A stretch of DNA of 45,777 nucleotides from Candidatus Doudnabacteria bacterium (GTDB lineage Bacteria; Patescibacteriota; Doudnabacteria; UBA920; O2-02-FULL-48-8). Shown here piece by piece: positions 1 through 45,777 of this stretch. A model generated the notes under the pieces. That model made no database searches. It was not told the origin of the DNA and saw only the letters and a program-made list of their open reading frames with translations. The position numbers and the translations under genes were made by a program. The stretch spans positions 1-45,777 of the forward strand of contig JACQHB010000005.1 of NCBI GenBank assembly GCA_016199215.1. Direction: 5' to 3'. Each line of letters opens with the position of its first letter. The first letter of the stretch is position 1.

Positions 1-657
1 CCCCTCATCGGCATCGCTTTGGTAATTTTTGAATTAGGATCATCACTTGTAAAGAGATTTCCAATGCTCATAAAATTGGCGATCGCCATTATTATTGTCA
101 TTGTCGTGTCGTTGTCAGCCCGAACCGTTATCCGAAACAATGACTGGGACAATTCCATAAAATTTTACAATCAAACTCTGGCTTACGCTCCAGATAGTTA
201 CCGGGTTGTTAATAATTTAGGCATGGAGTACTCTGAGCTCGGAATGCAAGACCAAGCAAAGGTTATTTATTACAAGGCCATAGCCTTGGACGACAAAAAT
301 CCTGTTGCCTACCACAATCTGGCAAACAGCTACCGCGACACGGATAAGCCGGAACTTGCGGAAAAATATTACAGGAAGGCGCTGGAGCTTGATCCGAAAT
401 TTTTATTTTCTTACGGCGCTTTGACGAATTTGTATACCAACCAAAAAAAATACGGCCCAGCCGAAACGGTTCTTGAGGATTACCTGAAAATTGTCCCGGA
501 TAATCTGGAGGTTTATGTGGTCTTGGTAAACCTGCTGACGTTGGAAAAAAAATATGACCAAGCCGTTGAAGTGATAAATAAGGGCCTGCAAATCTTCCCG
601 AAAAATCAAGAACTGCTTAATCAGTTGCAAAACGTCCAATCGCTCAAAACCTTATGA
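1..657 (+). CDS. TPR-repeat protein, C-terminal part (TMTC/O-mannosyltransferase-like), 5'-truncated by window edge
   Basis: Frame open from position 1; last TM helix then 'RNNDW' and several TPR units (NNLG...A...Y..AIALD, AYHNLA, YRKALELDP). Confidence 0.75.
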   Translation, partial: PLIGIALVIFELGSSLVKRFPMLIKLAIAIIIVIVVSLSARTVIRNNDWDNSIKFYNQTLAYAPDSYRVVNNLGMEYSELGMQDQAKVIYYKAIALDDKNPVAYHNLANSYRDTDKPELAEKYYRKALELDPKFLFSYGALTNLYTNQKKYGPAETVLEDYLKIVPDNLEVYVVLVNLLTLEKKYDQAVEVINKGLQIFPKNQELLNQLQNVQSLKTL

Positions 658-1319
658 CACTATCGATTATTATCCCGGTTTACAACGAAAGCGAAACTCT
701 GGAGGCAGTCCTTGAAAAGGTCAACAGGGCCGATACCAACGGATTTGAAAAAGAAATTATTATTATTGATGACGGATCCAACCCGTCGCTTCGTAAATCT
801 GATTTTAACGGCTATCTGTTTATCAAACACAGCAAAAATCTTGGCAAGGGCGCTGCCATAAAAACGGGCCTTGGCCTCGCCACCGGAGACATAGTATTGA
901 TACAGGACGCAGACCTTGAGTATGAACCGCAAGACTTCCCTTCCCTGCTTTCCCCTTTTTCAGATCCGAATGTTCAAGCGGTCTATGGCTACAGAACAAA
1001 GCCAGGCTACAAATCTTTTTACTTTGGCAATAAATTATTTACTGGATTCGTAAATATGCTTTTTGGCTCAAACTTAAGAGATCCTTACAGCGGATACAAA
1101 GCAATAAAAAAACCGCTGCTTGATTCCCTACAGCTGGTCAGCGACAAATTCGAGATTGAGGCGGAAATTACATCCAAATTGCTTAAGAAAAAAGTAAAAA
1201 TCCTGCAGGTTCCGATTGCTTACTATCCGCGGACCTTTGAGAAAGGCAAAAAAATTAAGTTTTTCAAAGACGGAGGCAAAGGCCTCTGGACGTTTCTAAA
1301 ATACCGGTTTCTTAAATAG
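654..1319 (+). CDS. Glycosyltransferase family 2 (DPM1/polyprenol-phosphate glycosyltransferase-like)
   Basis: LSIIIPVYNE, IIIDDGS, NLGKGAA, IQDADLEY, DPYSGYK, FEIEAEIT motifs. Confidence 0.9.
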   Translation: MTLSIIIPVYNESETLEAVLEKVNRADTNGFEKEIIIIDDGSNPSLRKSDFNGYLFIKHSKNLGKGAAIKTGLGLATGDIVLIQDADLEYEPQDFPSLLSPFSDPNVQAVYGYRTKPGYKSFYFGNKLFTGFVNMLFGSNLRDPYSGYKAIKKPLLDSLQLVSDKFEIEAEITSKLLKKKVKILQVPIAYYPRTFEKGKKIKFFKDGGKGLWTFLKYRFLK

Positions 1320-1332
1320 TTTGGATATACTC

Positions 1333-1370
1333 TGTACAACTTACTGCTCGATCGAGCAATGTTTTGTACA
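1333..1370. repeat. Palindrome family A, copy 1 (TGTACAA-N5-TGCTCGATCGAGCA-N5-TTGTACA, 38 bp)
   Basis: tgtacaa cttac tgctcgatcgagca atgtt ttgtaca. Confidence 0.95.
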
Positions 1371-1379
1371 AGCCAAAAC

Positions 1380-2075
1380 CTAAATAATTTTTTTCCTAAA
1401 AACCACATTCCATTGCCCAAGTTCTGTCGAACCATCTGGTTTGACTTTTTCGTCTACGGGACTCCCAACCAAGTCAAAACCGTTTTCGTCAGCAAGCTTC
1501 TGGATCTCTTCCAACGAAAAACGATGAACAATGACACTTGCCCCGCTTTCGTCCTTCTCTCTAAGCCAAGTTTCTTTTTCACCAGGCAATTCAACCGCTC
1601 CTTCTTGTGTCAAATTAGTTATAGAATTGACTCTAAAAAAGAAGAGGCCGCCGGGTTTTAAAATTCTAGCGGCTTCGCGGAACGCTTCAGCCCTCGATTC
1701 TTTTCTCCCGTTGTGCAGGGCTTGGATCGCTACGGCAGTATCAAAACTGCCATCAGCGAAAGGCAATTTTCTAAAATCAGCCTGAACTACATCCGCGTTA
1801 GGAAGCTGTTTTTTTATCTGTTCCAAGCCAACTTTTGAAGCATCAATGCCTGTTACTTGATAGCCCAGTTCAGCAAGAGGAACTAAATGCCTGCCGCCGC
1901 CTGTGCCAATATCCAAAATCTTTGGGCCAATCTCTTCTCGAAATTTTTCAACAAACTCCAAAAGCCTGGGCTCCGGAGATTTATCTTCTGACCATCCCTG
2001 TTCATGCCTAAAATCCCAACGCTTAATCACATTAGTTAATTCGTTGTCGGGAATATATTTAGGGTATTCTGACAT
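1380..2075 (-). CDS. Class I SAM-dependent methyltransferase
   Basis: ILDIGTGGG motif I, VTGIDAS, ADFRKLPFADGSFD, ILKPGGLF. Confidence 0.9.
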   Translation of the reverse strand: MSEYPKYIPDNELTNVIKRWDFRHEQGWSEDKSPEPRLLEFVEKFREEIGPKILDIGTGGGRHLVPLAELGYQVTGIDASKVGLEQIKKQLPNADVVQADFRKLPFADGSFDTAVAIQALHNGRKESRAEAFREAARILKPGGLFFFRVNSITNLTQEGAVELPGEKETWLREKDESGASVIVHRFSLEEIQKLADENGFDLVGSPVDEKVKPDGSTELGQWNVVFRKKII

Positions 2076-2093
2076 AATGATTTCCGGCTAACA

Positions 2094-2131
2094 TGTCCAA
2101 CTTCCTGCTCGATCGAGCGATGTTTTGTACA
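2094..2131. repeat. Palindrome family A, copy 2
   Basis: tgtccaa cttcc tgctcgatcgagcg atgtt ttgtaca. Confidence 0.92.
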
Positions 2132-2164
2132 ATAAGTTAAACCTGCCTATTACAAGGGATGTTT

Positions 2165-3040
2165 TTATATCTCTGGATAGCCGAGGATAGGAATTTCATA
2201 ATCACCATATCGCCATACGCGTTGGCTTTCGGCCGGAGCGGATATAAAAGTGTTGTCGATTGACGCAGCGCTTGATTCGGGGCTAATATAAACGCCATCG
2301 CCGCAATTTGTTATGGTGTTATTTTTAATAATCTGTGAGCCAGCGATAGACGCTATGCCGGTATGGCAATCGTCTATAATATTGCCCGCGACTTCTTGGC
2401 TGCCTTGGGATTTAAGATCAATTCCTTCGTGCCCCGCGTCAGATAAATGATTGTTTATTATTTTTATATTTGAATTGGCCGAGGATATAGCTCCCCACAG
2501 GGCATGTCTGGATATGGTATTTTGGATAACACTGTTCGGCTGTTTTCCCGTAGGATTAAGACCGTTGCGAGTATATTCAACAATAACGTTATCAATAATA
2601 CTTCCATCACCTCGAAAAATAATTGCTTCCCAATCGGCTAAATCTGGTTTTTGCGCCGCTGATGTAAAGGTGATCGGCTGGGTTTGAGTCCCTTTGGCAA
2701 TTAATTTTCTTAAGATAAAAAGGCTTGAATGGGTGGTTGAATATGATTTAAGCCGCGTTGGATCCTTGTCATTAAAGCCGTCCGGAGGCACTTCATCGCC
2801 CCAATGGCGGTCATCACCGATAGAGAACTTAATTGTTGTCCCAGACAAGACAGTAAGATTGCCAAAAATTTGAACGTCCCCGGTGACATCAATAGTACCG
2901 CTCCAAATCTGGTTGCCGATAAACCGCCCGCTTACGGAAGTATTAGATTTCTGCGTTGTCGAAAGAAATTTATAGACAATAATAACAAGTATGAGAGTTA
3001 TAATTACCGCTAGAATATATAAGATCTTTTTCCAGTTCAT
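2165..3040 (-). CDS. Membrane-anchored right-handed beta-helix (NosD/pectin-lyase-like) protein; likely start MNWKKILY at 3040, not 3331
   Basis: N-terminal TM (ILYILAVIITLILVIIVY), GTTIKF, PITFTS, repeated I.NN.I...GI units. Confidence 0.7.
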   Translation of the reverse strand: MNWKKILYILAVIITLILVIIVYKFLSTTQKSNTSVSGRFIGNQIWSGTIDVTGDVQIFGNLTVLSGTTIKFSIGDDRHWGDEVPPDGFNDKDPTRLKSYSTTHSSLFILRKLIAKGTQTQPITFTSAAQKPDLADWEAIIFRGDGSIIDNVIVEYTRNGLNPTGKQPNSVIQNTISRHALWGAISSANSNIKIINNHLSDAGHEGIDLKSQGSQEVAGNIIDDCHTGIASIAGSQIIKNNTITNCGDGVYISPESSAASIDNTFISAPAESQRVWRYGDYEIPILGYPEI

Positions 3041-3062
3041 AACAAAATTCTTTATTGGCTGG

Positions 3063-3331
3063 CGTGACCTGACGGTCATCGAACGGTGACCGCGGCGAAG
3101 GGTCAGCGGGAGAATCGGGAGATTCTCGCCGAGCGAACAGAGCGTCAAACGGCGGTCGCAGCGCGTAGCTGACGATCGCGCCCTTGTCCACTTTGAGAAC
3201 ACGATTCGCAGCAGCTGAGAGCGCCGCGCCAGGTCGAGTTGGTCGTACAGCGCGTAGATGTTTGGCGCATACCGTAAAATAGCCAGACCTAGCACACCCG
3301 AGCCGCCGAGCAAGAGAATCTTAGAACCCAT
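3063..3331 (-). pseudogene. Truncated NAD-binding (RmlD/epimerase-like) gene start within the foreign insert
   Basis: MGSKILLLGGSGVLG Rossmann GxxGxxG and 'QLDL', then loss of recognisable similarity. Confidence 0.4.
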
Positions 3332-3905
3332 AGAACCGCCGATACCGAATCTTTGCCCAGATAATGAAAGGCCACAAGTAGAATCTTTCCCCTACTCTAT
3401 ACGCAACGTTGTGTTTCCGATGGTATAGACAATAATTACGCAAATAGATCAGTACGCCGTGAACTCTCCTCTTCAATACCTCGGTACCCATCCGTGACAC
3501 CTGTTCGACAGTAATCCTGCCGTCCTCAACGATGTAGTAGTCCGCGGCAGTCGCACGAACCGAGTAGTCGACGTCGTCGAACCAGTACGGCTCGAACATT
3601 AAGTCTATACCTCCAATACGGTTCCACGCCTCACGGCGATAAATCGACGACCCTCCGTTGGCGTACGAAACCCGCCGCACGCTCCCAGTATTGCTCGACC
3701 CTGGTGAGAATGTTATTGCAAACAGTTTAGGGTCTTCGAACAGTCGCAAGGATTGCTCGAATCCTGAGACCTCGATATCAGAATTCAGGAGCATCACCAG
3801 ATCCGCGCGAGATGTGCGCATAGCCTCCTGCCGGCGACGCAGAAAGTGGGGTTCCAAATTTCCAATCTTACAAATATCGAATGTCATATACATTTCATAA
3901 GTCAC
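3321..3905 (-). CDS. GT2 glycosyltransferase, probably N-terminally truncated
   Basis: LVMLLNSDIEV and IGGIDLMFEPYWFDDVDYSVR; canonical first beta-strand absent. Confidence 0.65.
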   Translation of the reverse strand: MTYEMYMTFDICKIGNLEPHFLRRRQEAMRTSRADLVMLLNSDIEVSGFEQSLRLFEDPKLFAITFSPGSSNTGSVRRVSYANGGSSIYRREAWNRIGGIDLMFEPYWFDDVDYSVRATAADYYIVEDGRITVEQVSRMGTEVLKRRVHGVLIYLRNYCLYHRKHNVAYRVGERFYLWPFIIWAKIRYRRFYGF

Positions 3906-3918
3906 GGGTTAGAAAAAA

Positions 3919-4218
3919 TTAATAAACTCCATTGATGATGGCACCGCTGGTGACCGCTTGCAGGCTATTATAGATGGGGAACGAGCCGTCGGAAGTGATA
4001 GCGGTGATAATTCTGTGCGCATGGCAGTAGTCAGGCGTCAGGGCGCTTTGCTCAGTGTTCCAGAAGTATTTAACATGGCCGTGGAGTGTGTCTTTCACCG
4101 AGGAGAAAAAAGGCACGGCCGTACCGTACCACCATTCTGAATACTCCCAGTTATGGAGTCTCAACAGATCTAGCTTGGCTTGAAAGAAGTCAGCGTCAAG
4201 TCGCATCGCTAAATCCAT
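3919..4218 (-). CDS. Hypothetical protein or gene fragment in the foreign insert
   Basis: 99-aa ORF co-oriented with the GT2; no recognised motif. Confidence 0.35.
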   Translation of the reverse strand: MDLAMRLDADFFQAKLDLLRLHNWEYSEWWYGTAVPFFSSVKDTLHGHVKYFWNTEQSALTPDYCHAHRIITAITSDGSFPIYNSLQAVTSGAIINGVY

Positions 4219-4269
4219 CAGACGCTTGCGTCAGGATCGGCGACAGGTCGTGTTCGAGAATCGCCGTTA

Positions 4270-4344
4270 TGGCTGGGGAGGAAGGATTCGAACCTTCGAA
4301 TGGTGGATTCAGAGTCCACTGCCTTACCGCTTGGCTACTCCCCA
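4270..4344 (-). tRNA. tRNA-Gln (anticodon CTG), CCA encoded
   Basis: Minus strand TGGGGAGTAGCCAAGCGGTAAGGCAGTGGACT-CTG-AATCCACCATTCGAAGGTTCGAATCCTTCCTCCCCAGCCA; 75 nt cloverleaf with GGTTCGAATCC T-arm. Confidence 0.97.
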
Positions 4345-4677
4345 ATGTTTAATTCACAAAAAATTCTTTTAAGCTCTCGCCTGCCCGAACGAGATTTAAA
4401 ATATTTTTCTCTGAATCTAGCGCTCGTCAAATCGTCAAAGCTCTCAGTATATATTAGCTTAAGAGGTCTCCTATTTCTAGTTGATATATTTTTACCCGAG
4501 TTATGCTCCCCTAAACGTCTTGCTAAATTATCTGTTGAACCACAGTAGGTTCGCTTGTCCTTTTCGCTTAAAAGCAAATAAACGTAATACATAAATGTGC
4601 CTTATCCGCCTCGGCTCGACTCACAAAAGCGCTTATCACGAGCCGAGTCGAGACGGGCCGCTTGGCTACTCCCCAAT
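4327..4677. repeat. 20-bp direct repeat CCGCTTGGCTACTCCCCAAT (4327-4346 and 4658-4677) duplicating the tRNA-Gln 5' end
   Basis: Exact match read directly in both positions. Confidence 0.95.
4335..4592 (-). CDS. Small GIY-YIG nuclease (YhbQ/UPF0213-like)
   Basis: YYVYLL...TYCGST.NL.RRL.EHN.G...T..RRP.KLIYTE.F.....AR.RE.YFK. Confidence 0.9.
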   Translation of the reverse strand: MYYVYLLLSEKDKRTYCGSTDNLARRLGEHNSGKNISTRNRRPLKLIYTESFDDLTSARFREKYFKSRSGRRELKRIFCELNIGE

Positions 4678-4684
4678 ATGATTT

Positions 4685-4713
4685 ATTCTACAATTTTTTA
4701 TGATAATTTTCAA
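4685..4713 (-). promoter_or_regulatory. sigma70-type promoter for the GIY-YIG/tRNA-Gln unit
   Basis: TTGAAA-N17-TAGAAT on the minus strand; start site falls just before the upstream tRNA fragment. Confidence 0.75.
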
Positions 4714-4726
4714 TTAAATGAACGAG

Positions 4727-4767
4727 AAGAGGCCGAGCGTCAAGTGTGAACGCTTGGCCTCTTTTTT
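4727..4767. terminator. Intrinsic terminator-like hairpin
   Basis: aagaggccgagcgt / acgcttggcctctt stem followed by T-run. Confidence 0.7.
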
Positions 4768-4771
4768 GTTG

Positions 4772-5119
4772 TCAGATCGCCTTGGCTGGCGCGCGCTGCC
4801 TCGGCTCAATCCAATCTCGCCATACGAGAACGCGGCGAGACCAGTAAACCCAATCCGGTTGCCCAGGGTAGGTCACCAACCTTTCGCCGTCTATCAGATC
4901 AACCATGATTCCGGCAAGCATATAGCCCTTATCGAGCCCGAACGAAAGCCTGGTGCAACCGCAGAAGTTCACGGGCGGTCTTGTCACGCGATACCAGGTC
5001 AGGTTCGAAAGCCGCCAGACCAAGAACAGACGGCTTCCTTCAAATGTCGCCAGCAGGCTCAAGCCGGCAAAGGACACGCAACTGATGCATACGATCACGA
5101 TTGTCTTTCTGATCGACAC
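4772..5119 (-). CDS. Orphan protein with N-terminal hydrophobic segment
   Basis: GTG start with GGAGGG SD, own TTGACC-N17-TAAACT promoter and downstream hairpin. Confidence 0.55.
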   Translation of the reverse strand: MSIRKTIVIVCISCVSFAGLSLLATFEGSRLFLVWRLSNLTWYRVTRPPVNFCGCTRLSFGLDKGYMLAGIMVDLIDGERLVTYPGQPDWVYWSRRVLVWRDWIEPRQRAPAKAI

Positions 5120-5209
5120 GATTCCCTCCGTTTGACGTTGGCAGATTGCTTAAGTTTAACCAATCTGACTGCTTGGGTCAAAGCAGTATTGTTTTGATAT
5201 AATACGGCT

Positions 5210-6751
5210 ATGTCCAGTTCAAAAATTAAATGGTTTTTCCTGGTTCTGCTGCTTGTCTGGCTGGGAGTATTTTTTTCCCAAAAAATCAACCTTACAACCG
5301 CTGATTTGGGCAGGCATATTAAAAATGGCGAGATTGCTTACCAATCTCTTTTAAATTCTGACTATTCGGAGTTTAAAAAGATTTTAGAGACAAATTATTA
5401 TTCTTACACCAATCCTGATTTCCCTGTTTTCAACCACCATTGGGGGTCGGGTCTTGTTTTCTACTCACTCCACCAACTCGGCGGATTTACCCTGCTTTCA
5501 ATATTCGGGCTTCTGACCACGCTGAGCTCTTTCCTTTTAATATTCGATGTATCAAGAAAACTCGCCGGCTTCTGGCCGGCTTGGATTTCGGCTGTTTTCC
5601 TTATCCCCCTAATCGGCGAGCGGCAGGAGATAAGGCCGGAGATGTTCAGCTACCTTTTTACCGCGGCCTTTCTTTGGATTCTTTCGGAGCACAAAACCAA
5701 CCCCAAAAGAAAATATTTGCTTTATTTCCTTCCCCCTCTCTTGCTTCTCTGGGCCAACCTTCATATTTATTTTTTTCTCGGTTTTCTTTTGATTGGAATT
5801 TACGCGATTATGGCATTGACCAAGCGGCCTCTTTTTCTTACCGCCGCAGGCGGGCTTGTCCTGTCGCTTGCCAATCCGTTTGGCTATAAGGCGCTTGCCT
5901 ACCCTCTCCAAATTTTCCAAAACTATGGATATACAATTGTCGAAAACAAATCAGTATGGTTTCTGACAAATTTCGGCTTTAGCAATCCCAATCTGACTTT
6001 GATTAAAATTATTACTGCTGTTTTTTTAATTATGCTTGTCTTGGCAATCCGTAAAAGAAAATCCTATATTGATCACAGCCCCGAATTCTTGGCGATTGCC
6101 GCCATCTTCCTGGTTATGGCCTGGCTTGCTTTCCGGAATTTTTCCTTGTTCGGATTTTTCGCCCTGCCATTTTTAAGCGCGGGGACCGGTAATTTTCTTG
6201 CCCCAAAATTCTTAAAGTTTGAACCTGAAGAAAAATATTTGTCTTTGGCCGGAATAGGCGTTGCTACCATCATTCTTATCTACATTTATTCATACCGTTT
6301 GGCGAATTTCGGGTTTGGGCTGGTGGCGCAGGCGGATTCATCCGCGGATTTTTTCAAGTCGCAAGACGTCAAAGGCCCCATCTTTAATAATTACGATATC
6401 GGAAGCTTTTTAATTTACCATCTTCCAAACCAACAAAAAGTCTTCGTGGACAATCGTCCCGAAGCTTATCCTGCCGAATTCTTTGAAAAAACTTATATCC
6501 CTATGCAGGAAAAAGATGAAATTTGGAAGCAGCAAGCGGATAAATATGGTTTCAACTCCATCTACTTTGCAATCAACGACCTTACTAACTGGGGGCAAAA
6601 TTTTCTGACTAGCCGCGTCAAAGACCCAAACTGGGTTGCGGTTTATGCTGATTCATTCTCAATCATCTTTGTCAAAAGGAAAGAAGAAAACAAACAGCTG
6701 ATAGAAAAATTCGAAATTCCCAAGAACAACTTTAACATTATCCAGCCTTGA
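5210..6751 (+). CDS. Multi-pass membrane protein, probable GT-C-fold glycosyltransferase
   Basis: DLGRHIKNG loop, RPE and WANLH motifs, many TM helices, soluble C-terminal VFVDNRPEAYP domain. Confidence 0.6.
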   Translation: MSSSKIKWFFLVLLLVWLGVFFSQKINLTTADLGRHIKNGEIAYQSLLNSDYSEFKKILETNYYSYTNPDFPVFNHHWGSGLVFYSLHQLGGFTLLSIFGLLTTLSSFLLIFDVSRKLAGFWPAWISAVFLIPLIGERQEIRPEMFSYLFTAAFLWILSEHKTNPKRKYLLYFLPPLLLLWANLHIYFFLGFLLIGIYAIMALTKRPLFLTAAGGLVLSLANPFGYKALAYPLQIFQNYGYTIVENKSVWFLTNFGFSNPNLTLIKIITAVFLIMLVLAIRKRKSYIDHSPEFLAIAAIFLVMAWLAFRNFSLFGFFALPFLSAGTGNFLAPKFLKFEPEEKYLSLAGIGVATIILIYIYSYRLANFGFGLVAQADSSADFFKSQDVKGPIFNNYDIGSFLIYHLPNQQKVFVDNRPEAYPAEFFEKTYIPMQEKDEIWKQQADKYGFNSIYFAINDLTNWGQNFLTSRVKDPNWVAVYADSFSIIFVKRKEENKQLIEKFEIPKNNFNIIQP

Positions 6752-6776
6752 AAAACCCAAGCATTTGGGTTATAAT
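6748..6776 (+). promoter_or_regulatory. sigma70 promoter of hppA with palindromic spacer
   Basis: TTGAAA-aacccaagcatttgggt-TATAAT (17-nt spacer). Confidence 0.8.
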
Positions 6777-6802
6777 TGGCTGGTAATTCTTAATCCTCAT
6801 TT

Positions 6803-8806
6803 ATGTTGACTGAAAATAATATCGTGCTGTTCGCGACTGTTGCCGGGATCGCTGCCATTGCCTACGGCTTTTTTATTTCCCTTTGGGTCCTGCGCCAGCC
6901 CGCGGGTGATGAAAAAATGAAAAGTATTGCGTCTGCGATACAGGAAGGCGCGACTGCTTATTTGTCCCGCCAATACAAAACCGTCGGCGTGGTTGCCATA
7001 ATTTTGGCAATAGCCATCGGTTATTTCTTCAATGTCAAAACCTCGATCGGCTTCCTGATCGGAGCAATCGCGTCCGCCCTCGCGGGCTTCATCGGAATGT
7101 TCGTGGCGGTTCGAGCGAATCTTCGGACAGCCGAAGCTGCCAAATCAGGACTGAAAAATTCATTTAACCTTGCTTTCAAAGGCGGAGCCGTTACGGGATT
7201 GTTTGTGGTCGGCCTCGGCCTGCTGGCCGTAACCTGGTTTTTCAAATGGACAGGCAATGACATAAACTCATTAATCGGACTAGGTTTTGGAGCAAGCTTG
7301 ATCTCGGTTTTTGCCAGGCTCGGCGGCGGGATCTTTACCAAAGGCGCTGATGTCGGAGCTGATTTGGTTGGCAAAATTGAAGCCGGCATCCCGGAAGACG
7401 ATCCACGCAATCCGGCTGTGATAGCAGACAATGTCGGGGACAATGTGGGAGATGATGCCGGTATGGCAGCCGATTTGTTTGAAACTTACGCAGTCACTAT
7501 TATCGCCGCCATGCTTTTGGGCAGTATTCTTTTCCCGGGCAATTCAATGTTCGTATTTTATCCCCTGGTCTTGGGCGCGGTTTCTATTTTTGCGTCCATT
7601 ATCGGCACCTTCTTCGTCAGGCTCACAGGCAAAGGAATTATGGCAGCCCTTTATAAAGGACTTGCTGTTTCAGGAATTCTTGCGGCCATAGGGTTTTTCT
7701 ACGTCAGTAAATTTACTTTTAACGATCACTCGATTGGCTGGCCTTTGTTCCTCTCGACTCTGGTCGGTTTGGGCGTTACGGCTCTAATGATTGTTATTAC
7801 CGAATACTATACTTCCAAAAAATTCATGCCTGTGCAATCGATTGCCAAAGCCTCAACCACGGGGCACGGCACCAACATCATTACCGGGTTGGCTGTATCC
7901 ATGCAATCAACCGCCTTGCCGGTTCTGACCATCATCGCCGGAATCCTGATTTCCTATGAACTGGGGGGATTATACGGCTCAGCAATCGCCGTAGTGTCCA
8001 TGCTCTCCATGGCTGGGATAATCGTGGCAATCGACGCGTTTGGTCCAATCACGGACAACGCCGGGGGAATTGCCGAAATGGCAGGGCTCCCGCAGTCAGT
8101 CAGAGAATCAACTGACGCGCTTGACGCTGTGGGCAACACGACCAAAGCAGTAACCAAAGGCTATGCTATCGCATCCGCGGGTCTTGCCGCGGTCGTGCTC
8201 TTTGCTTCATACACCCAAGAGCTTGCGAGGCTTGGGCAAAATATTTCATTTGATCTTTCCGATGTCCAAGTTCTTGCTGGATTGCTGATTGGAGCGCTTC
8301 TTCCCTTCTTGTTTGGATCAATCGCGATGCAGGCCGTTGGCAAAGCAGGCCATGCCGTAGTGGAAGAAGTCCGAAGACAATTTAAGGAAATTCCCGGAAT
8401 CATGGAAGGCACTGCCAAACCTGATTACGGCAAAGCCGTAGACATAGTCACCAAAGCCGCGATTAAAGAGATGATTATCCCCGCTCTCCTTCCGGTGGTA
8501 GTTCCGATTCTGGTCGCGGTAATTCCGTTCCTGGGCCTTAAAGCTTTGGGCGGGGTTTTGGTAGGTTCAATCGTCACGGGACTTTTTGTGGCCATTTCCA
8601 TGACTTCAGGCGGCGCTGCCTGGGACAATGCAAAGAAGTATATTGAGGAAGGAAATTATGGCGGCAAAAAATCTTTCGCTCACCAAGCCGCTGTCACCGG
8701 CGACACAGTGGGAGATCCTTACAAAGACACAGCCGGCCCTGCCATTAATCCAATGATAAAAATCATCAACATCGTGGCATTGTTAATAATTAGTTTACTG
8801 CTCTAA
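6803..8806 (+). CDS. hppA: Membrane-bound H+-translocating pyrophosphatase, K+-independent type
   Basis: [44 protein letters not shown] (Lys signature), [14 protein letters not shown]. Confidence 0.96.
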
Positions 8807-8821
8807 ATAAAGCCTGCAAAC

Positions 8822-8856
8822 AAAAAGACCGAGGTCAGGGGGTTGACCTCGGTTTT
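8822..8856. terminator. Bidirectional intrinsic terminator
   Basis: aaaaag accgaggtca-gggggt-tgacctcggt ttt between convergent genes. Confidence 0.85.
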
Positions 8857-9041
8857 CCGATCAGACGACACAAATTGGCCGCGTGTTGATTGGGAAGAGG
8901 TTCGTCTTCCTCCCAGCATACGCGCGATACCAACTCGCGGTTGATCTCGATCCCTGGCGGGACCGAGAAATATCCGGTGGCGTCATCAGCCACCGGACGA
9001 AAGTAGGAAAGCATCTTCCTCTTGATCGCGGCGGCTGTCAT
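8835..9041 (-). CDS. Orphan small protein (68 aa)
   Basis: AGGAGG SD; TTGAAA-N17-TAGAAT promoter at 9079-9107. Confidence 0.55.
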   Translation of the reverse strand: MTAAAIKRKMLSYFRPVADDATGYFSVPPGIEINRELVSRVCWEEDEPLPNQHAANLCRLIGKPRSTP

Positions 9042-9168
9042 TCTCCCTCCTGAATTTTAGACCATTTTGCTGGTTTGAATTCTACCATATAATTCCGAAC
9101 TTTTCAAAAAATCAAAAGGGCCCATACAGGCCTCTTCTGCTTTTAACTTTAATAATTTCTGCGATGTC

Positions 9169-10272
9169 CTAAATAACTTTTATAATCCCGCCGCCAAGCA
9201 GTTCCTCTCCCTTGTAAATTACGGCAGCTTGGCCAATAGTAATCGCCCTCTGGGACTTTTTAAATTTGATTCCAAGATTCCCGTTCCTTTTCTTTCTGAT
9301 CTCTCCTGGATAATCAGGATGGTGGTATCGAATTGTAATTCCGGCCTTAAGCGGAAACTTTGGTTCAGTTCCGGTCCAGCTTACATCAGCAACTTCGAAC
9401 TCGCGCTTCCAGAGTTTTCCGTCTAAGACATTGTTTGTCACCACCAGCTGGTTCTTCTCCAATTTTTTTTCAGCCACATAATAAGGACCGTTGCCGCCCA
9501 GGCCAATTCCTTCCCGCTGGCCAATGGTGTAAAAAGGCAAGCCAATATGTTTGCCGACTACCTTTCCCGCGGTTGTGACAATCTCCCCTTTTCTTGCCTT
9601 AATGTGTCCCTGCAAAAACTCTCGCACGTTAATCTTACCGATAAAGCAAATCCCCTGGGAATCTTTTTTGGCAAAGTTAGGCAGCTTGAATTTTTTTGCA
9701 AGTTCCCTGACTTGGCTTTTTTTGTAATCGCCAATTGGAAATAAAATTTTTGAAAGCTGGTCTTGCTGTAATGTGTATAGAAAATAGCTCTGATCTTTTG
9801 CGGGATCGATGCCCTTCAAGAGTTTAATTTTGACTTTTGCATTGTCATTTTGACTTTTGATTTTTGACTTTTGAATTCTTGCGTAGTGCCCTGTAGCCAC
9901 AAAATCCGCGCCTAATGACAAGGCTTTTTCCAAAAAAACTTTGAACTTAATTTCCTTGTTGCACATCACATCAGGATTGGGGGTTCTGCCCGCTTTATAC
10001 TCGCGCAAAAAATATCCAACAACCCGCTTATAATATTCTTTTTCAAAATTCCAGACATAAAACGGGATTTTTAAAATCTCCGCCGCTTTTCGCGCGTCTT
10101 CCGCGTCAGCCGCCCAAGTGCAGCCGTAATCCCCCACGTCATCCGACCAGTTTTTCATAAACACGCCAATGACATGAAAACCTTGCTGTTTTAGCAAAGC
10201 CGCGGTAACAGAAGAATCAACGCCACCGCTCATTCCAACCACTACCTTTTTCTTCCTATTATTTTCCTTCAT
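9169..10272 (-). CDS. mnmA: tRNA-specific 2-thiouridylase
   Basis: GMSGGVDSS, PNPDVMCNKEIKF, ATGHYAR, KDQSYFL, KKDSQGICFIG, YTIGQR. Confidence 0.97.
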   Translation of the reverse strand: MKENNRKKKVVVGMSGGVDSSVTAALLKQQGFHVIGVFMKNWSDDVGDYGCTWAADAEDARKAAEILKIPFYVWNFEKEYYKRVVGYFLREYKAGRTPNPDVMCNKEIKFKVFLEKALSLGADFVATGHYARIQKSKIKSQNDNAKVKIKLLKGIDPAKDQSYFLYTLQQDQLSKILFPIGDYKKSQVRELAKKFKLPNFAKKDSQGICFIGKINVREFLQGHIKARKGEIVTTAGKVVGKHIGLPFYTIGQREGIGLGGNGPYYVAEKKLEKNQLVVTNNVLDGKLWKREFEVADVSWTGTEPKFPLKAGITIRYHHPDYPGEIRKKRNGNLGIKFKKSQRAITIGQAAVIYKGEELLGGGIIKVI

Positions 10273-10310
10273 ATCTGGGATAGTTTAGCAAAATTTAAAA
10301 CACAAGTCCA

Positions 10311-10410
10311 CGAGCGAGACTTTTGGTAAAAACTAGGAAGCAGGTTGCAAAAAATCGGCTTCCATGCCGATTTTTTGACAACCGTTAGTTTTTATCCAAA
10401 AGTCGAGCGA
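10311..10410. mobile_element. MITE-like long imperfect hairpin (10318-10403) flanked by 7-bp direct repeat CGAGCGA
   Basis: acttttgg/ccaaaagt termini, taaaaacta/tagttttta, caaaaaatcggc/gccgattttttg; cgagcga at 10311-10317 and 10404-10410. Confidence 0.6.
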
Positions 10411-10413
10411 TAA

Positions 10414-12159
10414 TTAAAATTGTATCTTATCCCCCGGGCTCAATGTCCCAGTTTTGTCCTTCTCGTCAGGCTGCTCCACCTTCTGTATCGGCTTTGGAGG
10501 CTGGGGCATAATGGGTTTCTCCTGCTTTGGGGGGTCAGCAGGCTTTGGGTCTGGAAACGCTTTGGTGATCTGTTCTGCCGTTTTTTTGGCGTTTTCGTTA
10601 AACTTTTGGTCGGAAAGCTTGCTTACTGTTTGCCAAACAGGGTTTTCTTTTGGCTTGTCCTGGCTTTTCTTTTCATGTCCGTAGTTCGCATGGTGTTCCT
10701 GACCGTGCCGCTGCGCTCCCCTGTCCGTTCGCGGCTCAAGCGGGGCTGTCTGGCGTATTGTTTGGGAAGGCCCTGCAGTCGCTCTTTCCTGATATCGCAA
10801 ATTTTCCTGCATATCTTCCTGCTCTACCGCCGAACTTTCAATCTCGGCCGCGGCAGTGTGGAATTCCGCCCCCATCCATTTGTTGATTTTTTCCTCAACA
10901 CTTGCCCGGTTGTTGGCATATCTTTCCCTCGAAACTTTTATTACTTTTTCCTCGTTTCCCGTGGTAACAGAGATCGGGGGCAACGTTGTCGCTGAAAAGG
11001 GGCTGGAAGACACTCCATTGATCATCAGCTTCAAGTAAATCTGGTATTTGGCCAAGTTAAGCAAATCGTTTGGGGTATAAGTAGGCTCGAACTCGGTTTC
11101 CAAAAACTCGGCGTCATCAGCCCCGACCCTGAATATGATCAAAGTGCCAACGTTGCCGAAAATCGCGTCCCGAACAACCGTATTCTTTTCGCGGACCAGC
11201 TGGCCTATGTATTGGTGGGCCACGATCAGGTTCAGCCGATATTTTCTTGCCTCGGACAAGATATTGGCAAAAGACTCCGTGGCAAAATTCTGGAACTCGT
11301 CCACATAGAGATAAAAATCCTTGCGATCTGCTTCCGGTATATCAACACGACTCATCGCGGCCAGCTGCAGCTTGGTAATCAGCATGGCCCCCAACAATCC
11401 TGAATTGTCTTCGCCGATCCGTCCCTTGGACAAGTTGATCAAAAAAATCTTCCGGTTGTCCATAATATCGCGAAGGTCAATCGAACTTTTTGTCTGTCCC
11501 ACTATATTGCGGATGATCGCTGACGACAAAAACTGTCCGACCTTGTTTTGAATCGGGGCGATTGCCTCATTCCGAAACTTGTCGTTGTAATTTGCAAACT
11601 CGTCCACCCAGAACGACTTAACAACAGGGTCCTTAATATTATCCACTATTTTTTTGCGGTAGGTTTTATTCACAAGCATTCTGGCCATTCCCATCATGGT
11701 ATTGCCAGGCGAATCAAGAAGCGCCAGGATTGTGTTTCCAAGAATATATTCCATTCTTGCCGACCAAACCCCGGCCCAAATTTTGGTAAACACGCCCATT
11801 AGGCCGGAAGCAACCAAATGCTTATATTGGGGATCAACCGATTCCAGCGGATTAAACGCGATAGGATAGTCAACGTCGGCAGGGTTGAAATAAACCACGT
11901 CGTTGATCCGGTTTGCGGGAATATAAGATAGAACTTTTTCAACTGAATCCCCGTGCGGGTCCACAAATGCAACTCCATGCCCGTCCTGAATATCCTGGAT
12001 CACCATATTTTCAATCAATGTCGTTTTGCCCATCCCGGTTTTCCCCATGATATACATATGCCTTCTGCGGTCATCTCTGCGAATGCCAAAAGGCACCTCT
12101 CTGTTGCGGAAGTTGGTTTTGGCAAACAAGGTTATGTCATTGTCTTGTGCTTGATCCAT
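10414..12159 (-). CDS. VirD4/TraG/HerA-like (DUF87) ATPase, CPR-type coupling-protein homolog
   Basis: Walker A GKTGMGKT, Walker B LYVDEFQNF, SEARKYRLNLIVAHQY; low-complexity C-tail. Confidence 0.88.
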   Translation of the reverse strand: MDQAQDNDITLFAKTNFRNREVPFGIRRDDRRRHMYIMGKTGMGKTTLIENMVIQDIQDGHGVAFVDPHGDSVEKVLSYIPANRINDVVYFNPADVDYPIAFNPLESVDPQYKHLVASGLMGVFTKIWAGVWSARMEYILGNTILALLDSPGNTMMGMARMLVNKTYRKKIVDNIKDPVVKSFWVDEFANYNDKFRNEAIAPIQNKVGQFLSSAIIRNIVGQTKSSIDLRDIMDNRKIFLINLSKGRIGEDNSGLLGAMLITKLQLAAMSRVDIPEADRKDFYLYVDEFQNFATESFANILSEARKYRLNLIVAHQYIGQLVREKNTVVRDAIFGNVGTLIIFRVGADDAEFLETEFEPTYTPNDLLNLAKYQIYLKLMINGVSSSPFSATTLPPISVTTGNEEKVIKVSRERYANNRASVEEKINKWMGAEFHTAAAEIESSAVEQEDMQENLRYQERATAGPSQTIRQTAPLEPRTDRGAQRHGQEHHANYGHEKKSQDKPKENPVWQTVSKLSDQKFNENAKKTAEQITKAFPDPKPADPPKQEKPIMPQPPKPIQKVEQPDEKDKTGTLSPGDKIQF

Positions 12160-12243
12160 ATGCGTTATAATCCGAAATTACGAACGTTTATCCGAATTTA
12201 CGAACCGTTCGTAGATTCGTCTCCGGTTCGTAGTTTCGCATTA
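12160..12243. repeat. Four-unit CGAAWYTACGAAC palindromic array
   Basis: cgaaattacgaac and cgaatttacgaac face gttcgtagattcg and gttcgtagtttcg (12/13 matches to the reverse complements). Confidence 0.75.
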
Positions 12244-12244
12244 A

Positions 12245-13555
12245 TTATCCCACTGGCAAATCGGGAGGAGGCGCGGACTTGACTGTCGTGACCCGCTCAA
12301 CTTGCGAAACCCGGACATTCGGCGCCTGCGGGAAATGATAAATAGTCGCCAATTCTTCCGTGTTAAAGTAAACATCGCCGCTGCCTTTCCAGAAACTCCT
12401 GCTGGTAAAAGCATGCCAGAAGTGCCTTTTGCGGGTCAAAATATTTTTCTGCAAATACGGTTTCTCCAATTGTTCGGAAAGTTTATACGCTTTGTCAGTC
12501 CATGTGTGCTTCATATCCGGCTTTGGTCCGTTCAACGCAACGTCGTCAAAATTCCTGACCGCCCCGATAATTTCCGGAAGGCGCAACCCTTTGTTAAATT
12601 TGTCCTTTGGCGCCATATAGAAAAGCCTGAATTTGGCTTCAAAATAAATTTTGGACAAAGCATGCTCAATGGAAGCGATAACTTGCTTTTCGCCCTCTGT
12701 CTTATGCAGCATCTGGCTTGGCGGCTCGTCTTTTTTTTGCTCTTTTTGAGGTTCTGCGGGGCCTGAAAAAATTGAAACAATTCCTTCCAACACATTTCCG
12801 GGCAAGTCCAAAAATATTTTGTCAAACAAATTCGATCCCGACTTAAGCGGGGCCCCTTTCAATTTATCAAGCAGGAGTTTTTTCGCAATCTTCCACTTGT
12901 CGTCGATGGGCCGGCAGACAATCTGGTAAACCATCAACTCATACGGCTGGAGATTTGACAAGACTTCAATAACATTGGCCAAAGGGTCAATGAATGTTTT
13001 TTGCTCGGGATGCTCGAAAATGCCGTAAGTCCGGATCGGGTAAGCATTGTCTTTTTTCTTCAAAAGCTGGGTCCCCCAAAAATCGAAATCTACCTCCTCA
13101 GGGAAATACTCCTTAGGCATATTTTTTAGATAATCTTCCACCTCGTTAATTTCCGCTTTCGGGTATTGAGCAAAAATCGCGCTTTCCAAAAGACTTTTAT
13201 ATTTATCGGGAATTTTGAAGATATATGAAACCTTGCCGCCAAAACTGACCAGTTCGGCCGAGAACCACATCAGAACTTTGCCATTGAATTTTTCGCCCCA
13301 AGTGAAATTTTGGTGAATCGCGTGAAGCGCGGCAAAGACCTGCTCCATTGCCAAAGGCGATCGTTCATTCAATTCCTCGACCCTTACTTCAAGGAAAATC
13401 CAATTAAAAGTTGCGATATATTTATTCTGGTTTTGGTTCCGGTGCAGCCAAAACAGCATATAAATCAGCACCCATAAAACAAAAAGCCAGCCAAACCAGT
13501 TGACCAAAACTATATTAAAGTATTGCCAAATTTCGCTAAACGTTTGCAGAATCAT
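12245..13555 (-). CDS. Conserved membrane-anchored partner of the VirD4-like ATPase
   Basis: N-terminal TM, 'ESAIFAQYPKAEINEVEDY', 'PIRTY..FE', 'NTEELATIYHFP' recognised as the CPR family upstream of this ATPase. Confidence 0.65.
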   Translation of the reverse strand: MILQTFSEIWQYFNIVLVNWFGWLFVLWVLIYMLFWLHRNQNQNKYIATFNWIFLEVRVEELNERSPLAMEQVFAALHAIHQNFTWGEKFNGKVLMWFSAELVSFGGKVSYIFKIPDKYKSLLESAIFAQYPKAEINEVEDYLKNMPKEYFPEEVDFDFWGTQLLKKKDNAYPIRTYGIFEHPEQKTFIDPLANVIEVLSNLQPYELMVYQIVCRPIDDKWKIAKKLLLDKLKGAPLKSGSNLFDKIFLDLPGNVLEGIVSIFSGPAEPQKEQKKDEPPSQMLHKTEGEKQVIASIEHALSKIYFEAKFRLFYMAPKDKFNKGLRLPEIIGAVRNFDDVALNGPKPDMKHTWTDKAYKLSEQLEKPYLQKNILTRKRHFWHAFTSRSFWKGSGDVYFNTEELATIYHFPQAPNVRVSQVERVTTVKSAPPPDLPVG

Positions 13556-14648
13556 TTGCCAAAGTGAATTTATCCTTATCGACTTTTTGGAAATATTTCT
13601 TGTTCGAAAGGCCCACCAAAATTGTGTTTCTTTTTACCTGTCGCTTCTTTAAAACCTGGTTCACGATCTCGTCTCTCGTCATTGGCCGGCCGAAGGACTT
13701 GATTATATCAGCGATTACGTCAGCAACCACTCCCTTTTTATAACCCCATTCCGAGAGCGCGTAAATTCCCCTCCCGATTAAGACAAACCGCTCGTCCTTA
13801 ATAAGTTCATTATGCACTGTCTCCTGATAAGCCACGCGGTCATCGAACTTGCTTTCATTGATCAGGTTGGTAATCGCCGAATAATGCTCCGGCTTGCCGT
13901 GGTGCTTAAGCACCAGGTATGCCTTGTCTCCTACGTCGCGAGGCTTGATTTCCGTCCAGTCGCCAAGACCCACCTCGTTAAACGGATTGACTTGAATTGA
14001 TTTAGCCAAGTTCAAATAAGTCTTAAGCACCTTATCCGCAAGCTCTGTTGAGTTCTGCTTGTAAAAATCCGTCTGCTTGATTTTTTCAAAAAGCTGGTCC
14101 TGAGGCATCGCGGATCCGGTTTGCTTGAGGATGCCGACAAATTGAGTCACAGCCTCGTCCAGTTTGGAAAAAACAAATCCCACAATATTCCAGGCTTCTT
14201 TATATTCGGAAGTTTCCCGCTGTTTGGTAAACTGGTCTCCGAGGCAAAGCAAAAATTTCACGGCCTGCCGCTCATCGCGGCTGTTTTTACCGGGAAGCAT
14301 CATGCCGATTAATTCATCTTCGGAAATTATGCTTCCGTGCTCAAAGATCGTGTCAAAAACCAACTGCAGAGCCTCGGAAAGCTCCGGCAGCTTTTTCTTT
14401 TTGATCAGATTAAGGGAGTCTTTTTCTATCTGGCGCACGCGTTCTCTGGTCAGATTATATTTCTTCCCGATTGCCTCAAGGGTCTCAATATTCTGGCCAT
14501 TCAAACCGAACCTCGCGCAGAGTATTTCCTTGTCGCGTTCTTTCAGAAGCGACAAAACATTTTGCACCAAAGGGATTGGTTCAAAATTGGTAAGGCTTGA
14601 TTGGGTTTGTGATCCGATAATCCTATCTAAAATGTTACCGTCTGGCAT
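13536..14648 (-). CDS. Sigma-70 region 4 HTH fused to C-terminal winged HTH (RNAP delta/HARE-HTH-like)
   Basis: RFGLNG...TLEAIGKKYNLTRERVRQIE; C-term HYSAIT.LIN...TVHNELIKDERFVLIGRGIYAL.EWG. Confidence 0.8.
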   Translation of the reverse strand: MPDGNILDRIIGSQTQSSLTNFEPIPLVQNVLSLLKERDKEILCARFGLNGQNIETLEAIGKKYNLTRERVRQIEKDSLNLIKKKKLPELSEALQLVFDTIFEHGSIISEDELIGMMLPGKNSRDERQAVKFLLCLGDQFTKQRETSEYKEAWNIVGFVFSKLDEAVTQFVGILKQTGSAMPQDQLFEKIKQTDFYKQNSTELADKVLKTYLNLAKSIQVNPFNEVGLGDWTEIKPRDVGDKAYLVLKHHGKPEHYSAITNLINESKFDDRVAYQETVHNELIKDERFVLIGRGIYALSEWGYKKGVVADVIADIIKSFGRPMTRDEIVNQVLKKRQVKRNTILVGLSNKKYFQKVDKDKFTLANDSANV

Positions 14649-14661
14649 ATTTTTTCTTACA

Positions 14662-14697
14662 TTGACAATAGTATAGCATAAATATTATAGTTTGTCA
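14662..14697. promoter_or_regulatory. Overlapping back-to-back sigma70 promoters
   Basis: Minus: TTGACA-N17-TATACT; plus: TTGACA-N18-TATAGT. Confidence 0.7.
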
Positions 14698-14726
14698 AGA
14701 TTGAAAAAATATGGCATAATTATTTT

Positions 14727-14939
14727 ATGGAAACACAACCGAAATTTGATTTTGAAAAGCTGCCGCAAAGTGAGATTCCTCTGCCGCCATATGTGCTGAA
14801 GTGGCCAGAAGATGAGCGGCAAGAATATATAGACGCGATGCGCGAAGGAAGAGGCTGGTGCGGCCAGTGCTCAAGCGCCAGAGGCAAAGGCAACTGCAGC
14901 GCCTGCCTTACCGAAAAACGCAAACGCGGAGAAAGCTAG
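14727..14939 (+). CDS. Orphan small protein with CxxC-x8-CxxC (putative Zn-binding)
   Basis: CGQC...CSAC; own promoter and terminator. Confidence 0.55.
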   Translation: METQPKFDFEKLPQSEIPLPPYVLKWPEDERQEYIDAMREGRGWCGQCSSARGKGNCSACLTEKRKRGES

Positions 14940-14944
14940 ACAGC

Positions 14945-14977
14945 AAAAAAAGCCCCGGATTAACCGGGGCTTTTTTT
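14945..14977. terminator. Bidirectional intrinsic terminator
   Basis: A7-gccccgg-attaa-ccggggc-T7. Confidence 0.92.
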
Positions 14978-14980
14978 GCT

Positions 14981-15877
14981 TTAGGCTCTGCGCCGCAAAT
15001 CCCATCTATGCCAGACATAAAGCAGAGGGCTTGCGATAAAAATCGATGAATAAGTCCCTGCCCCGATTCCAATCAACAAGGCGAGGACAAAATATCTGAT
15101 TGTTTCCCCACCGAACAGCAGAAGCGCCAACAGGACGAATATCACGGTCAGCGAAGTATTAATCGACCTGACCAGAGTCTGATTTACGCTGTCGTTTATC
15201 ACCTGCCCCAAATCATATCCGCCGCGGGTTTTTAGGTTTTCGCGTATCCGGTCAAAGACTACAATCGTATCGTGCACAGAAAACCCCAACACTGTCAAAA
15301 GAGCGGTTACAAACAAACTGTCAATCTGGACATCGAAAAATTTTCCAAGCAGGGAAAAAACGCCGACCACAATCAAGAGATCGTGAAGAAGAGCGGCTAT
15401 GGCGGAAATCCCGAATTTCCAGGAAGACACGGGCTTGGAAACTTTTCTGAAAGCGTACGCGATATAAAGCACGATTCCCAATGAAACCAGAAGCAGCTGC
15501 CATGCCGCATTCCGTCGAAGTTCTTTGCCAATCACGGGACCGATGGATGTAAATTGCTCTTCGGTAACGGGTCCGAACTTATCGTTCAAAATTTTTACCA
15601 GCTGGTCATGCCGCTCTTTTTCCATAGGCGGAGTCCTGATAATTACCGACTTCTCGGAGGCAGACTGTAGTGTCGCCTCAAATCCCGCGGAAGAAAGCTC
15701 TGCCCCAACCGCCTCCTGCGCCGGAAGGGCTTTTTCAAATTTGATTTGGCTCAATGTTCCCCCGCTAAAATCTATCCCCGTCTTGAGGCCAAAGGTGATC
15801 AGGGAAATAATCCCGATAAGCATGATTATCCCCGAAACAACAAACCAAAATTTATAATTCTTGATAATGTTAAGCAT
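14981..15877 (-). CDS. secF: Protein translocase subunit SecF
   Basis: GIDFSGG, IGPVIGKEL, LGFSVHDTIVVFDRIRENL, RSINTS, GTYSSIFIA. Confidence 0.97.
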   Translation of the reverse strand: MLNIIKNYKFWFVVSGIIMLIGIISLITFGLKTGIDFSGGTLSQIKFEKALPAQEAVGAELSSAGFEATLQSASEKSVIIRTPPMEKERHDQLVKILNDKFGPVTEEQFTSIGPVIGKELRRNAAWQLLLVSLGIVLYIAYAFRKVSKPVSSWKFGISAIAALLHDLLIVVGVFSLLGKFFDVQIDSLFVTALLTVLGFSVHDTIVVFDRIRENLKTRGGYDLGQVINDSVNQTLVRSINTSLTVIFVLLALLLFGGETIRYFVLALLIGIGAGTYSSIFIASPLLYVWHRWDLRRRA

Positions 15878-17216
15878 TTTGCTTCTCCTCGGACATTTTA
15901 GGAACTCCGTAAAGGGAATGGTTTACCAAATAATTATGGCCGACCAGCAAGCGCAGGAAAGTTCTGGTCACGGTAATCGCGGTAAACATGGACAAAAGAA
16001 TGCCTATGCTTAAAGTTACGGCAAACCCGCGCACTATGCTCGTGCCGAAATATCCCAGCAAAAAAGTGGTGATCAAGCTTGAGACATTGGAATCCCTGAT
16101 TGAAAGCCATGCCCGCGCAAAGCCGTCTTCCACGGCCTGCCGCAGAGTTTTGCCCCGGCGCAATTCTTCTTTCATGCGTTCGAATATAAGAATGTTGGCA
16201 TCAACTGCCATTCCGATGGAAAGAATAAAACCGGCGATCCCGGCAAGGGTCAGGGTGACATTAAGCATTTTAAACACCATCAAGCTTAAAGCGGTGTAAA
16301 TAGAAAGCGCGAGCACTGCAAGGAAGCCCGGCAGACGGTAATAAGCAACCATAAACAGCGCGACCAGGATAAATCCGATCAAACCCGCTATAACGCTTTT
16401 TTGCATGGAAGCAAGCCCTAAAGTCGCTCCGACATTTTGTTGAGAAATCAATTTGATCGGCACGGGCAAAGCGCCCGAATTCAGCCTGGTAACCAATTGC
16501 TTTGCCTCGTCCACGCTAAATTGGCCGGTAATCACGGCCCTCCCATCGGTGATAGCGCTTTGTACAGTTGGGGCTGATAAAATCTGGCCATCTAGAAATA
16601 TGGCAACGCGCTTTCCAATGTTGCGGCTGGTGATGTCTGAGAATTTTTTAGTGCCTTCCGCGTCAAACTGCAAAGAGATCTGCGGCGCCCCCGTGCGCTG
16701 CTCAAACTCCAAGCTCGCGCGCTTAAACTCTTTCCCGGTTAATCCGGTTGGCAAAAAAAGCTCGTTTGAATCAACATTGATCGTTCCGCTCGCGTCAGGA
16801 GCAACTTCCGGGGGATTCGGATTCTCTTCCTTAAACTCAAGGAAAGGGGTTTGGCCAATCTGGTTGATGGCTTCGTTTACATCTTTAATTCCCGGCAACT
16901 CAACAATTACCCGATCCGTGCCGGACAGTTGAATCACCGGTTCTGACACCCCAAAGGCGTTCACCCGGCGCTCAATCACATCGCGCGCGGATTCCATGGC
17001 TTGAGTCTTTGCGTCTGATGGAATGTCTTTTAAATCGCCCTGGTAAACCAAATGGGTTCCGCCCTGCAAATCCAAGCCCAAACGCAGGTCAAAAGCTTTT
17101 TGATAATTGATTTTTACAAAACTTAGATTGACGCTGGTTTGGGGAAGCGCAACAAAAACTGCCAGGGCCGCCAGCAGTATTATCAGGAAAAATTTAAAGT
17201 ATAGTCCTTTGCGCAT
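15870..17216 (-). CDS. secD: Protein translocase subunit SecD; likely start at 17216
   Basis: LGLDLQGG, RRVNAFGVSEP, LNSGALP, GMAVDANILIFER; a TTGCGT-N17-TATAAT promoter (17248-17276) lies inside the longer ORF's extension. Confidence 0.96.
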   Translation of the reverse strand: MRKGLYFKFFLIILLAALAVFVALPQTSVNLSFVKINYQKAFDLRLGLDLQGGTHLVYQGDLKDIPSDAKTQAMESARDVIERRVNAFGVSEPVIQLSGTDRVIVELPGIKDVNEAINQIGQTPFLEFKEENPNPPEVAPDASGTINVDSNELFLPTGLTGKEFKRASLEFEQRTGAPQISLQFDAEGTKKFSDITSRNIGKRVAIFLDGQILSAPTVQSAITDGRAVITGQFSVDEAKQLVTRLNSGALPVPIKLISQQNVGATLGLASMQKSVIAGLIGFILVALFMVAYYRLPGFLAVLALSIYTALSLMVFKMLNVTLTLAGIAGFILSIGMAVDANILIFERMKEELRRGKTLRQAVEDGFARAWLSIRDSNVSSLITTFLLGYFGTSIVRGFAVTLSIGILLSMFTAITVTRTFLRLLVGHNYLVNHSLYGVPKMSEEKQNA

Positions 17217-17287
17217 TAAATTTTCTTGAAGATGATTTACTCCGGATATTATAAGGGAAAATTGCTTAAAACGCAATATTAAGAAAG

Positions 17288-18364
17288 TTAAAAAAAGTTA
17301 TGCATTGGCCAGGTAAATGACTCGTAAATCTTATCAAGCAGGCGGCGTCTATTCCAGTCTTTGGCAATTATTTCCCTGCTCTCCGACAAGTCTTGCAAAA
17401 AATGCTTAAAAAGTTCGTTGTTAAACTCGGGGTTTGAGCTGACGATATTCCCTTCGTAATTATAACGAAAGCTTAAATTGTCCAGATTGGTGCTGCCAAC
17501 CGTCCCCCACAAATTGTCGACCACGCCTGTTTTGGCATGCAGGAAGCGATCCGGGCGGTACCGAAAGATCCTAATCCCCGCCTTCAATGCAAGCCCTATA
17601 TAAGAAGCGGAGGCAACATCCAGAATTTTGTGATCGGATTTCCCCGGAAGCAGCAATCTTACGTCAACTTTCCTTTTCGCGGCTGAAAGAAGTTTTTGAA
17701 AGAAGAACAAGTCAGGGACAAAGTAAGGCGTAGTCAGAAAAATAAAATCTTTGGCGGACTTAATCGCTGCCATAAAGGACTTACGGATAAATCTGTTTGC
17801 CTGATAGGGAGAATTGATCAAAAAACTGAATTCATCAGCAGGGTAAATTATTTTCTTAAACCTGAAAAATTTTTTATTAGTCTTGGCAGCAAGCCACATC
17901 TGATTAAAAGCATCTTTCATTTGCTCTACTACCGGACCGACAATTCTGACATGTGTTTCCCTCCAGCTTGTCATATGTTTCTTTATCCCCGCGCTTCCCG
18001 TATATCCGATACTTGAATCAATAACCGTGATTTTCCTGTGATCGCGCCAGAACCAAGAAGTAAAATTATAAAGCCGCCAGGGGCTGATCGGGTTGTAAAA
18101 AACGACCTCAATTCCCTTTTTTTCAAGCTCTCGGCTAAAGCCGGAAGTGATAAATCCCGCGCTTCCCGACGCGTCGCAGAGAAATCGCACCCGAACTCCT
18201 TCAGCGGCCTTGTCCAAAGCTGCCTCAATAAACCTGAAACCTACATCGTCCAGGGCAAAAATATATTGTTCAATATCAATTGAAGCTCGGGCTTGGCGCA
18301 TATCCGCAAGCATATCTGCCCAAAACAGGTCCGCTTCGGTGTAAAATTTCCAGTTGGTTTCCAT
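17288..18364 (-). CDS. cls: Cardiolipin synthase / phospholipase D family
   Basis: Two HKD motifs (HRKITVID, HAKTGVVD), GSTNLD..S.RYNYE. Confidence 0.88.
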   Translation of the reverse strand: METNWKFYTEADLFWADMLADMRQARASIDIEQYIFALDDVGFRFIEAALDKAAEGVRVRFLCDASGSAGFITSGFSRELEKKGIEVVFYNPISPWRLYNFTSWFWRDHRKITVIDSSIGYTGSAGIKKHMTSWRETHVRIVGPVVEQMKDAFNQMWLAAKTNKKFFRFKKIIYPADEFSFLINSPYQANRFIRKSFMAAIKSAKDFIFLTTPYFVPDLFFFQKLLSAAKRKVDVRLLLPGKSDHKILDVASASYIGLALKAGIRIFRYRPDRFLHAKTGVVDNLWGTVGSTNLDNLSFRYNYEGNIVSSNPEFNNELFKHFLQDLSESREIIAKDWNRRRLLDKIYESFTWPMHNFF

Positions 18365-18365
18365 T

Positions 18366-19124
18366 TTATAGGTCAAAACCAAGTTTATTAAATACTTCTT
18401 TTACCTGCCGGGCAAGTTCATCGATATCTTTGGCTTGCTGAGCTTCTTTGCCGAATATCCGGAAATGATAAACCGGCAAATAATCCGGCCCCTCGATAAA
18501 TATTCTATCTTCATACAGCAAAAAATCAAGTTCCTCGGAGGTTAGCTTGTTGCCGTATCGTTCTTTATAAGTTTCCTCATCTTGCAAAGACATTCTCTGC
18601 CCGCTTGCGTCGGAAAAAAGAGGAACGTCTTTTGATCTCGCTATCCCCCATGCTTTTTCAGCGGACTTGATTGCGGATCGTGGAAACCCGAGCAAAAACC
18701 CTCTCTTACTATGCCATTTTGGATCCTCTTCCCCACTGGGGCGAACATACAGATTATTAGAATTGATAAACTCTAAAATATTTTCACCTTTATCCCATCC
18801 AACATCACTGGCTAATTCTGGTTCTTCCATAACTCTTTTTTCCACCGCGCCAGGATTAATAATCATTCCGCCTGCAACTTGCAAATCAATACCTGATTTT
18901 CCCAAGGTTTCGGCAAGCGAAACAGGATCAACCCCCCTGCCTTCGATTTCCAACGCGGGCTTAACTCCTGCAAGCAACCCTATCAACCCCCCTCGATCTG
19001 TCGGGGAGAGTTCGGGAAGCGCGAATTCTTTTTGGCCATGGATAATGTCCTGGATCATTTCCCTTACTTCCCCGGCAGAAAAATCTCTTTTGTCTCCATC
19101 GGATCCCGTTTCAGAAAATCCCAT
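18366..19124 (-). CDS. Hypothetical protein
   Basis: 252-aa ORF tightly packed in the operon; no recognised motif. Confidence 0.7.
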   Translation of the reverse strand: MGFSETGSDGDKRDFSAGEVREMIQDIIHGQKEFALPELSPTDRGGLIGLLAGVKPALEIEGRGVDPVSLAETLGKSGIDLQVAGGMIINPGAVEKRVMEEPELASDVGWDKGENILEFINSNNLYVRPSGEEDPKWHSKRGFLLGFPRSAIKSAEKAWGIARSKDVPLFSDASGQRMSLQDEETYKERYGNKLTSEELDFLLYEDRIFIEGPDYLPVYHFRIFGKEAQQAKDIDELARQVKEVFNKLGFDL

Positions 19125-19125
19125 A

Positions 19126-19638
19126 TTATTTTCGTCCTTTGCTTCCTTTAATAGTTACAGCGATTTTACGCGGAGCGGTGCTCGCGGCTTTGTCCACCAA
19201 ATCGGAACTGGATTGGATCTTGCCGCCCCTGCCGATGTTAAAAACCATCCTGATTCCAAGTTTCCGGCAAGTTTTAATATCTTGATGCAGGGACGAGGAG
19301 GGGTGAACCGCGTCTTTTTTGTTCCTGTCTCCGCCGTTGGCAAATATGTCCGGCTTAAGCCTGGCGAGCGCCTCGGAAACGCTCATGTCTTGCGGGTCCT
19401 TTGGGTGTCTGGTGACAATCACCATATCAACCCAGCGGATCGCCTCCAAAACTTCCTTCCGCTCAACCACTGACATAAAATTGTATTTCTTTTTTTTCTT
19501 AAGCCAATTATCGTTGTTTAAAATTACAACCAGCTGATCGCCCAAGGCCCGGGCTTCTTTAAAAAGTCGAATATGCCCCGGATGTATGGGATCAAATCCC
19601 CCGCTTACGGCCACCACGACTTTTTTATTATCATTCAT
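19126..19638 (-). CDS. Cytidylyl/adenylyltransferase family (TagD/RfaE-like)
   Basis: GGFDPIHPGH (HxGH), ANGGDR, SSS motif. Confidence 0.88.
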   Translation of the reverse strand: MNDNKKVVVAVSGGFDPIHPGHIRLFKEARALGDQLVVILNNDNWLKKKKKYNFMSVVERKEVLEAIRWVDMVIVTRHPKDPQDMSVSEALARLKPDIFANGGDRNKKDAVHPSSSLHQDIKTCRKLGIRMVFNIGRGGKIQSSSDLVDKAASTAPRKIAVTIKGSKGRK

Positions 19639-20083
19639 TGTGATCAGTTTGATGAAAATTAATATTCTTCTCTATGAATGTTAATGACTCCAAGCTGTCT
19701 CTGGTTATATTTTCAGGAAGATTGTTAACATCGAACCACCCCAGTTCTGAACAAAGCCGAGGTTCTTTAATCTCTAGTTCTCTTTCCCAGCGGTGAATTT
19801 CAAAATATATATGCAAACGCGAATGATCACTCCTAAGCACGCTTCTTACGTGGACCAGCTTCGCCTCTCTCGGATCAATTTTTATTCCAAGCTCTTCTAA
19901 ACCTTCGCGCTTAAGCGCGTCCAAAACGAGCTCACCCTGATCCACGTGGCCCCCAAACAAATGAAATTTTCCATCCGCCCAGCCAGTGTTTTGCCTTTTG
20001 CCAAGCAATACCTTGCCGTCCTTTTTTAAAACCAAATGTACAGCAACAACAATTTTAAACCGATCTTTCGGGTCAATGCTCAT
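19631..20083 (-). CDS. NUDIX hydrolase
   Basis: GGHVDQGE...DALKREGLEELG Nudix box. Confidence 0.9.
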   Translation of the reverse strand: MSIDPKDRFKIVVAVHLVLKKDGKVLLGKRQNTGWADGKFHLFGGHVDQGELVLDALKREGLEELGIKIDPREAKLVHVRSVLRSDHSRLHIYFEIHRWERELEIKEPRLCSELGWFDVNNLPENITRDSLESLTFIEKNINFHQTDHNE

Positions 20084-20145
20084 GGTACTTCCTCAATTAA
20101 TTTTTTCGCCAGATCCTCTAGCAAACAATCTAATATAATTTTCAT
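20080..20145 (-). pseudogene. Internally deleted maf remnant (MKIILDCLLEDLAKKLIEEVP*)
   Basis: Matches both the start (MKIVL) and end (DLTKKLIEEA) of the intact maf; its TGA overlaps the NUDIX ATG (ATGA). Confidence 0.8.
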
Positions 20146-20168
20146 AGCTTATTTTGGCATGCCAGCGA

Positions 20169-20226
20169 CAAAAGGTCAAAAAACTACTTGTCCAATGTTG
20201 TGCTCGATCGAGCAATGTTTTGTACA
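20169..20226. repeat. 58-bp direct repeat, copy 1 (contains palindrome A copy 3 at 20189-20226)
   Basis: Identical to 20829-20886, offset 660 bp. Confidence 0.97.
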
Positions 20227-20227
20227 C

Positions 20228-20797
20228 TTATCCCACCGCTTCTTCGATTAATTTTTTCGTCAAGTCAACTGGGAGACCCGCGACACTTTCAATTGTTCCT
20301 TCCAGGCGATCAATAAACTTTGAAAAAGGTTCCTGTTCGGCGGCGAAACTTCCGGCATGCTCGAACACTTTACCGCTCTCCACAAATTGTTCGATGTCCT
20401 CTTTTCGAAAAGGCTTAAAATAAATTGTTACCACATCAACTCCTTCGACAATTTTGCCTGTTTTAATGTTTGTCACGACAACCGCAGCCACTGTCTGTAC
20501 TGGCTTATCTCTAAAACCCAATGCGATCCGGTAGGCTTCTTCTTTCGATTCCGGTTTTTCCAGAATTTCACCATCAAAAACTACCACCAAATCAGAGGTT
20601 ATTAGAATCGAATCAGAATCAATACTTGGAGTCAATGCCACTGCTTTCGCTCTGGCTAAAGTAAGAGTTAGTTCCTTAGGATCCCTACATCTTATTGATT
20701 TCTCATCAATATCAGCAGTAATCACTTCAAAGTCAAAGCCCATATCTTTTAAAATTTTCCTCCGCCTTGCCGAACCTGATCCTAACACAATTTTCAT
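20228..20797 (-). CDS. maf: Maf family nucleotide pyrophosphatase
   Basis: IVLGSGSARRRKIL, IDEKSI, ARAKA, TSDLVV, KPES.EEA, AG. Confidence 0.93.
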   Translation of the reverse strand: MKIVLGSGSARRRKILKDMGFDFEVITADIDEKSIRCRDPKELTLTLARAKAVALTPSIDSDSILITSDLVVVFDGEILEKPESKEEAYRIALGFRDKPVQTVAAVVVTNIKTGKIVEGVDVVTIYFKPFRKEDIEQFVESGKVFEHAGSFAAEQEPFSKFIDRLEGTIESVAGLPVDLTKKLIEEAVG

Positions 20798-20828
20798 AAT
20801 CGTTGAAGTTATTCTCTCACCAAATAAT

Positions 20829-20886
20829 CAAAAGGTCAAAAAACTACTTGTCCAATGTTGTGCTCGATCGAGCAATGTTTTGTACA
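20829..20886. repeat. 58-bp direct repeat, copy 2 (contains palindrome A copy 4 at 20849-20886)
   Basis: Identical to 20169-20226; encodes the last residues and stop of the PaaX-like ORF. Confidence 0.97.
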
Positions 20887-21377
20887 TGCTCGAGTCGACC
20901 GGAAAAAACCTTGACGTCATTCATCAATTTGAGTTCTTTTATCAAATCAGCGACATCATTTGAAATCTTAAAAGGGCTTATAAAAGCGCTTTTTTGAAAT
21001 TGAGTGTAACCATTTCTAACCAAAAAGCGGCGGAAAGAATCTCTTGCCTTATGTTTTTCTTCAGGAACGTCAAATAATACGACGGTAGACAACCCGTCTT
21101 TCCGTAAAACTTTCTTAACAGTACTCTTTCTTATTGTTTTAGCCTTTTCTGTTAATATATATGTACTTGGATATTTTTTTCGATCTTTTTTCACTAATCC
21201 TAACTTTACAAATTTTCTCAAACGGTAATAATACGTTTGCCGGGGAATGGTAAGAACTCTTAACTTGCCGTAAGGCGTAAAAGCAATTTCCTCTGCAAGC
21301 AGCCCCAGCTCCTTGATCATATCCCAAAGTTCCTCGGTCGCAATGCGAAGTATTTGCTTTGATGATAAATTCCTCAT
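20844..21377 (-). CDS. PaaX-like protein: winged HTH plus Cas2-like (PaaX central) domain
   Basis: wHTH (YYYRLRKFVKLGLV...YILTEK) then VVLFDVPEEKHKARDSFRRFL...GYTQFQKSAFISP. Confidence 0.82.
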   Translation of the reverse strand: MRNLSSKQILRIATEELWDMIKELGLLAEEIAFTPYGKLRVLTIPRQTYYYRLRKFVKLGLVKKDRKKYPSTYILTEKAKTIRKSTVKKVLRKDGLSTVVLFDVPEEKHKARDSFRRFLVRNGYTQFQKSAFISPFKISNDVADLIKELKLMNDVKVFSGRLEHVQNIARSSTTLDK

Positions 21378-21385
21378 AATTCAAT

Positions 21386-21423
21386 TGTACAACTTTGTGC
21401 TCGATCGAGCAATGTTTTGTACA
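21386..21423 (-). promoter_or_regulatory. Palindrome family A, copy 5, forming the promoter of the PaaX-like gene
   Basis: Minus strand TTGCTC-N17-TACAAT, 6 nt before the ATG. Confidence 0.8.
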
Positions 21424-21433
21424 TATTACATAT

Positions 21434-22396
21434 TTACCACGGTTTGTCCCAATCAAAACCGCGGCCGAAGTGCCCCCAAGAAGCCGTGTTTGCAAAAATC
21501 GGACGGTTAAGTTTCAACAATTTTTTAATTCCTGCGGGAGTCAGGTCATATTGCTTGCTGATATCCGTTATCTGATATCTACTATCTGATTTGAGGACTT
21601 CCGCTGTTGCCATAACCGGCAAGGGTTTCCCAATCGCGTAAGCCAGTTTTACTTTTACCTCTTTAGCTTTTTTCTTCTTTAAAAGGTCAACCGCTATTTT
21701 GCGGGCCATATAGGCTCCGCTGCGGTCAACTTTCGTGGCGTCCTTTCCCGAAAAACTCCCACCGCCCACGGAAATTTCAGGCCCATAAGCGTCAATCACT
21801 ATTTTACGCCCCGACAAGCCGGAATCCGCGTCAAAGCCGCCGAGAGTCCATTCGCCAGCCGGATTAACAAAATATTCCTCGGACTTAATAAGTTTTTTTG
21901 CAAGCTTCAACAGATCTTTAGTTTTTGAATTTTGAAAAGACGCGACAACAGCCAGGACTTTCTTCTCATCAACGGTCACTTGGACCTTGCCGTCAAACGG
22001 GTAGATTTTATAAATTTTTTGGCACAGTTCGCGCGCGAGATTGTATTCCTGCGGCATAAAATTTTCACTCTCTGCCGTGGCACAGCCAACCATGATTCCC
22101 TGATCCCCTGCTCCGCCCTGATCAACACCGCGAGCGATAAACGGGCTTTGATGAACCGTGTGCAAGTGAACGTGGTAACCCTTCCCAACGACTTTTTTAA
22201 CAACAGCTTCTATGTCAACTTTAGCTTTGCTTGTTATTTCGCCGCTTATAGAAACCCCTTTATGACCTCCCATAACCTCAACCGCCACCCTGGAATTCGG
22301 GTCTTTTTTTAAATAAGCGTCCAGAATGGAATCAGCAATAAAATCGCAAATTTTATCCGGATGCTTTGGGCTTACAAACTCGCAAGTTTTGATCAT
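21434..22396 (-). CDS. metK: S-adenosylmethionine synthetase (short form)
   Basis: TCEFVSPKHPDKICD, GAGDQG, NPAGEW..GG...DSGLSGRKI, GGGSFSGKDATKVDRSGAY, WGHFG. Confidence 0.96.
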   Translation of the reverse strand: MIKTCEFVSPKHPDKICDFIADSILDAYLKKDPNSRVAVEVMGGHKGVSISGEITSKAKVDIEAVVKKVVGKGYHVHLHTVHQSPFIARGVDQGGAGDQGIMVGCATAESENFMPQEYNLARELCQKIYKIYPFDGKVQVTVDEKKVLAVVASFQNSKTKDLLKLAKKLIKSEEYFVNPAGEWTLGGFDADSGLSGRKIVIDAYGPEISVGGGSFSGKDATKVDRSGAYMARKIAVDLLKKKKAKEVKVKLAYAIGKPLPVMATAEVLKSDSRYQITDISKQYDLTPAGIKKLLKLNRPIFANTASWGHFGRGFDWDKPW

Positions 22397-22415
22397 GTTT
22401 AGAAATTAGAAATTT

Positions 22416-22439
22416 AAAAACTTTCCAAAAGGAAAGTTT
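22416..22439 (-). terminator. Riboswitch expression-platform terminator
   Basis: aaactttcc/ggaaagttt stem plus U-run, between aptamer and metK ATG. Confidence 0.65.
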
Positions 22440-22446
22440 AGATCGC

Positions 22447-22628
22447 GTTATCTTTCCCTCTCGGGCTGGATTTGGCACCTTCTTATGTAGTCAGTCGATT
22501 TATCGACTCGGTTGAGCTGATAAATCAGCCCCGAACCAGACACTCCGTGTCGGTACGGGGCAGGCTGACTACGAAAGGGTTGCCGGACGGATCATAAGGC
22601 CAGAACCTTTCCCGTCACTCTTGATATT
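22447..22628 (-). ncRNA. SAM-I (S-box) riboswitch with an 86-nt insertion in P3
   Basis: Minus: ATATCAAGAG..GGGAAAGG..CTGGCC..ATGA...CGGCAACC [insert] GGTGCCAAATCC.GC....GAAAGATAA; upstream of metK; TTGCTT-N17-TATAAT promoter at 22643-22671. Confidence 0.9.
22487..22572. mobile_element. Palindromic element (family C) with GTAGTCAG/CTGACTAC termini inside the riboswitch
   Basis: Internal palindromes agtcgatttatcgact and gctgataaatcagc plus ccccg...cgggg hairpin. Confidence 0.75.
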
Positions 22629-22653
22629 ATTCAATTTTAAATATTATAGATCT

Positions 22654-23220
22654 TTACTCAGGCTTAAGCAATGGGGAAAACTTTTGCCGCAGTTTGGCAA
22701 GCTTGGGATTTATAACAACCTGGCAGTAAGGATTATTATCCTTATTTTTTTCGTAGTAGTTCTTGTGATAATCTTCCGCGATATAAAATTTATCCAAAGG
22801 TCGAAGTTCGGTCACAATCGGAGCATCAAAAATATTTTCTTTTTCTAGATTTGAAATATATTCCTCAGCTTCCCTCCTCTGATCATCATTGGCATAAAAG
22901 ATCACTGACTTGTATTGTTCACCCGCATCCGCTCCCTGGCGATTCATACTGGTTGGATCGTGAAGCGCAAAAAAAACATTCAAAAGGTCTTTGAAAATAA
23001 TAATGGACGGATTAAATTCAAATTTAACAACTTCCACATGGCCCGTCCGGCCGGAGGAAACTTGTTCATAGGTTGGATTAGGGACAGCGCCTCCAGCATA
23101 TCCTGGCAGAACAAAAATCACTCCCCGCAAGCGAAGGAAAATCGCTTCAGTACACCAGAAGCAGCCTCCTCCAAAGACAGCTATTTCTTGCCTAAAAGCA
23201 AACATGCTGAATTTATGCAA
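22654..23220 (-). CDS. msrA: Peptide-methionine (S)-S-oxide reductase
   Basis: FGGGCFWCTEA, GYAGG, YEQVSSG.TGH.EVV, AEDYH..Y, YC..VI.PK. Confidence 0.96.
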   Translation of the reverse strand: MHKFSMFAFRQEIAVFGGGCFWCTEAIFLRLRGVIFVLPGYAGGAVPNPTYEQVSSGRTGHVEVVKFEFNPSIIIFKDLLNVFFALHDPTSMNRQGADAGEQYKSVIFYANDDQRREAEEYISNLEKENIFDAPIVTELRPLDKFYIAEDYHKNYYEKNKDNNPYCQVVINPKLAKLRQKFSPLLKPE

Positions 23221-23579
23221 TAGCGCTTTCCACCGCGATCCTTTGGTCCGTCGTCAAAAACATGGCCCAGGTGCGAACCGCAATTTTTACACGCCACTTC
23301 GATTCGACGGCTTCCTTCCGAATAGTCGTCACGCAAATCTATATTTTTTAGATTCGCGGGTTCGGTAAAGGAAGGCCAACCCGTACCGGAATCAAATTTG
23401 GTCCCTGAAGAAAAAAGCTCAGCCCCACAGGCCGCGCAACGATACATCCCTTTTTCGTGCGAATCCAAATACTCCCCGGAAAACGGCGCTTCTGTGCCTT
23501 TTTCCCGGAGGATCCTGTATTGTTCCGGGCTAAGTTTTCGCTTCCACTCTTCTTCGGTTATTGGCATAAAATTATTCAA
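23181..23579 (-). CDS. msrB: Peptide-methionine (R)-S-oxide reductase
   Basis: GTEAPF, CAAC, KFDSGTGWPSF, C..CGSHLGHVFDDGP, RYCINS. Confidence 0.96.
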   Translation of the reverse strand: MNNFMPITEEEWKRKLSPEQYRILREKGTEAPFSGEYLDSHEKGMYRCAACGAELFSSGTKFDSGTGWPSFTEPANLKNIDLRDDYSEGSRRIEVACKNCGSHLGHVFDDGPKDRGGKRYCINSACLLLGKK

Positions 23580-23655
23580 TACTTGTGAATAATAACCCTA
23601 TCTCTGATATAATAAAAGCAATTTAAACGAGGACTCAATTCCAAAGGGGGTCGGC

Positions 23656-23898
23656 ATGCTGCTCTACCACCCGGTGGGAATTATCTGCGGCAACTGCGAC
23701 AAGATCTTTAAGTCGGGTGAGATTTCGGTCAGAGCCGATGGCGGAGTGCTTCTAACTGGCACCTGTCCGGACTGCAAAGAACCTCAGTGGCTGGAAACTG
23801 ACGTGCGCGAACTGGTGGAATCAAGAAGAAATCTACTATGGCCGTACGCCGAAGAGTTTGATCTCGACTGCTTCCCGCTCAAAGGAAAACCTCAGTAG
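23656..23898 (+). CDS. Orphan Zn-ribbon protein
   Basis: CGNC...CPDC; AAAGGGGG SD, TGnTATAAT upstream, hairpin 23910-23942 downstream. Confidence 0.6.
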   Translation: MLLYHPVGIICGNCDKIFKSGEISVRADGGVLLTGTCPDCKEPQWLETDVRELVESRRNLLWPYAEEFDLDCFPLKGKPQ

Positions 23899-23909
23899 CA
23901 ACTGCTTTA

Positions 23910-23942
23910 AAGGCCAACCCCGGCTTCGCCTGGGTTGGCCTT
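23910..23942. terminator. Terminator-like hairpin between convergent genes
   Basis: aaggccaaccc / gggttggcctt 11-bp stem. Confidence 0.7.
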
Positions 23943-23959
23943 GCTCTTTGAAAAAAATT

Positions 23960-24457
23960 TTAACCTCTGGCCAAAACAACAAAAAAATAAACAAGCATGG
24001 CAAGCACTATCGTTACCTTGATAAGAACAGCAGTGACATACCCTTTGAAAGCGCCATAAGATTTAAGCAGTGCTTCCTTATAATTGCGTTCAACCATATA
24101 TTCGCCGACAAAAGCTCCAACCAGGGGCCCGATCAAAATTCCCAACGGCCCAAACACGATAATCCCACCAATTGTTCCAAGTATCGCTCCAATTATCGCC
24201 CATTTTGACGCTTTCTTTCCGCTGCCCATGGTTCCCACAGCGGGACCCAGGAAATCAAGCACAAAAGCGAACAAGGCAAGCACTCCCCAGAACACAAGCC
24301 ATTGCCACGTAATAACCTCAAATCCCGTGGCCGCCGAGTATATAAAAAGCCCAAGCCAGGCCAAAGGCACATCAGGAAGGAACGGCAGGATCACCCCGAC
24401 CAGTCCGGCCACAAGCAAGGTTAGAGTCATCAAAAACAAACCGATTTGATTAAGCAT
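23960..24457 (-). CDS. DUF456-family membrane protein
   Basis: GVILPFLP.VPL, GAILG...G....P.G...GP.VGAFVGE. Confidence 0.8.
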   Translation of the reverse strand: MLNQIGLFLMTLTLLVAGLVGVILPFLPDVPLAWLGLFIYSAATGFEVITWQWLVFWGVLALFAFVLDFLGPAVGTMGSGKKASKWAIIGAILGTIGGIIVFGPLGILIGPLVGAFVGEYMVERNYKEALLKSYGAFKGYVTAVLIKVTIVLAMLVYFFVVLARG

Positions 24458-24603
24458 ACCAGGTAGTAGAAATTTGACTTAATTTTTCGACCATTTTTGT
24501 TGATCTAATGCCTGGTCGAAAATTATATTGCGATATGTTTTTGATTAAGAATTCTTGCCTGAAAAACATATCGCAGGTCAAATTTTCACTACCTGGCATG
24601 CTT
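24452..24603. other. 152-bp three-way-junction palindromic element (MITE-like or structured RNA)
   Basis: 27-bp terminal IR (24/27), internal 10-bp and 14-bp perfect stems. Confidence 0.8.
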
Positions 24604-25299
24604 CAAATATTTAAATCTTAATTTGGGCCCGAACCGCTCGATCGCATACCTCAAAGCTGTCCTCGGCATGACTTTATAATACTTGGCCAAAAATTTTCTT
24701 TCAACCCTTTGGTCTCGCTTGCCCACTTCCCTAAGCATCCAGCCAACTGCCTTATGGATAAGGTCATGCTTGTCCGAAAAAAGGATTTTGGCAATCTTGA
24801 GCGTATCATCGAACTGACCTGCCCTGATAAATTGCTGTGTGGCTATTATAGAAATTCTTTTCTCCCAAAGATTTTCTGATTTCGCAAGTCTATACAGGAC
24901 TTTTTTTCCTTTTTGGTTTTTTAAAAGAAACCCTCCCACGATTGTTGGCGCGCTTACGTCAACCAGGTCCCAGTTGTTCACGGATTTGGCATTGTCCAAA
25001 TAAAATGTATAAATTTTTTCTCTTTCAAACTCACCTGACTTTATAAACTTATAAACAAGGATTCTTGTGGCTGTCATCCGATCCTCATGAATCTTGGAAG
25101 ATAGGAGGGCTTTGACCCCTTTCAAATTTAGGTCCGAGTATTTTTTCGCGATCTTTTTTATTTGGTCCTGATTCAAACCCAAAAATTCATCGCCTTCGCC
25201 ATAGTCGCCTTTCCCCGTTTTGAAAAACCACTTGTAAACTTCGATTTTTTCAGGATTTTTAAGGGCTCTGAGTTCTTGTTTTATCTTTGCAACAGACAT
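24589..25299 (-). CDS. DNA alkylation repair protein (AlkD-like)
   Basis: FFKTGKGDYGEGDEFLG, NNWDLVD.SAP, LIHKAVGWMLREVGK, MPRTALRYAIE. Confidence 0.9.
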   Translation of the reverse strand: MSVAKIKQELRALKNPEKIEVYKWFFKTGKGDYGEGDEFLGLNQDQIKKIAKKYSDLNLKGVKALLSSKIHEDRMTATRILVYKFIKSGEFEREKIYTFYLDNAKSVNNWDLVDVSAPTIVGGFLLKNQKGKKVLYRLAKSENLWEKRISIIATQQFIRAGQFDDTLKIAKILFSDKHDLIHKAVGWMLREVGKRDQRVERKFLAKYYKVMPRTALRYAIERFGPKLRFKYLKHAR

Positions 25300-25401
25300 T
25301 AGTTGGATTAAGTATATACTTAGATATATACTTTTTAAATTCCTTAAAAGGGTCCGCTGGCTGCTGTGATGGTTGTCAACAGCAGCCAGGTTACGATTCC
25401 C

Positions 25402-25812
25402 TCATTTCAGCAAGACTATCGCCAGAATGGGAATGCATGGGAAGGCCGCCAAAGCAAAAACGACAAGCGGCACAAAACCATTGAAGAAGAGCCAGGAGAC
25501 CCCAACCCAGGCGGCCGCTACCAGGATCATGGAACTTACCCGCCGCAGCGTTGCCGCGATTCTTGACTCTCCCCTCCAAAACCTTACGACACCTCCCCAA
25601 GCGGCGTCCACAAATGCAGCAATAGTGAACACCGTTGCCAGGAATCCGAACGCGAGAACCAGGAACATGACAATGCCAACTTCCCTGGGGGTCAGCAGGT
25701 GCCGGGTAAACACGCTGACGGCGAAGTAACCGCCGACAACGAGCAGGCCGAGAACGGCCAGGGCTTTGGTCCACCACGCCAGCGCAAGAAGCCACGCCAG
25801 AGTATAGTCCAT
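25402..25812 (-). CDS. Orphan four-TM membrane protein; start at 25812
   Basis: AAGGAGG SD before ATG GAC TAT, TGnTATTAT upstream, hairpin 25357-25389 downstream. Confidence 0.6.
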   Translation of the reverse strand: MDYTLAWLLALAWWTKALAVLGLLVVGGYFAVSVFTRHLLTPREVGIVMFLVLAFGFLATVFTIAAFVDAAWGGVVRFWRGESRIAATLRRVSSMILVAAAWVGVSWLFFNGFVPLVVFALAAFPCIPILAIVLLK

Positions 25813-25859
25813 CTGATCCTCCTTGTATCCGTGACTAAATAATAGCAAAAAGCTCCCGA

Positions 25860-26483
25860 TTAAGGGAGCCTGAGAAAATCCATAAATTCTTTTTCCGAAA
25901 AGCCTTTTCTTGTCCTGGTTTTGTAAGGCAACGAAACAGTCGAATATTTTTTATATAATTTTTCGCGTGAAGCAAGAAGTTTTGGGTAACACCTCCTCAA
26001 CGCCTGCCAGTTTGTCTCATTTTTCTTTTTGGAAAAAAGTTTCTGCCAAACTACCGGCTTTGGATTAGTCATGTATTTTTGAAACATTTTTTTCCTGATT
26101 CCAAAGGGAGTCTCAAGATGCGCGACCACTGAATATTTATTAAGCTCGCTGCAGATTTTTTCCCCGGCGTAAACCGCGCTTCCGGTAGTATCAATCACCC
26201 AGTTTCCGGATAGGCCCTTCTTGAGCCTGTTTATGATTTCTGTAAAAACTTGGATTTCCAACGATAAATATATTGCCTGGTTCTTCGGCGAGAAGGGTTC
26301 AAACGGCTGTCCCATCCAGCAGGCAACGTCCTTAATTCCTTTATAACCCTGTTTTTTAAGAATTGGGCCTAATTTGTTTTCTATAAGGTCGTCGCAACAA
26401 ATTCGCCTGAATCCTATTTTTGCCAAGCGTTTGCTCCAAGAACTCTTACCGCTTCCCGACATCCCGATCAAAGTAATAACCAT
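25860..26483 (-). CDS. Shikimate-kinase-like P-loop kinase
   Basis: ITLIGMSGSGKS, VIDTTGS, R..LY.KY. Confidence 0.75.
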   Translation of the reverse strand: MVITLIGMSGSGKSSWSKRLAKIGFRRICCDDLIENKLGPILKKQGYKGIKDVACWMGQPFEPFSPKNQAIYLSLEIQVFTEIINRLKKGLSGNWVIDTTGSAVYAGEKICSELNKYSVVAHLETPFGIRKKMFQKYMTNPKPVVWQKLFSKKKNETNWQALRRCYPKLLASREKLYKKYSTVSLPYKTRTRKGFSEKEFMDFLRLP

Positions 26484-26486
26484 ATG

Positions 26487-26542
26487 CTATGCTTTTTGTG
26501 CCATAAGTTTTTGATGCTCTTGCGTATTCAATAATCCACACT
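26487..26542 (-). pseudogene. Displaced, diverged copy of the secA 3' end (CGLLNTQEHQKLMAQKA*)
   Basis: 25 bp identical to 26970-26994; continues in frame with similar residues to a TAG 3 nt before the next ATG. Confidence 0.85.
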
Positions 26543-26663
26543 CTTCTATTTCAAAACTAGTCCACAAGAAGCTGGCCATAACACAAACACCTGTCGTTTC
26601 TCCCGAGGCTTTACAACCCTGCAAATTCATAGTAGACTATTGAATCTACATAAGGAGGAAGCT

Positions 26664-26924
26664 ATGAGAATCGATTCGTACATCAAGCAATTGGTGGAAG
26701 AGGGCTGGCATGACAAGGAAACACTCGTTGTCCTCTGCGCGCGCCGGCTTGGACAAGAACTTTGGGATTACGATTCCATGTACGGCAGGAGACGCGACCG
26801 CGATGACCATGAAGCCAAGGTCGCTCGACTCGGATTCGCACTCGGGATATCCACAACTCCAAAGGAGTTCCTTGCAGCCATCGAGAAGATCGAAACTCTC
26901 GAGGACCAGAGGGCCCGCCGCTAA
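26664..26924 (+). CDS. Orphan small protein (MRIDSY...) between the secA-end duplicates
   Basis: TTTACA-N17-TAGACT promoter, AAGGAGG SD, hairpin 26910-26934. Confidence 0.65.
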   Translation: MRIDSYIKQLVEEGWHDKETLVVLCARRLGQELWDYDSMYGRRRDRDDHEAKVARLGFALGISTTPKEFLAAIEKIETLEDQRARR

Positions 26925-26938
26925 GGCTGGCCCTTTCA

Positions 26939-29557
26939 TTATGTTCTTTTTGCCATCAACTGCTGGTGTTCTTGCGTATTCAATAATCCACACTTTTTCC
27001 ATTTCTTTCCAGAACCGCAAGGGCAGGGGTCATTTCTACCAATATTTTGATCTTTGATATTTGAATTCTGATTTTGCGCCGCAGGCGCTTGGACAACATC
27101 AACTTTAAAAATCGTGTAAACCACTTGCCGATCTATTTCATCAAGCAGGCGCTGGAACAGCCCATAACCTTCATTTTTAAATTCAAGCAACGGGTCTCGC
27201 TGGCCATACCCTCGCAAACGGACTGAGTCGCGCAAATGCTCCATAGTATCCAAATGCTCCTGCCAAAGGGTGTCGATGGAGCGGAGGTAAACCAGCCTTT
27301 CGAGCTGGTTTATGAGTTGCGGCCCCAGTTTGTCTTTCTTGGCCTTGTAAAGTCTTTCTGCCACAGAAACAAAATGAGAAATCAATTTTTCCTGATCTTT
27401 CTCCTCGATTACATCCGATTGTTCAAGCGGCATCAGGCTTGCCATAACCTGATAAATTTCCTTATGATCAACCTCTTCCTGCGAGTAATGGAAATTTACA
27501 ACCTGCCTTATTTCTCCCTCGACAAGGTCCATGATTTTGTCGGACAAATCTGATTCCTGCTCAAGCAGTTCCCTTCTCTTTCCGTAAACAATCGTCCTTT
27601 GCTTGTTCATCACGTCATCATATTCCAACACGTGTTTTCGCATGTCAAAGTTTAATCCCTCAATCTTCCTTTGCGCCGATTCTATGGATTTGGAAACCAA
27701 ACCATGCTCAATCGGCTGATCTTCAGGAATCCCCAATGTCTGCATCAGTTTGCCTACCCTGTCTCCTCCGAACAGGCGCATTAGATCGTCTTCCAAAGAA
27801 AGAAAGAACTGCGAAGAACCGGGATCACCCTGGCGTCCGGATCGCCCGCGCAACTGGTTGTCAATGCGTCTTGATTCGTGTCGCTCCGTTCCAATCACCG
27901 CAAGTCCGCCAAACTCGATAACTTTTTTCTGCTCGTCAGGATCCGCGGGGTTTCCACCCAAAATAATGTCCACTCCTCGGCCAGCGATGTTTGTGGCAAG
28001 CGTAACCGCGCCCAATCTGCCGGCTTGAGAAATGATCTTTGCTTCTTTTTCATGGTTTTTGGCGTTCAAAAGCTCGTGTTCAACTCCGGCTTGCGTCAGC
28101 ATCTTTGAAAGAAGCTCGTTTTTTTCGATCGAGATTGTGCCGACCAAAACCGGCTGGCCTAATTTATTCTTTTCTTTTATGGTCTGGATTACGGCGGTGA
28201 ACTTGCCTTCCACGCTCTTATAAATCTGGTCAGCCAAATCTGTTCTGACCATTGGCTTGTTCGTCGGGATCACCACAACTTCCAGATTGTAAATTTTGTG
28301 GAATTCCTCAGCTTCTGTCTCCGCTGTTCCGGTCATTCCAGCTAATTTTTTATAAAGGCGAAAATAATTCTGGAAAGTGATTGTTGCCAGGGTCTTGCTT
28401 TCCTGCTGGATTTTTACCCCTTCTTTTGCTTCAATAGCCTGGTGCAACCCCTCGGAATAGCGGCGTCCGAACATAAGGCGTCCGGTAAATTCATCCACGA
28501 TCACTATCTCATCCTGCCTCACCACGTAATGAGTGTCTTTCTTAAACAAAGTTTTTGCCCTTAAGGCCTGCTCAATGTGATGGACCGTGGCAATCCCCTC
28601 TTTGTCATAAATATTTTTCACGCCAAGCATTTTCTCAAGCTTCTCAACGCCAGCTTCAGTTAGAGTCGCCGCTTTGTGCTTTTCATCCACGTTGTAATCA
28701 GTATTCTCTTCCAATTTTCCGACAAACTTCGCGAATTCATAATATTTGTTTGTCGGCTCCGTATCCGGGGCGGAAATAATCAGCGGGGTCCGGGCTTCGT
28801 CAATCAAAATCGAATCCACCTCGTCTACGATCGCAAAATGCAGATCCCTCTGCACCATCTGCTCTTTTTGCCAAACCATGTTGTCGCGAAGGTAATCAAA
28901 TCCGTATTCATTGTTGGTTCCATAAGTAATGTCAGCGGCGTAAGCCTGCCGGCGGCTGATCGGCCGCATGTGTTTAACGTCCAAAACCAATCCCTGAACC
29001 GCTGCTTCCACCTGTTTTACCTCTTCCTCCTCCGGTTCATAAGTTGGGTCATACAAAAAAGCGGCTTCGTGCTGAATAGAGGCCGTGGATAATCCCAAAT
29101 AGTGGTAAATCTGCCCCATCCAGGATGCCTGCCATCTGGCCAAATAATCGTTAACAGTAATTAAATGCGCCCCCCTTCCTGCTAACGCGTTGAGGTAAAG
29201 AGGAAGCGTTGCGACCAAAGTTTTTCCTTCCCCTGTCTTCATTTCGGCAATTGCTCCGGAATGCAGGACCATACCGCCGACCAGCTGGACGTCGTAATGC
29301 CGCTGGCCAATGGTTCTTTTGGCCGCTTCCCTAACCGCGGCGTAAGCTTGGGGCAAAATTTTATTCAAATATTCTTTTTGCTCATTCAAATCCAAATCCG
29401 CCAATTGTTTCTTCCAATCAGCGCTGGTTGCCCTAAGCTCATCCTGGGTTTTTTTCTCAAACTCGGCTTCCAGCGAATTGACCTGATCAACCAGCTTTTG
29501 ATACTTCGACACCACAGCCTCATTTGAAGCCCCAAACAGTTTTCCAAAAATTGCCAT
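26939..29557 (-). CDS. secA: Protein translocase subunit SecA
   Basis: EMKTGEGKT, IVDEVDSILIDEARTPLIIS, ATNIAGRGVDI, SEC-C motif GRNDPCPCGSGKK. Confidence 0.98.
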   Translation of the reverse strand: MAIFGKLFGASNEAVVSKYQKLVDQVNSLEAEFEKKTQDELRATSADWKKQLADLDLNEQKEYLNKILPQAYAAVREAAKRTIGQRHYDVQLVGGMVLHSGAIAEMKTGEGKTLVATLPLYLNALAGRGAHLITVNDYLARWQASWMGQIYHYLGLSTASIQHEAAFLYDPTYEPEEEEVKQVEAAVQGLVLDVKHMRPISRRQAYAADITYGTNNEYGFDYLRDNMVWQKEQMVQRDLHFAIVDEVDSILIDEARTPLIISAPDTEPTNKYYEFAKFVGKLEENTDYNVDEKHKAATLTEAGVEKLEKMLGVKNIYDKEGIATVHHIEQALRAKTLFKKDTHYVVRQDEIVIVDEFTGRLMFGRRYSEGLHQAIEAKEGVKIQQESKTLATITFQNYFRLYKKLAGMTGTAETEAEEFHKIYNLEVVVIPTNKPMVRTDLADQIYKSVEGKFTAVIQTIKEKNKLGQPVLVGTISIEKNELLSKMLTQAGVEHELLNAKNHEKEAKIISQAGRLGAVTLATNIAGRGVDIILGGNPADPDEQKKVIEFGGLAVIGTERHESRRIDNQLRGRSGRQGDPGSSQFFLSLEDDLMRLFGGDRVGKLMQTLGIPEDQPIEHGLVSKSIESAQRKIEGLNFDMRKHVLEYDDVMNKQRTIVYGKRRELLEQESDLSDKIMDLVEGEIRQVVNFHYSQEEVDHKEIYQVMASLMPLEQSDVIEEKDQEKLISHFVSVAERLYKAKKDKLGPQLINQLERLVYLRSIDTLWQEHLDTMEHLRDSVRLRGYGQRDPLLEFKNEGYGLFQRLLDEIDRQVVYTIFKVDVVQAPAAQNQNSNIKDQNIGRNDPCPCGSGKKWKKCGLLNTQEHQQLMAKRT

Positions 29558-29576
29558 AAATCCTATTAAGTATAAT

Positions 29577-29607
29577 AAAAACAGGGCTTTTTGGAAAGCC
29601 CTGTTTT
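29577..29607 (-). terminator. Intrinsic terminator after the polyamine cluster
   Basis: aaaacagggcttt / aaagccctgtttt 13-bp stem. Confidence 0.85.
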
Positions 29608-29617
29608 GAAAACTACT

Positions 29618-30838
29618 TTATGCCGCTACTGGTTCGAGTAATTTGCTGGTTTCTTTCTTTTTCGCTTGTTTGCTCAATTTTCCTTTGCCATTGATCTTTA
29701 TCCCATTCTCATAAATCCAGATCTTTCTTTTGCCCAATTCCTCGAAAAACGGCTCTGGCGGGACTACAAATTCTGGAGCAAACACACCGACTTCCGAAAT
29801 CAGCCCGCTCTTGATCATTTGGGCGGTAATTGATACGGGCATGCCGGTATCAACATTGCAAGTGGCGTCTTCCCAGCCTGGCAAGGTTCCGGCGATCGCG
29901 TCCATTTCAACTACTTTCTCTTTGCCGTCCTTGGATCCGTAGACCTTAAGCCAAATATTTTCCTTTTCCTTGTATCCGGCAGGAATCGGAGTTCTGCGCA
30001 AAACTTCGATTGAATAATCCAAAGGGCTTACCGCAACACCTTCAATGTCAATTTTATCCTTCTTCGTAAAGCCAAGTTCAATCAGTTTCATGATCGCTTC
30101 CCTGGAATGATCGGGAAAACTTGAACAGACCATAATGTTTTTGATCCCGGCTCCCTTAAGATACTCGTAAAAAGTATAATGCTCAACGTGCGCGGTATAG
30201 AAAGTTTTTAACTTGCCGACTTCCCGGTAATCATAGTTAATTTTGCATTCTTCCGGGGCCCGCAGCACGAATTTTCCGTTTTCAAAAACTTTGGCTTTTT
30301 CCGTAAACTCCCAAGAAATAGCATCAAGAGAAAATGGCGGCACAAATACCGGCATGTTTGAATTCCAGGCAAATCCCAAATGGACCGTATGAATCTTGTC
30401 GAACTGGGGCCGGACATATCGAAGCATCACATTATTAATGCCCGGAGTGGAACCCATGCCCGTAATCCCTATAATTTTCTTTTCCGCGAATTCATCGCTC
30501 ATTCTAAACTGGCCGTAAGTCATTTCCTCGTCAACCGAGCCCAAATCAATATAATTGACTCCCAAATCCAAACAGAGCTTGGTGACAACCAAGTTATAAT
30601 CGTCCACTGCGCAATTAATCACTGTGGCGGCGCCGGATCTTTTTACGACTTTTTTGACCCGTTCAATTTTCCTAAGGTCAATTTGGGCAAAATCCGCCTT
30701 CTTATTCTCAAGCAGAGGATCAAGGTTGTAGTCGTCAGTGGCCGCAAGCAATACGCTAAAGCCGCTCTCCAATAAATCTCTCGAAACTATTCGCCCCTGC
30801 ATCCCATTGGCGCCGATTACAACAAAATCATAATTCAT
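29618..30838 (-). CDS. Saccharopine dehydrogenase-family oxidoreductase (carboxyspermidine dehydrogenase/homospermidine synthase superfamily)
   Basis: VIGANGMQG, GVNYIDLG, GMGSTPGINNV, TGMPVSITAQMI..G.I...GVFAPE. Confidence 0.75.
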   Translation of the reverse strand: MNYDFVVIGANGMQGRIVSRDLLESGFSVLLAATDDYNLDPLLENKKADFAQIDLRKIERVKKVVKRSGAATVINCAVDDYNLVVTKLCLDLGVNYIDLGSVDEEMTYGQFRMSDEFAEKKIIGITGMGSTPGINNVMLRYVRPQFDKIHTVHLGFAWNSNMPVFVPPFSLDAISWEFTEKAKVFENGKFVLRAPEECKINYDYREVGKLKTFYTAHVEHYTFYEYLKGAGIKNIMVCSSFPDHSREAIMKLIELGFTKKDKIDIEGVAVSPLDYSIEVLRRTPIPAGYKEKENIWLKVYGSKDGKEKVVEMDAIAGTLPGWEDATCNVDTGMPVSITAQMIKSGLISEVGVFAPEFVVPPEPFFEELGKRKIWIYENGIKINGKGKLSKQAKKKETSKLLEPVAA

Positions 30839-30891
30839 GATTTTATTTCTCCTCGGATGAACTTTTTTTCATTCTACACAAGTATAAAAAA

Positions 30892-31809
30892 TTACGCAAG
30901 TTTTTTTGCGCGAAATTTGTATAAAATCATTTTCATCAAAAGTTTTGCCGCTAAAAAATCAGGTGCGTGAAAATTTTCAATCGGCGCAAGCTCCACCAAA
31001 TCCATGCCAATTACATTCTTTTTCGCGCAAACCTCGCGCAAAACAGAAAGCGTTTCATTCCAGAAAAGTCCTCCAGGCTCCGGAGTGCCGGTTGCCGGCA
31101 TTACGGATGAATCAAAAGCGTCAATATCAAAACTGATAAAAACATTTTCCGTGAGGGAATCAAGAATCGATTCTGTCTGCCAGCTTGCTTTTTCTTTTGC
31201 CAAAAAAACGGAAACTTTTTCTTTGTTTTCCATCCAATATTTATACTCAAGTTTGTTGAAATTTCTAATCCCGAACAGAGCCGCTTTCCGTATATTTGGC
31301 AAAGAAAGCGAATATTTAAGCCAGGAGGCGTGGGTAAAATCCCCTTTTGACCATTGGTCGCCCAAATCCATGTGCGAATCAAAAACTAAAACGGAGATGT
31401 CTTTATAATTTTTGCTTAAGGCCTGAGCAAACCCGTAACTAATGCTGTGCTCGCCTCCGATTAAGACCGGAAATTTCCGTTTGGAAATTAAATCAGAAAC
31501 AATCCCGGCCAAAAGATTGCACGCTTCTTCCGGTTCTTTGGGCAAATCAGGCTGCGGCGTTGTCCAAATTTTTATTTGGTTGTGAATGTCATCAAGCAGT
31601 TCGTCATCAAATGTTTCGACCTGCGCTGAAGCTTGGATCAATCCTGCCGGACCCTTGTCAGTTCCGTGGCCAAAAGTAACAGTCCCTTCGTAGCCGAAAG
31701 GGATTATTACCGCATCCGAGTTTTCAAACGTCACAGGCTCCTTCAGATCCAGACTGAATAAATCCAAAAAAGGCTTTGGCTCATATAACTTGGTGGGGTC
31801 GAATGGCAT
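30892..31809 (-). CDS. speB: Agmatinase (ureohydrolase)
   Basis: GGEHSIS, FDSHMDL, FTHAS, SFDIDAFD, ATGTPEPGGL, DLVELAP. Confidence 0.9.
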   Translation of the reverse strand: MPFDPTKLYEPKPFLDLFSLDLKEPVTFENSDAVIIPFGYEGTVTFGHGTDKGPAGLIQASAQVETFDDELLDDIHNQIKIWTTPQPDLPKEPEEACNLLAGIVSDLISKRKFPVLIGGEHSISYGFAQALSKNYKDISVLVFDSHMDLGDQWSKGDFTHASWLKYSLSLPNIRKAALFGIRNFNKLEYKYWMENKEKVSVFLAKEKASWQTESILDSLTENVFISFDIDAFDSSVMPATGTPEPGGLFWNETLSVLREVCAKKNVIGMDLVELAPIENFHAPDFLAAKLLMKMILYKFRAKKLA

Positions 31810-31815
31810 CTTTTT

Positions 31816-32910
31816 TTAAAGCCCAAGCAAAACCGCGGCGATCCAAGGGAAGGCAAGATTGGCATCGCTTTGGATAATTTGATAATAACTTTCGGGCGAA
31901 AGCTTATCCCACGTGATTTTTTCCTTGCCGCCAGCGCCAGAATACGAGCCGTATGACATGGGAGACGAACCGATCTCAATAAACCCCGCCCAGTCCCGGA
32001 CTTTTCCATGGAGCTTCAAATCATGTTTCAGCGAAGGCACGGTGCAAATTGGAAAATCAGCCGCTATTCCTCCACCCAGTTGCAAAAAAGCAATCGGCGA
32101 TTTTTTGCTTTCTTTCATATACCAATCGTACATCAAATGAAAATATTCAAGACCGGTTTTCATCACATTGCCGTCCAAAACCACATCGCCTTTTTTCTTA
32201 TGCGCGCCTTTGTAAGTGTAGCTGGCAAAAATGTTCCCCATTGTGGAATCTTCAAACCCCGGAACCACAATGGGAATGTTTTTTTGAAAAGCCGCGTAAG
32301 CCCAACAATCCTCCGGGTTCGCCTGTGGGTCAGGCTTAATAAGCTTGTCCTTAAAAAGCCTGCGGAAATATTCATGAGGAAAAAAACGCTGACCTTTTAA
32401 AGAAGCGTCTTTCCACATTTTTACCAAAGGCGGCTCCATAATCCGCACACTTTCATCTTCCGGCAAAAAAGTGTCGGTAATCCGCCTAAGTCCGGCGTCT
32501 CTCAATTCGGCTTCCTGCTTTGGAGTGAGTTCCGTGTAGCGCGGGATATAGGCGTAATGGGAATGAGCTACATATCGGTAATAAGATTCTTCGTGATTTG
32601 CGCCTGTTGCGGATACAAGATGAACCTTGTTTTTTCGAATCAACTCCGCAAGCATTACGCCGATCTGGAAGGAGCTTAAGGCCCCGGCCAGCGTCACCAC
32701 GATTTTACCGCCGTTCTTCAGGTGTTTTCTAAGCCACAAGGCCGCCTCAAGCGTGGCTCCGGCATTCGTATGATTAAGCGTCTTTTGCGCGTATTTGCTT
32801 ACAACTCCAGCGCTTCCTTTCATTGCGTCCGCGAGAGAACCGGTGGCTTTGCCGTTATCCGGCACGATCAACTTCCTAAGCCCTGGGGAAAGTTTGTCTA
32901 ATTTTTTCAT
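31816..32910 (-). CDS. Deoxyhypusine-synthase-like protein (SpeY-type homospermidine biosynthesis); start at 32910
   Basis: TLAGALSS, SATGANHEE, RITDTFLPE, PGFEDST, GGGIAADFPIC, YGSYSGA...EKITWDK; AAAGGAG SD. Confidence 0.88.
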   Translation of the reverse strand: MKKLDKLSPGLRKLIVPDNGKATGSLADAMKGSAGVVSKYAQKTLNHTNAGATLEAALWLRKHLKNGGKIVVTLAGALSSFQIGVMLAELIRKNKVHLVSATGANHEESYYRYVAHSHYAYIPRYTELTPKQEAELRDAGLRRITDTFLPEDESVRIMEPPLVKMWKDASLKGQRFFPHEYFRRLFKDKLIKPDPQANPEDCWAYAAFQKNIPIVVPGFEDSTMGNIFASYTYKGAHKKKGDVVLDGNVMKTGLEYFHLMYDWYMKESKKSPIAFLQLGGGIAADFPICTVPSLKHDLKLHGKVRDWAGFIEIGSSPMSYGSYSGAGGKEKITWDKLSPESYYQIIQSDANLAFPWIAAVLLGL

Positions 32911-32954
32911 AATTGCTCCTTTTAATTCTCTAGCGCCAAAAGCCGAGCGCCTCC

Positions 32955-34325
32955 TCACCATCCAAATTGCCTGCCAACCTCTTCCGAAGTTTCTCTGCGG
33001 CGAGCCAGCCTCACTTCTCCGTTTTGGCAAATAATTTTTGCCGGAGAAGACAACAAGCAGTGATGGCTGGCAAGCGGATCCTGGTAAGCTCCGGTGTCAT
33101 AAAACGCCACGTACAACGGTTCGCCATTTAGTTCTTCAAACTTCGGCATCCAGATGTTTCCTCCACCCGCGGTATATTTGTCGTCCGAATCACAGGAAGA
33201 GCCCGCAAACCAAGCGCTCTGCAATTTGCCGACTTTCATGTAATTTACGGGCGTCACGTGCCATTTCCATTTGATCGCCCAGGTATCAAGAAGGTCGTTC
33301 ATAAAACTGCCGTCAATCACATACCATTTGCGCTTGCCGCCTTCGGACACGGATTTTTCCGCCAATATTTTAAAAATTGTGATTTGCGCGGGCGAAGCGA
33401 CATATCTTCCCCACTCCACGATCAAATTCGGATGTTTGATCCCGTTTTTATCGCAGAATTTTTTGGCAGTGCGCACAATTTGGTTAATCGCGGTTTTGGC
33501 CGAGTAAAATTTTCCCCGCTTCTCGTAAGGCACGCCAGCGCCCCCGCCCATATCAATAGTATCAAGCCCCGGGTTGTACTGTCTCAACTTGGCGTAAATC
33601 TCCAAAGCGCGCTTAAACGGCTGAACCAGCCCGTCCACTCTTTCTATTTGGGATGAGATGTGGTAGTGGAGCACCGAAAGATTCCTGATCCTCCCAAGCT
33701 TCAAAATTTCTTCTTCCGAAAATCCGTAGCGGTTAAACCTTTTATCCCAGTGGGACCGGACTTTCAGGTTCATATTCAGGCGGATGCCCGTTTCGCCCTT
33801 AAACTTACGCAGCCGCTCCAGTTCCCGGTAGTCTTCAATAATCGGGATTACAATCAGCCCTTTTGCCTTAAGCTCCTCAATTAATTTAATATACGCTTCT
33901 GTTTTTGGCCCGTTGCAGATTACCCTTATTTTAGGGTTAAATTTCTCTTGTTCAAGCATTTTTTTGACCAGCCACAGCTCATTGACCGAGGCCACGTCGA
34001 AGTGCCCGCCTTCGGACACAACCGGCAGGACGAACTCCTTATTCTGGTTCACCTTCATTGCGTAATGGTAATTGAAACGGCCCTTGTAGCCATGAAGCTT
34101 GATATAGGCGTTGAAAATATCAATTAAGTCGCGGACGCGGTTTTCCAAAATGAAAGGAAAAACAATTTCAAGAGGCGAACCGTATTTTTTTATCAGTTCG
34201 TGAATGTTGTATTGATAGTTCCCTTCCTTCACCAGCAACTCACCGTCTGAGGTGATGTCAAAAAATTGCGTGTTGAATTCCTCGAATCCGAGTTTCCAAA
34301 ACCGCCTGAAATTTTTTTTGGTCAA
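32955..34325 (-). CDS. speA: PLP-dependent fold III decarboxylase, arginine decarboxylase-like
   Basis: YAMKVNQ (PLP Lys), S..EL, CNGPK, LHYHISSQI, DMGGGAGV, EWGRY, SSCDSDD, TGAYQD; GAGGAG SD. Confidence 0.78.
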   Translation of the reverse strand: MTKKNFRRFWKLGFEEFNTQFFDITSDGELLVKEGNYQYNIHELIKKYGSPLEIVFPFILENRVRDLIDIFNAYIKLHGYKGRFNYHYAMKVNQNKEFVLPVVSEGGHFDVASVNELWLVKKMLEQEKFNPKIRVICNGPKTEAYIKLIEELKAKGLIVIPIIEDYRELERLRKFKGETGIRLNMNLKVRSHWDKRFNRYGFSEEEILKLGRIRNLSVLHYHISSQIERVDGLVQPFKRALEIYAKLRQYNPGLDTIDMGGGAGVPYEKRGKFYSAKTAINQIVRTAKKFCDKNGIKHPNLIVEWGRYVASPAQITIFKILAEKSVSEGGKRKWYVIDGSFMNDLLDTWAIKWKWHVTPVNYMKVGKLQSAWFAGSSCDSDDKYTAGGGNIWMPKFEELNGEPLYVAFYDTGAYQDPLASHHCLLSSPAKIICQNGEVRLARRRETSEEVGRQFGW

Positions 34326-34383
34326 CTAGTTCTCCTCACGGAAAAAATTATACAAGATAATGATAAAACAATCAGATTTGTTG

Positions 34384-34722
34384 TCAAGTCTTTCTCTTCG
34401 CGCTGCGGGCCCCGCGTTTCTGCAAAGTCGCCCGTCTGTCTTTAAATTTGGAGATTTGTTCTCTAAGTTTGGGGATCGCGAGATCTATCGCCGCGTAAAT
34501 ATCTTCGCCGTCCGCTTCCGCGCGCATTATTTTGCCGCCAACGATCAGCATCAACTCAGCGCGGAAAATTTCTCCACTGCGGTGCTTTCTTGACCGCTCA
34601 AGCTCAATTTTTGCCTCTATCGGCCCCGAAATATACTTTTCCATCCCCCTGACCTTCTCTTCAGCGTATTGTTTTATCGAAGATATCAACGGCAAATGCG
34701 TTGACTTTATTGAAATGTTCAT
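34384..34722 (-). CDS. hpf: Ribosome hibernation factor HPF/RaiA
   Basis: IKQYAEEKV, AEADGEDIYAAIDLAI.KL.EQI.K.K. Confidence 0.92.
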   Translation of the reverse strand: MNISIKSTHLPLISSIKQYAEEKVRGMEKYISGPIEAKIELERSRKHRSGEIFRAELMLIVGGKIMRAEADGEDIYAAIDLAIPKLREQISKFKDRRATLQKRGARSAKRKT

Positions 34723-34825
34723 CCCGTTTAGAAATTTTTGATTAATTATTTACAAAGATAATTTATAATTTCCCGCTAGATTATAATACTAGAATTATTT
34801 GCCGCATTCAAATTTCTAACGGGAT
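34721..34825. repeat. Inverted pair of CCCGTTAGAAA motif (family B), pair 1
   Basis: atcccgtttagaaattt ... aaatttctaacgggat; left arm supplies the hpf ATG. Confidence 0.8.
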
Positions 34826-34834
34826 TCATATATT

Positions 34835-35872
34835 TTAATTGTTAAAATTCCCCACGTAAATTATCTCTTCTTCTAAATTAAGGCCAAATTTTTCCTTCAC
34901 AGCTTGTCGGATATTCGAGGTAAACGCCCTGATATCCGAAGCTTTGGCTCCGCCTAAATTAACCACAGTTAAGGCTTGCCGCGAAGAAATGCCGACCTTG
35001 CCCAAAGCATATCCCTTGCTAAAACCCGCCGATTCAATTAGCGCGGCCGCGGCTACCTTTACCTTGTCCCCTACATCCCAAAACCATGGAGGTTTGCACT
35101 TTTGCAGTTCTTCTTTTATCTTATCAAATTTTTTTTGCTCAACAACAGGGTTTTTGAAATAAGAACCGGCTGAATTGTATGATTCAAACCCGGGCATGAT
35201 CAAATGGCCTTTTCGCGCCCGAACGCTTAACACCGCGTCCCTGACAAGCGCTAAGGTTGGCGCTTGTTTATTGCTTTGGAAAAATTTAATGATATCCGGA
35301 TAAGTAACCGTTGGCAAACCGCCAGGCTTGAGCGCGAACTTAACAGAGGTCAACAGATATTTCCCGGGGTTCTGCTTCAAAAAGCTTGTCCGATAACCAA
35401 AACCGCAGTCTTTGGCAGAAAGAGTCTTGATTTCGAAGGCTCGCATATCTATTGCGGTCACGCTTTCAACCACATCGCCCACTGTCTGTCCGTAAGCGCC
35501 AATATTTTGCACTATCGCCCCTCCCAATGAGCTGGGAATCCCGGAAAGCGTTTCAATTCCGGCAAAACGACCCTCAACAGACTTTTGCACCGCCAAATCC
35601 CAAGCCTCGCCTGCTCCCCCTTCCAAAACTCCTTCTTGAGTTATTGACAATCCTAATATTTCGTTTTTGATTACTAATCCGTCAAAGCCTTTGTCGCTGA
35701 CCAAAATATTGCTGCCTCCGCCCAGAACAAACACTCCCAACTTGTTTTCAGCGGCAAACGACAATGCTTCCCTTGCCTCTTCCAGATTCTTTACTGAAAC
35801 AAAAAATCGGGCAGGCCCTCCAACCCTCATCGTCGTAAACAGCGCCAACTCTTTATTTTTTTCTATCTGCAT
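34835..35872 (-). CDS. murB: UDP-N-acetylmuramate dehydrogenase
   Basis: TTMRVGGPA, LGGGSNILVSD, GIPSSLGGA..QNIGAY, FGYRTS, SAGSYFKNP. Confidence 0.96.
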   Translation of the reverse strand: MQIEKNKELALFTTMRVGGPARFFVSVKNLEEAREALSFAAENKLGVFVLGGGSNILVSDKGFDGLVIKNEILGLSITQEGVLEGGAGEAWDLAVQKSVEGRFAGIETLSGIPSSLGGAIVQNIGAYGQTVGDVVESVTAIDMRAFEIKTLSAKDCGFGYRTSFLKQNPGKYLLTSVKFALKPGGLPTVTYPDIIKFFQSNKQAPTLALVRDAVLSVRARKGHLIMPGFESYNSAGSYFKNPVVEQKKFDKIKEELQKCKPPWFWDVGDKVKVAAAALIESAGFSKGYALGKVGISSRQALTVVNLGGAKASDIRAFTSNIRQAVKEKFGLNLEEEIIYVGNFNN

Positions 35873-35875
35873 ATT

Positions 35876-36610
35876 TTATTCTTCAAACCTGAATCTCCAC
35901 ACGGCCAAGGCATAAGCACCCACAGCCCAAATCAGGAGAAAGACTAAATCAAGCAAAATAGTCTGCCAGTTTCCAGGGGTCAAATAAATATTCCTTAAAC
36001 CATCAGCCAGATAAGTTGTCGGCAAAATTCTGCTTAGGGATTGAAGCGCAGAGGGAATTACTTCTATGGGATAAAAAATATTGCTCAGAAATCCAAAAAC
36101 AAATCCAATACCCGCGGTAATCGGCGCTACTGCTTCATAAGTCCCGCCAAAAGTGGAAATAACCAGGCCCAGCGGAAGGAACACGAACGCTCCAACTATT
36201 ACGAATAGAAGAATCAAAAGTAAATTTCCCTCAATAGGAGCGTTAAACATGAAAACCCCGATCAGAGTCAAAAGAAGCACTTGTACAAGCATAACTACGG
36301 ATCGCGCGGCTACCAGGCTTAGAATAAGCTCTGATTTTTTTATAGGCGTTGCCTGAAACCTTTTGATCACTCCTCTTGAGCGTAGATCAACAAACCAATA
36401 AGCCAGAGTATAAATCCCCCCTTGCATGATCGCAAACGCTGCGACCCCCGGCAAAATATAATCGGAATAATTTATCCTCATCAAGGAATCCAAAGGCAAA
36501 ACAGAAAGCACCACGTACATCCCCAAAGGCATGATCACAGTCCAAAAAAATCCCGAACGGTTGCGGTAAACGACCTTAAGATGACAGAGGAATAATTGCC
36601 AAAAACTCAT
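35876..36610 (-). CDS. ABC-2 type transporter permease
   Basis: RGVIKRFQATP, six TM, P.TY...GLR. Confidence 0.88.
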   Translation of the reverse strand: MSFWQLFLCHLKVVYRNRSGFFWTVIMPLGMYVVLSVLPLDSLMRINYSDYILPGVAAFAIMQGGIYTLAYWFVDLRSRGVIKRFQATPIKKSELILSLVAARSVVMLVQVLLLTLIGVFMFNAPIEGNLLLILLFVIVGAFVFLPLGLVISTFGGTYEAVAPITAGIGFVFGFLSNIFYPIEVIPSALQSLSRILPTTYLADGLRNIYLTPGNWQTILLDLVFLLIWAVGAYALAVWRFRFEE

Positions 36611-37518
36611 GACGTAAACTCCCTTCCTGTTAAGTCAAGATAAACATCTTCCAATGTAGCTGTTTTAACCATGAACCCGCTGAATTCAATATGGTTTGCT
36701 CTTAAAATCTCAAGTACTTTCGGAATTATCTCCAGAGAAGTAATTTCCAAAATGACTTTGGGGTAACTGCTGTACATCTTTTCCACATCCTTGACCAAAG
36801 ACCAAATCGAGGCGTCAATCTCCTCTTTTACAAAAAAAGAAACTTGAGTTGTCTGCCTAAGATTGTCAATTAACGTCCTTGGCTCGTTGATAGTAAGAAT
36901 CTCGCCTCGATCCATGATTGCTACCCGATCGCAAAGATATTCAGCCTCCTCCATATAGTGTGTTGTCAGCACTATTGTCGCGCCTTGATTTTTGATGTCC
37001 CTGATCAATTGCCAAAGCCCTCGTCTTGCTTTCGGGTCAAGCCCAGTGGTCGGTTCGTCCAAAAAAATAAGTTTCGGCCTATGGACCAAACTGGTCGCAA
37101 TGGTAAACCTTTGCTTCTGGCCGCCGGACAAGTTCTGATAAACTTCCGCCGACTTGTCTTCAAGCCCGACTAGCTTTAAAAGCTCGCTGTTGCCGCTGCT
37201 TTTATATAAAGAGGCAAATAACCTGATCAATTCTTTAAGGGTAAGAAAATCGAAGTAGCCGCTGGTTTGCAGCTGGACCCCAATCAGGCGTTTTACTTCC
37301 GTCGGATGATTTTCAATATCCAATCCCAAAATTTGGACATTCCCTGAAGTCTTTTTTTTAATTCCTTCCAAAATTTCAAGCGTGGTTGTTTTTCCCGCCC
37401 CGTTAGGGCCCAGAATCCCAAAAATCTCTCCTTCAAAAACTTCAAACGATATCCCTCTGACAGCTTCAAAGGAAAAATAATTTTTTATTAGATTTTTTAC
37501 CTCAATAACGTTAGCCAT
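36607..37518 (-). CDS. ABC transporter ATP-binding protein
   Basis: GPNGAGKTT, LSGGQ, LDEPTTGLD, TTHYMEEAE. Confidence 0.96.
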   Translation of the reverse strand: MANVIEVKNLIKNYFSFEAVRGISFEVFEGEIFGILGPNGAGKTTTLEILEGIKKKTSGNVQILGLDIENHPTEVKRLIGVQLQTSGYFDFLTLKELIRLFASLYKSSGNSELLKLVGLEDKSAEVYQNLSGGQKQRFTIATSLVHRPKLIFLDEPTTGLDPKARRGLWQLIRDIKNQGATIVLTTHYMEEAEYLCDRVAIMDRGEILTINEPRTLIDNLRQTTQVSFFVKEEIDASIWSLVKDVEKMYSSYPKVILEITSLEIIPKVLEILRANHIEFSGFMVKTATLEDVYLDLTGREFTS

Positions 37519-38902
37519 GTGCTATTTTTCTCGCGAGTTGGTCTATATCGCCGGCGCCCATAAAGATAATCATATCAAAATTATCCGCCTCCTGTCTCGC
37601 CATGTTTTCCGTTTCCGCAAGATTGGGAGCAAACCTTGCCCGAACCCCCAATTTTGTAAGTTCAGAGACCAGGTTTGCGGAGCTGATATCTTCCCCGTGC
37701 TCGCGTCCAGCGACGTCAAAAATTTCCGGGATAATCACGTCATCCGCGTTTCGCAAGGCTTCCACAAAATCACCGAACAATTTTTGCGTCCGGTTCCTAT
37801 GGTGCGGCTGGAAAACCAGCAAAATCTTTTTTTGCGGGTAAAATTCCTTTGCCGCCGAAAGCGTGGCAGTAATCGCGGCTGGGTGGTGTCCGTAATCCGT
37901 CACAATCGTTGCCTTTCCCGTCTTGCCCAAAATTTCGAATCTCCGCCAGGTTCCGGCAAATTCCTTCAAAACTTGTTCTATCACCGAAACATCGGCGCCC
38001 AGTCTGATTGCCGCAAGGACTGCTCCCAACGCGTTTGAAACATTAAATTTACCAGGGACGGCCAGTTCGAATTTCCCGATAAGGTGATCCTTATAGTGCA
38101 AATCAAAACTTTGTTTCCCCAAAGATACTTTCATGTTCATTGCCTGAAGATCCGCGTAATGATGGATCCCAAAAGTAAATTTATGCCCGCCAAATGCCCT
38201 TCCGATTTGAACCGCGTGCTCATCATCGGCATTGTAAATCAGCACTCCGCCATCCGGAAGACTTTTGACAAACTGCGTAAACGCTTCCTTTATTTCCGCC
38301 AGGTCCCTGTAATAATCCAGGTGGTCCTCCGCAACGTTAGTCAAAATAATCATGGAGGGATGAAGATTAAGCATATGCCGAAAATACTCGTCCGCTTCAG
38401 CGACAAATATCTTGGAATCGCCCAGCCGGGCGTTTGCCTGAAAACCGTCATTCTCGTTCTGTGATGAGAGTTTTGTCCCGATTACCACGGTGGGGTCAAA
38501 CCCTGCCGCGTCTAAAATTAGGCCAAGCATTGCGGTAGTTGTGGATTTGCCGTTTGTTCCACTAACAGCAACCCCAAACTTTCCTTCCATGAGCAAGCCG
38601 AGTGTTTGAGCGTAAGTCAAGGTTTGGATATTCTGCTGTTTTGCGATTTCTACTTCGATTATTCCCTGTCCCTTCGCAACATCCTCGCTATACACAACCA
38701 ATTCAGGTTTACGGATATTTGCCTGGCTGTGGCCGATAAAAATTACGGCCCCCAAGCGCTCCAGGTCTTGGGTAATCTTGGAAGCGCGAAGATCCGAGCC
38801 GGTTACTTTCTTGCCCATTGCCAAAAACAAACGGCCAAGAGCAGAAACCCCAATCCCGCCGATTCCTACAAAATGGACCCGGTTTATTTTTTTGACATCC
38901 AT
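37511..38902 (-). CDS. murC: UDP-N-acetylmuramate-L-alanine ligase; likely start MDVKK at 38902
   Basis: HFVGIGGIGVSAL, SGTNGKSTT, EADEY, DHLDYY, DYGHHP, FQPH. Confidence 0.95.
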   Translation of the reverse strand: MDVKKINRVHFVGIGGIGVSALGRLFLAMGKKVTGSDLRASKITQDLERLGAVIFIGHSQANIRKPELVVYSEDVAKGQGIIEVEIAKQQNIQTLTYAQTLGLLMEGKFGVAVSGTNGKSTTTAMLGLILDAAGFDPTVVIGTKLSSQNENDGFQANARLGDSKIFVAEADEYFRHMLNLHPSMIILTNVAEDHLDYYRDLAEIKEAFTQFVKSLPDGGVLIYNADDEHAVQIGRAFGGHKFTFGIHHYADLQAMNMKVSLGKQSFDLHYKDHLIGKFELAVPGKFNVSNALGAVLAAIRLGADVSVIEQVLKEFAGTWRRFEILGKTGKATIVTDYGHHPAAITATLSAAKEFYPQKKILLVFQPHHRNRTQKLFGDFVEALRNADDVIIPEIFDVAGREHGEDISSANLVSELTKLGVRARFAPNLAETENMARQEADNFDMIIFMGAGDIDQLARKIAHG

Positions 38903-39021
38903 CCCGTTAGAAATTCCAGTTTTAATATTAGCAATCTTGTAATTTTCCATAATGCCCACTAGGATTAGAAAACACCATTCTATTTTTTAATTTTAGGATT
39001 TTTATCTATTTCTAACGGGAT
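38901..39021. repeat. Inverted pair of family B motif, pair 2
   Basis: atcccgttagaaat ... atttctaacgggat; atccat on both outer sides. Confidence 0.85.
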
Positions 39022-39999
39022 CCATTGTTTTTGTTTCTGATGACTCTTAATCAAGTTTACTATTTTAGGCACGGCTTCCAGGGCGGCTCTTCGCCCTTCC
39101 TTATAAATCACTTGAAGGTTATCCGAATTCAGCTCTGTCTTTCTCCACTGTCTCACTTTAGGGGTAATCATCAAATCACAAGCCATATCGGCATCAGTCC
39201 ATCTGTCGGATATTTCCATCGAATGATCCAACGCCTTAGTCAAAATTTTAATGATTCCGGGATTTTTGCGCTTAGCTTCCGGGTTCTTGACGAGGTCCAG
39301 AATTTTTTTCATAAGCGTCATCTGCTTGCGCGTAAAATAAGAAAGTCCGGTATACTTTGTGACCATCCTGTATAATCTCCAATAAGGCAGTTTTTTTTCA
39401 TAAATAAAACGAGCGCCTGAAACATTGACTCCTATAACTATATCAGCACCCATTTCCCGAACCGGCAAGGTAGGAACTATGTTTACCAATCCGCCATCTA
39501 CCAAAAGCTTGCCCCCTAAAACTATGGGCGGGAACAGTCCTGGAACTGCCGTGGATGCTTTGACCGCCGTGATTATCTCTCCCCAACTCACAGTGACCAA
39601 CTCGCCCGTATTTACGTCAGCCGCCGTGAAACCAAGTTTAGGGTAACTGTTTTGGAAAGTTAAGCCATCTGATAATTTTTTAAGCACTTCTTCACCCTTG
39701 CCAAATTCAAAAATTCCGCCTTTTTTGCTCGTCAGCGACCACATGCCAACCAGCTTCTGCAGGCTGATGCTGTGCATGAATTTTTTAAAATAATCCAATT
39801 TATTATTGGCGTAAGCCACTGCCACAAGCGCGCCGGAAGAGCACCCAATCATGTAATCAATCGGGATTTTGTGCTCCTTAAAAACTTCCAGCACTCCAAC
39901 TTCGGTAATTGCCCTGCTTGATCCTCCAGACAAGGCTATACCGATCGTGGGCCTATTTAAGTTGTCCTGCGACAACTGATGCAATTTTGTCTTCTGCAT
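38980..39999 (-). CDS. Patatin-like phospholipase
   Basis: ALSGGSSRA, GCSSG (GxSxG), AVPGLFPP, LVDGG. Confidence 0.9.
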   Translation of the reverse strand: MQKTKLHQLSQDNLNRPTIGIALSGGSSRAITEVGVLEVFKEHKIPIDYMIGCSSGALVAVAYANNKLDYFKKFMHSISLQKLVGMWSLTSKKGGIFEFGKGEEVLKKLSDGLTFQNSYPKLGFTAADVNTGELVTVSWGEIITAVKASTAVPGLFPPIVLGGKLLVDGGLVNIVPTLPVREMGADIVIGVNVSGARFIYEKKLPYWRLYRMVTKYTGLSYFTRKQMTLMKKILDLVKNPEAKRKNPGIIKILTKALDHSMEISDRWTDADMACDLMITPKVRQWRKTELNSDNLQVIYKEGRRAALEAVPKIVNLIKSHQKQKQWIPLEIDKNPKIKK

Positions 40000-41059
40000 T
40001 TTGTGGCATTAGGTTCTTAATATTTTTGGAAAGTAGTTTCTGCCGCTGGGGATTAAACTTTATGATCGTGATCACTTTAAGAAACTGCTGGGGAATGGCC
40101 TCGTCTTTTTCCAAGACAATGGCCGCATGGGCGTCCTTGAGTATTTTAGCATTTTCTTCCTGATGGCTCCCGGGCATGGGCAAAATAATGGAGGCCTTGC
40201 CAGCGGCGGAAAGCTCCGCTATGGTCGAAAGCCCGGCTCTGGCCACAACAATATGGGCAAGGTTCAAAATAGCGGCATAAGGACCAAATGGGATTAATTC
40301 ATAAGGGTGGTAATTCGGGTGGGTAAAACTGATCAAATTTTTGCCTTTTCCAGTTTGGTGGATCACTTGGTGGGAAGATACCAGGCTTGAAAAAGTTTGG
40401 GCAACAAGCTGGTTGATTTGGGAAGCTCCGGTCGCCCCGCCCAACACCAGCAGAATCGGGAGCTGGTCATGGATGCCAAAAAACTCTTTTTGCGAAAGAT
40501 CGGGTTTTTTGACTTCCGAACGGACTGGATTGCCAACCCATTCGGGAACTGATATTTTCTCCTTTTTAAAAAGACCGGATCCAGAATGAAAATTTTTGGC
40601 AGTCTGTTCGAAGGCCGTGGTGATTGCTGAAGCCATGGGGATAACTAACTTGTTTGCAAGTCCTACTCTCGCGTCCTGCTGGTGAATGACGATTTTGGTT
40701 CCCATCATTTTCCCCACCCAGCACAATGGCACAGCGACAAAGCCTCCCGCGGAAAAAATCAGGTCAGGCCTGAATTTTCTCAAAATTTTCCAGCTGGAAA
40801 CCAGGCTTAACAAAAAAACAAAAACATCCGCTACGTTCATTAAAGAAAAATATCTCCGGAGCCTCGCTGCTCTGATTCCTACAAAATTTATTCCAGTCTC
40901 GGCAACCAAGATTTTTTCCGGCCCATTTTTGGTTCCGACAAATAAAAACTTCACGCCTGGAATTTGCTTTTTTAATTCTTCAGCCACGGCCAAAACAGGA
41001 CTCACCGGCCCGCCAGTTCCCCCGCCCGCCAATAGTATCTTAAACTGTTTTGATCCCAT
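39953..41059 (-). CDS. murG: Undecaprenyl-PP-MurNAc-pentapeptide GlcNAc transferase
   Basis: AGGGTGGPVSP, GGFVAVP, HQQD...GLANK, GNPVR, GGATGA, RAG.STIAE, HQEENA. Confidence 0.95.
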   Translation of the reverse strand: MGSKQFKILLAGGGTGGPVSPVLAVAEELKKQIPGVKFLFVGTKNGPEKILVAETGINFVGIRAARLRRYFSLMNVADVFVFLLSLVSSWKILRKFRPDLIFSAGGFVAVPLCWVGKMMGTKIVIHQQDARVGLANKLVIPMASAITTAFEQTAKNFHSGSGLFKKEKISVPEWVGNPVRSEVKKPDLSQKEFFGIHDQLPILLVLGGATGASQINQLVAQTFSSLVSSHQVIHQTGKGKNLISFTHPNYHPYELIPFGPYAAILNLAHIVVARAGLSTIAELSAAGKASIILPMPGSHQEENAKILKDAHAAIVLEKDEAIPQQFLKVITIIKFNPQRQKLLSKNIKNLMPQNAEDKIASVVAGQLK

Positions 41060-41081
41060 GTAGTCAGCCGATTTATCGGCT
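41060..41081. repeat. Palindrome family C copy abutting the murG start codon
   Basis: gtagtcagccgatttatcggct. Confidence 0.8.
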
Positions 41082-41098
41082 TCGTAGAGGCTTTTTAA

Positions 41099-42208
41099 TC
41101 AGCCAACTACGGAACCGTATAAATTAATAGTTTCTTGTGCTGCCATTTTCCAATTAAAATGCTTTGACCGCGATAACCCCAAGTTCGCCAGCTCTTCCAA
41201 CCGCTTTTCGTTTTTGAGCAAATTTTCTAGCACATCAGTCATATTTTCCAAATTATTCGGATCAAAATATTCCGCGCCCTGGCCCAAAATTTCTCGAAGC
41301 GTTGGTATATCGGAAGAAACAATAGGGACGCCGCACGATGCGGCTTCAAGAGCCGTAAGCCCGAATCCTTCTGACAAAGATGGCAGGACAAACAAGGTTG
41401 CTGCATTATACAAAGCCTGCATATCAGAATCAGAAACCCTGCCAGGGCAAACAATATGATCTGAATGGTTTACGCTTAAAATCTGTTGCTTAATTTCCGG
41501 ATAAAAAGGATCAGGCTCGCCTGCCAATACTAATTGCAGGTCCAGTCCCTTATCAATCATCCGGCTGAAGGCGCGGGCAAGCATTGGGAGATTTTTATAC
41601 CGCCTCCAAACTCCAACATAAAGTATAAAGGGTTTGGATATCCCGAATCTATTGGCTATTTGATCGAAGGCTTCCTGCTTATCCATCATCCTAAACGAAT
41701 CATTTGCCCCTTCGTAAATTGTCACTGTTTTGTCGTCTACATTTCCAAATACTTCCTGGATTTCGTTTTTCGTCCCATTGGAAACGGCGATAATTTTTTT
41801 TGCGGATTTAATCGCGTTCGACAAGACAAAATTATACGCTAGGCGGTGAAAAAAATGGGATTTTTTTCGGCCGGGAAATTTGGAGTGCGTCAAATCATGG
41901 ATTGTGACTATAAAAGGCTTGCGATAAAAAATAGGAACGTTGAAATGCGGAAAATGAACTAAATCCAAATTCTCTTTGTTCAAAACCCGCGGCAGTCTCA
42001 ACTGCTCCGCAACCGAGTAATGAGGAATGCCTGTAATAACAATTTTGCGGTTAAATTTTTTGTAGTCAGCCGATTCATCGGCTCTTCTAAAAAACAAAAC
42101 GTATTCGTTTTTCTTATCCATTTCCAAAATCTTCTGAGACAACTCAAAAATATACCTCGAAATCCCCGACCCCCCTCCCAGCATCCTTAAATCTAATCCA
42201 ATTCTCAT
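41099..42208 (-). CDS. GT4 (GT-B) glycosyltransferase
   Basis: RIGLDLR, VTIHDL, YVGV..RYKN, PSLSEGFGLTALEA..CG.P..SSD. Confidence 0.92.
   Translation of the reverse strand: MRIGLDLRMLGGGSGISRYIFELSQKILEMDKKNEYVLFFRRADESADYKKFNRKIVITGIPHYSVAEQLRLPRVLNKENLDLVHFPHFNVPIFYRKPFIVTIHDLTHSKFPGRKKSHFFHRLAYNFVLSNAIKSAKKIIAVSNGTKNEIQEVFGNVDDKTVTIYEGANDSFRMMDKQEAFDQIANRFGISKPFILYVGVWRRYKNLPMLARAFSRMIDKGLDLQLVLAGEPDPFYPEIKQQILSVNHSDHIVCPGRVSDSDMQALYNAATLFVLPSLSEGFGLTALEAASCGVPIVSSDIPTLREILGQGAEYFDPNNLENMTDVLENLLKNEKRLEELANLGLSRSKHFNWKMAAQETINLYGSVVG
42062..42083. repeat. Palindrome family C copy in frame inside the GT4 gene
   Basis: gtagtcagccgattcatcggct, encoding RADESADY. Confidence 0.75.
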
Positions 42209-42254
42209 AGTTTCTGAATCTTGCTTAACACTTCAAAATTCTACCGAATACTTT

Positions 42255-42289
42255 TAATACTGCAATACGAGAAAGTATTGCAGTATTAA
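42255..42289. repeat. Palindrome family D, copy 1 (TAATACTGCAATAC-gagaaa-GTATTGCAGTATTA)
   Basis: 14-bp perfect stem; 34 bp identical to 42804-42837. Confidence 0.95.
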
Positions 42290-42777
42290 ATCGGCAGTTG
42301 TTTTTTTCCTGTAGATTTCCTAATCGCTCCCCTAATCACATTCCTAGCACCCCTCAAGCCAGCTTTGGCCAAATTCTCTACCAAAACTTGTTCTCTAAAT
42401 TTTGGAAACCTTTTCCTTTCCAAAAAATCTTGATACTTATCTCTCCTCGCCTGATAGGCTTTGCCCAATGCTTGTAACTTTGCATGAGCAACTCTCAACC
42501 CCTTACCATCTCGAGCTAGAGTATTACTAACAGTTGCAATAGTGTGCTCTGTCACTTTTAGATCACTAGAAATCTCTTCGTAAGTTTGCCCTTCCAGTAA
42601 CCTCCTCGCTATCTCTAGTCTCTTTGCAAACATTTTATACTCAGTATGAGTAAAGAGATCCCGAAACAACAATCGAATATCTTCTTTTTTATCGATTAAT
42701 GTAAAAACAGACCAAAGGTTATTAATATAATAGCCAAAATCCTTAGGATCTAAATTCAGTCTAGACAGTTTCGTCAT
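42286..42777 (-). CDS. TrpR-like YerC/YecD family DNA-binding protein
   Basis: LFRDLFTHTEYKMFAKRLEIARRLLEGQTYEEI...L.V...TIATVSN.L. Confidence 0.88.
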   Translation of the reverse strand: MTKLSRLNLDPKDFGYYINNLWSVFTLIDKKEDIRLLFRDLFTHTEYKMFAKRLEIARRLLEGQTYEEISSDLKVTEHTIATVSNTLARDGKGLRVAHAKLQALGKAYQARRDKYQDFLERKRFPKFREQVLVENLAKAGLRGARNVIRGAIRKSTGKKQLPI

Positions 42778-42803
42778 CTAATAAATTATAGCTTGCGCTT
42801 TCG

Positions 42804-42837
42804 AATACTGCAATACGAGAAAGTATTGCAGTATTAA
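42804..42837. repeat. Palindrome family D, copy 2; supplies the -35 of the YerC-like promoter
   Basis: Minus TTGCAG-N17-TATAAT, 7 nt before the ATG. Confidence 0.93.
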
Positions 42838-43937
42838 GACGCTAAATGTTTAAAGTCCTGATACTTCCCTTCTACAAATTCCTTAATCTTCTTCTGGAAA
42901 ATCTTCTTATCGAAATTTTGGGCGTGCTGGCGGATGATATTTGGATCAAACTTCGCAGTATCAAAGCTTTGAATCGCCTGCTTTATCGATTCCGAAGATT
43001 GGGTTTCAAAAAACTTCCCAGTTACTCCTTCCTTGACAATCTCAACAGCACCTCCGGCTCTGTAAGTGATCACCGGCGTGCCGCAGGCTTGCGCTTCCAA
43101 CATCATAATCCCGGCGTCCTCTTCGGCTGGAAAAATGAATGCCTGGGCTTCCGAATATCTTTTCCGAAGCTCCTCGTCCGAAACACGACCCAAAAACTCA
43201 ATATTGCTCCTGGCCATTGCCCGAAGTTTTTCGGAGTTTGTACCAGACCCGGCAACTTTCAAGGGCAAACCAAGTTCGTTAAATGCGGAAACAACTAATT
43301 CAATTTTTTTATAAGGCTCAAGCCTTGAGGCCACAAAAAAATAATTCTCTTTCTTCCCTTCCGGATGGAAAAGTTCAGTATCTACAGGAGGCCAGATCAC
43401 CTCTGCGTCGCGCTTGTAATATTTCTTGATACGATTTTTCACGTTTTCTGAATTGCAAACAAAAAAATCAGGGCCTTGCGCGGCAAAATAATCCCATTTC
43501 TTCAAAACCTTAAGCACGGGACGCGCCAACCACTTGGCCCAAAAGGGATAAGGCTGGCTTGCTAAATAATCTTCTTGCTCTGTCCACAAAAATCTGGTTG
43601 GAGTATGGCAATAGCAAATATGAAGCTTACCCTTGGCTTTCACGCCTTTCGCAAACGAAGAGGCGTCTGAAAGAATTAAATCGTAATCTGAAAAATCAAA
43701 AGTCCTGACAGCGGAAGGCATAAGCGCCAAAAACCAGCGGTGATGATTTTTTGCCAAAGGAAGCCTCTCCAAAAAACTTATCCGCTTGTCATAAGCCTCA
43801 AAAATCCCTTTGGTTTTGTCTTTGTCATATATCAAAACATGGATCGTGGCATGCGGCCAGATCTCGAGAAAATTTTGGAGAACCCTTTCGGCTCCTCCAA
43901 GCTGCGTTAAAAATTCGTGAACTAAAGCTATTTTCAT
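42834..43937 (-). CDS. GT4 glycosyltransferase
   Basis: KIALVHEFL...GGAERVL, YCHTPTR, SRLEPYK, EEDAGI..LEAQACG.PVI. Confidence 0.92.
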   Translation of the reverse strand: MKIALVHEFLTQLGGAERVLQNFLEIWPHATIHVLIYDKDKTKGIFEAYDKRISFLERLPLAKNHHRWFLALMPSAVRTFDFSDYDLILSDASSFAKGVKAKGKLHICYCHTPTRFLWTEQEDYLASQPYPFWAKWLARPVLKVLKKWDYFAAQGPDFFVCNSENVKNRIKKYYKRDAEVIWPPVDTELFHPEGKKENYFFVASRLEPYKKIELVVSAFNELGLPLKVAGSGTNSEKLRAMARSNIEFLGRVSDEELRKRYSEAQAFIFPAEEDAGIMMLEAQACGTPVITYRAGGAVEIVKEGVTGKFFETQSSESIKQAIQSFDTAKFDPNIIRQHAQNFDKKIFQKKIKEFVEGKYQDFKHLAS

Positions 43938-43970
43938 AGTTAGATCCCCGATTGCTTGTCCTAACCTTCG

Positions 43971-45389
43971 CTAATAATCCACCTTTGACTTACGGCCCAT
44001 TAGGATCAAGATTGTTTTGAAAATTATGTAAAAATCAAGCCAGATGGACCAGTTTTCGATATAGAAAGAATCAAGGCGGATTTCTTCTTCAAATGAAAGC
44101 TCCGGGTTATAAGCTTGGGTAATCTGGGTCAAGCCTGTTGCGCCTGGCTTAATGATAAAAATTTTCTTGTAATTATCCTGGAATTTTTCCACTTCTTTGA
44201 CCATATGGACCCTAGGGCCAACCAAACTCATCTGCCCCCGCAATATATGCCAAAGCTGGGGAAGCTCGTCGATCTTTGTCCGTCGAATAAATCTTCCCAC
44301 TTTGGTAACCCTCGGATCGTTTTTGATTTTTACAAACGGTCCTTGTCTGGAATTCTGTTTCTCAAGCTCGGCCCGAAGTCTATCCCCACTCTCCGTGCCC
44401 TCGCTCATCTCGTAAAACATTGACCGGAATTTGTAGCATTCAAAAGAGGCTAAGCGGGCGGCCCTTGGCTGATGGAAAAATATCGGCCCCTTTGATTCCA
44501 GTTTAATCGCAATAGCTGTAAGTAATATGATCGGACTTGAAAGAATTAATCCTAGAAGTGAAATAATCACATCCATCAGCCTTTTGATGGCTCTTCCCCA
44601 CCCTTCAAGCGGGGTTCCTTTCAAAACTATGATCGGCATCCCGGAAATCGTTTCGACGCTGACATTGGTGGTGGAAGTTTCAAAAAGGTTCGGGACAAAA
44701 TTGAACCGAATCCCATAATCGCGGCAAAACAGCAGAATCCGCGCGGCGATTTCCTGGTCCAAAAAAGGATCTGCCTGCAGCAGTTCATCTATCCCCGTAT
44801 TAATCCTCAACTCCTCCAACTTCCGAATCAGTTCCTGCGGATCCGTTTGGGAATCAAACAATCCCACCGCTCTGAATCCCGTCTCCGGACGGGACTTTAT
44901 TTGATAAACTAAATCTTCTTTCTTATCCTCACCCACGATTACCGCAAGCCTGTGCAATCCAATCCCTTGTCGCAGCATCTGTACCTGGACTATACGAAGG
45001 ACAATCCTTCCCAGGCTGATGAAAACAATAGTTAGAACCCAAGTCAACAAAATAATAAGCCTGGACGGAAAAACTGTTTGGTTGAAAAAAAACAAAACCA
45101 CCACCAGCAAAAGCGCAGAGGAGGTGGAAAGCGTGATCCTGGAAAGTTCGTGCACGATCCGACGGGTACCTTTGAGATTGTAAAGCCCGGCGATTGCCAG
45201 CAAGCAGATAATTATGGGGCTGACAAGAATCAAAATCCTTAAATAATCAGCAAACAGCAAATTGTAAAGTATTGGCCGGACTTCTTCCAATTCGAAGCGT
45301 AAATAAAAAGCGGCAGTGCCTGCCAGGATTATCATCAAAAAATCCACCACAATCGAGATTAAATTGAAGAGAAGTTCAGAGCGCTTCAT
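43971..45389 (-). CDS. Undecaprenyl-phosphate sugar phosphotransferase (WcaJ/WbaP family)
   Basis: KRLMDV, KFRSM, KNDPRVTKVGRFIR...DELPQLW..L.G.MSLVGPR. Confidence 0.94.
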   Translation of the reverse strand: MKRSELLFNLISIVVDFLMIILAGTAAFYLRFELEEVRPILYNLLFADYLRILILVSPIIICLLAIAGLYNLKGTRRIVHELSRITLSTSSALLLVVVLFFFNQTVFPSRLIILLTWVLTIVFISLGRIVLRIVQVQMLRQGIGLHRLAVIVGEDKKEDLVYQIKSRPETGFRAVGLFDSQTDPQELIRKLEELRINTGIDELLQADPFLDQEIAARILLFCRDYGIRFNFVPNLFETSTTNVSVETISGMPIIVLKGTPLEGWGRAIKRLMDVIISLLGLILSSPIILLTAIAIKLESKGPIFFHQPRAARLASFECYKFRSMFYEMSEGTESGDRLRAELEKQNSRQGPFVKIKNDPRVTKVGRFIRRTKIDELPQLWHILRGQMSLVGPRVHMVKEVEKFQDNYKKIFIIKPGATGLTQITQAYNPELSFEEEIRLDSFYIENWSIWLDFYIIFKTILILMGRKSKVDY

Positions 45390-45502
45390 CCCGTTAAAAA
45401 TTGATTACGCTTAAGAATATGCGTTATTAGCAAAAATCCCGTTTAAGACCATGCATCGCAGGCTTACGCTTTTTATTGAGAATTAGCTATTTCTAACGGG
45501 AT
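45388..45502. repeat. Inverted pair of family B motif, pair 3
   Basis: atcccgttaaaaat ... atttctaacgggat; left arm supplies the ATG. Confidence 0.8.
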
Positions 45503-45522
45503 TCATCCCTATCATTATAATC

Positions 45523-45556
45523 AAAAGACCCGCGTTTATCAACGCGGGTCTTTTTT
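45523..45556 (-). terminator. Intrinsic terminator after the RRM gene
   Basis: aaaagacccgcgtt-tatc-aacgcgggtctttt. Confidence 0.9.
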
Positions 45557-45566
45557 GATTCAAAAA

Positions 45567-45776
45567 TTATCGATCTCTGAATCCGCCTCGTCCACCACCA
45601 CCGCCGCCAAATCCTCGACCGCTCCCACCTCGTGGGCCTTCGGTTCTGGGTCTGGCTTCGTTGACAGCGAGCGTACGACCGCCAAAGTCAGTTCCGTTCA
45701 GCATTTGGACTGCCTTGTCTGCTTCCTCATCGGAAGACATCTCGACAAAACCAAAGCCTTTGGATCGTCCCGAAAA
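45567..45776 (-). CDS. RRM RNA-binding protein, C-terminal part (5' end outside window)
   Basis: [10 protein letters not shown] (RNP1), [18 protein letters not shown], Gly-rich tail; absent from the ORF track. Confidence 0.92.
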
Positions 45777-45777
45777 C

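Follow-up and report, generated by a model that had tools for sequence, protein, structure and literature searches.

The window, a 45,777-nucleotide stretch of a 521-kb genome of the Doudnabacteria type of CPR bacteria (G000), contains three minus-strand genes, hpf, murC and a sugar transferase gene, whose start codons are each abutted by one arm of an inverted pair of short motifs. The pairs, to which an earlier note had drawn attention, were recovered at 34721-34825, 38901-39021 and 45388-45502. On the mRNA the downstream arm runs into the ATG, exactly for murC, with a one-base insertion for hpf and with a one-base substitution for the sugar transferase. The repeats noticed at the outer flanks were real as well: TTCAT/TTCAT for hpf and the sugar transferase and (A)TCCAT/(A)TCCAT for murC. 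With at most one mismatch, the 11-mer occurs 5 times in the window; the mean in shuffled sequences was 1.24, and none of 100 shuffles reached 5. The weaker echoes that the earlier note saw at metK (22394-22405) and at a GT2 gene (3905) did not hold up, being single, unpaired and partial, and at least one such match was found in 42 of 100 shuffles.

The hpf gene encodes a ribosome hibernation factor (34384..34722, minus strand; Ribosomal_S30AE, PF02482, 2.3e-19). Copy 1 of the element (34718..34829, minus strand) abuts its ATG. The downstream duplication TTCAT (34718-34722) contains this ATG (34722..34720) and is followed by the gene-proximal arm CCCGTTTAGAAAT with its additional T (34723-34735), the interior with CGGG, TATAAA and TAATCA boxes, the distal arm (34812-34823), one extra base A (34824) and the upstream duplication TTCAT (34825-34829). 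murB (34835-35872; MurB_C and FAD_binding_4 domains) ends 5 nt before this upstream ATGAA copy. A consensus scan found the promoter-like sequence TTGAAT-17-TATTAT between the arms, as had been claimed, directed toward hpf (34783..34811, minus strand) and matching the consensus at 9 of 12 positions. The element sits flush with the hpf ATG in 5 genera, counting hpf as occupied gives 5-7 genera, and the site is empty in 8 genera of the family; one relative, G007, retains the downstream arm alone. The occupancy in 5-7 genera would reflect either a hot spot or old inheritance.

Copy 2 (38898..39025, minus strand) sits on the start codon of murC (37511..38902, minus strand). It consists of the downstream duplication TCCAT (38898-38902), which contains the murC ATG (38902..38900), two exact arms (gene-proximal 38903-38914, distal 39008-39019) around an interior of 93 nt, the extra base A (39020) and the upstream duplication TCCAT (39021-39025). 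The ATG at 38902 is the true start; the protein begins MDVKKINRVHFVGIGGIG, and the orthologues of 24/24 relatives align from residue 1. The orthologous sites were found both filled and empty: G007 has a single ATGGAT, G000 and G010 have ATGGAT-element-ATGGAT, and 16 of the 17 relatives compared are empty. The upstream arm was correctly placed within a patatin-like phospholipase gene (38980..39999, minus strand; PF01734, 1.3e-23). This reading frame crosses the arm and terminates inside the element, with copy 2 contributing the final ~14 codons and the stop (38980-38982). The suggested translational coupling of murC to patatin is unlikely, since 78 nt separate the patatin stop from the murC ATG.

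Copy 3 (45385..45506, minus strand) sits on the start codon of the sugar transferase gene (43971..45389, minus strand; Bac_transf, PF02397, 8.1e-60, with a CoA_binding_3 domain). The downstream duplication TTCAT (45385-45389) contains the ATG (45389..45387), the gene-proximal arm CCCGTTAAAAAT (45390-45401) has one substitution, and the distal arm (45489-45500) is followed by the extra base A (45501) and the upstream duplication TTCAT (45502-45506). G000 alone has the element at this site, which is empty in 23/23 relatives. A near-consensus native promoter, TTGATA-17-TATAAT (45514..45542, minus strand; 11/12), lies 7 nt before the upstream ATGAA copy. Judged from its relatives, the gene is ancestrally leaderless: in G001, G002, G005, G014 and G027 a TATAAT, TATACT or TAGAAT is followed by 6-7 nt and then the ATG. 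In G000 the native promoter now opens a mini-ORF, MNPVRNS*, which runs into copy 3.

On sequence grounds, each of the three pairs is a set of terminal inverted repeats bounding a miniature, gene-less mobile element (MITE), and the three copies belong to one family. Its members are 26-120 bp long, mostly about 100 bp; their core reads CCCGTTAGAAAT...ATTTCTAACGGG, with a 5-bp target duplication, for the most part ATGAA, on either side. Of 83 elements of this family and its relatives, 46 had perfect 5-bp flanking repeats, as did 38 of 79 from ~80 unrelated genomes, with a chance expectation of 1 in 1024 per element. The one extra base, complementary to the first base of the pentamer, was found in 46/46 and 37/38 of these, respectively. 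Tandem arrays of the form TTCAT-element-TTCAT-element-TTCAT occur, bare palindromes of 26-28 bp show duplications as well, and some elements lie in frame within coding regions, one of them a pilin leader. Insertion of the elements is demonstrated at the level of sequence comparison. The earlier note had mentioned old MITEs with 5-6 bp duplications as an option. The MITE part agrees with the empty sites, the perfect duplications, the tandem re-insertions and the spread across phyla; the great age is doubtful, since the upstream duplication copies, which are not under selection, are still mostly perfect.

As the sequence comparison shows, the target is a pentamer N-T-x-x-A, most often ATGAA and usually a start codon plus two bases. 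Insertion duplicates the 5 bp and adds a single base, complementary to the first of the pentamer, at the junction of the upstream copy with the element. The downstream copy holds the ATG of the gene flush with ...TTTCTAACGGG, so that the motif appears to supply start codons. The upstream copy remains with the old promoter or leader and opens a short dead-end reading frame (MNPVRN...).

The genome-wide count proposed in the note gave about 17 inward-facing pairs in G000, 13 of them with an arm immediately at an ATG or GTG, a contact being counted when this codon opens a reading frame of at least 66 aa. ATG-type duplications lay on real starts in 34 of 38 cases, against about 50% expected from the tolerance of non-disruptive ATGAA sites only (p = 6e-7). 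Exact arms were found in at least 120 stretches from many Patescibacteria classes and other phyla. Their distribution is very patchy, with the arm present in 62 of 401 genomes of the phylum. The interiors had been called unrelated, which is only partly true and fails for the hpf copy, whose Doudnabacteria subfamily has conserved internal boxes. Members of this subfamily carry a -10-like box directed outward, together with an AU-rich leader; both point toward the gene and may restore its expression. The CTAATCA box is gene-proximal in 24 copies and gene-distal in 1. When copies from one genome were compared, the interiors were highly diverged and the arms perfect. A simple MITE burst does not usually give this picture, and the arms could have a function at the level of the host. 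A strain nearly identical to G000 was sought for comparison, and none was found; transposition itself was not seen.

To find coding relatives, exact arms spaced 235-265 nt apart were collected, which gave 36 elements from 35 stretches. A reading frame for a Slx1-like GIY-YIG nuclease of 83-95 aa is enclosed by at least 28 of these elements of ~275 bp. The nuclease is their sole gene, its last codons (..F-L-T-G-stop) form the right arm, and the duplication rule is that of the MITEs. Across phyla the nucleases share 56-73% identity, and the catalytic Y, Y-G, R, E and N are invariant or nearly so. The fold is predicted with confidence (pLDDT 91) and best matches UPF0213 and the Slx1 nuclease domain. 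G000 itself has a sister copy (contig C4:86928-87202) with the arms CCCGTTAGAGACA, which depart from those of the MITEs at positions 10-13; it is the only nuclease of its clade in this genome. Nuclease homologues of at least 71% identity occurred in 5 of 7 motif-rich relatives versus 0 of 34 motif-poor ones (p = 3e-5), and in the phylum sample close homologues occurred in 9 of 23 motif-rich versus 12 of 378 other genomes (p = 2e-7). Other GIY-YIG clades found in the relatives are bordered at ATG by different terminal repeats of their own. The nuclease, to which the arms may present themselves as a DNA hairpin or cruciform, is inferred to act on them in trans and to move both the coding and the gene-less forms. 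GIY-YIG nucleases cut DNA and are not known to have strand-transfer activity, which would leave the completion of the insertion to host repair.

The element might instead be moved by another enzyme, either a conventional transposase provided in trans by a phage, a plasmid or a community member, or host recombination, with the GIY-YIG gene being one passenger of a mobile insertion cassette. Terminal repeats with a duplication of fixed length, as found here, are the classic signature of DDE transposases, and selfish invasion by GIY-YIG genes is known; in G000 such genes also lie inside tRNA genes, selfish in another context. The same arms enclose a 64-aa winged-helix-like reading frame in G038 and, elsewhere, non-nuclease interiors of 260-290 bp, so that the nuclease could likewise be a passenger, and among the 23 motif-rich genomes of the phylum 14 have no close homologue of it. 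Against this, no transposase was seen between these arms, and in 155 loci spacings fell only below 150 bp or at 250-300 bp and no pair was more than 330 bp apart. Of 20 motif-rich genomes, 1 has DDE_Tnp_1, 3 have rve and 6 have Y1_Tnp; each of the three is absent from most, closed single-contig genomes included. The nuclease is also far commoner than any other cargo, its reading frame is fused with the right arm, different nuclease clades have different terminal repeats and presence of the nuclease predicts motif abundance. We consider another mover possible, though less likely.

The other option in the earlier note was long-range pairing that gates translation: once transcribed, the upstream arm would pair with the downstream one and hide the start codon, depending on the promoter used or on translation of an upstream reading frame. 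For the murC and sugar transferase copies, the minimum-energy and centroid folds did contain a 14-bp stem, AUCCCGUUAGAAAU/AUUUCUAACGGGAU, that includes the AU of the AUG. A sugar transferase transcript from the native leaderless promoter necessarily has both arms, the lone arm substitution in this copy (C to U) preserves a G-U pair, and arms stay perfect though interiors diverge. However, the predicted hpf fold lacked the long-range stem, the z-scores were modest (-0.85 to -2.5) and G007 has only the downstream arm at hpf. The same arms enclose the nuclease gene and form bare palindromes in unrelated phyla, and terminal repeats with a target duplication explain the pattern fully, so that gating is not needed to account for it. 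Covariation of the arms is what either RNA pairing or terminal-repeat identity would give. Since the element is missing from most relatives' orthologues, at the sugar transferase in 23/23 and at murC in 16/17, it is not a conserved regulatory design, and an evolved riboregulator is improbable. Any transcript across an element with terminal inverted repeats would form such a stem, which looks like a by-product of these repeats. A regulatory side effect of the predicted stem is possible, and it may dampen the translation of read-through transcripts.

Conserved arms around variable interiors with promoter-like sequence could also be repeated operators, bound by a regulator or a nucleoid protein and bracketing promoter regions, in DNA that is not mobile. 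This is very improbable, as target duplications and clean empty sites demonstrate insertion, the identical 12-mer is scattered over distant phyla, some elements lie in frame inside coding sequence and an association with a regulator gene is absent. Invertons, in which a recombinase flips a promoter-bearing interior, would fit inverted repeats of 12-14 bp around 60-100 bp with promoter-like boxes directly upstream of genes, surface-polysaccharide genes among them, but they can practically be dismissed, as they make neither flanking direct repeats nor empty sites, the internal boxes keep one orientation relative to the gene in 24 of 25 copies and the targets are housekeeping genes (murC, hpf).

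Among known systems, the bacterial MITEs Correia/NEMIS (Neisseria), RUP (Streptococcus pneumoniae) and MITEAba12 (Acinetobacter) come close (PMC6382973; PMC3184786). Like these, the present elements are short, gene-less, multicopy and gene-adjacent, with terminal inverted repeats, target-site duplications, possible outward promoters and hairpins in transcripts. The MITEs named derive from DDE insertion sequences, whereas here the only coding relative carries the gene of a GIY-YIG nuclease, insertion targets a start codon that the duplication regenerates, one extra templated base is added, and exact arms with highly diverse interiors are common to several phyla. The Ssn nucleases with their NTS/SRM hairpin repeats (Chenal et al. 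2025, PMC11893778) have a proposed role in the control of transformation, and their authors point out an IS-like repeat-gene-repeat layout. Both systems have a small single-domain GIY-YIG protein between its own repeats, repeats amplified where the gene is present and different repeats for different homologues. The SRM repeat is itself a hairpin of 20-50 nt, whereas the arm here is a half-site of 12-13 nt and two arms make one inverted repeat around the cargo; target duplications, empty sites and start-codon targeting, all seen here, are unreported for Ssn repeats (PMC11893778). The Ssn clade is cd10448, and the likeness is drawn from layout, not from clade membership.

In predicted fold and catalytic residues the nuclease matches Slx1 and UPF0213/YhbQ (PDB 7cq2, 4xm5, 6sei; 1zg2). 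The substrates of Slx1 are branched and hairpin-like DNAs, a type of structure that the inverted arms could also adopt. Slx1 is a DNA repair enzyme that depends on Slx4 and a RING domain, whereas the present protein is a bare domain of 83-95 aa whose gene travels within an inverted-repeat cassette. IS200/IS605 elements and their gene-less derivatives (PATEs, REP/REPIN with RAYT) are likewise very small and hairpin-dependent, with a short specific target word, clean empty sites and gene-less derivatives far outnumbering coding copies. They have dissimilar ends, no target duplication and a Y1 HUH transposase, whereas Y1_Tnp is found in just 6 of the 20 motif-rich genomes. The seg genes of phage T4, free-standing GIY-YIG homing endonuclease genes, are similar as selfish genes between host genes with expression tied to the neighbours. 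Homing copies one locus into the allelic empty site and does not produce the inverted ends, target duplication and dispersed gene-less copies present here.

Taken together, we give a probability of roughly 0.8 to the whole explanation, that is, a MITE family that inserts at start codons, has the nuclease-bearing elements as its relatives and the nuclease as its mover, and affects the genes it enters. The small GIY-YIG nuclease may be an undescribed kind of transposon enzyme.

The three inverted pairs described in the earlier note were located in the window at the positions it gives, all serving genes on the minus strand. At hpf, the gene-proximal arm lies at 34723-34735 and contains one additional T, and the distal arm lies at 34812-34823. 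At murC, both the proximal arm (38903-38914) and the distal arm (39008-39019) are exact. At the sugar transferase gene, the proximal arm (45390-45401) has one substitution and the distal arm is found at 45489-45500. When up to one mismatch was allowed, the 11-mer of the motif occurred five times in the window, with a mean of 1.24 in shuffled sequences and no shuffle out of 100 reaching five. The genes were identified by Pfam as hpf, a Bac_transf sugar transferase, a patatin-like ORF 5' of murC and murB 5' of hpf. A match to the TTGAAT-17-TATTAT promoter that had been read between the arms at hpf is present in that copy. The murC and sugar transferase copies are more diverged than the hpf copy. 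At murC (37511-38959), the longest ORF opens at a GTG within the element (38959), and the last ~14 codons and the stop of the patatin ORF (38980-39999) come from the same element. The weaker echoes proposed at metK and at 3905 lacked significance. The region 5' of metK (22400-22560) contains several GC-rich stems and appears structured; it matched no Rfam family at the gathering score and may be a divergent SAM-type leader. A tRNA was the sole match when the window was scanned with Rfam at the gathering threshold.

The window is contig C2 of the genome G000, an incomplete assembly of 521 kb in 16 contigs (79% complete), in which gene starts were assigned by a simple ORF rule. The exact 11-mer is present in 24 copies in this genome. 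The arms, of 12-14 bp, form about 17 inward-facing pairs, 5'-CCCGTTAGAAAT...ATTTCTAACGGG-3', spaced by 34-275 bp and mostly by 94-117 bp, and more than 150 pairs were found elsewhere. In 13 of the 17 pairs, one arm abuts the start codon, ATG (11) or GTG (2), of an ORF no shorter than 66 aa. Genome-wide pairing and a bias towards start codons, on which the earlier note had let its reading depend, were thus both observed.

To count duplications, the element boundaries were set at CCCG...CGGG. A perfect 5-bp direct repeat flanks 46 of 83 elements in G000 and its relatives and 38 of 79 in about 80 unrelated public genomes, and a few duplications are 6-8 bp long. Most Doudnabacteria copies have ATGAA as the repeat; ATGGA, GTCAA, GTAAA, GTTGA and GTGAA also occur, giving the consensus N-T-x-x-A. 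Between the upstream repeat and the element stands one extra base, which is the complement of the first base of the repeat in 46/46 and 37/38 cases, respectively. Since the upstream junction at hpf reads ATGAA-T and the gene continues ATGAA-C, this base is not templated by the sixth base of the target. One extra templated base is atypical for MITEs. In every case, the extra base and the target's T...A prolong the inverted repeat into the flank.

Empty sites were then compared with filled ones. At murC, the related genome G007 reads ...gtcaATGGATatc with a single copy of the target, whereas G000 and G010 read ATGGAT-element-ATGGAT. Among the 17 relatives compared, only G010 has the murC element and the other 16, including G007, are empty. 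The sugar transferase site is filled in G000 alone and empty in 23 relatives. At hpf, a full element sits on the ATG in five genera and a partial one in two, and the site is empty in eight genera of the family. The filled hpf sites may reflect either one old orthologous insertion or a hot spot. The ATTTCTAAACGGG variant shared by G000, G014, G007 and G008 is no marker of common descent, because unrelated copies contain it too. The interiors of the hpf copies are diverged to the level of saturated third codon positions. No near-identical strain is recorded for either hpf or the sugar transferase; a single metagenome scan, with the upstream flank joined to ATGAA, was without a match, and a MurC search of genome contigs returned only an unrelated Flavobacteriales match.

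Tandem TTCAT-element-TTCAT-element-TTCAT arrays were found in G008 and G013, and bare 26-28-bp palindromes carry their own duplications. In one locus (L065 326-670, G009:C9:5025-5369), a 98-bp element with AAAT-type arms is nested within the 3' arm of an element that bears the nuclease, with the duplication TCCTG and an extra A, and the C-terminus of the nuclease is truncated. We conclude from these sequence comparisons that the elements insert with target duplication, regenerate the start codon and are spread patchily across phyla. They are MITEs in kind.

Two further forms were noted. A 51-bp family member lies in frame within a type IV pilin leader (L043 1514-1564, G037:C7), giving MKNRSGFTPFEIARPKGQRARFLTG|FTLIELLVV, and the duplicated G-F-T word rebuilds the prepilin cleavage site behind the insert. 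A size class of 61-65 bp (G000 C1:25424-25488 and C6:36902-36963; G013:C4:348301-348362; loci L085 and L089) has a 12-bp outer stem and two GC-rich internal hairpins of varying sequence and constant layout. Its duplications start with G (GTCAA, GTAAA) and its sites are not start codons.

Of the 1308 ATGAA sites in G000, 104 coincide with predicted starts and 101 fall between genes; all others are intragenic. ATG-type duplications lie on real starts in 34 of 38 cases. Since this far exceeds the one half or so expected if only starts and intergenic sites were tolerated (p = 6e-7), either a true targeting of start codons or a strong filter is indicated. The orthologues of the sugar transferase gene have an extended -10 box 6-7 nt ahead of the ATG and are therefore leaderless, and in G000 a near-consensus promoter, TTGATA-17-TATAAT, lies 7 nt before the upstream ATGAA copy. 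This places the element at +1 of a leaderless transcript. We do not claim a general targeting of leaderless transcription starts, since many sites are operon junctions. A -10-like hexamer was found 4-9 nt before the upstream ATG copy at 13 of 34 sites, compared to 22% of all ORFs (p = 0.02), a suggestive enrichment that is modest overall and striking at the sugar transferase. A ribosome-binding role of the motif through complementarity to 16S rRNA was considered and set aside: the partial assembly has no 16S 3' end, and Shine-Dalgarno-like words precede only 18% of the ORFs.

Within the 92-106 bp class, 26 copies were aligned in gene orientation, with the hpf copy among them. The consensus of this subfamily reads CCCGTTAGAAAT - TttAcaTaG - about 16 variable - aCGGG - n4-5 - TATAAa - about 10 AT-rich - TTAACTAATCAt - TATTTCTAACGGG - ATG. 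The CTAATCA box, which has stops in several frames, lies next to the gene in 24 copies and distal in one (p = 1.5e-6). In the window copies, the upstream ATG copy opens a mini-ORF (MNPVRN...) that is 7-17 codons long. About 37 nt ahead of the ATG, and pointing towards the gene, lies the TATAAa box, which may be a promoter.

A coding relative of the elements was found in the same genome. At G000 C4:86928-87202, a 275-bp unit with the arms CCCGTTAGAGACA/TGTCTCTAACGGG encloses an ORF of 86 aa with a GIY-YIG domain (PF01541 at 2.8e-14, residues 1-67 of 86). Its last codons, TTC CTG TCT CTA ACG GGA TGA, form the arm, and the TGA overlaps the ATG of the next gene. Full-length homologues of 71-74% identity were confined to four motif-rich genomes, G008, G009 (two copies), G010 and G013, and the nuclease-bearing elements of these relatives have the ATGAA-T...ATGAA junctions of the MITEs. 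A close nuclease is present in 5 of 7 motif-rich and 0 of 34 motif-poor relatives (p = 3e-5).

Exact MITE arms at a distance of 235-265 nt were sought in 185,579 species genomes, which yielded 36 elements on 35 stretches. Their sources include Saccharibacteria, Wolfe-, Nomura-, Portnoy- and Moranbacteria, Kazan, Omnitrophota and Sedimentisphaerales. Of these elements, at least 28 encode a GIY-YIG protein of 83-95 aa whose end is supplied by the right arm (...RFLFLTG-stop or, in another frame, ...F-stop), and the set follows the duplication rule of the MITEs. Across phyla, the proteins are 56-73% identical with conserved catalytic residues. The structure is predicted with confidence (pLDDT 91) and is nearest to UPF0213 BH0048 and the Slx1 nuclease domain (TM-score 0.6-0.66). 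In a phylum sample of 401 genomes, 23 had at least six arms; the nuclease was detected at E <=1e-24 in 9 of them, compared with 12 of the remaining 378 genomes (p = 2e-7). At the sequence level, the MITE arms are thus identical to those of an element with the nuclease as its only gene, and the arms and the nuclease are statistically associated.

Arms and GIY-YIG genes were also seen in other combinations. In locus L044 265-499 (G038:C79), the same arms, with the duplication GTTAA, enclose a winged-helix-like ORF of 64 aa (MKNDIPREKVLAKMLALIKKMPGIRPSQLNRVLNLEH...) in place of the nuclease, and its TGA stop overlaps the right arm. Other clades of GIY-YIG proteins of ~85-91 aa have their own, quite different terminal inverted repeats flush with ATG on both sides (loci L099, L101, L104, L108 and L109; L100, L103 and L107; L106, from relatives; and G000 C5:~9970-10430), namely CCCAGTAATACAACTT.../...AAGTTGATATACTGGG, ACCCCCTCACCAA/TTGGTGAGGGGGT and CCAGGTAGTGAAAATTCGA/TCGAATTTCTACTACCTGG. 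Further small GIY-YIG genes without the CCCGTTAGA arms lie within or against tRNA genes (window 4273-4592, G000 C1:3178-3420 and C6:38235-38462), with part of the tRNA duplicated on the other side of the gene. In the window, GGGGAGTAGCCAAGCGG stands before and after the 85-aa ORF at 4368-4592, which adjoins the tRNA at 4273-4344.

We infer that the nuclease moves the elements, acting in trans on the MITEs, and that the arms work as a hairpin or cruciform. In a more novel reading, to which we assign a probability of about 0.45, the ~275-bp unit would be an autonomous DNA transposon with the nuclease as its sole protein. The nuclease would recognise the two 12-13-bp ends as a DNA hairpin or cruciform and cut the target N-T-x-x-A with a 5-nt stagger, preferring start codons. 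The single templated extra base would be accounted for by host repair, which would complete the insertion. The three window pairs would be gene-less riders of this unit and would rewire essential genes of ultra-small bacteria at their 5' ends.

The main alternative is that the elements are moved by something other than the nuclease. Most of the motif-rich genomes are without a close copy of the nuclease, the same arms also bound other cargos, and GIY-YIG genes of G000 occur inside tRNA genes too. No joining activity is known for a GIY-YIG domain. Against this alternative, conventional transposases are rare in the 20 motif-rich genomes, with DDE_Tnp_1 in 1, rve in 3 and Y1_Tnp in 6. No arm pairs more than 330 bp apart were found in 155 loci. 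Two candidates for larger elements resolved into pairs of separate elements: the 2.6-kb pair in G075 encloses rplT, rpmI, infC and smpB, and the 1.3-kb interval in G037 contains two ORFs, one RHH-like and one small and toxin-like, with a separate element on either side. A Y1_Tnp domain (IS200/IS605-type or RAYT-like) is encoded at G000 C12:9377-9607 in an open frame of ~218 aa; Y1_Tnp-type ORFs are also present in G010, G014 and G019, and no tie to the motif was seen.

The earlier note had proposed that the arms pair on the mRNA and sequester the start codon. For read-through transcripts of murC and the sugar transferase gene, such a stem is predicted (14 bp, pairing the AU of AUG); at hpf it is not. 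The z-scores for the three copies were -2.5, -0.85 and -1.7. The structure is not conserved at orthologous genes: among the relatives compared, the element is absent from 23 of 23 at the sugar transferase, from 16 of 17 at murC and from over half at hpf. An evolved translational riboregulator at start codons is therefore unlikely, since such a stem arises from any terminal-repeat element and the orthologues are mostly without it. Since the native transcript of the sugar transferase gene must contain both arms, the stem may plausibly dampen its expression.

Three other repeat classes fit poorly: the core sites are oriented opposite to integron attC sites and housekeeping genes are involved; an inverton is contradicted by the duplications and by the orientation of the internal boxes, which is constant in 24 of 25 copies; and IS200/IS605-derived PATE/REPIN sequences are contradicted by the duplications and by the distribution of Y1_Tnp, which just 6 of the 20 motif-rich genomes encode.

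Among published systems, Ssn and its NTS/SRM repeats come closest; Ssn is a small GIY-YIG nuclease that acts on single-stranded DNA, and its own repeat, which is amplified, flanks it (PMC11893778). As with Ssn, a single-domain GIY-YIG protein of about 100 aa (here 86 aa) is involved, and the abundance of the repeat tracks the presence of the gene (here 5/7 vs 0/34 and 9/23 vs 12/378) (PMC11893778). The Ssn gene has a hairpin-forming repeat on each side, whereas here two half-sites form one inverted repeat around the gene. Its authors remark on the IS-like layout and do not report duplications, empty sites or start-codon targeting; their work hints at a new transposon class and DNA cutter and shows neither (PMC11893778). 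Our full-text literature searches returned no description of patescibacterial MITEs or of prokaryotic GIY-YIG elements that combine terminal repeats with duplications.

One 12-base terminal repeat is common, letter for letter, to elements in many phyla of uncultivated bacteria, and the sole coding form carries only a minimal GIY-YIG nuclease. If the nuclease is the mover, the elements would represent a new transposon class and provide a DNA cutter that is compact, programmable and specific for structure. The transposase chemistry would differ from that of the known DDE, HUH, serine, tyrosine and Cas1 classes; the unit itself would be the smallest autonomous mobile element of cellular genomes. 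At hpf, murC and the sugar transferase gene, the native upstream regions have been displaced by about 100 bases from the start codon by a selfish insertion. The start codons survive only because the insertion duplicates them, and annotation pipelines will miscall the starts at these copies. The family is a natural experiment on the tolerance of 5'-end replacement in genomes where Shine-Dalgarno sequences are little used and leaderless genes are common.

Follow-up and report, generated by a model that had tools for sequence, protein, structure and literature searches.

Why does a single small gene lie between two identical palindromes, in the middle of a pair of glycosyltransferase genes? The question arises in 45,777 nt of DNA (the window, meaning the whole stretch analysed) from Candidatus Doudnabacteria, an ultra-small groundwater bacterium with an assembly of 521 kb in 16 contigs, 79% complete. 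The window holds the 34-mer AATACTGCAATACGAGAAAGTATTGCAGTATTAA in exactly two places, 42256-42289 and 42804-42837, with none expected from 100 shuffles. Each copy is a palindrome, with arms of 13-15 bp around an asymmetric 6-bp centre, GAGAAA. The TAA codons of the enclosed gene (42286-42288) and of the upstream glycosyltransferase gene GT4a (42834-42836) occupy equivalent positions in the two copies. A sequence-only reading of this DNA had described identical 34-bp palindromes around a TrpR/YerC-like gene, each supplying a stop codon, and both observations were confirmed. The answer favoured here, with a probability of roughly 0.74, is that the gene encodes an autoregulated TrpR-like repressor lying between its own four-box operators, and that gene and operators together form a portable cassette which would have split an ancestral GT4a/GT4b overlap. 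The features of the locus are listed in the direction of transcription.

42834-43937, minus strand: GT4a, glycosyltransferase gene (GT4) upstream of the regulator
42804-42837, no strand: upstream palindrome, putative operator O1, with the four-box core TAC-N5-TAC-N6-GTA-N5-GTA at 42806-42833
42834-42836, minus strand: TAA stop codon of GT4a, inside O1
42813-42808, minus strand: -35-like hexamer TTGCAG, inside O1
42785-42790, minus strand: -10 box TATAAT of the regulator gene, 17 nt past TTGCAG and 7 nt ahead of the ATG
42286-42777, minus strand: gene of the TrpR/YerC-like protein, 163 aa, with a match to PF01371
42256-42289, no strand: downstream palindrome, putative operator O2, identical to O1 and holding the regulator's own TAA (42286-42288)
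42238-42265, minus strand: possible GT4b promoter, TTGCAG (42265-42260), 16 nt, TAGAAT (42243-42238)
41099-42208, minus strand: GT4b, glycosyltransferase gene (GT4) downstream of the regulator

Beyond the GT4 pair lie a Bac_transf priming transferase gene upstream and a MurG-like gene downstream. The ATG of GT4b is found 29 nt past TAGAAT (42243-42238, minus strand). The regulator gene has a GC content of 37.8%, against a mean of 45.3% for the coding sequences of the genome (z -1.5; GC3 z -1.8). The AT-richness claimed in the sequence-only reading is therefore present, at a moderate level, but the atypical codons are not, codon usage being ordinary (log-likelihood z about 0).

By sequence and predicted fold, the protein is a member of the TrpR family. 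Residues 28-90 match Pfam Trp_repressor (PF01371) with 40.4 bits (cut-off 27, E 3e-10). In the AlphaFold (AF2) model (pLDDT 82), a TrpR fold is predicted for residues 11-89, followed by two long C-terminal helices (92-120 and 128-158). The recognition helix would lie around VTEHTIATVSNTL, with H78 as the probable specificity position, as suggested by the covariation described below. The top Foldseek matches to this model are the YerC-like structures 3KOR, 3FRW and 3G1C and the TrpR structures 1TRR/1TRO, with a TM to target of up to 0.87 and an rmsd of 1.3-1.5 for 3KOR/3FRW; YerC-like and TrpR structures were the only matches, and no catalytic or other domain appeared. A sequence search of the PDB returned the same three YerC-like entries (3FRW, 3KOR and 3G1C). 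For the NCBIfam family YerC/YecD (TIGR02531), the protein scores 37.1 bits and stays below the cut-off of 42.2, as do paralogs B and C of the same genome; paralog D (contig C12) passes with 68.4. A profile search gave 838 representative clusters at E<=1e-10. In databases, homologs are named only ‘hypothetical’, ‘HTH domain-containing’ or ‘uncharacterized protein YerC’. The best explanation for the open reading frame is a TrpR-fold HTH repressor, related to YerC/HisR but divergent, with a hairpin of two helices added at the C-terminus.

The closest described system is HisR (YerC), followed by TrpR of Escherichia coli. HisR (YerC of Bacillus subtilis and its orthologs) is a histidine repressor of the TrpR family, with a 20-bp operator cacTTTA-N6-TAAAgtg; it is autoregulated in about half of the genomes that encode it, and the operator consensus is lineage-specific (PMC9413887). 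The present protein shares with HisR the PF01371 family, the closest solved structures (3FRW, 3KOR and 3G1C) and a palindromic operator with a 6-bp centre. It differs in size (163 aa with two extra helices at 92-158, versus about 100 aa in a single domain), in its score below the YerC/YecD cut-off (37.1 vs 42.2), in an operator of 28 bp with four boxes instead of a 20-bp site, in having sites on both sides of the gene with a stop codon embedded in one, and in the presence of 4-8 orthogonal paralogs per genome. No his genes are seen in the 79%-complete assembly. The protein thus falls outside the HisR/YerC group by score, length, operator and regulon. The likeness to E. coli TrpR lies in the fold (predicted here), in a palindrome in its own promoter with autorepression (presumed here) and in the half-site GNACT, which resembles the (A/T)TACT boxes. 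The 8-bp spacing of the boxes also fits the tandem binding of TrpR dimers at an 8-bp offset (PDB 1TRR, 1TRO). In contrast, trp genes are lacking here, and the bracketing sites, the intragenic copies and the gain and loss of a cassette are not features of TrpR. The sequence-only reading had remarked that no trp genes occur in the window; this extends to the assembly, where, at 79% completeness, homologs of neither TrpC nor HisA/F were found. With these target genes missing from an assembly of that completeness, the protein cannot be HisR or TrpR in function, and both assignments were rejected. No paper linking Patescibacteria with TrpR or YerC was found in the literature searched, and the operator-bracketed TrpR-like pattern appears to be undescribed in the literature.

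Are the palindromes sites for this protein? The gene has three further paralogs in the genome (54, 46 and 39% identity; four in total), and each of the four is bracketed by its own, different palindrome. All palindromes follow one common design, TAC-N5-TAC-N6-GTA-N5-GTA, and differ in their arms and centres.

Type A: TACTGCAATAC-GAGAAA, brackets the gene of the window
Type B: TACCATCATAC-AGGAGT
Type C: TACTTCCATAC-GGGACA
Type D: TACTAAATTAC-GATATA
Type E: ACTTGCTTAC-GGGCCC, gene-less in this incomplete assembly, brackets a homolog in the same-genus genome G001

The best explanation is that the genome carries at least four or five mutually orthogonal pairs of paralog and operator. Within a type the asymmetric 6-bp centre is conserved, a feature that simple models of a dimer on its operator do not call for. 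Solo copies of each type exist elsewhere in the genome; a type has about 4 copies here and no more than about 6 in relatives. For type A there are two more. One, with a single mismatch, is upstream of adk (contig C3). The other is the stretch by which contigs C11 and C15 overlap at their junction; it follows the stop of an alpha/beta-hydrolase gene and precedes the start of a GT2 glycosyltransferase gene. A coherent type-A regulon was sought in relatives and rejected: contexts are heterogeneous (the neighbourhood of MscL in two genera, the inside of a Sua5/YrdC-like gene, and others), with no clear theme beyond the two glycosyltransferase targets in this genome.

The sequence-only reading expected flanking palindromes at YerC-like homologs, and these repeats are nearly always present. 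Among 45 loci from Doudnabacteria and other Patescibacteria, about 31 carry a palindrome on both sides of the gene and about 12 on one side. The downstream centre lies modally 17 nt past the first base of the stop codon, as it does in O2, and the upstream centre 13-68 nt ahead of the ATG. Of all residues in an alignment of these proteins, number 78 (the H in VTEHTI, where the recognition helix begins) shares most mutual information with the variable operator bases, at 3.84 bits against 3.0 bits for the second-best residue, in a statistic that ignores phylogeny; the pattern recurs in separate clades of the protein tree. Histidine at this position goes with TGCA(A/T) in the operator, arginine with ATTCA, CTTCA or TTGCA, lysine (with P80) with TTGCT and asparagine with (C/T)ATCA. 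In the genome G013, E77K occurs together with TAG in place of TAC in each of the four boxes at both sites. Residue 78 corresponds to the DNA-facing end of helix E in TrpR. At the level of genomes, the number of strict four-box sites follows the copy number of the gene family (Spearman 0.79, p 4e-14, 61 related genomes). Sites are found in 19 of the 21 genomes with the gene and in 5 of the 40 without it, and total 85 against 7 for a reversed control pattern. Collectively, the paralog-specific types, the covariation of residue and bases and the co-occurrence in genomes make it most likely that the palindromes are operators of the bracketed protein. The protein would bind them, perhaps under the control of a ligand, and the four TAC/GTA boxes would suit two dimers in tandem, as suggested by the 8-bp spacing, which is that crystallized for E. 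coli TrpR.

How the two sites might act can be read from their surroundings. On the minus strand, the right arm of O1 provides the TTGCAG of the series TTGCAG, N17, TATAAT, 7 nt and ATG, a promoter of leaderless type. In this genome (G000) and in the syntenic orthologs of G009 and G013, the arrangement is TTGCAG/TTGCAC-N17-TATAAT/TAATAT, with the ATG 6-8 nt further on. Among 44 modules, a TAnnnT motif stands 4-10 nt ahead of the start in 21, compared with 21% of background genes (p 3e-4), and a Shine-Dalgarno-like motif in none, compared with 15% of background genes. In a second class of geometry, a TTGACx -35 precedes the palindrome and the -10 follows it, and in many homologs the upstream site is inside the core promoter. 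Both geometries are classical for autorepression, and they suggest leaderless mRNAs. At the locus, the upstream copy overlaps the -35 of an apparently leaderless promoter, and autorepression through the upstream operator is therefore likely: the protein on O1 would repress its own gene. Bound at the stop codon of GT4a, it could also block read-through from upstream. A consensus promoter scan listed neither proposed promoter, since TTGCAG matches TTGACA at only 3 of 6 positions.

The downstream copy seems to have another relationship to its surroundings. The sequence-only reading had derived two promoters from the TTGCAG of the palindrome; that of the regulator (N17-TATAAT) is conserved in G009 and G013, but that of GT4b (N16-TAGAAT) is not conserved in orthologs. 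In the family, the distance from the downstream palindrome to the next gene start ranges from 1 to 715 nt with no fixed relation, and -10-like boxes follow the palindrome at background frequency (7 of 27). A role as general operator or promoter of the next gene was ruled out on both counts. The conserved partner of the downstream palindrome is the stop codon of the regulator itself, not the start of the next gene. Possible roles are cooperative looping, a roadblock to read-through or an RNA hairpin. The downstream operator might cooperate with the upstream site by looping through the C-terminal helices; alternatively, as a roadblock or valve, it might control the passage of transcription into GT4b and the remaining glycan operon.

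The history of the locus can be followed in relatives. The cluster Bac_transf-GT4a-GT4b-MurG-patatin-... is syntenic in seven genomes, and the module of the window is syntenic with orthologs in two other genera (three genera in all). The regulator lies between GT4a and GT4b in this genome, G009 and G013, and between Bac_transf and GT4a in G001 (same genus), G002, G008 and G024. In these four, GT4a and GT4b overlap (..EEKYAHRT-stop / ATGCGC..) at a palindrome-free junction. The sequence-only reading, which held that the gene splits a GT4-GT4 pair, had looked to an empty GT4-palindrome-GT4 allele as a sign that the gene is not fixed at this place. Both neighbours are indeed GT4 genes, and the pair overlaps in the four module-free junctions, which carry no palindrome either; the gene is therefore not fixed there. 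Without a module, GT4a ends in ..KYAHR(A/T)-stop, overlapping the start of GT4b; here it ends in QDFKHLAS-stop after ..EGKY, the last residues and the stop codon of GT4a having come with the insertion. In the three filled alleles the new GT4a tails after KY are homologous; these alleles form a derived clade in the protein tree, in which the position between Bac_transf and GT4a is basal. The shared tail and the derived clade point to one event of relocation or insertion into the GT4a|GT4b junction. In every genome examined, the cluster holds exactly one module, which argues for a functional tie of the regulator to the glycan cluster.

Other modules of the genome tell a similar story. The type C module separates murJ and lepA, genes that abut (0-10 nt) in most of 30 relatives, G001 included. 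The type D module separates metS and tatD, which in many relatives are separated by 2-20 nt; G007 alone also has a module there. The type B module, upstream of eno, is found in this genome only among 22. Neither palindrome is present at empty sites, so the gene and its two operators were gained as one unit. The distribution of the gene is patchy (0-8 copies per genome within one family). Modules favour co-directional arrays, the upstream neighbour being co-oriented at 43 of 45 loci and the downstream neighbour at 32 of 41. The unit would thus be a self-contained cassette that, as the family evolved, entered junctions between closely spaced genes of the same orientation; at this locus the insertion would have split the ancestrally overlapping GT4a/GT4b pair.

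No transposase or recombinase lies at the modules, and no convincing target-site duplication was seen: there is only a short AAGTAT/AAAAAT similarity at GT4a|GT4b, and nothing at murJ|lepA. The unit is flanked by direct repeats of a palindrome, which, together with the lack of a convincing duplication, sets it apart from IS elements and MITEs. The module may have been imported from a G013-like donor by recombination; sliding-window identity of GT4a/GT4b is mosaic (residues 181-270 of GT4a are 90-93% identical to both G001 and G013), with no clean breakpoint at the module. The paralogs are only 39-54% identical, with no recent copies. Of the ‘mobile’ module proposed in the sequence-only reading, evolutionary gain and relocation of a cassette are retained, but recombinase, target-site duplication and recent copy are all missing. 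Elsewhere, the metS|tatD junction holds other small genes (DUF559-like, PD-(D/E)xK-like and methyltransferase-like); gain of single genes at junctions is therefore usual in these genomes, not a peculiarity of the family.

The layout itself is also not confined to TrpR-like proteins. A gene with a PaaX_M domain in the same window (20844-21377) is bracketed by its own, different palindrome, and palindromes of that type also bracket maf and a methyltransferase gene. It resembles the present module in the order site-gene-site within co-directional arrays and differs in protein family and palindromes, which are unrelated. The site-gene-site layout is thus common to unrelated families of regulators in this genome, in agreement with the sequence-only reading, which had seen a PaaX-like architecture in an independent family.

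A selfish system is the first alternative to a cassette of regulation. In REPIN-RAYT systems (REPtrons), a gene lies between palindromes of its own, paralogs differ in their palindrome family, and solo copies are dispersed; the RAYT protein resembles Y1 HUH transposases, and the palindromes number tens to hundreds of extragenic copies. An analogous system could be built on a non-catalytic HTH protein that binds, maintains or homogenizes palindromes, with regulation being secondary, and the palindromes could be copied into new places, coding loops included, by short-patch gene conversion or template switching. As an account of this locus, such a system is unlikely. The flanking cognate palindromes, the paralog-specific types, the dispersed solo copies, the patchy distribution of the gene and the AT-richness of three of the four paralogs all speak for it, as do clusters of mixed type (E+A 114 bp apart, C+D 393 bp apart).

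Further evidence on this side comes from coding sequences. About half of the solo sites in the genome are in frame within genes: type B in lepA, type D in tatD and alaS, and types C and D in a gene with a CYTH domain. In lepA, the palindrome replaces a variable loop directly after the conserved motif RVGDT, with unchanged length; the same loop holds other palindrome types in G001, G007 and G021 and none in 26 relatives. Palindromes thus occupy the lepA loop in 4 of 30 genomes and a tatD loop in 6 of 30, the latter with various types in two registers, and every such genome also carries the gene family. Different types at the same lepA and tatD loops are odd for an ordinary regulon. Centres and flanks agree with those of the module copies at almost every base, suggesting copying from a template. 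However, the tatD sites are conserved in G001, G008 and G009 and could be selected binding sites. Overall, the intragenic palindromes are compatible with either selection for extra binding sites where the encoded peptide is tolerated, or templated copying.

Against a REPIN-like system stand the protein, a TrpR fold with two helices and no HUH, nuclease or recombinase domain, the low copy number (about 2-6 per type, some within genes), the age of the paralogs, the synteny of the window's module across three genera and a promoter geometry that suits classical autorepression. In its widest form, the idea would be that Patescibacteria harbour a palindrome system that perpetuates itself in the manner of REPIN-RAYT, but through a non-catalytic TrpR-fold protein. 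Each paralog would recognize its own four-box palindrome, templated short-patch conversion would place palindromes in gene junctions and tolerant coding loops, and the cassette would spread from junction to junction, rewiring operons; this wider idea is doubtful, though somewhat easier to entertain. Under such a system, different types would have landed in the lepA and tatD loops again and again, in different genera.

It is very unlikely that the palindromes are mainly RNA hairpins, acting as stabilizers of 3′ ends or as non-canonical terminators, with an incidental pairing to the TrpR-like gene or a co-duplication. Both copies do start at a stop codon, with the modal distance of 17 nt to the centre in the family, and as RNA they would be very stable (-29.6 kcal/mol for the downstream copy, which forms an extended hairpin, and -22.4 kcal/mol for the other; z -8.9 and -4.8), the downstream hairpin being followed by AAUUUUG. 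Yet this is not a canonical U-tract, no terminator was called by a consensus scan at the locus, and Rfam gave no match there or in the region of the C3 solo site. Against it, too, speak the covariation of the four TAC/GTA boxes and the type-specific bases with a DNA-reading residue, and the rarity of sites in genomes without the gene. At some loci (L017/L086) the orientation of the centre flips (ACGACT vs AGTCGT), which would matter for the loop of an RNA but not for a symmetric DNA site, and in many homologs, the upstream site lies within the core promoter.

Scarcely credible, finally, is an integron- or Xer-like cassette, with direct palindrome repeats as recombination sites and a gene circle excised or integrated at solo palindromes: single genes between direct copies, solo copies elsewhere, presence/absence polymorphism and a contig break exactly at a palindrome (end of C11, start of C15) would fit it, but empty sites lack any palindrome and their genes overlap or abut, no integrase is nearby, the only tyrosine recombinase of the assembly is about 20 kb from the nearest module and on a contig other than this one, the palindromes are perfect, without the asymmetry of attC, and each paralog, having its own site, would need its own recombinase specificity.

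The autoregulated TrpR-like repressor within a portable operator cassette thus remains the preferred reading, and its meaning extends beyond this locus. Almost nothing is known of gene regulation in the candidate phyla radiation, whose members, for the most part, cannot be grown in culture. To judge from its sequences, the family would provide a ready-made, testable code of regulators and operators, with several orthogonal repressor/site pairs per genome, one residue position that follows the specificity of the site and a compact cassette bringing its own promoter and sites. Such pairs are also a possible source of orthogonal parts for synthetic biology. The recurrent in-frame palindromes in essential genes raise a question beyond ordinary models of the regulon. 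As the cassette appears able to split an operon and would place the downstream genes behind a protein-bound site, it may offer tiny genomes a simple route to regulatory rewiring.

The four-box palindromes (TAC-N5-TAC-N6-GTA-N5-GTA, in types A to E; putative operators of the TrpR-family YerC-like proteins) also lie inside coding genes, lepA and tatD among them. In LepA, the variable loop directly past RVGDT is replaced in frame by such a palindrome, without change of length, in 4 of 30 related genomes; the palindromes differ in type among these four genomes, all of which possess YerC-like genes. In TatD, a loop carries palindromes of several types and in two registers (6/30 genomes), with ACTTCGATAC...GTATCA(G/T)AGT being common to G001 (same genus), G008 and G009.

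Intragenic four-box palindromes
lepA: own genome, contig C16:16892-16917; relatives' loci L039, L051 and L056
tatD: own genome, contig C12:1865-1890; relatives' loci L154, L156, L160, L161 and L163

The tight metS|tatD junction harbors single-gene inserts that differ from genome to genome (relatives' loci L154, L162, L174 and L180). In G001, GC hairpins flank the inserted gene, which is DUF559-like; the G002 insert is PD-(D/E)xK-like, and further genomes have methyltransferase-like genes at the junction.

Palindromes are also found apart from a cognate gene. Type-E palindromes (ACTTGCTTACGGGCCCGTAAGCAAGT) occur at C3:21878 and C4:47390 of the own genome, and no cognate gene was found in this 79%-complete assembly. 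Likewise, G001 has type-A-like sites, with no type-A gene detected. In the own genome, DNA inserted between secY and adk (C3:20725-22134; locus L004, 240-1640) contains a GC-rich ORF of 196 aa that lacks obvious relatives; a type-E and a type-A palindrome, spaced by 114 bp, follow it. The 3′ end of C11 and the 5′ start of C15 share 27 bases of the type-A palindrome as a contig overlap; the two contigs can probably be joined, and the assembly break between them is at this repeat.

Three other repeat families are present in the window. Hairpin GTAGTCAGCCGATTTATCGGCT has eight copies in the genome, two of them intragenic, and its stems vary compensatorily (AGCCGAT/ATCGGCT, AGCTGAT/ATCAGCT and AGTCGAT/ATCGACT). 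The palindrome TGTACAA..TGCTCGATCGAGCA..TTGTACA has five copies (1313-2131 and 20169-21423) and brackets three genes; the pair flanking maf is identical over 58 nt. The third, ..ATTTCTAACGGGAT(C/T)CAT, has three copies, at or near gene starts.

Other repeat families and bracketed genes in the window
22487-22508; 41060-41081; 42062-42083 (last within glycosyltransferase gene GT4b): GTAGTCAGCCGATTTATCGGCT hairpins
1380-2075: methyltransferase gene, bracketed by the TGCTCGATCGAGCA palindrome
20228-20797: maf, bracketed likewise
20844-21377: PaaX_M-domain gene, bracketed likewise
34806-34829; 39002-39025; 45483-45506: ..ATTTCTAACGGGAT(C/T)CAT

Finally, residues 181-270 of GT4a (42834-43937), a glycosyltransferase gene adjoining the type-A YerC-like gene, show 90-93% identity to the ortholog of the distant G013, as against 50-78% elsewhere. 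This jump in identity hints that Doudnabacteria lineages have recombined inside the glycan cluster.
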